This document shows, one piece after another, positions 1 through 64,000 of a DNA stretch of 64,000 nt (position 1 is the first letter of the stretch; each line of letters starts with the position of its first letter). The notes below the pieces were generated by a model. The model was not told where the DNA came from and searched no databases. It saw nothing but the letters and a program-made list of their open reading frames with translations. The stretch spans positions 1,499,797 to 1,563,796 of the forward strand of contig NC_090597.1 in the NCBI RefSeq assembly GCF_000497125.1, written 5' to 3'. Source of the DNA: Spironucleus salmonicida (taxonomy: Eukaryota). The position numbers were made by a program, and so were the translations under genes.

Positions 1-435
1 ATCTTACTCTCAACTCCATCTCAATGTGTTTTCGATATTCTTATGGAGTTCCCATAACTATAATTACATTATATTTCGGATCATCACTCAGTTTATCATC
101 ACCTGATCTCTTACATATCATCTGATATATAAATACTTTATATTACTGGCCACTCCACGCCTTCAGCTTTGAAAATTGCTAATAAATATTATGCCTCAAG
201 CAATAGAATGTCAAAGATCATTATACAATTTTATAATCTAGAATTACTTTTAGTAGATTCCTGCTATGCTTAATAGTTTTCCAAGGCAACAAAAAATGCT
301 ATTTTTGCAAGTGGCTTGAGGCAGGAGAGCATAAGTTTTGGAACAGACTACTATGGATACGCTGCAAATACTCGATTCAATTAATTTAGATATAAAAATT
401 AGGGGAGTGTGAGATAAGGGAATACTTAATTATGA
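1..435 (+). CDS. Peptidase C13 family, GPI-anchor transamidase (GPI8/PIG-K)-like, 5' partial
   Basis: Frame 1 is open to TGA 433-435 with TAA/TAG=Q. It reads ILYITGHS...LLLVDSCYAQ...IFASGLRQESISF, matching the C13 His (YxTGHG) and Cys (DTCQA) motifs and the following ASS..GE.S.S segment. Confidence 0.6.
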
Positions 436-834
436 GAAATAAATAATAGTAAGTGCTTTTATATAAATGATTAGATTTTAATACCTTAAATGTTAATTAT
501 AGAATCAATAATCTATTTATAACTGCAATAAAATTTATATAATTTTTAACAGATATCAATTTCATAGTCATAATATAAATATTCTGAAGGTTTAATGTAA
601 TAGTAAAATAAATTTATTATAATTGTACTGAAAATTGTTATTTCAATTTAAACTGAGAATACGCACCTTAAAATATTTAATATAAACTTATAATTCTTAT
701 ATTAATTTAAAATACCATCTTAATACTTAATATCAAAGCGAACATAATTAAGTAGCTATTATAATGTACCTTAATTGAAATATAATTCAATTATAAGGCA
801 TCTCGTATATAGCATATAATAGTAACTTCCGAAT

Positions 835-2847
835 TCACTCAACAAGTTTAAGTATATTTTTGTTCAACCCACCTTTTACCTTGCTAAAATTGTGGCCTAG
901 ACTCTTGCAAACAGCCCTAACTATTACAGAGCCTTCCTCAGCTTTAATCTAGTCAACACTCGTAATATGAACCCAACTGTTAAGAATATTTGCAACAGCG
1001 TAGCTATCAACAATCTTATTGAACACTAGAACATTCAATAAGCCTAATACTTCTTAAATAACTTCTGGTAAAAATCCTTTGACTGCCTTATTCTACATTA
1101 GCAACGTTTCATCAGAAATCTCCTCGTTAGGTTATCTAGTGGTCATGACTGAAAAGTTTACCCGAGAGAAATTATTATCTTCAGAACACACCCAATCAAT
1201 TAGATTGTTCAAATTCTATAAAGTCTTTTTAGAAACAATTAAGGTAGCCTAATCATCTAATTTGCACAACATTCTCAAACCAAAAGGAATGATTGCTGCG
1301 AATTTAATACTCCTTCTTTAATTGATTAAATGGATTAATGCTCTTGTCTCCATAATACTACAAGGAGGAATTCTGGATGGTCTGACAGTTTTGAATTTCT
1401 TCCTTAGTAAGTCTAAAGAAGTTGCGGAATGTAAAAATGGCATGAGAGAAATAGATAGTTGGCTTAGTGAGAATATTGCATTTAAGTTTTATTGATATAA
1501 AAATTGATCGTCTTCTGTTAAATCGGCAATTTCGACAAGTATATCAAATAGATTATAAAGATTTTGTCCAGGAACCTTTAAGCAGATAACTTAGCTAGTT
1601 TAGAAATCTTCAAAGAACAATTTTGTTGAGTCAATGAAGTTGAACGAATCGGAGCATAAGATACTGATAAGTTCAAATAATGCAAATAATGCATTTTTAT
1701 GTTCAATTACACATTTTTTGTTTATTACAAAGTTCAAATATTCTTTTACAAGGGGAAGGAAATTACTTGTTGCAATTTTTTCAGATACATGTCTAAACTA
1801 ACAGAAGCTGGCAGTGATTTCAAACAAATATTAACAAATATGATGTTGATTATCAGAGTTGATAAGGACAAATGAAATATATTAGCAAATTTAAACTGTT
1901 GATCGAGAACCTTTATTTTCCATATGATTAAAGGCATCTTCGGCGAAGCTCCTTATTTTCATAGCTACTGCGAAGAACTTTAGAATTTCCTCTGAAATTT
2001 AAAGATCTACCGTAGATTCTGGGACACAGTAAAAACGAATAATACCAAATAGGTCCATTTAAGATAGTGATGTAGTCTCTTAATCTAAAAAATGAAGGAA
2101 TTCTTCGTTTTCGGTAAACTCTGTTGGAAAATTCAACTCAGTAAATGCAAGTGATAAAGTTTTGAATATAGAAATAACAAGTTTTCGAGAAGGAGTAATT
2201 GAAGAATTAAGTAAAGATGACAAATATGTGACTAAAGTAGTAGGTAAACGCGCTGCCAATGATTGTGCTTTAAACTAAGGATATTAAAGTACTGACTACA
2301 TAGCCTCCAATATTACAAAGATCTGACCAAAATCTTCTTCACCTAATGATCCATGAATACGCTAACAAAGATAAACAAGAAGCTGAAGAGCTGTTTTGGA
2401 ATATACTTCCTCTGATTCAACATAGTTCTGATAATACTTTGCAATAAAAACTGCTGGGGCATCAAAAGCTTCCTCAGAAAGCTATTATCCAGCAAATCCT
2501 GCGATTTACTCAATAAGCTTCATACCAGATAATGCAGAATGATCTAATTCGGCTGCTCTTGCAAGAGTTAAAATTGCATATTGACGTGCGAAGGCTGCAA
2601 CAGAACCTGAACAATCTCGCAAAAGAGATATTGAAGATAGAATAATGTGTTAGAGATTTGATGGAATAGCTGAAAAATAAAAACAAAGGAGTGCTGAAAA
2701 TCCTTAGATCTCTTCATCGCTTGAAGATAGGAATACTGTAATTTTGTTAATTTATACTTGGGATAGTTATTTAAGATCTGATTTAATATTTAGCTAGAGA
2801 GCATGAATTGCTTGCTTGATCTCTTCTTGGGTTATAGTTGGGTACAT
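835..2847 (-). CDS. Hypothetical ARM/HEAT-like helical repeat protein, 670 aa
   Basis: ATG at 2847 (MYPTITQEEIKQAIHALQ...), ends ...LNKNILKLVE-TGA at 835. Leu/Ile-rich helical pattern throughout; the fold is inferred. Confidence 0.7.
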
Positions 2848-3006
2848 TTGGAAAGATAAAAATTAGAGCGGTGAAAAAAAAAATAATCTAAAAATTATAT
2901 AATAATATAAAATGCAATAATAAAATAATTATCTGATGTAATAATAATGAAATTAATAAATTAACTTAGAATTAGCTTTTGATAATATATAAATTTAGAA
3001 TAATAA

Positions 3007-4731
3007 TCATTCACTCATAGTTAATAAAACTTAAAGCAGGTTTTATAGATATAATTTATCCGTAGTAAAAGGGACTAATATTTAAAGTTCGGCATAAACC
3101 GCATCTTCTGAAATCTTGTTTAAAAGCTCAATAAAATACTTATCATGCTCTGTTACTTTAAATATAAATGTATTACAAAATTTTAAAGCTCTTTCAACAA
3201 AGTTTGTTAATTTAAGTACAGAGCATTGACATTATTTCATTATCTACAAGTTAGATTGTTGATATAATCCGGTTACACTGTTATATTATACAAGTAACTG
3301 TAATACTGCAAATAAAGATTATTATAATGTGTATATTATAAAACATATAATATCTTAATTATTGAAGTGTAATCTTTAATTAATATATTCTTTGCCTTTT
3401 AATGAATTTATATTCCTTTACAATATAACTTATATAGCTGGATCGTAATTTGTTTAATTAGGATTATACTTACCAATTTTATTTATTAGTAATGATTTTT
3501 CAGATTACTACACATAATATGCATCTTAACAATCCCCTGCATCATCGGATAAGTCGACTACTTAGTCTTCATATGCTTAACGAACTTTATCTGCCGAATA
3601 CTCAATAGGATTTTCTTAGATCTTTAATAATGTTTCTAGTTTATCTGATAATAAATTAAAAATAATTTATGCACATTAATAATTTAGTCTAGATATTAAG
3701 CTTAAGTAAATGAAAATCATAGGTGTTATCTTTTTACATTAAGATAAATATATTTTCAACTATTATTAACATAGTTTTTAAACATTTATACCAATTTTCC
3801 CTCTTATTTCGTTGGAAAAAGTCATATAAATTGCATACATTTTTATTAGATACTCAAATTTTTAACAGTCTACATTAAAATCAAACTCTATTAGCCTTAA
3901 ATGAACCAAGTCAAAAAAGTTCAACTATAATAACTTCCCAAAAGCTCTGATAATATTATCATTTACACTATCATCAAAATAATAATCTTGAACTAGGAAC
4001 AATTACGTAATTATATTAGTAAGCATTATTGAATCGACTAACAGATTACTAGTTTCAATAAGTTGTTATAATTACATTTTTCTCAAAGAAGATTAAAATT
4101 AACCAAAAATCTTTTAAGAAATAATCCATGAAGCTTAATTTTTCATTTATATTTTTTAAAGTGTCTCGTTACCTGGCAACTTCTTAGATTATATACAGAA
4201 GTTCTGATCAAAATTTTTTGAGATATAGTCAACAAGTCGTCTACTAACAACTCCTGACTATATTTGACACTAAAGATTATGTGGCTTGTTCACAATATCT
4301 TTCAAAAATAAATGTTTAATAAATTGTTGTTAAGGATTATTTTAAGTTTATTACTGAGTTGGTTGTTTCACTTACTATTTTTATGATGGTTTCACGATAA
4401 ATTAAAATTATTTTTCAGTTACTTGTGACGATTAATTTTAATCAATAATAAGTTTTTAGGTTTAGACAAATAAACTATCTTTTTACTCATCTATCTTTAA
4501 TTTTATTGTATTTTGATGTATTTATCGAATTTATTCTAGAGGCTTATGTAGAGTTCCTTAGAAATCTGGGTACAAAATTTATTATTTTTAAGGTTATATT
4601 ACAAGTTAAGTTGGTTTTTAACTTGGACTGAAGTTATTTGTACCCACTAGTACTAATTTTTTGGTTTGTGATACAGTTTCGTTATTCAAGACGACAACTT
4701 TGGGTAATTAGATTGGCGCCTTGTGATACAT
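3007..4731 (-). CDS. Hypothetical protein, 574 aa
   Basis: ATG at 4731 (MYHKAPIQLPKVVVLN...), ends ...QVLLTMSE-TGA at 3007. Spot-checked frame is open; no family recognised. Confidence 0.7.
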
Positions 4732-4768
4732 TTTTAATATATAATATTATATATAAAATAATAAAAGC

Positions 4769-7700
4769 TCAAATTCCTAAAATTGTTAAACAAATATTTC
4801 TTAGTAAAAATTCTTCTTTAGAGATTTAAGTTTTATTACGAACCATAACATAATCAACAATTCTATTGTTAACTTTGATAGGGATTTCAATGTATCCATC
4901 TGGTATTTTTAGGTCATTGCCTATGATTGTAAGCCCGTAACAGTAAACATCAAATAGTTATCTATATCCTATTTATGTTTCCTAATTTTTATCTACAAAA
5001 GATTATAAATGTAAATCATATGTAGCACCTATCATTTCTAGTTCTCTGAATAAAATTATGAACGGCTATTTTCCCTCAAGCGGGTAAAGGTTAATTTCCC
5101 CAGCTTCAGAGACTGATGGTATTTTTTCTAATTTTTCTAACAATAAAATAATCCTTTATTTAATCAAACTTCCACCAGTAACTATAGCATTCCTAAACTT
5201 AATAAAGATAAAAATTTCTGGTAATATATCGGTGAATACACAAGTATTTAAAATCCATTCATGTTCAAATATACCAAACTATCTACCACCTAATATAATA
5301 TTTAGCTCTTAATTTATTGAATTTTCAATTAAATCTGAAAATAATATTTTAGGAGAGAAAGTTTTCGTTTAAACATAAGATGAATGAATTTTAGTCTTAA
5401 TATTAGAAATGAATTAATCAAATAATTAAGGCAAAATATCGATATCTCTAAGTCTAAATAGTTATGGTGCTACCAAATTTTAAACCACATGTGAACTAAA
5501 TAAAGTTCTAAGAGAACGCATTTCTTAAATTTTTGGATTTGTGTAGGTTTAAAATATTTTATCAATTTTAGAAATTATTGGAAATAAAAATAACATAACA
5601 TCCTCTTTGACAGATGCTGTTAAATCTATTTTCTGATAATGCCCAAAATCTTTAGTTAAACTTTAAATCAATTATTTTCTAAGTTATTAATAATCTTTTT
5701 TACGAATTATTCTTCTTTAGCAAAATAATAACTTTTCTGTATTATCATTAATTTCTTATACATTAAGCTTACGGACACCTTATACTGCTCCTTCATATAA
5801 AACTAATTAATTTAATACATTTTAATAAAACGAGTCTTCCCCTATAATAAAATCTAGTTTATCATTTTATTAGCTTGTCTTTGCTTCTGAAAAATCTATA
5901 TCTTAGTATTCACCTTCTTCCTCAAAAACTTCTCCTTCTGATGAATTAAAATCGAATTCTTCATCATCTATCTAACAATTTTCATCATAATTATCAATAT
6001 CAAAAACATTTGATGGTTACACATCTTCTTCATCTTCATCTAAAACGATTTAAACATTTTACTATACTTCTTCACCTTCTGAAATTTCAATAATAGAGTC
6101 AGAATCTTCTAAGCTTTCATATCTTTATCCTTTGTTCATAGCGTTAATTTAATTTTTAAATAGTATCTCAACAAATATATATAACAAATCTTTAAGAGTT
6201 ACTATACTATTAAATTTCTTTGCTAAAGATTCAATAATTTTGCAATCATATAATTATCTTGATATATCATAATGAAAATTGATAGATTGTCCATATAATA
6301 TTCTATATTATGTAGCTTATAATTCAGTTTGAAAGGTTTATAAATTTGGAAGCTGTGATATACAAACTTATACAAATATCTGTTTGATAAACTAAATATT
6401 AAGCTATTCAATTTTAGGTATAGATATTCCATTTTATATTATTTATTCAACATGATCTTAAAGAACTTAAGTAATAGCTAAGGTAAAATTATCCTATAAA
6501 TTTTATGGTTTTTAGATAATAGCAAAAGATGGTTCAATAATTGATAATAAAGCTTAAAAAGATTTTCTGTATTCCTATAGTTCTTTAGCATCTTTTTAAC
6601 ATTTCTAAATGGGAATTAAAATAAATAATGGCAGAATCATCTCAAAAGTGTATACCTATTGTTTTTATAACATTATGCTATGCAAAAAGTTTAATAATTT
6701 TGTACCTCCATTCATAGGATCAGCATCAGTTATCATAATTTAATCTTTCATGTCTTCAAACTGAAATTTATTTGAAAATCTAATTGGAATATTCTACAGT
6801 ATCTTTAAATCAGCTACTGATATAATAAATGTAATTAATTATTTAATAGCGATGGTTTCATCGTAAAATATAACAAAAATTTGATCTGGAGTATGACCCA
6901 ATTATCCAAGATATTGATAATGTTTAGATTAATCATATTCCTCCTTTTCCATTATTAATTTTATTTTTTAGTAATATCGCTATAGATCATTTACTGCTGA
7001 ATAAAGTAACTCACAAATTATAAATAAAGAAACTGATATTAATTAAGTTGTAAATTATTAATTGATTGTCCAATTTACAGAATATGGATCTATAAATGTA
7101 AGGAATGAAGTATAAATTGGTGAAAAATCTTAGGTTATTTTACTCATGACCCTAGCTCTTTCCGTTTAATATGTAAATTATCCTCGTTTAAATATACCTG
7201 TTATTAAATTTTCAGTATTAGGATAGAAATTTTATATTATTGTTTATCTATTAATTTATCCTTGTATAGTCAAGTAATTAGTCATAAGATACTAAAATAT
7301 TTGTATATTATCTGATACATATTATGGTTACATAATGTTACACATTAATAAAACAGCATAAAATCCTTGCGTTGTTGGTTCGCATAACTTAAAAGATAAT
7401 TATTATATTTATTTGTCATCATTTTCGGCATCATATAATATGCCCTTTAATATCGTCAAAAAATCGGTCTTACAAATATCATTGTCAATATTATCATATT
7501 AACCTCCTTCTTCATATTATTCCTCCTCCTATTCCTCTTCTTCTTCAGTATTTTCATTTTTGAGAATTATTTTTTAGTTTCTCTTTGAGAAATCTACTTT
7601 ACCAAGGAACTTTTTTAATAATGTATCTTATGTTTTTTTATAGTATATAATTATCGATCCAAAAAGATGCTTACATTATGTAAATAATACAAATGAGGAA

Positions 7701-10700
7701 TGATGTTTAATAAAAAATGGCATTAAATCTTCAATTATTTTGTTGTTACTTAAAGCTGATAATCTAAACCAAGCATCTGCTAACACATCTGACATATGTG
7801 TAATAGATGGAAAATATTATTAAATTTCATTTATCTCTTATACCTAACTAAAATCTTATTATGACTAAAACTTTGATGTTTTACCAAAGATTTACATAAG
7901 TGAGCTGCCTACTAATAATCTTAAATGATCTTATAAGGAAGAATGTAGTGTTTATATACATTATTTTATATAAGTTTGAATAATCGCATCATCTTCAATA
8001 CAATCATCATATTAAATAAGTGAGAAGAATATTAAATTTAGTAAGAAATAAACAGAATTTCCTGATTATAAATCTAACAGCGGTGTAGTAAGTGTCAGTA
8101 AAGTTAGTAATACAATTTCTATCAAAAACTCATTAAGTAATTATTTTTCTAATGTCAATGCTACTTCAATAGGGTGTTCTTTCGACAATATAACCTAACC
8201 TTAAATTTCTTTCTCTCTTGTTATATATTGTGAATTAATTATTTTAGCTTTATCTAATAGCTATTATTTATTATCTGTTATTTTCTAACAAATGTATATT
8301 GTTAAATTAGAGCCGATCAAGCATTCTAATTAAATAAATTAATCAGCTAATCCTACAAATAATTATTATACAAAATTAATAGCTATAGCTGCTTATTTAC
8401 AATATTATAATCCAATCGTCTAACATATTTAGTTAGTTAAACATCTAGCAGATATAGGATTATCCTAATATGGTAAATATTATTTTTGAGTTTATGTAAA
8501 TCTATATTGGTACTTGTTGTTGAATTTTGATCTATCTTAAACTTTTTAAATAAATTATTATTTTTAGTATTCTATATAAATAACTTATTTTAAAACAATC
8601 ATCATTTAAGAAAACTCATCAAATTATTATAGTGAACCATTCAATGTAAAAGACGTTCTTATACCACTTTAAATAATATTAATAGGTGAGCACACATAAG
8701 AATTTATCAAATCAATAAAATCTGTATCTTACATTTCATATTATTGTTTGCTTAATGAAGTTTCTTTGTCCTTGAGATTCTATTATAATTTTTATATATG
8801 CACATCTTACGATTTTTGTTCAATGATGTTATAAAATAAATATCTATTTAGCAATTAGCTCATCTTTTTAATTTAATACTTGCTTTATGCTTATAATAGT
8901 CGCGATTCTTCCTGATAATATCGTATAGTCGTTTTTTCGGAAAATACAGATTTCATTATTTATTATGTCATAATGTCCACACTATTAGACTCTGCGACTT
9001 TTTACTTTATACTTCCAATTATACAAATTTGATCAATAAATTCTTATGTATATAAACTAGAAATTTTAAATTATTCCTCTAATTTTATTGGCACTTAATA
9101 ACTTATTATAATTTTATATCGATGAAGAGCTTAATTGACAACACAACTTTATTATCCAATATAAATGGTTTGTCTTTTTTAGATAATCCTACGGGATCTT
9201 AGACTTAAAAATTTTCTTAATGTTGCACAGTTGTCTTGGACTGCATTCTGGCCATAATTAGCGAACAGAATCATATAATCAGTAATTGATAGAACTCTAC
9301 ATAACAATGCATTAAATTTTTACGGTTCTAATAATAAATCTATCATTATTAATCTACGTTTGATATCATTAATCATTTATGATTAATGTTGATTTTCTTA
9401 TCCGTTGATTACTTATTATTAGACTTTTGTAAAGTCTAACTCTGCAGATGATCGTTTAAGTAGTTCCAGCAGACAAGCTGCTGGTATTAATAAATCTTAA
9501 TTTAATAAAAATGTTGTTTTACCAACTACTGTAACATTAATGGCAATATTATATAGACTAACTAAATCTGGATCATTTTATTTAAATTATAATTTTAATT
9601 AATCTAGGATCAAAAGTATTGGAAAATCGAAAGAGCAAGTTGCAATGTAATTGTTTTGAATCTAATTTGGATTAATATTACACCCAGCTATTATTAGTGG
9701 ATTTTTCATAGAATATACCTTTTCTGTTATAGGAGAGTCTGCTGGGGACAAATACTTTACAAATGGTATGCCAATATTTGAAACATCAGCAAAAACACTA
9801 CTTTCTTAAATTAATGTCGACATTAATATCAAGAACAAGTCATATTTTGATTACATTTATTTTATTGGAACCTCATTAATTTTTTAAACTAATTTACTAG
9901 TATATCCACTAAGTTTTGCGAATTTTCCACCTTTCAATGTTTCATATATTTAATCCTCATCAATCAATTCAGACTATCCAAAGAATAAATAACAGGCCAT
10001 AATAATACCATCAATATGTGCAGAGTATAACTATTATTCAAAAAATTTATATTAACTTCTTAAATATTCCATTAACGTAAATAAATAATTTCGAATTTAT
10101 ATTGCTTCTTAAACTGAACAATATAATTATTAATGTAAATCAAATGTTGCACATTTCGAATTAAGCAAGTGTTCGTGATTCTTATTCAAACCTAAATTAC
10201 TTATAACTGTTTAAACATACTTATAATCCATATTTTATGAATTACTTGTATAATTTCTTTATTCTTATAATATTTACTATTTTATTGATTCTGAACTAAC
10301 ATCAAATATATTAACCATTTATTGCTTAGTTTGTGATGGTGCTGCAATAGATTCATAAAAATGATATGCAATAAATAAGTAATTCATGTTATCAAAAAAG
10401 TCTTATACCGAAGAGTAAATTTAATTTATTAATACAGATGATATTTATGTAAATTCATTAAATGAAATTTGAAATTTACCTGATAAATAACCAATTTACT
10501 TATATATAGATACCATCATAGTGGCTGTAATTTACTAAATATGTGTATATTTTATCTTAAAACGTTCTAATACCGTGAAATTTTATGGAAGTATGCAATT
10601 TGATAACTAAAATAATTTTATTATATTTTGCGGATGGAAATGAATTGTATTAAATTTATTTAATGTTAACTCTGTGGTTTATTTTTATGTAACATATTAT

Positions 10701-13700
10701 ATTCCACGTAAATGATTTATATCATAAGCATTCACCATCTATTCAATAATATTTCCTACCGTATTTAAATTTATTATATTATCCTCATCTAATTAATTTG
10801 TGCCATATTCTAACTATGGACTATAACATTTTGGCGAATCATCTATAATGACTAAAGAGAATGTGACTGCTAATAAAGACACTAAATCTTTTATAGGTAA
10901 TTCATACTAAAGATTTAGATGTAATGACACCATTTTGAGAATGGTACTCATCTCATCGTGGTCAAATATATGCTGCATAAATGTATCCTATTATAAACTT
11001 TACAATATCGATGTTAGAAGTGGTATATCTGTGCTTGATTACCTTAGAAGTAAACTTCGTGGGCAAACTATTATAATATCAAATGGTTCGTCACAAAATT
11101 TGGATGAGTATTCACCTAGATCTGGGAAATTAATATCATTGATTAAATCTCCTAATTTTCTTTTGCTAACATCTTCGTGCTTGTTCTTTTTATTAGTTTC
11201 TTAAGTGTAGTTTTCTTTATATAATGTTAATCTTTATCCTAATTGATTATTATGTTAGTAAAACATAAACTCCGAATACAACTTCCCTTAGTGAATCTTA
11301 CTTGCAGGTAATTTATTGGAAAGCCAAGAATTCAACGTTACACCTATAACTTTTGACTACTAAGATGACTATGGATTATACATTTATTTTGTAAATGCAA
11401 ATGGACTAAAGCAAAATATAGGCTTAATCCCTAATGCCATTAAAATGCTAAATCGAAATAATTATAAAATTAACACATATTCTATTGCATCAACCGAAAG
11501 ATTAGAATTGGCTTATAATTCAACCATTAAGCTTCTTAAACTTTCTACTAAATCATTAGTTGCTTATTTATCAATTTTACTTTTTGTTTTCTTTTTAACA
11601 GGTGCTTTAGTAGTCGCAATAATTTACAATAAATTATTTATATCTATAATAACTTTTCTGTTACCTGATAAAGTATTAAAAAATCGATATTAATTTATAT
11701 CAAGGTTTTATATTTTCATACCAACAGCAATTTATGGAGAGCAAATATCGTCATCAAATTACTATGCAGTATTACCTGACTATACCGAAGAGGCTTTTGA
11801 TGAAGCTGAAGATTTTGATGCCTTTGAATAACTAGAGGCATTATCAGAAATATCTTCCTCTTGAAGCTCTAATTCGGATTTATTCATTTACTCAAATGCA
11901 CTTTTAAATGAGTCAGCAGACATTAAATTGTATTATGATACAGTGCTTAGTATCTAAATAAATAGATTATAAGAATTACTATTTCCATTTGTATTGAGTT
12001 ATAATTAAAAGATAGGTATCTTAATACAGTAAATAGCACTTTACTAAATGCCTCGGAAATCCATCTAAATATTTTAATTTACTGACTCTGCTGATTCATC
12101 ATCTGATTAATGTGAATCAATTTAATTCGCCAAATCCTCATCAACAATTATATCCTCATTCGTACTGCTGTTTTCCTTTTTTTAGTTATGCTTAGAAACA
12201 TTAAATGAAATTGTTGATTTTTTACGAAGCTATTCTCTACTACTTTATAAATCTTTAGATGCATCATTGATATAATTTTAAAACAAGCGTGAAAACATCC
12301 ATTTAAAATTACGTAAATAATCATCGCCATGAAAATTTGTGAGACCATCATAATTATATGGTTGAAAAATCTATGTTTAAATTTGAGTTTTTAAAATATT
12401 TATATTCATGTTTTTCATTTCTATTAATTGTAGAATAATCTTGTAAATAGAATGCAGTAAATATGGATCTAAATAATCTGAGCATTATGAGTATAGCTGA
12501 ATAATATGAGCAATAAAAAATGGATTTTATCTACACATTCCTGACGCCTAAAGGCCAGATAAGTATATGTGTCTATAATTTTATTTATCTAAATATTATT
12601 CAAATGAATATATTATTTTTGTGGACGATGGGACAGGTTAGAGAAAAGCAGATACTATTTTTTTATATGAAAGCTTTTTCTAAACTAAGTCGTGATCAAT
12701 AAGCATAGGTGGAACTCTATAGAATAATTTGTTTGCAAATTTATTAGAAAAAGCTTTAACAACTTGTTAGTATGATGTGCTAAAGTTTTCATTAATCACA
12801 CAACTTTAAGTTAAAACGGCCAATAATGTTGGATACATCTATACATGGTTTTAAGTATTCTACCAAGGATGAAATAGTTTTATTTTTATTTTATCCTAAT
12901 CAATAATATTGCTATTTTCTTTCTATAGAGAGTCTAGACTTAAATAACCTAAAAGATTCAATGATGTAAATCTTTCGAGTAAGTTTATTATTTTTTAACT
13001 ACTAATATTAAGAGTTTTGAGCGAAATAATAAGGCTGTAAATATTCAGCTATTTAAAGATATCATCCTAATTTAAAGCTATTATAGTTTAAAGTAGTGTT
13101 GGATTACCTTTTCTATTATTTGTTGCATTTTCAACTGCCGTTGATAAAAATTACTCAAACTAAATCTCCTAATATTATTTATCATACTACAATCCAAATT
13201 TTTCATAATCACCTACTAAAGATATCCACAAATCAGGACGCATTTCTCTTTTAGCATCTTCGATAGTGAAATTCACATCTAATTGTGAAAATTTTTTACT
13301 TTATAAAACTATATTTTTATAACTTGGTAAAAGAATATTTATCTCTTTAACAATTTAATTAATAAATTTAAAACTCTTAAACATTTATTCTGGTAAATTA
13401 CCTGAAATAAGATTCATTCCATTAAGGAAAGATGATACCCATTCATCATTCATAGTTGTATATTTTTATACGAATAAATATTTAAAATATTTCCGTAGAA
13501 ACTAAATAGAAATAGATGGGATTTACAATTTGAAATGACAATTATTTAGAATTTACGGGATATCCTCTGATAATTCTAATAATATTGATGTATCAGATAA
13601 TTATACTGGCCCAGAGTCTTTATTAGTTAAAATTTCACTTTAAATTACATCTAAAATATGAGATGATATAATGTTTTATTAAACCACATGATTTCGAAGA

Positions 13701-16700
13701 AGTGAGATAAAATTATCTGATATTTCATTATTAATTAGATGTGTCGAATGGAAATGCAGATTTGGAAATGCAAATGATTATACGTAGTAATAAATCTACT
13801 TCTTTACTTAAAACTTCTTTTAAGTCATAAATTACTAAGATTATTATATTTCTGAAAATTCTTCTTAAACAGTAAAATTTTCAGGCTTATTTAATGTTGA
13901 TCTAGGAGACGATTTTTCTAAGAAATGTGACAGTCTCAGAATATCTATAAGCTTATCCTTTAATTCAGTGAACTTTAACTAATTAGACTGTAAATCTTGT
14001 AAAACTTTTTTCTCAAATTTTTACAATAAATTTTTATAATATTAACTAATAATAAGTGGAACTTATTACTAATCCTTTATATCTATATCAACATATATCT
14101 CTTCTTGTTATAATGGTTAGAAGAATGGATATTCAATCTTTTGATAATTATTGCTTAGTGTTTATTAAATCAGTTAAACTATACCTGAGGAATTATAATC
14201 ATTTATCTAAGTAAAATGACTTTAAACCAAATCTCTTACTATTAGTTTTGCTACTGTAATTAATAATGATTTACCTGTAAATCGATTTCCTATTACAGCA
14301 AATGTGATAGGTGTAAGCATACAACAAGCAATCATTACCGATAATGCTATTCTCTCATCATCAAAATATAATGGCATTGACTATTATATTTACTAAATAT
14401 CTATTGAGTTTTACATAAAATTAGAATTAGCAAACTATTTTTTAAATTAAGAATCAAGATCTTTTATATTATCAAATTATAATGAGTTGAATTTCATACT
14501 TTAATTTATAATATTGGACAATGATATATTCTCAGATTCAATTAAGTTATCCATATCCTTAGGTACAATTTACATAAGCGTCGTAATCCGTTCTAACATA
14601 TTATCATTTTCCTATTATTCCGCAGATTCAGAACTATCTTCCTTCAAAAATTCATCATATACATTATTCTTAATTATATAATCTTCATTGATATCGCGCT
14701 AACTGGAATTTCTAAAGTTGGTTGCTTTTTTGAATGCTTGTACGGATATAAACTTATGTAAATCAATATTTTAAAGTATGCCTTTACTAAAATTATAGAC
14801 GATAAATTAATATATACTATCATCTGATATATTAGTATAAGAAATATATGAAAATTACTTTGCTGGAAATCTTCTTGGTAAAAATGCTATAGCAGCTTAA
14901 AATAATTACTTAACTATTAATTATTATTAAGAATATTTAGATTTTAAATCTAGAAATTCTAACGAGTGAATCTTTTGCATATGTTCATATAAAATAATAT
15001 TAAGAGGTGTTTTATACTAAAATAATTAATAATTTGTAAATTTGATTTTTTCTAAATCAAAGTTTTAATAATACTCATTAAAATCATTGTATCGTTTACT
15101 AACTACTATTTATTTCTATGAAAATTGAGACACTAATGAAAAGGCATTCCATAAAGATAGAAGTAAAGGCTATAGTAACTATAGAAATGACTCATATGTA
15201 GACTATTAACCTAAATATATTTAATTTAAAAATTACACGTTAAAATCTAATGTCAAAGAGCCTTAACTACCGATCCCTTAATTTTCTGTATTATTTTATA
15301 TACTCCTAATAATATTCATAATATTTGGTTTTAGTACCTCTTATGATTATTCTTATATTTCCTTCATAGCCATTAATAGATCATGGTTATTAAATCCAGT
15401 TATATCACTGGTATTTTATGTAAAATTAACTTGATAAAGTCTGGATAATGTATTTAAAGAATTTTTCATCTCTTGACTTTAATGATCGGTTTTCTTCTTA
15501 AGTTCGACAGAGATATTTTGAGAAAAAACTTAACTAATACTTTCTAATTCTGTTTATGTTAAATTTTAATCATTTTTTGCCAGTTACTCTTTATTACTTT
15601 TCAATGTACTATGTGGTTATAAAATTCCAAATCTTATTAAGAAAAAGTCTGTACAAGATCTTAATACCATAAATTCTTCCATATTTTATCCTAAACTGAA
15701 TAAACTAATCAATTAATCAAAAATTGTAGAATAAAATGACTTAAATATTTAACTTAGGATAGATAATCTAAATAGTTTAAGGTGAACTAATCGTGTTTAT
15801 GAGCCCTCTTATGAACCAGTTGTAGAAAATACATATCGCTAGTCTGATTTAAAAATTATGTTATTACTAAATAATGAATTTTAATATTCTTTATAGTAAA
15901 ATTATTTATTTGCAAATAAGTACAAATGTGTACCTAATATATCATTAAAATCTGGTAATGTTATAAATCTTTTACTATAAAAACCAATATATTTTTAAGT
16001 TTACTAATCTATTATCTCTGCTATTGGTAAAACCATAATAATCTAACTTTTGATAGGCTGAGAATAAAAAAAGTGTGATATTTCTCTAAATTCTGAAACT
16101 GATGTTGGAATGATCGATAAAATATCTGTATCTTAAACTTTTGATAATATTTATTATACTTCAATATATGTTGTTACTATTATAATTTTCTTAAAAGATA
16201 AAATATATGTATTTTAGAGATAGTTTATTAAAATTTTAGCATATTGTAAGTTCATTGATTATAATAGTATAGGTTTTTTAAATTAAAGAAGACTTAATAA
16301 CATAAATATTTCATATGATAAAGATTATGATATTTAATTTTATAACATAAATTTATTTATAAAACCAATAGAATCTTAGGAATAATTAGGAATAACATAT
16401 GTTAGAAAATATTTATTAAAGCTTACAGATTTGCCTCTTTAATTAGACTAAAGCTTTTAAAGAATTAAAGTAAAACCTTTTGACATGGAAACTAACTATG
16501 ATTATTATTATTTATTTAATTCAAAAATACTACTAATAAGATTAGATAAAAGTGAAAGATTAATAGACTATTAATCTTATACAAATATAGAATTTCTATT
16601 TTATTTATTTAGCTTAGCAATTGTTTTAATGTTATTCTCTGAATACTCAGGAAATCCAACACTAATTTAATTCTATTTATTTTTACTCTTTATTTTTGCT

Positions 16701-19700
16701 TTTAAATTTAAATACTGTCTAAGTAGATAGTCTAATAAAATTATACATAAATTAAGAGGTTCATTAGGATTTTTCGCAAATTTAACTATTAAAGCAATAT
16801 CTTAAGGAAGAAGTTCCGGAAATTTCTAATCAAATGAGTTTAATATTTTACTAAGCTGATAGAATTAATTTCCAAAAACGCTATTTTCTGCAATAAATTC
16901 ATTAAGTAATGGAAATTTACTAGAATCATTTGAATATATTAAATTGATAATCTGTCCATTATTAAATTTTTTAAGATATTATACTGTATTTAGCTAATTA
17001 TCAAATGTAACAAAACTAGGAATATCAATTTATACTATATCTGATTAATCTTAATCAGTAATAATATTTTCAATAAGAATAAAATAACCCATCTACTAAG
17101 AAAAATTTTAAAAATTTGATTAGCTTAAGACGATATCATCTTATGATAATTTCAGCGTCTAGTCGTCTATATCTTCTATATATAATTGTTTTTAATTCAT
17201 TTTTGACTCTATGATTGAAATTTTTTTATCTACTATTTCATTAACCTTATGTAAATTCAAGTCAACCTAATAGACTTCAGGTATGCTTCCTTATCGTGAA
17301 GAAACTTAGCCAAAAAGTTCAATAATTTATGACAGCTACGTATTTTCTAATAACTATAAGCCATGTACATATACTATATATCCATTAATGATATAATTTA
17401 TAAATTTATGTGTTAATTAATGAAAATTAACCGTAGTAAAATATAAATCAATAAATTTTCTGGCAAAAAGTCTCGATAAAAACATTTATAATTACAGTAA
17501 GTAAGTTTAATCCTTTAACAATTATATTGAAGATTAACATAAAATTACAGTTTATTTTAAATGTAATGATTATATCACCTAAAAATATGAAGTTAACTAA
17601 GTTAAACTTTAAAGCTCATATTCAAGTTAGTATGGTTTCCCAAGCCACTGATCTTAAATATATAAACTCTTAATATATAAACCATCTTCTATTCTAATGT
17701 CCATATTCTGATTTTTCATAGCCATTTTTAAATTAATATACTCTTCTAACCGACACATAATGGGGATATTATTTTAAACTCTGTTCTATTTTAAAAAATC
17801 TTTTAGCTAGTTTAAAATTTGGATATCTTATTAAATATAAAAACTTATAATTTAAAATTAGTATGGAATTTCTTTGATAAACTGTTAAAACAATTTTGAT
17901 TCTAATAATTTTATTCCAAATTTTACATAATATAAAACAGATTCATTAGTTTAATGTAAAACTAGGTCTGGAAATTTATAAAGAGCATCAGGACACTAAA
18001 TGGGAGTTTAAAACATTAATTTTTCATGGCCTGATTCCAACCACATACATATATTACCTCTTATGATGGAAGGTTAAATTTCTATATGATTTATATTATC
18101 AAAAAATAAAGATTTTAATTATTTATCAACCAAAAACAATGAATTCCAATTTTAAAAATCAGAATAATATTAACTTAGCGAAACATCCATTAAAAGTGAA
18201 GCTGTAAACATCTAATTATTACATTTTGGAATTATAACTCCCTAACTATTATACTAGGATACCACTAATTGCGATTATGATAGCTTATAATTTAAATAAT
18301 TTTAATTTGCTTACTTAGTTTTTCCTATAAGATTCTATAAAACTTACTAATGATTAAAATTGACATTAAATTTTTATTCGTCGCCCATATCAAAGATTTA
18401 ATACTAAGTTTATACTGCAAACAGTGTTTAGTTATAGAGTCGTGTTTTTTAACTTTTTTAAAATCTTTCAAATATAAAATTAAATTTCTTAAAAAATAGT
18501 CTGCTTTGTGTGTTTTCTAGATCCATAAGTATTCTAACACATTCTTTAATAGGATTTTTCTATGAATCAACTTTTTATTACTTAAAGAAATTTATTATAT
18601 AAATAAGCCTCTAGTCCTTTAATAATATTTTGTCTCTAATATTAAGATGAAATTTATATGCTTCAATAATAACTTTCTATTCAGTTTCAGATAGAATATT
18701 AAATTTCTCAACTCTTTTTGTCAGTTACTATTATATTTTATCTTTCTGTTATTAAATAAATTATTAAACGGATTTTTATAATGAGCTTAAATTATAATCT
18801 TTTGTTTCATCAATGTATGTTTGTTTCTGTTTTAATTTTTAAGTTTATCGCAAATTATAATGATTTGCTCTTTAATTTTTTTGTAGTATACTTTCATATT
18901 TTTAATCTATAAAATCATGCTCTAAACTATCTAAATCTAGTTCAATTATGTTACCTAACTATTTAACCATAAGCAGATCATTAATAAGAAATTATGATCT
19001 TAGTAAAAATTAGTATAAAATCTAAGAGTTCATAAGCAGCGCCTCCATATCGCGTGCAAATATAAAAATTTAAGGAGCGATTGAAGCTGAATCTAATAGT
19101 AATAAGGATTAAATAAACATTATAGACTGTTAAAAATACTATGTAAGACCAACATTACTAATATCTATTGTATAGTAATGAAACTCACCAATTTTAAGAC
19201 TTTTATGCTAATTATACTCTACTTTAATTAAAGAAATATATTAATAAATATTTAATAAACTCCTGAATACAGTATCATTTAAATTCATTTATATTGATAC
19301 ATCTATACAAGCATCAAAAAATTATATAGATTATTTTTAATAAATTTATATTATTTTACTATTCTATAAATACAAATCTGTATCTAAAAATATGTCAAAT
19401 TATTTTCCAATACTAGATATATCTCTTGGCAGCATCTTTTTAGACTTTAATATGTCAAATATAATAACCTCAAAAAAGCTATCAGTAATCAATGAGGTTA
19501 AATTATCAATAACAAATAGAAATGTTGAATCAACTGAAATGGAATTTTTTCTCATATAATCATAAAACTCCCTAAATTATTGCTTAAATATTATAATGCA
19601 TTTGGAATATTATCTAATTAACTATATCATTGAATTAATTGGGTACTAATTAACAAATCCTTATTCAGATAACAAATCATGTGTAATTTTAGTTTTAAAA

Positions 19701-22700
19701 AAAGTATTGAGTATATTATAAACAGGAGATAAAAATTTTAGTAATAAGCCTATATTATTAAGAATTAAATTTGGTGCGTCGGTATTTTGCTTATTGTTTA
19801 AATATTTGTCCCAACGTTTCTTAATTTCCTCTAGTATCATAATTTCTTTAATATTATCATATATAAGGTTAAATGATGTCCAATATTTAGTTAAGGTATT
19901 AATTTTATAATATTATTCAGAATCTTTAACATACATATACTAAAGAATTTTATTATTGAGAAGTTAGTTCTTCGTGATTTTGGGTTTTTTTATATTCCAT
20001 GTGAAAGTTTCTTCCAAATTAAATTGCTATGTTGTAAGCTCCAATTATGTTTACTTAAAAAATTCAAAGATATATTCTCTCTCATAAATACTAGTATTTT
20101 TTCTTTCTTTAATATCTAAAATATATTATTAAACTTGAAATAAATACTAACTATCTAAAGTTAAATTTTCTAAAATTATCTTGAATTTTGAAAACAAAAT
20201 ATTCTCAATAAAAATATTATTTGCTGCTAATTATTAAATAAGGGATTTTGATAAAGACAATTAAAAGGACTAATAAGCACTTACTCTTTTTAATATACAA
20301 ATAATACTATTTTGAGCTTAAATTACTAATGAATAGAATGCTTAATGTAACAATTCTATAGAGTCAAATTTAGTTAAATGCACTGATTCAATTTCTTATA
20401 AATACACGTCATAGCTATTTTATATATGATTCTGTAGTTGTACTCTATCATAGTGCTAAAACTACGATAATTCATCAGACACTGTTACATCATCTTACAA
20501 GAGTCGTTAACTTACATATAATTCTAATTTTTACAAAAATAAAAATTTTTCATAGAATTTTTAAACTAAATCATAGGATGTACTAATGTCTTCTTTTTAT
20601 TAATAGCCATCATATCCAAATTCATTTATAATTTATATAGAACACCGTTATGAGTAATCAATTAACATTGTATATACCTTATTACTGTTTTGAATAGAGA
20701 AAATATTATCTAGTTAAATTCCTAAATAAAATAATTAAGGTGTTGTCTGAATTTTTAATATTGCATAATATAGACATCTCATATTATCAATTAACGCTTC
20801 TATATATTATATTACAAGTTCTGTAAAATATTCGTTTAAATTTGAAATAAAATTTTGATACGTTTTAGTAAAATAATCATAAATAGAATTAGAATCAATA
20901 AGTATACAGTAATAATATCTTGATTATTTTAAAATATTAAGTAAAATCTTTTTGACTAACAGATCATAATTAATAATTTTGTGTAATATTTAAACATCAA
21001 CAAAAGGAAAACTGTATTGAGAGTTATCTTTAAGTATATTTACTATATAAATATCATCTAAATTTATATCTTATGCATTGTTTATTGATCCATATAATGA
21101 TTGGTTCTATAATTTTAATGTATCTGTCGCTTAAACAAACATTTAGACCGATGATGAGTCCTTAAACTAATTAATAATATCCATCTCTTCGTCAATATTG
21201 AATATTTAAATTACTATATCTGTAGTCATAGAAAGCACACTCCCAAATTATTCGAAATACTCACCTAAATCTGGTAAAAAATCCGATTAATAAACATATC
21301 CTATTAGATTTTATGATATATTCTGAATAAATTATTCTCTTTCGGTAAAATATGGCATTAATCCATCATTTTATAAAAAATTATCAAAGATCTCTAAGAA
21401 ATCTGCATTTTAGTATGTAACTTTAATACTGGACAAATTTTCCAAAATATCTAAAACATATTACTTATATAAATTTACTGGATCTAGTAAATCCGGCATA
21501 GATATTATTTACTATGTATTTTCACAAATTTTTAACTCAATTTTAAATTGGAAGGGAAATTTTAAATACTGTACATCTGGTAAACTTTAATAACCAAAAT
21601 TATTTAATATAGATCCTAAACATAATAATTTTCTACTAATTTATGTAATTTAATTTTTAAAAGAGTCTGGATTATGTTATTCATCTTAATATGCCAATTT
21701 TATTGCCTCTTAAAACTATGTTGAAGAATCTTTATATTCAGATAATTAAGGTAGTATGATATCATACTCGTTAACATATTCTTTAACTTTAATTGTATTG
21801 AAAAAATGTTATTAAAGTTAAAAGAATAATTTTTCATGAACATATATTAAATAATCTTAAATAAGATAATCAAAGAGTCTAATAGATTTTTTAAATGACA
21901 TATTTTCCATTCCCTTTATTGCAAACTATAATCTACACGTTGAAATATAACTATTTTGAAAATCTAATAGTACTTATAATATTGCAAATATAAATCGTTT
22001 ATTTGAGTTGTTTTATTTTAAATATGAAGTTATCTATGAATTAATATTATCATTCTTATATAAATCTCTCATTAATTAGTAGTTTTCCAATATATTCCGG
22101 TTAACTTTTAAAATATAAATTTGTAATTTCGATTCAGTTAATTATTAAATAAGTGATATATTATTAACATAAATTTATTCTAAATAATAAGGAAATTTGT
22201 TCTAAAGGGTATCAATGACTAATTAATCGTAAACAGTTTTAAGTGTAATAACTACTGATTAAATAGTCAAAAACCACGGTTAAAAACATTATTATTTCTG
22301 TAAATCTACTTTCGCTTACTAGTATTTTTGCTATTTTTCATCTGAAATAATTTGTAATTATGAAATATCTAATAAAATGCTTTAACAACAATCTTGTTAC
22401 AAACATAATCTTTTACATTTTGGATTTATTTACCACATATAATCACTTATTGGTGAAACTTGATAATCAATAACTTTTGGAATGATAAGTTTTTAATCCA
22501 TTTTTTATTATTATTATGCACATTTTATTCCATAATTTATATCTTCAAATCCATAAAACGAATACTATATTTACTCATCAAAATAAACAACATCAGGACC
22601 TTTAAAAGATTACATAATAGTAGTCAAACTATATTCAAATAATTATATAATTTCTAACTTTAATAATTTATAAAGTGGATTTTTCGGACTTACTAATTTA

Positions 22701-23203
22701 TCTAACTATAAAAGGGAGCTTTTATAACACACATTTTATAAATAAGTACTATTAGATATCTTTGTAATTGGATTTGAAAAATCTATAATTTCATTAGAAG
22801 TTATATTTGTATCATATACATTAGTTCTTTATATGAAATATTCTTTATCCACTTTTATACGAGGAAACTAAATTTCTGGGAGTTATTAATCAGTTAATTT
22901 ATTTGAATACTAAAAAACAAAACTAACCGAAAGTTTGGTTAAACAAATTTAATCTTTCAATTTTTCAATAACTAAAACTTCTTTAGTTTTTGGAAAATAT
23001 CCTACTAACTCTACTATTTGGTATTCTAAAAATCCATTACAAGATATATAACCAATACTAGATTTTAATACTAACATTGGATTAGTCATAGACAGATTGT
23101 AAGGTTTAACATTAATATCTACTTATTATATTACCTATCTAGGCTATTATCTTGAAAACTAAACAAGATTTACAGGAACATTTATTTTTACTGTTTTGTT
23201 CAT
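4769..23203 (-). CDS. Divergent dynein heavy chain-like protein, ~6144 aa
   Basis: The same frame holds from ATG 23203 to TGA 4769 at all checked points. Motifs occur in dynein order: W..YLR / LEYEL (YGYEY-like, ~17600), GFTLIL...RGKS (~16430), MPLYFDDERI..AVIGNRFTGKS (AAA4-like, ~14275), DFPILLILD (AAA5 WPLxIDP-like, ~9620), and C-terminal VYCYGLTIIG...YIEIPI...FLLRNICL. Confidence 0.75.
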
Positions 23204-23254
23204 TTGCGAATATCAGTTATAATTATTTTTATATATAATACAACATTTCAAAAT

Positions 23255-24898
23255 ATGGACTAAACCCTTAAACGCAAAATTCCTCTCACTGTGCAATAAA
23301 AATAGCTAATAAAAACCTCTGAATCAAGACCATCAAGAACTTTTGCCATACTATCTAAAAACTAATGGAAACCACTATAAAAAAAATTTTTCCAGATATA
23401 ATCAGATTATAAACCTTTAGAAACTAAGATGGATTTTATAGGTCGAGCCCCAACTAGGATTTAAGAATGTAGGTAAGTTCTATCAACAAACTTCCATGGG
23501 TAATAAGAAATTAATGAAAATTGCGAATCTTCAAAGATTTTGTTTGGTGAACATGAAACTATATAAATATAACGGGGATTTTCACCATCCTAAAGTAGAA
23601 TGATTAGCAGGACTTATCTTAAAAAAATTGTATCAGATGTACAGTCTCCTATATCTTTTGATCAAAAATCAAGTATTTTTCCTTTTCCTTTACACTAAAC
23701 AAGCGATGAATTAAATAAAATGATTAAAATAGGTATTTGTAATGCCAGTTTTTAGTATTAATAATAAATCTTTGGAAAAAAACTTAATGAAAATAGTAAC
23801 CTAACGGATGTATAGACTGAAATCATATCAATATAAAAACTTTAGGAAGATGCAGAATTAATTGCTTAATAAAAAATAGCCTATTTATCATCATAGATCG
23901 AACGCTCAGAAATTTAAAAAATAACTAATATATTTTACAGAGCAATAATAGAATAAATTTCTGTAAACGATTTTTTTAATTAATAAATTTCACTTGGACA
24001 ATCTATTTTCTTTGATCCGAAAATTTAGGATATTAATATACGAATTGTCAATTATCTTTAAAGACTTGACTTTATTTAGTAGATAAAAATTGCCTTTATT
24101 AACAACCCATAATAAAATAAATAAATCTACTTATTATAATTATTATGTTTTGTTCAATAAACTAATATCTAATTCTCAGCAGATTTCAATTAAGTTTAAC
24201 TTAATATATAAATAGATAATTTTACTCCACATATATCTGTTATTTTATCTACATTTATTAGGTTAAATCCAAAATATACTGTTAATATCCTTAAATCTTC
24301 TATCGTATTTTTAAAGAAATAAGTTTAATATCTATAGTCAGCTGAGTAATAAAAGCATAGAATAAGATAAAATTATGTAGATGAGTTATTAGAAACTAGT
24401 GATGAAGACATATATGATGAATTTCCGAATTATATTGATACTAATCTTCGTGGTATGTTATTGCAAACTACCAGACAAAATAATATTGCGCAATTGGATC
24501 ATGATACTGTAATAATTGCAATTTAGGATAAATTTATGAAAGGATTTGTCAACTAAGATAGATCATTAGGATAATTATTTTCTAATATGGATAATAGCAT
24601 TTACATACTTTTTTTAATATAATAATGTATTTTTTGTCTGGTATAAAGTAATTGCGGGCTGTAGTTAGCAAAAACTTAAATTCCACTGCTGATTGGAATC
24701 ATGGAAGAATTAAATGAATTTATTGAAGAAAAAACAACTCTGAAATTTTCAGCTTAATTTCTTTTTCTCTTAAACTAATTGATTTTACCACCACATTAAG
24801 ATTATTTATTTCCTGATGCTGTTAAATATACTCCATCAAGCGAAGGATATATTAATAAGTTACAGTTTATTTTTAAGTAAATATTAAAATCAGAGTGA
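23255..24898 (+). CDS. Hypothetical protein, 547 aa (low-complexity N-terminus, helical C-terminus)
   Basis: ATG 23255 (MDQTLKRKIPL...), ends ...ILKSE-TGA. Divergent from the dynein-like gene across a 51 bp spacer. Confidence 0.7.
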
Positions 24899-24949
24899 AA
24901 ATTTTATTATGTAACATATATATTTATTTTTATATTTTCTATTTATTAA

Positions 24950-25426
24950 ATGACAAGCTAAACATTCAAACTACCTATAGAAGTTGATGCATTTCACGTG
25001 TCAACCTATGAGTTAATTCAGACTGAAAGTGGATCATCTTAAAATTAATTGGGAAAGATCAGTGGATTGTTGGCTAGGAAAATGCCCAAAGGTATGACAG
25101 ACTACCCAGTTAAATCATCTATGTGTACTACCTATCACAAATATCGAAGAATACCAAATTAATATTATAAAACTAGAGATTTGCTGGTAATTGACTCCTT
25201 GTATAAGCAGAAGTCGATTAAAACACCAACACCGCCTCCGCCACCAAGAGAAAAATGTAACTAGTCCGATAAAGGTATTTAAACCTCTAATTTGGATATA
25301 GAATAATATGGAATGTCTAGAAGAGCCTGTTCTAGAGTCTGGTAAGGCCTGAAAATCAAAAACAATGAATTTTCTGCTTCTCTAGATTTCCAATTTGAGC
25401 GAAAAAGAAAAGGATGGGAATTGTGA
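24950..25426 (+). CDS. Hypothetical protein, 158 aa
   Basis: ATG 24950 (MTSQTFKLPIEVDAFHVSTY...), ends ...KRKGWEL-TGA. Flanked by short AT-rich spacers. Confidence 0.65.
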
Positions 25427-25465
25427 TATTATTATATATTAATATATATATTTCACCATACAAAT

Positions 25466-26251
25466 ATGTTGGCCTACCAAGAACTTGTTAATCGCGAACT
25501 CACACAGCCTACATCACCCCAAGCGCAAATTTAGACTCGATAAACGCTTTTAACAATTCTACACCCGCTTTCTCAGTACCCTCTTTTTCTTAATTCCGTA
25601 GTTGACGAGTACCCGGATTTGAAGTAGATTTATCTCCAAAAAATCAAATTCCCCATATCCTTAAAGGAAATCAAGTCCAAACTGTAGCCTAGAACGCTCA
25701 AATACAAGTTCGTCGGCGAGGTATTCAGGGACCTCGTTTTGCTGCTCGAGAACTGCAGAGAATTCAACGCAGAAAACGACCAGCTTCTACTGGTAGCTGA
25801 GCAGTTTGAGTAGGCGATTCAGATTCAATTGAATGAATTTTGCAAAAAACTTAACGCTGTTTCTGTCGATTATAAATAATTAAAAGATAATATATTTAAG
25901 GAGTTCGAGCCTTTTCCGCTCCCCCAATAAGCAAAATCGCCAACGGAGCAAGATTTCTAACAGTTTTAGACGAAATTCAATGCGCTGATTCCTGAGCAGT
26001 AGGGCAGACTTCTTGCCATTATCGCAGACGAATTGGAGGAGTTTGAAGGGGGAGATTTCGTGCTAGAATTCGGAGAGGAGAATGGAAAGATTTTCTGGTG
26101 GATTTGCGGGCAACTCGATGAAATCGGAAAGGAAAGTGATGTACTTGATGGTGATCTGGTCGATGGGGAAGAAGGTAGCGAAGATGAGGGGAGCGAAGTA
26201 GACGGCGCAGAACGCGATGGAGAAGATGAGGTTCAGATGAATGAGGTTTGA
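25466..26251 (+). CDS. Bromodomain protein with probable ET domain and acidic tail, 261 aa
   Basis: FLNSVVDEYPDLKQIYLQKIKFPISLKEIKSKL...YKFVGEVFRDLVLLLENCREFN matches the bromodomain consensus, including the acetyl-lysine-binding Asn. FNALIPEQQGRLLAII...FVLEF resembles an ET domain. Confidence 0.85.
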
Positions 26252-26702
26252 CGATTTGGATTTTTCGGTAGCTTGTGATTTTAGATCATTAGGTGATTAG
26301 CAGCTTTTGAAATATTTTAATTTAAATAAGATTATATAGTAAGAGACTAAGTATAATCATATATTGTTTCTAAAAGATTAAGAAAATGCATCTAAGCTAA
26401 TTTAGCCATGTGTGATGAAAAGATTATATAATTTGCTATTAGGAATTGAAAGAAATAAATATATTCTAGTGGTGTGACGCGTAGGTTATTGGAATACGTT
26501 TAAGTTCAGATTATCCTAAGGAGAATAACTGTCTAAACATTTCTCTAAAGGAACTTCAATACTTCTAAAAACTAGAATAAAAGATTTATATATTGTTTTA
26601 ATCGTTAAACATAATAATTCTTAAGAATAGTACATATTGCTTCGTATATTACCTAGCTTTTAAATATCTATTTTAAAGAATTACAATAACTATGTAAATA
26701 AA

Positions 26703-27989
26703 TCACCCACCAAGTCCATAAGACATGACTTATTCTTTCAAACTTCTATAAATATTTTATAACTCCGGATAAAATTAATCCTATAGAAGCATGCTGTTTT
26801 TAACACAATATTATAGTTGATTGAATTAGTCTGTTTTTAGATGAACATTACTAAATATTAATTATTTTAGCCAAGGTGTTACAATTTTTTTATTGTCATT
26901 AAGATAAATAAGCATATAGTTTATTGTCTTATATCGCAACTTTTCTTCAATCACAGGTAAGCATGGCTCTACTTGATCTAATAATTATAAAAACTACCGC
27001 AATGAGCTTTAACTAAGTGAATTTCCCTAAAATTCAAATATTTTATTTAACATATGGTCTACAAATTCAATATTATAATTTCCAGTAAGTTGCATTTCCC
27101 GAAAACGCTTCTTTTAGCTAAGTTTTTCATCTAAAAATTATTCTGGCAATGACTCAGATACATTATGACTTTTTCTAAATGTTGGTAATCTACAAGTTGG
27201 TTACTGTTTTGGTTACTACTTTCTAAATGAGAAATCGGATTTCATATAAACTATATTTTCGATTTCTTCACTAGTCGAATCTTCAACAATAAAATTATTA
27301 TCAATTGAAGCATTATATGTAGCGGACTCTGATAATACCTAACCAAGTTAGATAGTACTTTAAATTTTTTTATGTGGTTTCCGAAACTTTTAATAAGATA
27401 GCCGAGTAAAGTCAGAATTAGTAGCCCCTGCTGCCATTGTCTGATATGTAGCTTATAGTACATCCTTTTAGTCTGAGTTTTAATATTTTAAAACTAATTT
27501 CTGTAGTGTCAATGGAAGCAAATCTAATGAAGAAATAACAGATAAAACTTTAAGAGCATCAGCTGTACAAAACTTAAAACTTAATGAATATTTACATGAT
27601 TCTAAAGTCATATTTAAAACTAATGTATCGTTGAACACTTATGGAGAGTTCCTTGTAAGCCTGTATATGGTTTAAAGTGCTACAAGTACTTAATCTTCTG
27701 GTTTTTTCATAATATACTTTGATAAAAATAATATCATATTTACTGTAGTTTTAGGACAATTTTAAGCTACATGGTAAAGTATACACACATTTTATCTTTA
27801 CTAAAAATAATTATAAACTAAATCGAAAGAAATTTTTGAAGATTGTAAAATTACTTCTAAAGATATATCGTTCAGTTCGTTATCTAATACCCCTTTCGAT
27901 AATGTATTGAGATATGATGGTATTTTTGAAGGCTACTATTCAATTTGTGCTGAAATTTAATATATTTAAGTTTTAGTTAACGGGCGCAT
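26703..27989 (-). CDS. Hypothetical protein, 428 aa
   Basis: ATG 27989 (MRPLTKTQIYQISAQIE...), ends ...VMSYGLGG-TGA at 26703. Confidence 0.65.
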
Positions 27990-28078
27990 TAAATCTTTAA
28001 TTTATTAAGGATATATAAATCTAATTAGTCACTCGAGACATAATAATATTAAAATACCAATAATAGTATAAAATCATA

Positions 28079-28948
28079 ATGGACAATTAATTATGGTTTG
28101 ATGCGGCAGAATCAGGGGATCTGGGATTTATCGAAAATAATATAATCTAGTTTAAAGGTTCTAGAAATTAACATAGAGATACTGCCTTAATGATAGCTGT
28201 GTCATCATTATAAAATCATTTATTACCTATTCTTATTTAGGCTGAATACGGTCTTAAAAATTCTCATGGATAAACTGCACTACTTATTGCTGTATTATCG
28301 TAAAACTTAGATGCAGTTATGGAACTAGCACCATTAGAGTCTGGATCTCTTACTACTACTGGCAAAACAGCACTTGTTGTTGCCTTTAGTAAAGGGTTTC
28401 CAGAAATTGTTCGTATTTTATTTCCATGGGAGGCTTCATATAGCTATAATGGATAGCTACCTGAGAGAGTAGCTGAAGACAAAACATAAGAGTAGTTCAG
28501 CATTTGCCTTTAGATAGCTAGAAATTATCGTGCGGAAAATTTATGGCCATTTGTGGACGTTCTTAGCAAAAGAGTTAATTAACTTGAATATGAACTTTAT
28601 GGTATACGAGAAATGATTACTGACAAAAAATTTGGTAGAAGCATTTCTTAATCACCGAAGCTTATGGCCCAACCAAAAATATAAGATGAAACTGTTAATA
28701 TAAGTGCAGAACTGAATAAATTAAGAGTTAAAATTATTACTATAGAAGCTAGTATTTAATAAATTAAAAATAACCCTAAACCAGTTTACACAATAGGCGA
28801 TAGAATAACAACGTTAGAAGCGTAACAAGATTAAACTTCAGAGATTGTAGGTAATATTTCCTAAAATATAAATGAATTCCATTCAGCTATGAAAATAGTA
28901 TAAAAAGTAATTTAAGATATGAGCGAAGAAGTACTGAAACTAAAATGA
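28079..28948 (+). CDS. Ankyrin repeat + coiled-coil protein (diplomonad Protein 21.1-like), 289 aa
   Basis: MDNQLWFDAAESGD...RDTALMIAV...GQTALLIAV...GKTALVVAFSKGFPEIVRILFPWE, followed by a coiled-coil-like C-terminus. Confidence 0.85.
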
Positions 28949-28988
28949 TTATTATTTATATTATATGCTATATGCCTTCCATTCTAAA

Positions 28989-30119
28989 ATGATTCTAATC
29001 CTGTTATCTAATATGTTTACTGAAAAAATAATTGAACAAGGTAAAAAATCACTAATTCTAGCGTATACTAATGATAATAGTAATAATAGTGTCTTAAATC
29101 TATTTGATAATATTAAACATCAGCATAATAATTTATATAAAATTAATTGTGATGAACAAATAACGCTATGTTAATCATTGTAAGTATTAGATAACACACC
29201 ATAATTACTATTTATGAAAAATGGTATAACATTTCAGTTTACATAATAACATAGTTTGGAAAATATGTAAAAATATTATGATTATTTAATGACTGATGTA
29301 CTTATTCCATTTGCTTCAGAAATATAGTTTAAATAATCAATACTTTAAGAAAAAATAAAATATGCGTACCTTATTAAGGGATAAGACTAAGAATTCTTTG
29401 AGGAAATATTTACAAAATATTAAGGTAAAGTCGTTATTGGATATATTAAGTCAGATTTCAATGAGTTATAAGCGCATAGGGAATCACAGATTTATCATTT
29501 TGGTTAATAATTTATTAAGGAAAATCTAATATAATTTGTAGAACAACACTAAAATCCTCATTTTTCTAAACTAACCCCTTAAAATATAGAATCATAACTT
29601 ACAATTAGAACAAAATTACTATGCATTTTTTGTTTCAACTTATCAGATCAAGCAGAAAAGACCATTGGTAAGACAGTTAAATAACAGATAATCTAAGAAA
29701 ATATTGAAAATACAGAAATATCATTTGATGTTCAATTTTTCTATGCTGATTACCGTTAATTCGGCGAAATTTGTAAACTTGCTTCTAATGATAAACCAGG
29801 ACTTGTTATTTTAGACCAAAAGGCTACCCCATATCTTAAATATTCTTAATAGTATGAAAATGTTAATCAGATATTTGCCTACATTCAATAAGTCGTTAGT
29901 GGTGATATCTAAGGTTAAAAACTCTTTCCATAGTAAGATGTAGAATTAACTGATTTAAAGAAATAATATGTCAATTTTGGAAAAGTGGGGCTTCTTATTA
30001 TGGCATTGATTTTTGCCATTAAAATGATACTAGGTAGAAAACATGCATAAATTTAAGTGTAATAAGAATATTAGAAGGACAATAGTATAGAAATTAAAGA
30101 TATTGGCTCTGTTGAATGA
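28989..30119 (+). CDS. Thioredoxin-fold/PDI-like membrane protein, 376 aa (alternative start 28965)
   Basis: Short hydrophobic N-terminus (MILILLS), the PDI-like segment YKINCDEQITLCQSLQV...PQLLFMKNG, and a C-terminal TM GLLIMALIFAIKMILG. No CxxC seen at the expected site. Confidence 0.55.
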
Positions 30120-33100
30120 TTTTTTAATTATTATATTTATTAGTATTAAGTCTTAATCAAATTAAGCATGATTTAAATAACTAATTTTTATTTAAATATT
30201 TGGGACTAATTTAGAGTTATCTGTAAATTAATTTAATTAATATGATTATATGACATGTATTACTGATGGGAATAATGAAGAATAATTAGTAATTTATCAG
30301 CACCTTTTTGTATTTTTAAATTTATTGATGTGTTTATCTAAATTATATTATATTTTAACCTTACTATTTACCATTATTATAATAAGATGTAAAGTTTATT
30401 AATATATATTGCATATATAAAATATTATCATTGCGTTGTTGTTATTTATTAATTATTTTTAATAATACAAACTTACCATAATTATAAAATAGGAAAATGA
30501 TTATTTGACATATATAAGCTTTATATTATTAATGATATATTAATATCTGATGTGATATATAGAACTTATATTTTTCTTATCATAGTAGAAATTTCTATTA
30601 TTCAGTTAAGTAAATATTATTTAATAAACTCACGACTACTTTATTCAGGTTGTTTAATTTCTTACTAATAGTCTATAATAACTTATTTGAATCTTGAAAA
30701 CAATATTAATCATATTTATAATGGTATATTATATGTAGCTCATGACACACGAATAATTTGTTGCTTACTTTCTATCTATATACTCAAAAAGTATAACCAG
30801 ATACATTACTTTTATATATTATTACTAAAAGTGATATATTTTATATTTGTTAATATGTAAACATGCGATATTCATATCTTATTCCTTATATAAAACTATA
30901 CATTAAATGTATTATATTATTATCAATATTTATGATTATGTGATTGTGACATTAGTAACTCTTGTATTGAAAAATTTGATTATATTGTTATCCATAAATA
31001 CATTTTAATACGTATTTAATATTATAAGTTTAAGTTAATTATGTCTAATTTTTCTATAATTTACTGTATATATACGACTTAGTAATTAAGCATCCATAAT
31101 TTATGATATTATTTTAAATACATATGTACAAGTAATTAGAATAAGACAAAAATATTGTGCTATTATTTATGAAAAAAAGTTACTTAATATTACAGTAACT
31201 TTGAACTATATATTTGGATATATCTGATTTGTACTGACCATATTATCCTGTATTTACTCATAATAATGTGTTTTTAATTTCACCATTTTATAGTTTACAC
31301 AATTATATACATACTTTAGATTGAATAGATTTTCCAAATCATATAACATTTGATTTTGCATTGTAAAGCAAATTGCATAAATGTAAATCAAACTTCACGA
31401 TAAAGTATCACAGTGGTAAAAATTTACTTTCAGAATTATGATATTTGTAGTCATTGAATATTTTATGATAATTTTGATATATTATTAAGAATTAAATATT
31501 ATAGGCTACTCTATAACATGTGTTTACCTTGTAATAGGTTAACGGATTTAGTTATAAATTTTAACACAATAACTCTCACATCCCATATGTAAGTATTGTT
31601 AATCATGTTATACAAATAACAATTAATACTTTGAAATTATGGGTTGGATAAAAATCATACATGAGTTAATATCATCAGCTATAAGTATTTAACAAGCTTA
31701 AGTATTTAATGTCCAATAAATATTTTATTCACTAATAAGAAAACACGAATAATAAATTAGGAGATATTATACGTATCAATGTGATGATTTACGGTTAATA
31801 GTATCATATATTTGGAGTAAACGAACATTCTGTAGTGTAGCACCTCAAATTAATCAATTACCTTTGACTATTACTTAAGCAAAAAATGAACAGCTTTAGT
31901 GAGTAATGTATCAAATTTATAATTTTGCCACAAATCAGCAGTTTAAAAGTTGAGAAATAATCCTATTTAATTTAGGATATCTTTTCACGTATAAGTTTTA
32001 CAGAAATAGGCGCAAATAATATGTTTAGTCATAATTATATATACGCTCATTGTCGAGTATATTATAAAATATTGATATAATTACCTATTAATATATCGAA
32101 TCTTAGCATTCTATCGTAAACTGGATATATCAACCATCCTATTTTTGCGGTAAAGGTGACTGAACGACTGCTATCTCAGTATATGTTACATTATTATCTA
32201 TACTTCACCACAATTTACCTTTAAAATACTGGTGGAATTAATGTTCTGGATACTAACATTGTCCATATTAATTTTATATTTGACATTCTACTGATATTAT
32301 AATCAAATTATTCATTACTGTCACGTAGCCTTAATAAATTATACTCACCGATAGATATTCAACTTTTTAACTTAGCTTACAAGATGGATGGATAAGTACT
32401 TCTGGTTACTTATATTGCTTTTTGCTACCTCATATCACCAATCTAAGATGGGGGTACAATATTCTCTCCTGATTGACACTGTGCACTCGGTATTTTGATG
32501 ATAGTTTAATTATGGAAAATGGTTATAACTGAGTTTCCTTAGCAATATTACTTCTGGAGGTATAAAATGTATTATTATGGCTTATCCTATACTATGCTGA
32601 ATTTAGAAAATTAACACCGCTTATTGCATAATACTAGCAACATTAACATCAATTTTTAGCTGTATGTGATTATCTAAAAGAAATGAAATTCACTTACTCA
32701 AAAATATGATCTAACACAAGTTTATTACCAAAAATATATAAGACGATTGTAAAATGTTATATATAAACACAGATAACATATATTTTCCGAACTATTAATC
32801 AAGAGAATGTATTTAAAATTTTGGACCGGTAAGTATAAATATGTATACTAGATAACTTTGGGATTCAAATTATTTGCAGACGAAACATGGCTTATTAATA
32901 TTCTAAAAATGCATATAGGTATAAAAATTGCCATTGGCAGCATATAGATATATAAATGTAATGTGCAAATAAAAATTGTTATTCTTATTTATTTGAATGC
33001 GAGTTAAATTTAATAATAGTATCTATAATTTTATTTCAATAAATAATAAGATAAAATTAGATATATATTATAGTTTTCTTGAGATGCATTAAATAAGATG

Positions 33101-33883
33101 AAACATTACAAATAAGTTATTTTATATTAAATCAAATATCACTAATGATATTGAATTTTTCCACGTTGATATATGGATAAAACACAAATAGTTGATTTTT
33201 ATTTATTAGTTGTCCATTAAAATTATAATTATTTATAATGATCTTCTGGTTAGCTTTTAGATTTCTAGTTCCTGGAATACTTTTCAAAATAAGTTAAATA
33301 CATATTTTTCAACTTGAATTTAATAATAAATTAATAGGTTGGTACTTTAGATTAATACCTGTAATCCAGAAATAAATTTTTTTTACATTAGACCGATAAC
33401 TTAAATAAATTATTAAAACAAATGATTTTTAATATCCATCCATTAAAATATTTGATATATAACTTTCTTTGGTTAGAAATTCATATAAATTCATTACTAT
33501 ATTAAATAATCTATCACCTATTTTAAGAATATGAGAATATGTGGCCGCAAATACAAGGAACTGGTATAAATTGCAATACAATTTGTATCATTTAATAAAG
33601 GATTCTGTAATTGTATAAATTTAATAAATTATAACCGTTAGTTGGATATATAAAATCAAACATCTAACAAAAGTACTAATTATAAAGTTTTACATTTTAT
33701 TCTTCATTTTTTATATATTTATCATGTTATTTGATTTATTTCAATGTTTCGAATTCTATGTGTGTCAAAAGTTAATATTAGTTTGATTACATGTAAGAAA
33801 TATACTAAATAGTAAAAATGATACTATTCAATAAATTATAGACATCAAAAAGTATAATTAACACTCTATCTTAGTAAATAATA

Positions 33884-34360
33884 TCAATCAAAAGTTATAA
33901 CTATATTACTATTATTGATTTAAAAATATTTATTTTTATGGAGCTCTTATAAAAAAATGCTATCAGGAATTGAATTATCCTTCAAAAATTATTGGATTTC
34001 CCAAGGTTTTAAATGTTAAATCTGTGTTTAGTCAATTATATCTTCATCTAAACCATTCAGAAATTTAAACTCCTCATTTTTAAGCTTGTTATAGTTATTC
34101 TTAACAATACATTATTCCTAATTGCATACTAACTATTATTATTTTAATTAATAGTTATTATTAATACGTTATGGAGTAGTATCTACTGATAAAACATCTT
34201 ATACTACAAGTTTTTTCAACTTAGTCAATTCTGCATGTTATATGTTATCTAAAATTCCAGCAAAACCGTAATCTCCTCTAACCAATGCCGGTATATATCC
34301 AGGAGGAGCAACTAACGAATTAAACTCCACCTCTGGTCGATGACTATATTTTCGTTTCAT
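33884..34360 (-). CDS. Short protein with Prp6-like N-terminal motif, 158 aa (possibly a truncated or frameshifted gene)
   Basis: MKRKYSHRPEVEFNSLVAPPGYIPALVRGDYGF resembles the Prp6 N-terminal F...APxGYVPGLGRGAxGF motif. In-frame TGA at 33884. Confidence 0.5.
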
Positions 34361-34372
34361 TCGTATAACTGT

Positions 34373-34405
34373 TATATTATATTTATATTTATATTTATAT
34401 TTATT
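34373..34405. repeat. (TATATT)n-type microsatellite in a divergent intergenic spacer
   Basis: tatattatatttatatttatatttatatttatt lies between ATG 34360 (-) and ATG 34435 (+). Confidence 0.7.
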
Positions 34406-34434
34406 ACTTATTTTATCTTTCCTCATTATCTAGA

Positions 34435-36453
34435 ATGGAGAAAGACTACAAATAAGATAATGCAAAGTTGTCATAGATTACTTCATTAATACTATAGTTT
34501 GATCCATAAATACATCCTCCTACTGTTCTTACCAAATCACTTCATATATTTCGCAGCTTTGCTCATGACGCACACCCATAACATTTCATGGATCAATTAG
34601 ATTCAATTCTTGATTTTCTATATAAGTTGCTTAAACCAACAGTTTTACCATACTCTTCTTTTTCAAATGTTTAAGAGAACGATTAAACTATCGCTGTAAA
34701 CACAATTTTTAAATTCTTTATATTCATTACATATTCCTTTAATGCATTACGTCTCAAGGTTGCCAAAAGGATAAATTTTCAGGCTCATTTTGACAAATTT
34801 GTGAATCTTTTCATTTCTGTTAAAGTTGAAGACAATACTATGAAAGGCATAACTACTCGTGGAAATGTACTTATTTTTGGTGGAGAAAATTTCAATTTCA
34901 CTCCATCTCCTTCATATTTTTTGCAGATTTCCGCCACGGTGAAGTTTTTGATCGAATTTCACACACAAAATTTTGATAAATTGGCAACTGTTTTGCATTA
35001 ATTGTTACTAATAGCTGACTCCAATGCTATGCAGTTTTAACAAAATTCTAAATTCCCTCCAAGTGTTATTTTTTCAGGTAATACAAACATTGCTTTTTCA
35101 GTTCTTTAGAATTTATCGTTTTTGGATGAAATTAACGTGGTTTAAAACAAAGAAAATGAACTAGTTTTTAAATCTATACCTATAGCATAAATGCTTTAGA
35201 GATAGATTTTTGTTTAAAATTACATCAGTGATAGTAAATCTGCAATTCGTCGAATTGGAAATTTTAGTGGTTAAATAAAGAACAATAATGCAATTGAGAG
35301 TTTATGTCTAATTTAATTTAATAATGAAATCGACATGTTTGTTGATAGAAGTAGGATATTTATCAATAGTTATGTCGAAAAATGTAGTCTAAAAGACGCA
35401 TTCTAAGTCGAGTTTTTAAATTTCTTTAAATTTTAGAAATCTGATGAGATACGGCTATTTTTAATGAATTAGAAACGTAAAAACATTAATTTAGAATTAA
35501 ACATACAATAGCTAGTGTAGATCTCGAATAATGAGCCAAAACTGTCTGTGTTAATTTGTAAGGCACTAGCTGAGTGTAGATTCATTTCTAGTGAAATAAT
35601 AGAGTAGTTTAAGTATTTAGCAAGTAAAATAGCCTTTTAAATGGTTAGAAAACTAAATATAATTGATATTTTTAAGGCACATTTTAGTGGCGATTTTACT
35701 AGTTTAGATTTAGGAATTTTAATTCAAAAGTCATCAGATATGAATATAAGAGATTATTGCATGATGATAAATTCTGAAATTAGGTACTTGATGGAATAGA
35801 CTTAATAAAATTATAATGATATGCTTGGTTAGAAGTAGAGTTAATTCTCTAAAATTTATGGTGCTTTAGCAGATCGAAAATTATTTTTATAGTAATTTGT
35901 CTTGTCACCTGATACAAATTTTTTAAAAGTTATAGGTGAAAATATTGATATAACTGACAAATTAAATATTGAAGCATATTGTCTTTATTAGGTATTCACT
36001 TAAACTAAAAATATTGAGTTTGTCTAGATGATAATTATTTAAAATCCAGCTATTCTCTAATAATTTGATATTGTAAATTTATTAAGTCCAGAGTAAGTGT
36101 ATTCATCTCTTTTGAAAGCAGATGAATTAAATAAAATTTAAGTGGAGTTATTTAGTAAATAATAAGCGGCTTTAGAATAATAAAAAGAAGCAGGTTTTGT
36201 CATGGATGGGAAAATAGATTTATCAACGGTAAAGGATGAAGTAAATTCTCAGATTACTGTGCTTAATAAAAGGCTTGTTTAGTTAAGGAAAGGGTATTGT
36301 TGGTATTAATTAAAAGATTAATAATTTTATTGGGGTAAAGTCGAATTTTTCAGTTAGATATAGTGTAAAAATTTCAAACCTATCATTATTTTCTTGAAAG
36401 ATAAGGGGTATCTTACAAGTATGGACGCTGAATCTTTGTTGGCATTATAATGA
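34435..36453 (+). CDS. Hypothetical helical protein, 672 aa
   Basis: ATG 34435 (MEKDYKQDNAKLSQITSLILQFDP...), same frame as track fragment 34801-35001, ends ...ESLLALQ-TGA. Confidence 0.7.
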
Positions 36454-36504
36454 AACATTACCCCATATATATAGTATAATATGTATTTATAATAAACATT
36501 TTAA

Positions 36505-39500
36505 ATGAATCTTCTTCCAGTGGATATTTTATCTACCATCTCTAAAATAAAGAATCTTATTAAAAGGTAAGACTTATAAACTAATTAAGGATAGGCTATA
36601 ATTTTATATCATTAACTATACGAATCAGCTGTTGATATCATTGCAGCAGATGAGTAAATTAATGAACTATACATTCAATTTGTGTCTTATATTAACACAG
36701 AATATGTGAAAAAAACATTTGAAACCGAAATTTGTTCATTATACTTAATGAAAATATAATTCCCAAATCCATACGAGTACTTTATGTTTTAAGTATTAGC
36801 CTTAAATGACTACTAAATACCATCAGAAAATCTACGTATTTTTATTGATATAGTCATTGATTGCAAAGTAGGCGATATTATTAGAATGCTAGCTTTTAAT
36901 ATACTTTATTCTCCTAAAAATTATTAAGCGACTAATTCAATATTTAAAACATTAATTGACAAGAATCTTGATTCTAAGAACTTCATTAAGAAGTAGAGAG
37001 AATGTGTTCCTTATGTTTAATTAATTCCTTATATATTCTCAACTAAAATAGATGAGGAACATTTATATCATCTACTGTCTGGTAAATTCGATTTATGTCA
37101 ACGATATGTAATGAAAACTATGTTATCATCCACAATATCTCTACTTGTATATTAGTCATCTACCCAATAACTCTTGCAACTTGTTGGATAGAATATTAAT
37201 AAAGTTGTTTCATGGCTATCTGATAAAAAGCACTTCTCTGCAGCTTTCGTCCCTCTAGTAGAATATGCTATATCTGCACCATAATTCTTAATTTCACCGA
37301 ATTTTACTAAACTTACTATCGCCCTTAAGGCGAATCCCGTATAAGCTTTCCCAGCCGTTATTAGGCTGATAACTTCATTATGCTACGAAGTAGACATATT
37401 TGATACGAAATTAGTGTAAAAACCTCTTGTTAATAGTAACAAATATCTTATTGATATAGCAATTCTAGTATTCTAAGCTGTGTCTAAACATTTTTCACCA
37501 AAAAACTTATAGTCAATTTAACAAAAAATGCTATAGTTTGATTAGCCTATTTAATAATAATTATCTAATATAAAAATTATATACTTTAAGTTTTTGCCTT
37601 ATTTGAGTATGCTACCAGCAGATTAATTTTTTATTCCATAAGAGTATATTTTACTTGGTTCTTTGCTAGTTTCATGTGATAAAAATCTAGCTAAGCGTTT
37701 TGAAAACAATACATTTGTATAATTTGTGATATTTTCTGATACGTAAAACTTTGATCCCGTGTGCTTGGATATAGTTTATTAGTCTAATATAGAATATTTT
37801 TTTAAGTTGGCAATTATATAAAAAGACATTAATATGTATGTTTAAAGTATTTCACATTTAATTTCTAAAAATATTGTGTAAATTAGCAAAGCAGATTTGA
37901 TAGTTTTAGTAAAATAGCAGATAGACTTTTCTGTTTTTTATGGTTAAGAGCTATTAGCTGTAGTTATTTAATAGATTAAAAATCGATAGTGGGCGATAGA
38001 TGGAATTTAAATATTATAACAAAGTTTGAAATAATGTTATAAATTGGTTAATAATAAATTAATTTATAGTTTAATTTTATTATATTTAACAGATTTTTAG
38101 AGTGGATAAGATGCTATAGATGGATTTATAAGATTTACTTATAAAAAATTTTAATCAAATTATCCAGATGGCTTATTTGATTCAAAATAATCATTAATTC
38201 AATCATTCATAAGTTCTGAAAATATAGAATTTGAAAATTATATTGACAAGTAAATTGTAAAAGATTTATCATAAACATAAACTATATATTCGAATCGAAT
38301 ATTACTTTTTTATTTTGTAAATAATTAATAGCATTAATAATACTTTATTCAGTAGTTTTTTAATAATTGGGATGAGTAGTCAGCATTACTTTTTTCCAAT
38401 AAATACACTATTTTTGATAACATTACATAAGGTTCTGTTATTTCGATATAAAGTGCAGTATAAGATTCGTTATAATTAGACTACAAGTATCAATATTCTA
38501 ATAATAACATAAAAGATATGGCTCCCAATCTTTTAGAATCCGCTATTTTATAATCAAATACTTTAGTATTATCTAGTAATTTTGCTTAACTTTGTACATA
38601 GAAACTTTTATCAATTATAAGTTCTTCAGAAGTGTAAAAAATTATTTATGACCTTAATAAGTCGAATTAATAATTAAATTTAACCTAGCTTTTTGATTTT
38701 ATGTATTAGCCACTGTTTGTTATAGCATTCACAGCATTATAACATAATTTCTGTTTATTTATTTAACATAATAAATTAGAATATTTTAATAATGTTCTTT
38801 TACTATTAACACCATTTTTACTATTATTAAATCATATACCGTCATTAGGTTTATTTTTAAAACAGTGTCACGTCAAAGATGAATCTAAAGATAAAATTAT
38901 TATTAGCTAGTATAAAGATATTACATCAGAATTATATATGAATTCTATTTTTTATCTGCTTAAAGATGAAAAGCTAATTATTTTTATCAATAATATACAT
39001 TACAAAAAGAATTTCAATAACTTTTTACTGTAATTTGGTTATTAGTAATTATGTTTATTTATGAATAACAAAGTTATACATTAATATGTAGACTATTTAA
39101 CGTTTGAAGAAAAATAATTGCAACCAGATAAATAATATAAGCCTACCTAGTCGATTTAAGATGGAATTTAAAAGTTAAAATTTCTATCAGCAATATATTA
39201 GTATTCTTATGTTAATACTTATGATGTGTTCTAATTTATAACCAGCTTTTATGAAAATAATTTATACATATTTTAAGTGTATTATTTTGAATAAGTTGTA
39301 TACCATATCCTCTCATATTTAAAAACCAATCTGCAGTATTCTAAGTTTATTATAACTATTTTTTAATTTTATTAAAATAAAGATCCACGAATACCTATGC
39401 TTTTTATTGAAAAATTATTGTAGTCCCTGATTCAATGCATCCAAGACAACAAATTTTCCCTTTTAACTAGTTACGATTATGAACTCTCAATCAATTTAGA

Positions 39501-42500
39501 GTAACTGTTCGAAATCGAGCCATCATTATAGATTCCACTTTATTGCTAAGATGCCTCAGAGCTTTTTGATTACCTTAAAACATAACCATAATTTGATTTA
39601 TAATATTTCGAGTCAGTGATATTGAAGCAGGATTTAGCAAAACGCGCATCATTTGCTTTTGATACACTTATAACACTCGATCAGGCTTAGTAGTATTTCA
39701 CAGTTTCATAGACTCTATTACTTGTTTTTATCATTGCAAATGATGCAAGAACTATCCAGTATTCAAAATAGCTTATAGACTGTCTCATGTCGTCAACAAT
39801 ACTCTCTAAGACTTGGGTGAAGAGTTTGTTATAAACAATGTAATAAATAGATATTCCACCTTACTGCTTAGAACATTATAATCAGATATTATAGAAGTCA
39901 TAGATTTTTATTCCAGGAACTTTATGGTTTGTTGGATAATTAAAGAGAGATTATGACGTATATTTAATCAATTTTGAGCTTAATGGGAGTCTAAAGGAGC
40001 TAGTTTGCTTTTAAATATAAACATTTTTGACCTTTTCGTTCTGCATTTAAATCGATAATTTTACGTACAAACCATCTTAATTTTATGAGACTTTTTTTGA
40101 AAATTCACTGCAAAATTCAGATCAAACTTCAGAGTCAAACACGTCGTCATCGAATTTATCAGCTACGCTAAACTGCAGGCAATAAGAAAATTATCAGCTT
40201 TCTGAGCTGTTTTTAAACTTATATTTCGTACTTATTTCTCTGTATTAGTATCCAGAATTTGAATCAATTTTTGTAAAGCAAATCCTGAAAAAGTTTGACA
40301 CAATAATCATAATCAAATTTATGTAGTTTTATACTCATAACAAAATATTCCTGAATACTTACTAGTTAAACGTTAGTGAGGATTTAAAGCAGCGGGAATC
40401 AGTGTAGATTGTTGAAAAGTAAAAGAAAAAAATCATTAAAAAGAGTACGAATATTTTTGTATCTGACACTGATAGGTAGGTTCCATTTAAAAAATAGTCT
40501 AAACAGAAGCAAAAGTATTAAATTTCACACATTAGTGAAATGTTTGAGACTAATTTTGACTACAAACTGATCGAGTCAATTGTGTTGCGCTTAGCAGTCT
40601 CTTAGTAATCGTAAATTATTCAGGAGTTGATAAACTTCACTTTTTTAGATCAATCTTATGATTCAATAAATATTCTGCAGTTCTCATCCTAATAATAGGA
40701 GTATATTTACGGATTTGTTGCGCGCAAGTTGATTGCTAAAATACTGAAATAAAGTTTTTAAAATTCGATCAAGATAGAGCCTTATTTACTTGTTACATCT
40801 CTGGTGGTATTGTCAATTGATGGAGTATATACTGATTGTTTCAAATCAGATAATAATAGTAAACCTTCAGAAAAATCAATGCAATAGGCATATTAACGGT
40901 CAGAATTTAGTGTTATTTCATCATCAAGTAGGAAATAAGTAAAAATTGCTCATATAGAGTAAGAACAATAACTAATATAAGCTTTAATTTAACTATAGGT
41001 GCCATCATTTTATTTCTTTCAAATTTTGTTGGACGAGAAACTTGAAAATCTTAATAATATCACTATTTTGCTCTAACGATTTCTCATACAACCACATCTT
41101 CTTTTAGATTATCTTCATATACTTACTCTGTAAATAAACCAGCTTGGTATTATTTCAGAAATGCAGGCACCGTGGATGAACCCAGACAAGTTTGTTCTTA
41201 CTACGTAATTTCAAGCAAAAATTACATATTCAATGGCAATTATTATAGATGAAAGAGGCGTTCAAAGTGCAATTAATCGCACGAATGCATTGACCATGAT
41301 ATAAGATGGGTTAAGCAGTCAAATATTCAAGGATAATTTCTCTCTATTACCTGAAGATAGAAACTAAATGTTTATTATTTCATTATTTAAATCATATATC
41401 AACTAAATGTAGCTCTTAGATTTCAACAATAGTGATATAATCTCATAATAAAAAATAATTTTAGAGAATATTATTATTTCCATACTACTAAATGTTATTG
41501 AAAAGTAAACAATTCGGCTAGTATAACCATTTGTGAAAATGATCAAAGTACTTTAATATTCAAAAATTTCAGCCATATTTGCATATAAGTTATTATACAT
41601 TTTAATAAATCACGCACCATAAACGTTAATTATCAATTCAAGTGTCTAATTTTATCAAACCCTTTAAAACTCTAATTTCAATAACTGTTTTAGATTCTTT
41701 AACGCGCAGTTTTATTTAGATTACAATAATCTTATATCTCTCCCAGGGCATCCGAAATCATTATTGTCCTCTTACTAATTATAGTGCGAGAACATTTAAA
41801 CATGGTTTAAATCATCAGTTTAAGTAGAAAATCAAGCAAAGCCACCATAAAAATCGTGTACATAGTTCTGCACAACATCAATCGAGTCATCTATAGCAGA
41901 TTTGAATTAATTCCTTTCAGTAAACTTTGATATGAAGAAACTTGCGATTCTCGCCCCATTTTCAGCAAATTTTCTCTGCTTTTCGCTCACGCGATAGGAA
42001 ATGTCATCAATTAACTATAAAGCACTACTTTTATGTCAATTTTTTAATATTATTCTTTAGCGGCATTTCAACAAATAAACACCTATTTCTGAGTTTGCAA
42101 ATACGTTCGCCTACACGATGAAGTATGCAAATTCGATTAAAAAAATTTAAAAATAGGAACAGTTCTACGATATAATTTCTTATTTATTGCTATTGCAAAA
42201 TTTGGATTTTGGCGTGCAACTCCCTTCCACTTCCACTTCTTTTTCAACTAAAAATTTGCTGACAAACTTGATCGATGTTGACGAAAATCTAGCAAATTCT
42301 CTAATCCAGATAATGAAATTCCGCAATTTGCAGTTCAGCGCTTTGTTTTTGCTGGTCCAGGTCGTCCGAATGCTCAACTCGGACGGCTCGATCAATGCGA
42401 TTCAGAGCATCAAATTCATTGATTTCGACGATTTCGCGGCGCCGGAAATTCGCGAAATCTACAAAAAATTGCAGGGGAAAATCAATTTCAAGACAGGAAA

Positions 42501-42558
42501 TAAGGGGCAATGCGAGGTCTATTTAATGTATTCTGAGTTTAAAAAGGAGTTTGAGTGA
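36505..42558 (+). CDS. Large HEAT/ARM-like scaffold protein, 2017 aa
   Basis: ATG 36505 (MNLLPVDILSTISKIK...) is in frame with track fragment 42187-42558 and ends KKEFE-TGA. Helical-repeat-like composition. Confidence 0.7.
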
Positions 42559-42568
42559 ACATAGAATT

Positions 42569-43114
42569 TCATAGGTCGTCCTCGTCATTGACGGGATCCT
42601 CGCTGGGTTCCTCGTCTTCCTCTTTCAGGCCCTCCACAAAAAAGTCGTCAATACCGCGCATTAGGCCCTGGTACACACCGCCGACGACTAGTTCTTGGAT
42701 TCCCTGAAAGTCCTTGCTTTTGCAAATCAGCCTATCGCCGATGAGCTGGTAAAATTTTGTTTCAATTAGTTGCGTCATGATGCCGCTCCCTACCTGGAAA
42801 ACTGCGCTCACAAAATCGTTACTCTGGTCTCTCTCAAGGTCTCTCAAAATTGCACGCACTCCCTCCCCTGGAATATAAATTTCAGCTAACGCTTCAAATT
42901 TAACTTTGAAGGCTGCAACTCCTTAGTGTGTAAGCAAGAGGGGAGCAGGAATCGGCTCTTGGGATGGTTTTATTGATAGGATGCGGCCAAAGCGGTAAGA
43001 TTACTTGTTGTATAGTCGTTTTTAAAGAATTTAGATAAGTGCCTGCTGGTATTATGAATGAAAGTCAGGGGGAGCTAGCTGCACCGTTTCTGTAGCTGTA
43101 ATTTTAAAGAGCAT
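42569..43114 (-). CDS. RNA polymerase subunit, RPB7/RPC8 (Rpb7/C25) family, 181 aa
   Basis: MLFKITATETVQLAPPDF...ILQKRLYNK...FGRILSI...GVAAFKVKFEALAEIYIPGE matches the Rpb7/RPC25 N-terminal pattern. I cannot distinguish Pol II from Pol III by eye. Confidence 0.75.
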
Positions 43115-43165
43115 TGAGAAAAGGTGAATATAATGATTATTATACAAATAAAATAATTATATTTA

Positions 43166-43717
43166 TCATTTAATACCCAGGCTTGATAGCAATTCCTACA
43201 TGCTGTGCTCGCCACTGCTGCTATCTTCTTAAATTTATAAACTATTTATTAGTTCTTCTACTTTGCTATGATATTATTCATGTGATATTTCTAAAAATTT
43301 TGTCTTAACAGTTTCAACAGAAGATACTGATATGATTAACTTTATTTCTTCTAATTCCTTGTATATCTAGTTTATATCAAAATTAATTTCATTAAGTTGA
43401 TTCTCTTAAATTGTTTGTAGGCAATTATTAAAATCATACTGCAAAGATTTATATATAGTTAGTTCTTTTAAAAATTTAATATTTTCTTGCTCACATGTGT
43501 ATTATAAGTCGTAATAATCTAAATCTAAAATTAAAGCAGCTTAAGGGCATAGTGATTTTAGAACAGTATTTCTTTCATCTATTAATATTGATATTTATTA
43601 TTAAATAAAATTTACAACTTCAAGCTACTAAGTTTATTTATAAATTGCAGGTTATTACTTTGGAAATTAGTTTTATATTTTATACGGATTAAAATTCGGA
43701 GACTGAGGAAGATTCAT
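43166..43717 (-). CDS. Hypothetical coiled-coil protein, 183 aa
   Basis: ATG 43717 (MNLPQSPNFNPYK...), ends ...LSSLGIK-TGA at 43166. Confidence 0.6.
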
Positions 43718-43788
43718 TTAAATTTTATAATCTAGAAATAATTATTAAATAATATTTATATATTTACTAAATTAAAAATAATTAATAT

Positions 43789-44214
43789 TCATTAAATTTA
43801 CTATTAAATAAACATCCACGCTCTACTCCACGATAAAGCAGTGAATTTGGAATCTTTAGTAAATTTTCTAACTAGTTCTGCTAATGCCCTTTCACTAAGT
43901 ACTACATTAAGTTGCATACAAAGTAATTCAAATTATGTTTTTGTAAGTTCCCCTAATCTATCGTCGTCAGATGCATAGAATAGTTATTAAATAGGTTCAT
44001 CTGGTTATAAATATGCATAAATTAACTAAGAAAACTCTTATTCTCCAATTTAATAATCATTATTATGCGAAATTATTTTCACAACCTGATTCAAATATTC
44101 TAAATTAGTAATGCCTAAATGACTTTTAAGTACTTATGTGACGTTTTGAACAGAGGCTTTACCATTATTTGAATGTTTAAGGAATAACTATCTAAGAGAC
44201 CCAGGGTCAGACAT
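43789..44214 (-). CDS. Small EF-hand (calmodulin-like) protein, 141 aa
   Basis: LRQLFLKHSNNGKAS...IGEQEF...LFYASDDDRLGELTKTQF...LSERALAELV shows degenerate four-EF-hand spacing. Confidence 0.6.
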
Positions 44215-44251
44215 AATTATAATATTACTATATTATATATAATATTAGGAT

Positions 44252-44551
44252 TCACTATTTCTAATCAACAGTTGATTCAATATTAGAATCTGAATCGCTT
44301 AGGATATAAGGCAATTCAAATGTAGCAGATAACATTCGTTCTTACAAAACAAATGATTTCGCAGTAGATATATTTTTTTCTTAAACTAGTGGTACTTTAC
44401 AATATTCATTATTGTAAAAATATTCACTTTCAGTTTATTATGAAGAACTTGAAACTGATGTTATATCTAAATTTTAAACATCATCATTGAGCTTTAAAAT
44501 TTCATAATTTTTTGCATCCTTCAGCATACTCTCTATACAACATGAGCCCAT
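44252..44551 (-). CDS. Small protein with N-terminal MGSCC acylation-like motif, 99 aa
   Basis: ATG GGC TCA TGT TGT, open to TAG-TGA (AGTGA context) at 44252. Confidence 0.6.
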
Positions 44552-44709
44552 TTATTTAAAAATAATTAATATTATTATAATAGGTATATAAAATTACAGT
44601 ACATTTATCAAAAAATAAATAAATCATAAAATCATAAATGTTGTTATAATATAATAAATCTAATAATAAACTAGATAATTTCCACAATAAAATACACAAA
44701 GTAATCCAA

Positions 44710-45591
44710 TCATAGTTTTCTAGCAGTCCCAGTGAATTTTGTTTAGTCTTTAGCCGCTTTTTATTATATTTTAGCCTCCTTCTTATCACCTTTAGAAGCA
44801 CCAGCTGGCGGTTAAGCTGGTACATCGCCATTCAACGTCTAAAATTCGTGTGGCTTTTATTATTGCTATTATTGCTATTATTGCTATTAGCCACCCATAG
44901 GATTTCCAGCTGGAGGAGCCTAGATTTCTCTTAGCTAACCAAACAGTTTACTAGGGAATACTAAAGCTACTATCACTGCACTTAAAGTGTACCATATTCC
45001 CTACCAAGGAGGATAGAGCATCAATTGGCACATAACAACCAAAATTATTAAGTAAAGCCAAATTGGCAAATTACAGCAGCAGCAACAAAGAACATTCTTT
45101 CTTTCATTGATTCTGGCCTCGAAAAAGGTGAGCAAAATGATGAGCGTTGTCGGCCCAACTGCTGCTGTATCAAACCAAAAATCGTGAAAATATGACCAGT
45201 AATTGATTCCCGGCACGAGGCCAAAAAACGCTGCGAAGCAAATTCCGATGAGCGAAACTGCAAGCAAACTCCCCAAAATGATGCTAACAAATCGCAACGG
45301 AGCGAGTCTGAGTTCGAGCTGGGAACCAGTAAAAAACACCATCATCCCGACGAAAAGGGTGTTCCAAAGTGACGGGCAGATGAAGTGCGTAGTCAAAAGA
45401 CGCCAAAGCTCAAATTTGATTATGGTGCTGTTTGGATTTAGTGACAGATATGCCGCCACGCTGCCAAAACGGCCATAAACAGCTAAATCGACGATGGACG
45501 TAATTAGTGACACAGTGCATATAAATAGTGTACTATAAATTGTAATTTTAGGGCCTGTCTTCCAGCAAGTCCGACAATTTAGAGGCTGCAT
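44710..45591 (-). CDS. Rhomboid-superfamily (RHBDD/Derlin-like) membrane protein, 293 aa
   Basis: FELWRLLTTHF (WR motif), ELRL, several TM segments, a poly-Q tail and C-terminal FTGTARKL. TGA at 44710. Confidence 0.8.
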
Positions 45592-45712
45592 TATAAAGGT
45601 AGATTTAATTGAAAGTATATTTAATGTATGGTAATGTAAAATGTGTAGACTCGAAACATAGTATATCTTATAATATGTATAATAATAAAATTATAGATTA
45701 ACACATATTAGT

Positions 45713-47869
45713 TCACTTATATCTATTATTACTATAATTACTTGGTTTTGTTTAAACTGTTGATTTTTTAATAGCATTCGTTATCGATTTGCTCCGATTA
45801 TTGTTCTGTAGAACTTAAAACACATCAACTCTTTATGGAGGTTAAGGCATTTAATTTTAATTTTGTGCCCGCTGCCCAATTCTTATGATAGTTTCTGTCA
45901 AATCCCTTATTCCAAATTTTAACATTGCCCTGAGCTTTGAGTTTAAATCCTGTTCGACTGTTTTTTCAATTTTCTCATTTCTCAATGCCCCCTGTGGCAG
46001 TAATACTGGGCCATGAACGCCTCTGAATGCTATTTATTTTGTATCAATTCCATATTCAATCTCATAAAGGGCTTTTCGTAAAATAGCTTACATTGGATCC
46101 TCTTTTTCGATTTCTATAGGTTTTTCCTTAAATGATTCCTCAACTTCTGACTAGACAACAGATGAGCCTTACGAAGTTTATGATGGTATTCGCTATTTGA
46201 CTGATTATGGCCTAGATGATTGCGATGCTGGTCGCGAGCTTGGTTCTACAGACTAAATTATAGTTCGCGATTATACATTTGATAATTATTATGTCCTTGA
46301 TCCAATTCCCCTTGGAAGTACTTTTTCCAACATCTAAGCAGATTATTTTCGCACTAATGGTTGGCGAGCTATTGAACTTGGTTAATGCTACTAATCTTAT
46401 TAATTGCCCTTTGGATACTTTATTTTATAAATTATTGCTTCATATGGGTCTTTGAAATTAATAGGGGGAGGATAAATTTGTTTAAATGTATCCTAATTTT
46501 TCTGTAAAAATTAGAATATGTGTTATTAAACTGATGAGTAAGTAGGCATTTATTTAATAGTTTTTAGTCCAGTGGATTTTTTAGTAATCTTTGATTTTGG
46601 TTTTGATTCAGCTTGCTGTGCCTTAATTTTGTCATGCTGTTTACCATATAATCGTTTCATACTATTAACTTTTTCGATTTTTTAGAAAAGTATTTTATCA
46701 TCTTATTGTATATCTAACATATCTAGAACTCCTGAAATCAGATTTTACTTGATTCTTAAATCCAAGGGCGTGTCACATCTAAAGCTAGGTGAGTGATTTA
46801 CTTCAATGAGTATAGGATTGTTATTTTGGTCAATCATAATATCAAACCCTAAAATTTCAAAACATGAACTACCAAAATACGGCTCTTAATTATCATATGG
46901 ATTTTAATCACCAAATCTGGGTTATGTAGGTCTAGCCGAAGAGTATGCATGTTAAAGGTTTGGTAATATACCTATTACCGTTTTAATCATAACGGCAAAC
47001 ATTTTTTCCTTAAAAACTTGAACATCTATTCCATCTTCTTCCATTTTTTACCAAATTGCAGATAATCCCCATTTTGAACCCGCATCATCTACTTCTTCGT
47101 CGTCATTAAATTCAAAATTATCATTATTTTTATTGATAGCATAATTTGTTAGATGCATGAATGCTTTCTTCAGATTTTTAGAATTCGGCTCCTGGTAAGG
47201 CTCTGTACAAAATCTAGCCATACCATCTTCATAATAAATCATCTATAAAGTAGGAACTACTTATATGACAATAACATATGTTCTAAGATCAAATTTAATG
47301 CCATTAATTAAATAAGGTTTTGTAATGTATTCTTATATTACTTGTGGTTCTGAAAGATCTACATTTTCAATATTTCTAAATAGCTTTATACCTCTCCCTT
47401 AACATGATGCATTGGGCTTTGAGATAAAAACCATCTTTTTGTCTTTTTTCTATTAATGATAAAACTTAAAGTCTGTAACATCTGAAGGGATCTAAAATGA
47501 CTATGGGAAGAAATCATAATCATCAGGACATAGCTTTCTAGCTCTATTCATGTTTCTAGCTAATGTATCTTTTCTGGTAATTTCTGACATTCCAGGATAG
47601 TGATTTATTTTTTGATATGCCTTCATCCTCATAACTCTCTCAACCAAAATCGACCAGTCATTCCAACACAGATTCCAATCGTCAGCTTCAGTACACTCTT
47701 TCCATTTTCGTTCTTCGGAAAGATCATGTACAACTGTATATTTGCACTACTCTAAACATGCACGGACTCTATATTTCTTAAGAACTTTCTATACAACTTA
47801 AGTTTCTTACTGATGTAGTCTCACTTTATCTACATGATTATCATTTGAATATTCACCCAATTCTTCCAT
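45713..47869 (-). CDS. Tubulin polyglutamylase, TTLL6/13-like, 718 aa
   Basis: WNLCWND...[22 protein letters not shown]...[35 protein letters not shown]...[20 protein letters not shown]...[10 protein letters not shown]. Confidence 0.93.
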
Positions 47870-47977
47870 TAAAATTCCTCTTTTGTTAAAGTATAATATA
47901 TAATATTTATTTTAGCAAAAACTTTATTAAATTTTCAAATCATATTTAAAATTAATCTTTTCTTAACCCGTTCCTAT

Positions 47978-49393
47978 ATGCCGCGTGAAGAGTCATCTGA
48001 ATTTTCTTCGTCTTCATCTATTTAATAAGAACAAATTGAAAACGATAACGACATCGAAAACTATAAGGAAGCTGATCTGAATGCCCTGAATTAACTCTAA
48101 GTAGACGAACAAGAAACTCAGGATAAAACTTACATTCCTCAAGCAGGCCAGCAAGATCTAGAGGCTAATCCCGAAGCCTACGATTGTCTCCTCAAATTCG
48201 ACATCGATTGGCCTATTCTATCACTGGATTTCGTCAATTTATATACTGCCACTCCCACCAGTGACCCACAGCTTATTTTCCTCGGTGGATCATAAACTGA
48301 CGGCTCCGAAAAGCCACAAATCTCTCTATTTTCTATCCAAAACTTTACCTCCTACTCCCCAGAAACAGACCCAGAAGCAGAACTAGAAACTTTTGATGTA
48401 GAGCCAATCTTCCAAAGACGTGTTTTCGACGTCAAATCCAACGTTACACGAGTAAAATCTAATACATAGTTCCTACAGAACCGCTATACAACCGGAAATG
48501 CAGCCGTTTTTGCATTCTGGCAGGATAACGGTCAGCTAACATTCTAATCATAGGCCTCTAATCTGAAATCACTGGGTTGCTTGACTACCACACTTGGTGA
48601 CTTCAACTCGCCGCAAACATCGTTTTTGCAGCAGGAACGTTGCTGGTGTGGGTTCCATTCCCAGAACAGCCAAAAAAGTCAAGTTTTCAACTACAACAAC
48701 GCGGGCTACGGCATAGATTTTCATAGTTTACAGTCGCTTGCGATAGCAGGAAACTCAGATAACATTTTGAACGCCTTCCAGATTCAGCAGGACGGAAAAG
48801 TTATTTAGGATGCAACAAATTTCAGCAAATTCGCGTAAAATTCGAGCATCGAGGACGTGAAATTCGCTCATACGGGTCAGTTTCTTATAAATGCCGTCTT
48901 CGGTGCCTGCAGTACCAGCGGCGAGTTCCAGCTGATCGACCCGAGGGCGAGCTCTGCGGGGCTTGTTTTCAAGGCCTCCGGCGTGGACGTGAACGTTTTC
49001 GACTTCGATTACGCGAACGAAAATCTGGTCTATTTAGGCGACGAAAATGGCGTCGTGAGGGTGTTCGACGTTCGAAATCCGACAGAGGCCATAAGCGAAA
49101 TCAAGTACCACAACGGGCCGATTACTTCTCTGAAGTCGTCTCCCTGCACAGAGGGCCTCATCGCGTGCAGCGATGACAATGGGGCCGTCGTTTTTTGGTA
49201 AATGGACGCGGAGGACGACGAGGAGGCCCTGATTCTGAAGTAGTAGGGCCTACCGAAAGAGTTCCTGTTCCTGCATTTGGGCGTTGAGGAGCCCAGGGAA
49301 ATCAGCTGGTGTGGCTCCCACGAGGGCTACTTAGCGATTGCAGAGATGAACGGTATCTAGCTAATTAGACCCATAAACCTGGTACCTGAGTGA
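47978..49393 (+). CDS. GRWD1: Glutamate-rich WD40 protein GRWD1/Rrb1-like (ribosome assembly), 471 aa
   Basis: Acidic N-terminus, LEANPEAYDCLLKFDIDWPILSLDFV, SIEDVKF, WD repeats, and C-terminal LPKEFLFLHLG...REISW. Confidence 0.85.
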
Positions 49394-49406
49394 AAAATGC
49401 AGGAAG

Positions 49407-49913
49407 TCACTTAAACTTTATTTTGGAATCTAACTTTGTCAGGAAGCTTCGCGTCCGATTCGGCGAAAATCGATCCGAATTATTAAATTTAACTGCAATT
49501 TTGGTAGGAGAAATTGCAGCTCTATGGTAACGTTAGGGGTCTACAATTGGGTTTATATATTTATTTTTTAGGAACAAATTTTCGTTGTTTTTGAAGCGCT
49601 CGGATATCGCCAGGTTTTTTGTGAGAGTTCCATGGTCACTAATAAGCTTTCTCGATTTCTCATGATCATAAAATTAGTCGATTTGGTCATTTTAGAATTT
49701 TGATAGAGTGATGATTCGATTTGAGTTGTTGATTGTGAGGTCTAATTAACTATGTGGCCTGATTTATGTAGGGCGCTAATAAGTGTTTGAGCCGGGGGTG
49801 TCTGGAAGAATAAATTTAAGGCGTGCTTCAGTCTAGTCATATAAGACTTAAGGTGAACGCCCCTTTAAAATAGGAATAGATGATCTCATATGAGATGAAA
49901 TCGAATGCGGCAT
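49407..49913 (-). CDS. Hypothetical basic protein with one SHIPPO-like motif, 168 aa
   Basis: ATG 49913 (MPHSISSHMRSSIPILKGR...), contains DTPGSNTY, ends KIKFK-TGA at 49407. Confidence 0.6.
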
Positions 49914-50013
49914 ATTTTGAAATCATTATATTATTTAATTTAACAGATTGAGTTTCCTGTTCTGTATATATGATAATATTATACTTTTAATGATATTGTT
50001 TTTCTATTATCTA

Positions 50014-50562
50014 ATGCGAGATTAATACAATAACGTAAGATTAATATATACACATGAGTCTCGGACAAGTTATATCCCGAGATCTCTTACTCCGGGCCCT
50101 GCTTCCTATAAAATATAGACACATAATCTTAGTTAAGGTGTAAAATTTGGTCGTGGTTATTAGCTTGATGAAGATGTTAAAGAGAGGACATTCAAGGAAA
50201 CATAAAAATTAATCTCATCACGTACCCCAGGTCCTCAAGATTACTAAAATTTTACAGTTACTTCTCATGTGGATGGACCTTAGATTAAAATAAAGTAAAA
50301 GTATCCTACCAAATATGCAAAATCCCCAGGCCCATGTGAGTATTCGCCCAAAATATAGGTGAAATCAGAACGTGATATCCGTATAGGTATTAGACTATAA
50401 GAAATACGCAACCAAAAAATTTCACCTGGGCCTGCCGCATATTTTAATGACTATTTAGATAGAGCCAAACCAGCTAGCCCTGGGTTTAAAATATCAGCAA
50501 ATGGAGGTCAAATAGATAGATAATAAAGAAGGGTTATACCTATTTAAATGAATGTGAAATGA
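50014..50562 (+). CDS. SHIPPO-repeat (ODF3/H-SHIPPO-like) flagellar protein, 182 aa
   Basis: Four PGP repeats: TPGPASY, TPGPQDY, SPGPCEY, SPGPAAY. The start could be 49990. Confidence 0.85.
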
Positions 50563-50671
50563 GTAACATATCTTTATTGTAAATATTGATTATATACTAT
50601 ATATTAAGTTTGCTTATATAAATAAATATCTAGTTACTATTTTATATAATTATTTATTTTAAATAAATTGA

Positions 50672-52582
50672 ATGTCGATCTGGGAATAAAGGCGCAAAGA
50701 ACGCGAATAATAAAAATAGACAGTATCAAATGCCCCAACTTCTCAATCAAAGAATGTAAAGTAGTTTCCTTAGCCAAAAGCAGGACCAACAATTGCAAAA
50801 GGAAATGTACCAAAGCCGTAAACCTCTCAAATAGCGCCTCCTAATATAGTTTCTACATCAGCAATTAAAAATTTAGTTGCTAAACCTATTTCTGATGAAT
50901 ATGGAGGAGCTATGAATTTATAGGATATGTAGAATGAAAAGCTAAGTTTCAGCTAATTCTAAGAGTAGAAGAATGACGTTCAAAGGTAAATGACTTAATA
51001 AGGTTATTAAAATCAACAACAGGGTTAATAATAATAGTAATAATAGCATTGTTAATAGCCTATAACTCAATAATTTGAAGATCCTAGAGCCTAATAAATT
51101 GATAAAATGAATTAACTAGGTAACAAGGAATTCAATATCGGGGGCAACGAACAGCCAAGAAGATAACATATTTAAGCGGATGAACCTTAGTAATTAAATT
51201 AAATTTCTACTAGGCAGCAATAAATTGACAAAATGAACTAAGGGTAATAACAAGGGTTCTCAATGCCAGGAGAAAGAAGCTAACAGTAACGTTTACCATA
51301 ATAAATTCAACAATCACCTTAGTAAGGCTATCCACAACAAGAACACCATGCAGGGCCTAAAATGGTTCAATAAAGAGCTAAGAAACCATCAGAAATGTCA
51401 AAGCAAGAATATGAAGAATATGAAGCTTAACTTTAAAAGAAACACCACTATACCCTCATTCAGAAAGTTCTATATGATAAAAGTGTTACTACGTTCGATA
51501 AAATGGATTGTGAAGGCTTGCGAAAAGTTGATAAGGAATTTGCTAGACTATATGATGCAGAATTCAACAAAAAGGAAGCTGTTTTAAGAGAGCAGTAGAT
51601 TGAGATTGATGAACAAAATCGCAAAAAAGAATATGAAAAACAGCAAGATCTATTCCTGTAGCAGTAATAGAGTCAATAAATTAGCTATCAATAACCACAA
51701 TACGCCACCAAGTAATAGACATTTTCACCCCCATAGGCCGAGTTCGATCATTACCAAAGAGCATATTAAAATTAAAATTAATTTTCAACCGCTCCACCTC
51801 CTCAACAAATCCAACACGAACTAGACGACCTCAGAAAAGAGGTTATTATGCTTCGCTAAAAACTACAAAATGCCGAATATTCTGTAGGAAAATATGAAAA
51901 ATAGATAACAGAGCTTAGTAACGAGCTTCAAGATGAGCGTCATCAGCGTATATAGGCCAATAAAGCTGTTGATGATGCCTAGAGAGATATGGTGATTCTC
52001 AGAGACGAATTGTAGACTTTTCAGCTTTAAGTTTAGCAGTTCCAAAAAATCGACTCCGAGTAGTAAAAAATGTAGAAGGTGATTGATTTTGCTTAGGAAA
52101 GTTATAAGCCTTCGGAAAAGAAGCTCACTGTTGCGGATAAGCTACTTTCTAATGCTAATGCGGTACTCGACAAATATCAAGATTTGGGCGGAACTTTCAA
52201 AGAAACTACTTCTCTTAAAGCAGAATTTCATACAATACATGCAGATGAGGATTCACCATTACCAGTCTCACGCTACAACTATTAGCAGACTATTGAGACA
52301 AAGAACTCAGTTATTCCATCTTCCTAAAATATGCTTAGAAACGATAACGACTTGATGTCAACTGACGAAATGAACCTGCCTCCAGTAAGTATCCCAATGG
52401 CGATAATGGATAATATTCATGACGTAGAAAGCAGAGAAACGAATGGAAGGGATATTAGGAGCCAATAGAGTATGTTCAATACGAATAATTTGAACAGTAT
52501 GCTGCCATCAAGTAATTACAATAGTGAGGACGTCGTAAGGAAGTATGCTGGCCTTCCGAGGCCCAGTAGCGGTTAAAAGTGA
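50672..52582 (+). CDS. Gln/Pro-rich coiled-coil protein, 636 aa
   Basis: ATG 50672 (MSIWEQRRKEREQQKQ...), long Q tracts made of TAA/TAG/CAA/CAG, ends RPSSGQK-TGA. Confidence 0.75.
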
Positions 52583-52591
52583 GGAAATTCG

Positions 52592-55500
52592 TCAGTATGA
52601 GTTGCTAACAACTTTCATGAACACGCTCTCCAGACTCGTCTGGTTTAGACCCCAATCGCTAATACCGCTATCTGGATTCTTCATTAATGTCTCCATTTCT
52701 CCAAAAATCATGCTAACTTTGAGCTCTGGTGGCACTGCGTACACCATCTGGCCCTAATAACAACTAGTTAAAATAAGACCCCGGGATACATCCAAGATCT
52801 TACTATGGACCTGCTACTCCAAATCGCTCGAAAGGTATACAGAGCCAACGTAGACACCCTGCTGAGAAGGCTATAATTTATCTTTATTTGCACAAATTCT
52901 TAGCTAGTATCCAGTTCCGAACTTATGTTGAAGATGTTGCTAAGCTCCAATCGAACGGATTTTGCCTTCTGCCATAATAGCGATTCGTGTAGAGAGGCAT
53001 TCTGCCTCCTCCATGGCGTGTGTTGTAAGTAGAATCGCGCGCCCTGTTCTCGCTTTTAATATTACATTCCAAAGCTGTCGACGTGTCGATACATCTAGTC
53101 CAGAAGAAGGTTCATCGAAAATAAGCACTTTTGGCCGATTGCACAGTGCAATTGCAATTGATAACCGACGTTTCATCCCTCCCGAAAGTTTTTTGGATGC
53201 CTTATTTGAATATTATGTAAGTTCAACGGCATCAAGGAGATCAGAAATATGCTCAGATTCAATTTTGCTGTCGGTACCTTTAATTTTCGCATAGAACTGT
53301 AAATGTTGTCTAATAGACATAGTGGGATATAAAATATCAAACTATGGGCAGATTCCCAAGTTATCTTAAATTTGTTATTTTTAACTGCTATCAGTAATTG
53401 ATGAACCACAAACATAAGCTGTTCCAGAAGTTGGTTTAAAAAGCATTGAAATCATGTTAATTTAAGTAGTTTTCCCACACCCATTACCACCGAGTAGGCA
53501 AAGGCACTCGTTTTCACCAACAACATAATATATACCTTTAACAGCGTGCTTTGCAGCTGTTTAACGCGTTCCAGGGAATGTTTTCTTTAAATTTACTAGC
53601 TTAACAAGAGCTTTAGTTCCGTTTGATGCTATATTTTATTCCACCAATTTTTTCTCGTTGGCCAAATCTGGATCATTAGAAGATAACTTGTTTCTTGCGT
53701 TTATAGCCTTTTAGATATTTTTGGTTTGAGACTAATCAGATGTTGATCTCATATCTTTTGTCTCCGACTTTCCTCTTAGATAGTCGAAAGTGGTTGAACC
53801 GCCTGATTTTTCGATTTCTGAATCCTCATCTTCAACTTAATCATCTTTTCTGTTTTTAATAAGGAATGTATCAACTTCTTTTTATGATACTAAAAGCACC
53901 TTAGGATTGATAAATATCTAACCAATAGCCCAGAAACCCTTTCTGAATGATATCTCTTATGGCAGAATATTATTTTTGACGCATGCTCGAACATAAACAT
54001 GATATAAGAAGAACATTGGATGCTCTGGTATTCCGTTTTTTCTAGGGGTTATTTTGTCTAAATAAATTGATATTCCTTAATATAAAAACAATACCAAATA
54101 AGAAATTAACAAACTGATCGCCATATTATAACCAGCTTGTTAACTTAATGAAGGGTTCTATGAATGCAAAAATGAAATTTGGTCGTTTGTTAGGAAATTC
54201 TCCGATTTTTAAGTAACTATCAATTAGCTCATAAGAATAACTTGTACAACTGGACCAAAGCCAGGTACAAGACTCAACCAAGGATTGACTAGATTATCTG
54301 GATCATCTGAATCATACGATTAACTGACTAACATGAAACCACCTGCAGAAAATGCAAGAATTATAATAATAGCAACAATACTAGAAAGTCTACCAGAATC
54401 AGTGACACTAGCAATTAATTGACTTAAAATTGGAACATTAAGAATAAAAAGGATAAAACAGAAAAACCAACCAACGGGAGAGTTTGATGTAATTAATTCC
54501 ATTTTAGTTCCACCATAAATAGCTGTAATAATTATTCCTAAAACAAATGCAACTATAAGGGCAAAAGTAAAATCGGCATAAAATCTAGGATAATAACGCA
54601 ACCCCATCATCTGTTAAAGTGAAATAAGACCGTCTCCTTTTTCTTGACTAAATTAAAATGCAAAAATAGGAATAAGTAGATAAAACGATAATGGTAAAAG
54701 GAAGCATTAAAATATTGGTGTTGACGGATCAGCCCCAGAATCCTAAGTAGTTGCCCAAAATTATTTATAATAGCCAAATACAGTAGGAGGGCTGATTGTG
54801 TTAGCCGGATTAAAGTGAAAGCGCAAAGTATTTTAAAACATTGCATATTGAGTACCACAATACCTTTAAAAATTAGTAACGCCATAACCTAAAGAAGTTT
54901 AATGTGATGTATATCCGGAAATATAATAATTATTTACTACTTTATTAGTGTTAGTAAAAGCAGTATAGAAAATACCCGTAGAATACATATCCGTTTCTTA
55001 ATACATGGATACAGTATTGGTATGATTAAACCAATCAGATGGAGGTGGGGAGGAAGGTGTTGGTTAAATAGATGCTTTCATATATCCTTCCATGATACTA
55101 ACTACAGCCTTAGCTTGATAAGCAGCATAGTCCTCATATCCGGTTGTTTTAACTGTGAAATAAGGATACCAATAAAGAGACTAATAACTAGCTGCATTTT
55201 AAATATTTGGCAGTGGAGCTTTTTAATATCTTAACTAATTTATATTTTAGCCTTACCAAAGAAGATTAAAGCCTGCGAGATATCCAGTACAAACTGTAGT
55301 ATTAGTACAAGTCCCTAGAGTTTTTTCATTAGCTATCGATGCAAAAATATTAAAATTAATATTTGCAGGGCTACCTTCAACGGGGAACTTCAGCACATCA
55401 TTACTAGTAACAGAAGTAGATGGTTTATAGTTAGCAACATAAAATCCATGAAGATAACCTAATACACTAGATAGTATAATTACAACAACAAATATTGAAA

Positions 55501-55621
55501 GCATTCCAACAAATGACTAGTAAAGTAGAGTAAAATTCTTTAGTAAAACTGCCAAAAACTAACGAGGTTTAGGAGATGGGAAATTAAATGATGGTTCCAA
55601 TGTTCGTTATACTTTAGACAT
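52592..55621 (-). CDS. ABC transporter, ABCA-type half transporter, 1009 aa
   Basis: N-terminal TM, large loop and TM bundle; Walker A LLGGNGCGKTT; GICPQFDILYPT; SGGMKRRLSIAIAL; DEPSSGLD; ILLTTHAMEEAE; C-terminal SLESVFMKV. Confidence 0.93.
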
Positions 55622-56339
55622 TGACGAAGTGGATAACAGGACTTTTAAAAATCTAATAAAGTACGATATAATATCTATATAAAAATTCTATAAAATAAAA
55701 TTACAATGAATGGATAACATGTTACGTATAAATGAGTATGGTAATAAATATAGTTAAATAAATGTTTGTAGACTATTTACTGTGAACTCAACTAGATTGG
55801 AATAAACTTTTATCTTTTTAACTATATTTTTAATTACTTTAATAATCTTATTGTTAATATGATATATCTGTATTTAGTTTTATTAAGAAAAATTATTAGC
55901 TATAAACATTAACAAATAAATAAACAAATATGTTAATAAACTTTAAATTATGATAAATAATTAGATATAATCGCTTTCCAATTTTTATTATTATATCCAT
56001 TAAAATATATCATAATTTTTATTGTTCAATCTTAAATATATGCTAGTTAAATAACCTAAACAACACATTTTATATTTTAATGAAATCAAAGTACATAATA
56101 TTAAATTACACATACATTGTTGTTATTTGATTAATATTTGCAGTGATTGATAAAAGTTAAGTATTGCAAAAGTTATAAATATAAATTGTAATGATAAAAT
56201 AAATGAATATAATTAATTTTCACAAAAAAACGTTATTTTTGAATAATGGCCCTATAAAATTTATTAGCCTATAACGATACCCTATCTTTAATTGTACCAA
56301 CTAAATCTTTAATGAGTACAATTATATTTTATATGATAT

Positions 56340-58350
56340 TAATATATAATCTTATAAATGGACTGGAATATCTAAAATTATCAGGAATATAAGACTAACT
56401 CAAGTTGAAAAACATGTAGCACAAGATATATTCTGTCTCCTGATGGGACCTTTTGGTTAAGAGGATTTCTTTGTACGGAATGTCGTAAATTTAACAAAAC
56501 TGTTTCATTGATTGGAAAAGAAGAATGCATTCCTTGTTATAGATTTGTAAATTTTTCTTGTATTTTATGCATAATTAAAGATATTTGTTATACGCGTAAG
56601 GAAAAGGAAAATTGTATGGAGAATATCTAAGAACTTGCCTTATTTTGTGAAGAATGTGGTATAAATAAGGTTCCAATCACGGGAAAGATGTTTTGTTTAT
56701 CAAATGATAAATGCATATACTGTGATGATCAGTAAGCTTGCATAGAAATATCTCAATCTTTAAATTTAACTTGTGCAAGCTGCTTATATATCATGAAATC
56801 GCCATCAGATTAAAAACATTGTGTAGATAACTAATTTTATAAAAACTATGCTTTATAAAATGCTATTTGCCCGAACCCATATGCACCTACTTCCATCAAG
56901 GTTAAATTACTAACTCTGAAGCTTTAAAATGTATAGTTAATGAATAGTGTATTAAATTTTCATTATTTTGTATTTTATGTTCCTATAAAAATCCTTAAAA
57001 AGTGTTATTGGGAGTCAGTTATTTAATAAGAAATATGAAGCTAATTAAAATGGCAAAGAAACAGTTAACTGCATTCACTACTATCCAGATAATATTATAA
57101 GATGTTAACATGTATGAATACTTTTATACCACGTTTAGGAACGTTTTTTCACTCTGGCTGTTTTTAGGATGATGATTTCTCTGAGATAAATGCAGAACGT
57201 TCGTTTAGTTTCACAGTAAATAAATTTATATGAAGCTGTTAGGAAGGTCACTACGTGAGCTCTTAATAAATTTTTTTAGATAAAGATTTTTGCATGGCCG
57301 ACCAGAATGTTAATTAACTTTGTAGTGAAAATGATGCAGCACATAAATTAATATATGTTAGTTGACCAGAAAATATACAATTTTATATCAAAAATCACAT
57401 CATATCTTCCTGTATTAATTGTGCAGAAAAACTAACTTGTTAGCTGGTTGGCTTTAAATAGTTTTAATGTATTGTATGATAAACTGTAATGATTACGCAT
57501 GGATCTAAAACGAAATGCATTAATAATTTTTATGTATAAGATTGACCAGTTATAGATTAAAACTTTACATGCGTTGAAGAGTTTAATTAGCATTTATATG
57601 GTTGTTAAAATGGATTTACATATTCTAACTAGAATAAAAATAACATTACATCAATATGCCACTAATGTCTCAATAATTAACAAACTAGATCTATTTTGTA
57701 CCGAAATAGTATATTTTGATGTGTATGTAGATAATAAAAGTTTATTTTTTAAGATTTAAAATCCATTCCAAACTATAAAATTTGAAATAGTGTAACTTTG
57801 TTTGGTATGAATAATAGTGTGTGATTCCTAATAAAAATACATATGCAGGAACAATTTTGAGTCATAGTTAAGTTGTGAATTCTGTATTTATAGAGCTATA
57901 ATCTGTAATAATAAATGTGTTTCGCTTAGTTGTGCTACATATAGTCATTATAATGGGTCAGATTTCTGTTAAGAAGATTGTTATCGTTGTCATTATTGTT
58001 AAAACTGCGGAAATTGCGAAAGATGTATATGAGGATTCGTTGAAGTTAATAGTATGTGTGATAGTCAAACTTATGGGAAAATGAATTAAATTGTTCTGGA
58101 AGTGGATAGCTTGCGCACTCAGTTTATGTGTGTAAATAGGGCAATAATAGAACGAACTGTGAATTGTATTAGCAAGGAGTGATTAAAGTTATTACTGGAA
58201 TTACGATAAGAGGTGTCAATTTTTAAAACGAAATAATGGATACTGGAGATATTTTCAGGATTATTTTAGGAATTCTTTTGCCATTTTTTATTATTGGTGT
58301 TATTGCTGTATACTACAAAAATAAACTCTTATAATTTAGTTAACTTGAAG
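56340..58350 (+). pseudogene. Degraded cysteine-rich membrane protein (CxxC/CxC, VSP/CRMP-like)
   Basis: Cys-rich stretches (CTEC, CIPC, CILC, CEEC, CIYC, CASC) and a C-terminal TM MDTGDIFRIILGILLPFFIIGVIAVYYK, spread across shifting frames with internal TGAs. Boundaries are approximate. Confidence 0.65.
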
Positions 58351-58823
58351 CAAGATTATAATATTATGATTTCAACAATTTCATAATAATTTCCTTAAGC
58401 CTATTATATATTACTAAGTGATATTAGATTATAAAGAATATTTATTTTTGTTGTTACTATAAAGATAATTGAATTAAAAAATTATAAAAAATTAATAGTC
58501 ATAAAGATTGTATTATGCTAAGAAAATTAAATTCAATTAATATAAATACCTATAACTTCTATTTTATGTATAAAAAGGGATCTACTTCTACTTATGTTAT
58601 AAGATATTGTTTGATCGCATTAATATATTATTTATATACTGAATCAGAAATATCTGTTATTTCAGTATTTAAAGACTTAATTCTAAATAATTTATGCTTA
58701 AAATTTTCATGTAAAGCTCTTCTTTAATTAATATTCCCCCTAAAGAATTTGTTATATGATAATCTATAGCCCTATTTACTAACATCTAAAATAAAATCTT
58801 CTGTTAAAAACGTATACAGCCCA

Positions 58824-59315
58824 TCACTCAAACCTTACGACTGCGCTAAATTCAACGTCAATATCAAGTTTCAAAGAATCTAAGTCAACCCCAAAACTGC
58901 GCATCCAGCTGAAAACATCTGTTACACCAAGTTCTTTAATATCACCCTTCCAACCAATGCGTCGCACACAATCTATTTCTGCATGCTGGTCGGGAGATAT
59001 TTTCATAGCATTTGGTACTGAGAAAATTAAAAGAACGCTAGCAGCTTGAGTGATGGAAATAAGCTATTTCATTTCTTGAATAAATAGCTTCAATTCTAAA
59101 ATTTCAGCTTAATACTGCAAAATTGAGATATCAGGAGATGTAAAAATTTGCTACTAAACTGAAACATTGTGTTTTATCGAAGATATAAAAATACTTTTTT
59201 ATTTGCAGGTTACTGGAATAATTGATTGTGCATATATATAGGGATAGTCTTTATGTTAGCTGAGCATAACTGGGATAACTAAAGTGTTAGTCTTTTATGG
59301 TGAGTCGTATATCAT
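58824..59315 (-). CDS. Hypothetical protein, 163 aa
   Basis: ATG 59315 (MIYDSPQKTNTLVIPVML...) is in frame with track fragment 58824-59006 and ends VVRFE-TGA. Confidence 0.65.
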
Positions 59316-59420
59316 TTTAGAGGATCAAAATAATGAGGAATATTTATAAAGATAAATAAATAATGATTAGTTTATTTAGATTTATTTATATATTATATAG
59401 TATTTGTTTTACAAACCAAA

Positions 59421-61085
59421 ATGTAAGAATCAGAATTTGTCATTTCATTAGAGCCTTAGACATTTGAAATATTATAATAGAGTGTGGTTAATACGTAATA
59501 AATAGAGGAAAAACCTTATGTCAACGAGAATCCTTTCGATCAAATTAATGAAGTAATGTCGTTATTAACGAAATCAATTAATGGATTTGATCGATCTAAG
59601 CTTACAATAAGTTTACCAGAAAAATAGAAAATAATAACTCATTTGGATATAAATATTTTATCAATTCCATAAATTGAAATTGAAGAAAATGGTGAATCAC
59701 TTATGTGCTCTGTACATTCAATTAATTAAGCTCCAGAAGTAGATATAAAATGTCATGTTACTAAAGATGAAAATTAAAAAGAAGTTTACTATGACAATAA
59801 AAACTATTTAATAGATGATACACATATTATTAATTATTAAATGTAAAATGATTTAAATCAATTAGCCGATAAAGTTCAAGTATAGAACTATAAAGATGAT
59901 ATTCGAAAATTAAAGATTTAGCTTCAGGACTATAAGGAGAAGCAAGTTAAATATTATTAAGATACAGTCTAACCATTACGTAAAACTCACCATCATAAAT
60001 AAAGCACAGAATCTTTTATTCCATCTAATTTTTTGAGTAATAATATTCATCATAATATTCTTGATTAGGTGCAATCCCTAAATGCATCTTCTTCTTAGGC
60101 AGCATAAAGCATATTACAAGATGATCCATTTAATGAATTATTATAACAAAAGGCACAGCTTTAACAGGACGATATGGATTTTTATAAACAAAATATTGAA
60201 AAAACAAAATAATAGCTACAAATTTTTACACTTGATAGTCCTAAAGCCGATAAAAAGCCTATTTCTATGCATATATAATAATTATAAACTTAATTAAACA
60301 GTATCCCTTTAAAATAATAGAAAAAAACATCACATTTAAAATAATCGACAAGCACTTTAAAGTCCAATTATTAGTAAGATATTTGGCTTGAAAAACAATA
60401 GAAAGTTAAGTTGGAATGTTAAAAGCTTATTGTATCGTCAATCGTAGGCACCGATGATTTTTCATAATAGTAAATAAAGTAAAGTCTTAATAATACTACT
60501 CTATCTGACTAATAATATACTTAATAAAACTGTAATTTAACATAATCAATATAAACTATAAATAATAACTAGACAGAATAGTTAAACCAATCCTAGGCCT
60601 ATTCGAAAGATGAACAGACATAATCTATCAATGAAGTACTTACATCTAGTTTTGATGATTACGAGGTTATGTCACCAAATAGAAAGTCGTTTTAACAAGA
60701 TTAGTTGTTATCTAAATATACACAAGAAAATTAGTGCATGTAAGTCTCATTTGATATAAAATCGCGGTCAGATTCTCTTATTTTAACAAACTCTGATATT
60801 GATAAAGATGTTATCAGGAGCAAGGTCAATTAATCCTAAATTACATCAAAGTCAACAATTGAAGACAAAAACTCTATAATAATTGAAGATTTATAGCCTA
60901 TTTTACAACTTTAACTTCCAACGTAAAATCTTTCTGATTTCACTTAACATAAGATAATTTCAGATCGAACTTTACAAGCTAAATTATAATACAAAAAATA
61001 GCAGATATCAACTTTATAAGAGCGAGCAGAGGATTTAAAGCGGCGTTAATAGTTAGTATAAAAACGAAAATGTTCTAAAAAGTGA
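59421..61085 (+). CDS. Hypothetical Gln-rich/coiled-coil protein, 554 aa
   Basis: ATG 59421 (MQESEFVISLEPQTF...), ends KRKCSKK-TGA at 61083-61085. Confidence 0.7.
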
Positions 61086-61094
61086 AAAGTTGTA

Positions 61095-61688
61095 TCACTT
61101 AATTCCACCTACCTCATCAAAAAACTAATCTAAAAATGATTATAAAAACATAGTACGCTGCTCTGCTATCTATCTGGTTTCTGGTAGGTTCATTTTATAT
61201 TAAATCTTTAATAACTTGTCATAAAAATGTTAAATTGAACATGTTTTATCTTCTGCGTTCCATATTGCACGCCCGCATCCACCTCCATATGCACAGCATC
61301 TAGCAATGCCAACTGCACCGATTGCATCTAGTCGATCTGCATCTTATACAATCTTTCCTTCAATTGAATCAGGAACCGCCCCTTTTGAGTAAGATATTGA
61401 ATTTATGATATTTATAACTTCTTACGATGTTTCTAAATTGATAGAAATGGAAATCATAAACTTTGTCAAAGTAAGTTATCTATCTTCATCTGAAAATCCA
61501 AATTTGTGATCCATAGCATCGTGAAGAAGCGCTGCAAATTAAATTATTAATAATGATGAATTTTCATAATTTTATTATATAGACACTGAAGTTGATAATA
61601 CTCTTAATGAATGGTCAATGTCATGAGCAGTGCACTTGGTATTACTCTTGAGGAAATTAAGGCATGCATTGTATTGTTCATCATTCAT
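61095..61688 (-). CDS. HD-domain phosphohydrolase, bacterial YpgQ/YedJ-like, 197 aa
   Basis: AHDIDHSLRV...AALLHDAMDHK...ISYSKG...[27 protein letters not shown]...HFYDKLLKI...AEQRTMFLQSFLDQFFDE is the complete YpgQ/YedJ motif series. Confidence 0.9.
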
Positions 61689-61767
61689 TTATTAGGAACG
61701 TGAATTTATTAGTTGTGTTAAATACACTAAACAAAATATAAAATAGAATAATATAGAAACTACAAAA

Positions 61768-63351
61768 ATGAAGCAATTTCGAGATCCGATTTATAACTCA
61801 ATAGAAATTGAAAACTATGCAATATTCATAATTAATTCACCAGAATTTTAAAGGCTACGTCATTTGCGATAATTAGGTGTAGTATATCTTGTTTATCCGA
61901 GTGCAAATCACACCAGATTCGAGCACTCGCTCGGGGTGTACCACCTGACGAAGATAGCGCTAGACCACCTCAATGCCCAGCTGCCCGAGAGCCTGAGCGA
62001 CAGAGTTACGAAGATAGTGAAGACGGCGGCGCTGGTGCACGACATCGGCCACGGGCCATTCAGCCATTTGTTTGAACAGATCTTGCATAAAAACAACATC
62101 AAACTAGACGGAAAGCAGATCTGCCACGAGAGCATCGGTTGTGATGTGTTCCGGAAAATGATGCAGCGTATCAAGATGGATGTGGGCATGGACGACCATG
62201 ATATCGACTGTGTGTGCAGCTTGATTACGGGCCAGGAGGCCGACGACGAGACCTTCAAGAAGTACTTCTTCCTGAACCAGATCGTGTCCAACTCCGTCAA
62301 CGGCTTGGATACTGACAAGATGGACTACCTGCTGCGGGACTCGAGGTCGGTTGGCTTGGGCCTCACCATCGACCCTATCCGCATTTTAAAAAACCAATCC
62401 ATCTTCAAGTACCCCAAAGACAGCACTGGAAAGTACTACCTCTCGTCATCCCAAAAGACTAAGTTTGACATCATGCAGGTTTATCATACTAGGTATATTT
62501 TAACAAAAATTATCTATTAAACATCTAAATCAATAGCATGGGATTTAATAATATTATACATATTTGAATAAGCGATTAAATTTAAATTAATTGATATTCC
62601 AACATTATATAAACGTGATGTTTTACCAGATGATAGAATATTAGGATATATTTAATACTTACATTAATAAATGGATTGCCCTTATAAGTAATTATAAAAT
62701 AAATTAGACGTATTAGATTATCATAATACACCTACAGTAGTGTTTGAGACTTCTATAACACATAATTGTGAGTTAACATAAAATATTTCCTCGGATATTA
62801 GGGCTTAAAAGATTAAATAATTTATTTAAGATCAAACTGAATTATAAAGCAATTTGTTTGAAGTTGTTATATCAGATATAAAATATGGTGTAAAAAACTA
62901 AAATCCATTAGATTTTTTACCTATTCATAACAAATAAACTGTATTTACTCCTACTAAATTTGCTGAATAATATGGAAGCAAATCGAAGCTATAATCTTAA
63001 TCAAATAGTACTAATGAAAATTCCCAATATCCTTAAACGCCTGTTAGACTTATGCCGCCAGTTTCCATAGATAATGCAGCTACCTAAGATATGTTAATGC
63101 CTAATATTTTTAAAGAAACTCTTTTGTACGTTTTCATTTATACTAATAATTTATTTTCGTAGAATCAGTTAAAGGAATCAATACAGAATTTTCTATTAAG
63201 CTAAAATTTAAATAATAATGAGAATAGTATTTAACTACTCACTGATAACTGTTTAGAATATAATGATATCGTACCTATTACCATATCCCCACTTCTTACT
63301 ACACATAATAATTTTCCTTTACCAGAAGACTGTAAATCTGATGATAAGTGA
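61768..63351 (+). CDS. SAMHD1-like HD dNTP triphosphohydrolase (no SAM domain), 527 aa
   Basis: MKQFRDPIY...SPEFQRLRHLRQLG..YLVYPSANHTRFEHSLGVYHL...AALVHDIGHGPFSHLFE...CHE...NGLDTDKMDYLLRDS; ends DDK-TGA. Confidence 0.92.
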
Positions 63352-63359
63352 GATCACTT
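63346..63359. terminator. Paired AGTGA stop/polyadenylation signals of convergent genes
   Basis: AAGTGA-GA-TCACTT. AGTGA overlapping the stop codon has been described as the poly(A) signal in Spironucleus, and 13 genes in this window end in AG-TGA. Confidence 0.6.
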
Positions 63360-64000
63360 TTAATTCATTTTTTCACATTAGTTATAGATAGTTTATGCTA
63401 TTGCATCACTAGTTTAACCAAAATTACATCTTAATTTAACGGTGTCAATTCCTAAATGTACAATATCTACATAATTATTAAAACCAGCCTGTTTTAGTAT
63501 TTATGCCCGATTATTTCCTACTTATGGAATCTCTAATAATTCAGTAATATCATCTGAAATTTTTTCTTTAATTTAGTTAAGATATTTTTCAAATAACGAA
63601 TAAATTATTAATTTTCTTTGTTAAGCAAACATTTTAACTTGGAATAAAATGGTTGCAGGAGATTTTAGTTAAACATCATTAGAATTTGAAAAAGCTCGAG
63701 AAATATTTATTATTTACTGTAAAATGATATTCTTAATTGTTTTTTTATTATTGGATTATATTTATAATACTTCTAAAAGTATTTTATCTTATGATATTAT
63801 ATCATCCATATTAATTTAGTACTAAAATTCTACTTCTTATGATAAAAATGAAGAAAATGACTATTATGTCAACAAATGTAATAATGATGCTGGAGGAGAA
63901 TATGAGAATAGGAAAATAGAGACACTATCAAATGGATTAATACCATATTTCTTAATTTACTCAAAAAGCTGATCAAAATAATACGCCTAATAAGGGGATA
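63354..64000 (-). CDS. 3' end of probable HELQ/Hel308/POLQ-type Ski2-like helicase (5' part lies outside the window)
   Basis: The frame ending at TGA 63354 reads ...ISDDITELLEIPQVGNNRAQILKQAGF..., the helix-hairpin-helix motif (L..I.GVG..RA..L..AG) typical of Hel308/HELQ C-termini. Confidence 0.55.

Follow-up and report, generated by a model that had tools for sequence, protein, structure and literature searches.

The catalytic core of a SAMHD1-family gene of Spironucleus salmonicida was found to lie in a 604-bp, GC-rich tract that is identical at the DNA level in two genomic copies, and this tract is the new feature of the locus described here. The gene is located in a 64-kb window (the whole stretch of DNA that was analyzed), in which it forms a head-to-head pair with a YpgQ-family HD gene on the opposite strand, the two start codons lying 79 bp apart. 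The pair itself is ordinary, and nothing that was found ties the two genes together. The explanation that we favor, with somewhat better than even confidence, is that the pair consists of two unlinked housekeeping genes, both expressed, whose products hydrolyze the nucleotide pool and which behave as independent units, and that the core of the SAMHD1-family gene has been homogenized by GC-biased gene conversion. The features of the locus are as follows.

61095..61688, minus strand: YpgQ-family HD gene (gene A, protein P0001), 197 aa, 32% GC, 11 TAA/TAG glutamine codons.
61689..61767, no strand: spacer between both start codons, 79 bp, 19% GC.
61708..61748, no strand: zone in which the -20 to -60 regions of both genes would overlap, 41 bp, expected from arithmetic and the promoter description in PMC3916229.
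61768..63351, plus strand: SAMHD1-family dNTP triphosphohydrolase-type gene (gene B, protein P0002), 527 aa, 24 TAA/TAG glutamine codons.
61884..62487, plus strand: GC-rich tract in gene B, 604 bp, DNA-identical to the paralogue SS50377_14340; putative interlocus gene-conversion tract.

Translation with NCBI table 6 (TAA/TAG = Gln) recovered both open reading frames and the 79-bp spacer as an earlier note on this DNA had described them. The exact P0001 and P0002 sequences are already present in NCBI, UniRef, and EukProt for Spironucleus salmonicida, so the start codons match public gene models, and both genes are already annotated publicly as HD-domain proteins. Locus tags were assigned to the genes of the window by elimination and not by accession, giving SS50377_14351 for gene B and SS50377_14352 for gene A. 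A ciliate origin, which code 6 and a GC content of about 25% had suggested, was rejected once the paralogue and the Giardia orthologue had been identified. No tRNA genes were found in the 64-kb window.

In two DNA runs (X1 and X2), the tract was assembled as a single 604-bp unitig at about twice the depth of its flanks (323.5 vs. 149-176 in X1 and 21.7 vs. 9.3-12.1 in X2) and joined to two alternative left flanks; the read-level unitigs of these runs showed no variants inside it. These results indicate that the tract is identical in two genomic copies. Additionally, a 27-kb contig that belongs to another locus meets the tract at the same left edge, and a contig of a second study (run X6, 61777-62886) spans both tract edges with the window's own flanks. 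No third copy at a likeness of at least 90% was found in the read-level contigs. The DNA runs showed two alternative flanks at the left edge only; at the right edge, the second flank appeared in run X5 alone, which, like X6, is taken to be RNA by guess only. The DNA of the paralogue is known from 30-letter ends only; these loose ends in X5 encode, as translated by eye, LRHLRQNGMA and SRYVLNKIIY, which are the residues bordering the identical block in P0003, the product of the second SAMHD1-type gene of S. salmonicida (SS50377_14340, 11 locus tags from gene B). P0002 and P0003 showed 100% amino-acid identity over residues 41-240, and by hand count shared 23 of 38 residues on the N-terminal side of the tract and 127 of 248 aligned columns on its C-terminal side. 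Thus, 61884-62487 is a stretch of identical DNA in two copies with diverged flanks.

The tract corresponds to P0002 residues 40-240, including the metal ligands H53, H91, D92, and D183, and differs sharply in composition from the rest of the gene. Its GC content is 50.7% and its GC3 74.3%, against a GC3 of 17-21% in the flanks, while GC2 stays flat across the edges (0.29 inside vs. 0.26-0.27 outside). Glutamine is encoded in the tract by CAG (seven codons) and CAA (two), with no TAA or TAG. The 30-letter ends of the paralogue have 33% and 23% GC as counted by eye, indicating that the paralogue shares the AT-richness of the immediate flanks; as far as these ends reach, neither copy shows the silent-site GC enrichment beyond the tract. 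The block at residues 379-403, which lies outside the tract, matches P0003 at 24 of 25 positions and yet is AT-rich (GC3 0.05-0.15), so a conserved protein sequence is not by itself enough to render a stretch GC-rich.

A WD40 gene of the same window (47978-49393) is GC-rich over its full length, and no paralogue of 259-825 aa was found for it at E ≤ 1e-20. GC-richness in this DNA therefore has other causes too, and the proposal that every GC-rich patch of the window is a conversion tract between paralogues was excluded by this gene.

Interlocus gene conversion with a GC bias is known from duplicated genes in mammals and yeast. We read 61884-62487 most readily as the product of recurrent, GC-biased gene conversion that was limited to the catalytic core, the recurrence and the repair bias being what we infer from identity and composition. 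Repeated conversion would keep the 604-bp core of gene B identical to the second copy, and repair favoring G and C would turn this core into a sharp GC island, while the N-terminal 39 and C-terminal 287 residues would have drifted to about half identity. The tract resembles the known cases in that identity is confined to it and the flanks are diverged, and in that nearly all of the GC enrichment lies at third codon positions and ends at the tract edges. Unlike those cases, it is sub-genic, its 604 bp being far under the 2-kb threshold of the published duplicate survey, its edges are base-exact in the unitig, and it coincides with the catalytic core of the enzyme. Conversion with such a bias fits the GC excess reported genome-wide for duplicated regions of S. 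salmonicida, which average 44.7% GC vs. 30.7% elsewhere according to the relevant section of PMC9509377. In the literature collection that was searched, no paper containing both "biased gene conversion" and Spironucleus was found. Alternatively, the tract might have been copied once, and recently, from a donor whose high GC content had another origin (codon selection or foreign descent, for instance), or it might have arisen artificially during assembly or polishing; we regard either as very improbable. The lack of any difference over 604 bp could stem from a single recent event, some GC-rich genes in the window have no paralogue, and the 2007 survey listed unexplained high-GC3 genes (PMC1805757). 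However, both copies are AT-rich directly outside the same edges (loose ends, by eye), a pattern that one transfer from a larger GC-rich donor would not yield; moreover, the read-level contigs showed no further copy at 90% likeness or more, and the best protein match outside Spironucleus is only 42% identical. As for an artefact, X1 and X2 may be the very reads behind the assembly, but read-level unitigs from two studies agree on the junctions, with double depth and no variant.

P0002 matched the Pfam HD domain (2.4e-10), and its residues 1-389 matched SAMHD1 catalytic-domain chains at 2.6e-34 to 5e-31, the best chain being 9mr6 (1.2e-42). Its HD catalytic domain is thus homologous to that of SAMHD1 over the whole domain length, resembling the human and mouse enzymes over about 390 residues with the RFEHS, HDxGHGPFSH, DxDK, and FQRLR blocks. 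The four metal ligands are kept (H53, H91, D92, and D183, in RFEHS, HDIGHGPFSH, and DTDK blocks common with mouse SAMHD1), and so, in the SAMHD1 alignment, are H95, H100, and K184 of the HGPFSH and DxDK blocks. Unlike SAMHD1, P0002 has a 137-residue tail that is unmatched, and Pfam detected no N-terminal SAM domain, residue 1 aligning to position 115 in 7ujn_A, a chain of 626 residues. P0002 is therefore a SAMHD1-type HD enzyme and not a SAM-HD protein. Its score was below the TIGR01353 cutoff. The Giardia protein named "DGTP triphosphohydrolase" is 33% identical to P0002, and the closest SAMHD1-type proteins outside Spironucleus (P0004, P0005, and their cluster mates) are 41-42% identical. 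Gene B also differs from SAMHD1 in being one of two paralogues with an identical core.

Residues tied to the two allosteric nucleotide sites and the activator-driven tetramer of SAMHD1 are partly kept and partly altered in P0002. Read by hand, the alignment shows FQRLR, an N-terminal K, and counterparts of D202, R204, and K232 in P0002, while D137 is replaced by N23, R352 by S, and H376/K377 by T/S, and the N358 equivalent is also changed. The FQRLR block near the N-terminus of SAMHD1 presumably contributes to the first allosteric site, and part of the regulatory and assembly contacts presumably lie in regions matching the N-terminal 39 and C-terminal 287 residues of P0002. Gene B encodes one of two SAMHD1-family enzymes of this organism, both of which most likely split dNTPs into deoxynucleoside and triphosphate. 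In a review, the Trypanosoma brucei SAMHD1 orthologue HD52 is described as controlling the dCTP/dTTP balance, so that there is a precedent for a protist SAMHD1 orthologue with a metabolic rather than an antiviral role.

P0001 matched the Pfam HD domain (1.2e-8) and, among solved structures, Lin1889 (3b57, 1.1e-32, query residues 11-189), Bacillus subtilis YpgQ (5dqv, 5.6e-27, query residues 19-196), and YedJ (3gw7, 2.7e-17). The resemblance to solved YpgQ-family members extends over the full length, with near end-to-end alignment of 197 aa to proteins of 209-239 aa. Its metal ligands H26, H56, D57, and D118 correspond to YpgQ H29, H58, D59, and D124, as mapped by hand on the 5dqv alignment (chain index offset 6) with the YpgQ numbering given in part of the review PMC8177086. 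Thus, the family calls of the earlier note, YpgQ/YedJ type and SAMHD1 type, were borne out by Pfam HD and structure matches, as were the intact H...HD...D ligands, of which all four are kept by alignment in each protein. Among the four residues that this part of the review names near the YpgQ active site, three are identical in P0001 (H22, R130, and H154, equivalents of YpgQ H25, R136, and H158) and one is conservative (Y134 for F140). With 84.2 bits, P0001 did not reach the cutoff of 286 of the YedJ-type equivalog PRK10119 (NCBIfam), so it is a family relative and not a YedJ equivalog.

The nearest relatives of P0001 among its best 120 matches are prokaryotic (42-52% identity), the names shown being all bacterial; neither a EukProt sequence (0/120) nor a second YpgQ-type protein of Spironucleus was found among these 120. 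Likewise, an ESM Atlas look-up returned bacterial HD clusters only. In a quick tree with 80 prokaryotic homologues, P0001 formed a long branch (1.53) that attached only weakly near Bacillaceae and Izemoplasmatales, with no resolved bacterial sister, and no donor can be named. The published LGT supplements of PMC1805757 and PMC4967989 contained no entries for "HD domain" or "phosphohydrolase", and the searched files of the PMC3916229 supplement yielded one count row only. Besides its long branch and its score below the YedJ cutoff, gene A differs from YpgQ, Lin1889, and YedJ in being a eukaryotic nuclear gene with 11 reassigned glutamine codons and a host-like AT composition.

The relevant part of PMC8177086 describes YpgQ, the sole biochemically characterized bacterial member, as hydrolyzing (d)NTPs. 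Gene A encodes a bacterial-type YpgQ-family enzyme that most likely strips pyrophosphate from (d)NTPs with one Mn ion. A cyclic-nucleotide phosphodiesterase like the plant AtCN-PDE1, which would make the two genes neighbors with unrelated substrates, seems a good deal less probable. In the sections of PMC6692503 that concern it, AtCN-PDE1 is characterized as a cGMP phosphodiesterase and treated as orthologous to both YpgQ and YedJ and as occurring in every major group of eukaryotes other than animals. Against a phosphodiesterase, however, stand the prokaryotic identity of the nearest P0001 relatives, the kept residues of the YpgQ active-site region, and the (d)NTP hydrolysis of YpgQ itself.

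The earlier note had also proposed that the pair is a co-regulated module for nucleotide-pool balancing, sanitizing, or antiviral depletion. The TATA-like motif of S. salmonicida sits at -20 to -60 (PMC3916229), and with a spacer of 79 bp these zones of both genes coincide at 61708-61748, which leaves physical room for some shared control. The spacer carries AAAA directly before the ATG of the plus-strand gene and TAA before that of the minus-strand gene. A likely-RNA contig covers 61102-61680 in gene A, and gene B is covered by contigs at 61777-62886 in X6 and 62458-63528 in X5 (likely RNA, by guess). Between them, 61681-61776 has no X5 or X6 likely-RNA contig while DNA contigs are continuous, a gap that is at most weak evidence; X5 is also blank at 61381-61883. 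The contig depths were 96 and 71.6 for the YpgQ type and 10.8 and 8.9 for the window-specific 3' part of the SAMHD1 type, values that cannot rank the genes.

In published RNA-seq data covering two stress conditions with four biological replicates per condition (PMC6397501 supplement; tags assigned by elimination), antioxidant-free medium (NAO) raised SS50377_14351 (log2FC +1.04, padj 1.4e-5) and lowered SS50377_14352 (log2FC -0.97, padj 1.2e-6). One hour of oxygen (OXY) gave +0.61 (padj 0.02) and a non-significant -0.34, respectively. The pair therefore showed no positive expression correlation in these two conditions, with opposite and significant changes in NAO; the published SAMHD1-type values are partly confounded, since short reads from the 604-bp core cannot be assigned to either paralogue. 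The same supplement lists SS50377_14352 as "noGene" in both Giardia isolates, GS and WB, so the pair cannot be conserved there. The paralogue SS50377_14340 probably has no such partner, since no second YpgQ-type copy appeared among the best 120 matches. Furthermore, no SAMHD1-family open reading frame was found beside prokaryotic YpgQ-type genes at any of 80 loci, up to 8 kb on each side: tblastn gave no matches, and a profile from 120 family members gave none in 1968 ORFs at E ≤ 10, while the control query scored 1e-114.

These results speak against a dNTP-catabolic, sanitizing, or antiviral module driven by one bidirectional promoter in the spacer and held together by selection, which we consider unlikely. 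Such a module would agree with the dNTP hydrolysis of both families, with the coinciding TATA zones, and with the lack of ribonucleotide reductase (RNR) in S. salmonicida, which cannot make dNTPs de novo. The random-placement probability of a YpgQ-type gene adjoining a SAMHD1-type gene is also low, at about 4/8066 = 5e-4, although this is a post hoc estimate (about 8067 genes, two SAMHD1-type genes, and a single YpgQ-type gene). Giardia promoters are reportedly inherently bidirectional. The pair is like genes with bidirectional promoters in its head-to-head layout, its AT-rich spacer of less than 1 kb, and the A-run before the ATG, but unlike them it lacks co-expression in the two conditions and conservation in Giardia. 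In addition to the opposite NAO responses, the missing Giardia orthologue, the single YpgQ-type copy, and the 80 negative loci, a spacer not bridged by likely-RNA contigs weakly opposes the module, and unrelated gene pairs are equally close. Specifically, TTL (start 47869, minus strand) and the WD40 gene (start 47978, plus strand) also stand head-to-head in the same window at a distance of 108 bp, so that neither this orientation nor a short spacer is special in itself. Hence the co-regulated module is not supported by expression in the two conditions or by the comparison with Giardia, and the caveat of the earlier note that divergent neighbors are ordinary in this compact genome is in line with the TTL and WD40 pair. 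We therefore return to two independent genes, whose adjacency probably has no function. As neighbors in a very compact genome, they would have core promoters that must share the same 41 bp and yet would act as independent transcription units.

The earlier note had further stated that parasitic diplomonads lack RNR and rely on deoxynucleoside salvage, and PMC4967989 and PMC7762791 both say so for S. salmonicida. A published supplement table includes two deoxynucleoside kinases along with a thymidine kinase, and the metabolic map in the PMC7762791 supplement includes SS50377_14351 and SS50377_14340, but not SS50377_14352. In a cell without RNR, the SAMHD1-type enzymes would oppose the deoxynucleoside kinases and trim the salvaged dNTP pools. 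A more integrated arrangement, which we regard as doubtful, is that two SAMHD1 isoenzymes run a cycle of dNTP salvage and degradation with the same conversion-held core and diverged regulatory lobes, and that a YpgQ pyrophosphohydrolase acquired from bacteria settled beside one of them, the opposite transcript changes marking a switch between pool exits to nucleoside or to monophosphate. If this were true, the isoenzymes would have the same chemistry with different allosteric control, the locus would be a small dNTP-catabolic one, and opposite transcript responses of the neighbors would not be a sign of independence.

The 604-bp tract offers a clear natural case in which identity between copies is tied to a base-exact step in silent-site GC, and it bears on the unexplained high-GC3 genes of the 2007 survey (PMC1805757). 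Taken as conversion, it would show that this process is able to homogenize only the catalytic part of an enzyme. Judged by title, none of the papers found to contain both Giardia and SAMHD1 is on dNTP catabolism in salvage-only diplomonads. According to the predicted activities, an RNR-less, scavenging parasite retains two SAMHD1-type dNTP-destroying enzymes and a bacterial-type (d)NTP pyrophosphohydrolase. Given that such a parasite retains enzymes that dispose of dNTPs, salvage-only diplomonads may plausibly be controlled at dNTP catabolism, which could also be a drug-relevant weakness.

The window was AT-rich (approximately 19-30% GC across most 400-bp bins), and its long open reading frames (ORFs) appeared only with code 6, in which TAA and TAG encode Gln; one of them (36481-42558) was unbroken for 2025 codons, with 161 reassigned Gln codons. 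Code 6 translation of both strands recovered the head-to-head pair of HD genes with a 79-bp spacer that an earlier note had described, boxed in at extreme density by convergent ORFs:

59421-61085, plus strand: ORF without Pfam match; its stop lies 9 bp (61086-61094) from that of the YpgQ-type gene
61095-61688, minus strand: YpgQ-type HD gene, 197 aa (protein P0001), code 6 translation
61689-61767, no strand: spacer between the two ATGs, 79 bp, 19% GC
61768-63351, plus strand: SAMHD1-type HD gene, 527 aa (protein P0002), code 6 translation
63354-63809, minus strand: ORF without Pfam match; its stop lies 2 bp (63352-63353) past that of the SAMHD1-type gene

Both proteins were already present, letter for letter, in NCBI, UniRef, and EukProt, and the gene models therefore agree with the public annotation. 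Likely-RNA contigs of neighbouring genes overlapped at 61083-61109. At 61119, in the 3' end of the YpgQ-type gene, a contig of the public DNA run X2 omitted one letter of an A-run and three other runs matched the window, which is probably a homopolymer read error.

P0001 contained a Pfam HD domain and aligned nearly end to end with solved bacterial members of the YpgQ family (Lin1889, 3b57, 1.1e-32; 5dqv, 5.6e-27; YedJ, 3gw7, 2.7e-17), confirming the YpgQ/YedJ-type assignment of the minus-strand gene, and scored under the NCBIfam YedJ equivalog cutoff (84 vs. 286 bits). In the available text of the review PMC8177086, B. subtilis YpgQ (5DQV) is a homodimeric Mn enzyme that hydrolyzes NTPs and dNTPs, preferring dGTP and dATP, with the metal ligands H29, H58, D59, and D124 and, near them, R136, H158, F140, and H25. 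Hand mapping through the P0001-YpgQ alignment gave the counterparts H26, H56, D57, and D118, and R130, H154, Y134, and H22; the four metal ligands are thus the same, as the earlier note had proposed, whereas Y134 replaces F140 of YpgQ.

Residues 1-389 of P0002 aligned to the human and mouse SAMHD1 catalytic domains (approximately 1e-34), and its strongest solved-chain alignment was to 9mr6 (1.2e-42), so that the SAMHD1-type assignment was also right. The RFEHS, HDIGHGPFSH, and DTDK blocks, with the metal ligands H53, H91, D92, and D183, were intact as claimed. These catalytic blocks are common to P0002 and SAMHD1, whereas P0002 is missing the SAM domain; no solved structure matched its final 137 residues. 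Among the positions that line the allosteric sites of SAMHD1, some (the FQRLR block) were kept and others were changed. The top match of P0002 was a 531-aa 'DGTP triphosphohydrolase / HD domain-containing protein [Spironucleus salmonicida]' (EST45769.1), and the next named relative was a Giardia 'DGTP triphosphohydrolase' (33% identity).

S. salmonicida, as Giardia, is described in the available text of PMC4967989 and PMC7762791 as lacking ribonucleotide reductase and having to scavenge deoxynucleosides, and a published gene table contains two deoxynucleoside kinases and one thymidine kinase. The SAMHD1 orthologue of Trypanosoma brucei, HD52, is presented in the accessible part of a review as purely metabolic, balancing dCTP and dTTP. 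The premise of salvage dependence from which the earlier note had started is therefore upheld. The SAMHD1-type enzymes may reasonably be taken to trim dNTP pools.

The co-regulated module that had been proposed for the two genes is, however, unlikely. In its favor, random placement among approximately 8067 genes would put the lone YpgQ-type gene beside either of two SAMHD1-type genes with a chance of about 5e-4, a post hoc estimate. According to the available text of PMC3916229, 80.7% of S. salmonicida genes have a TATA-like motif between -60 and -20, 33% have AAA preceding the ATG, and the mean intergenic distance is 421 bp; with a spacer of 79 bp, the predicted TATA zones of both genes therefore coincide on the same 41 bp (61708-61748). 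Against this stand the expression data of PMC6397501 (supplementary table, rows up to 6673; four biological replicates per condition). At least four rows of the table are HD domain proteins (SS50377_11574, 14340, 14351, and 14352). SS50377_14340 is EST45769.1, a second SAMHD1-type paralogue (P0003); among the rows listed, 14351 is the only other orthologue of the Giardia dGTPase; and 14352, adjoining 14351 by tag, is an HD protein for which both Giardia isolates have the entry 'noGene'. This leaves 14351 (SAMHD1 type) and 14352 (YpgQ type) as the window genes, by elimination. With the tags so assigned, the two genes shifted significantly in opposite directions in antioxidant-free medium (log2FC +1.04, padj 1.4e-5, for 14351 vs. 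-0.97, padj 1.2e-6, for 14352), and 1 h of oxygen gave +0.61 (padj 0.02) and -0.34 (not significant), respectively; the paralogue 14340 tracked 14351 (+1.36 in antioxidant-free medium).

Neither synteny nor copy number favored the module. The YpgQ type is missing from Giardia, so the pairing is not conserved there. The 120 best matches of P0001 included neither another Spironucleus protein nor one from EukProt; judging from this match list, 14340 probably has no YpgQ-type partner. In 80 prokaryotic YpgQ-type loci (up to 8 kb each side; median locus 14.9 kb; at least 12 kb in 46 of 80), tblastn with residues 1-400 of P0002 gave 0 matches, and a profile of 120 SAMHD1-family proteins (positive control, 1e-114) gave 0 matches among their 1968 ORFs, even at E<=10. 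Unrelated genes in the window are equally back to back, bearing out the caveat that divergent neighbours are common:

45713-47869, minus strand: tubulin-tyrosine-ligase-family gene (Pfam TTL, 1.7e-69)
47978-49393, plus strand: RBBP4/CAF1C-like WD40 gene, head-to-head with the TTL gene across a 108-bp spacer (47870-47977)
49407-49913, minus strand: ORF, 76 bp from the next
49990-50562, plus strand: ORF with SHIPPO repeat

The closest relatives of P0001 were prokaryotic, and among its best 120 matches every named one was bacterial (42-52% identity). A quick tree that included 80 prokaryotic homologues placed P0001 on a long branch (1.53), attached weakly near Bacillaceae and Izemoplasmatales. 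Lateral transfer is a likely origin of this gene. Its codon usage is host-like (11 reassigned Gln codons, 32% GC), indicating long residence in the genome. The available text of PMC6692503 reports orthologues of AtCN-PDE1, a plant cGMP phosphodiesterase of this family, in every major group of eukaryotes other than animals.

Both families are already known and nothing found ties the pair together; more notable is a GC-rich tract of 604 bp (61884-62487) in the SAMHD1-type gene, where GC reaches 50-54% from about 61880 to about 62490, against a background of approximately 25%. By codon position, its GC was 0.49, 0.29, and 0.74, with GC3 of 0.21 before and 0.17 after; in 20-codon windows, GC3 was 0.6-1.0 within the tract vs. 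0-0.35 elsewhere in the gene. All 24 reassigned Gln codons of P0002 fall outside the tract, which uses CAG (7) and CAA (2). P0002 and P0003 were 100% identical across residues 41-240, whereas, as counted from the printed alignment, they agreed at 23 of 38 residues upstream of the tract and at 127 of 248 aligned columns downstream. Residues 379-403 were also nearly identical (24 of 25), yet had a GC3 of 0.05-0.15; protein conservation alone is therefore insufficient for GC-rich DNA here.

Public contigs aligned to 60000-64000 indicated two genomic copies. In both DNA runs (X1 and X2, one sample and possibly the source of the assembly), a unitig of exactly 604 bp coincided with 61884-62487, at a depth of 323.5 in one run (flanking contigs, 149-176) and of 21.7 in the other (flanking contigs, 9.3-12.1). 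At the left edge, both a 27-kb contig from another locus and the window's own 24.5-kb contig joined it. Contigs of X5 (like its sister run X6, taken as RNA by guess) continued beyond each edge of the tract into different sequence, and their 30-letter ends (33% and 23% GC), translated by eye, gave LRHLRQNGMA and SRYVLNKIIY, the P0003 residues bordering the identical block. In the DNA runs, the second flank was seen at the left edge only, and the paralogue's right flank was seen in X5 only. From these joins and ends, the GC island and its edges are the same in both copies, with AT-rich flanks, as far as the paralogue's DNA was seen at the edges. Only two copies existed at >=90% likeness, and no variant letters were reported in the tract among these contigs. 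A single contig of X6, from a separate study, crossed both edges with the window's flanks (61777-62886), which rules out an assembly artefact and, with X6 taken as RNA, means that the window copy is probably transcribed. Outside the tract, an X5 contig matched 33 bases at 63088-63120 with 2 mismatches and diverged at both ends; the contig appears to be the paralogue's transcript over the conserved DMLMPNIFKET block, which forms a short AT-rich similarity island.

A single recent conversion accounts for the identity of the tract, but not for a donor GC island ending at the converted edge. Repeated conversion, limited to the stretch similar enough to pair, would yield both the identity and the matching island edges if repair were G/C-biased, and would then be self-reinforcing. 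In the chromosome-scale genome, duplicated regions (>=2 kb, >=95% identical) have 44.7% GC vs. 30.7% elsewhere, and gene conversion has been invoked for surface-protein genes, both from the available text of PMC9509377; our literature search found no publication on biased gene conversion in Spironucleus. A 2007 survey noted high-GC3, weakly expressed genes explained by neither mutation nor selection (PMC1805757). The WD40 gene (47978-49393) is GC-rich throughout (35-63% in 60-bp bins), and a search at E<=1e-20 for paralogues of 259-825 aa gave none; other causes of GC-richness therefore exist, and this second, gene-wide case is unexplained by paralogue conversion. Other stretches of 40-45% GC (400-bp bins) lay at 25200-26400, 42400-43200, 44800-45600, and 52400-53200, the last over the 3' end of an ABC-transporter ORF, beyond the region matched by Pfam ABC_tran, with 20-30% in the rest of the window.

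Since reads from the tract are unassignable to one paralogue, the published expression values of 14340 and 14351 are blurred. Our preferred description of the locus is a pair of independent genes for nucleotide-pool hydrolases, lying in a compact genome, with one of the two being a conversion mosaic. All four catalytic ligands of P0002 fall within the tract; outside it lie the N-terminal 39 and C-terminal 287 residues, which have diverged and which we take from SAMHD1 structures to form part of the allosteric sites and tetramer contacts. By this analogy, the two SAMHD1-type isoenzymes of S. salmonicida may have common chemistry and differing control.
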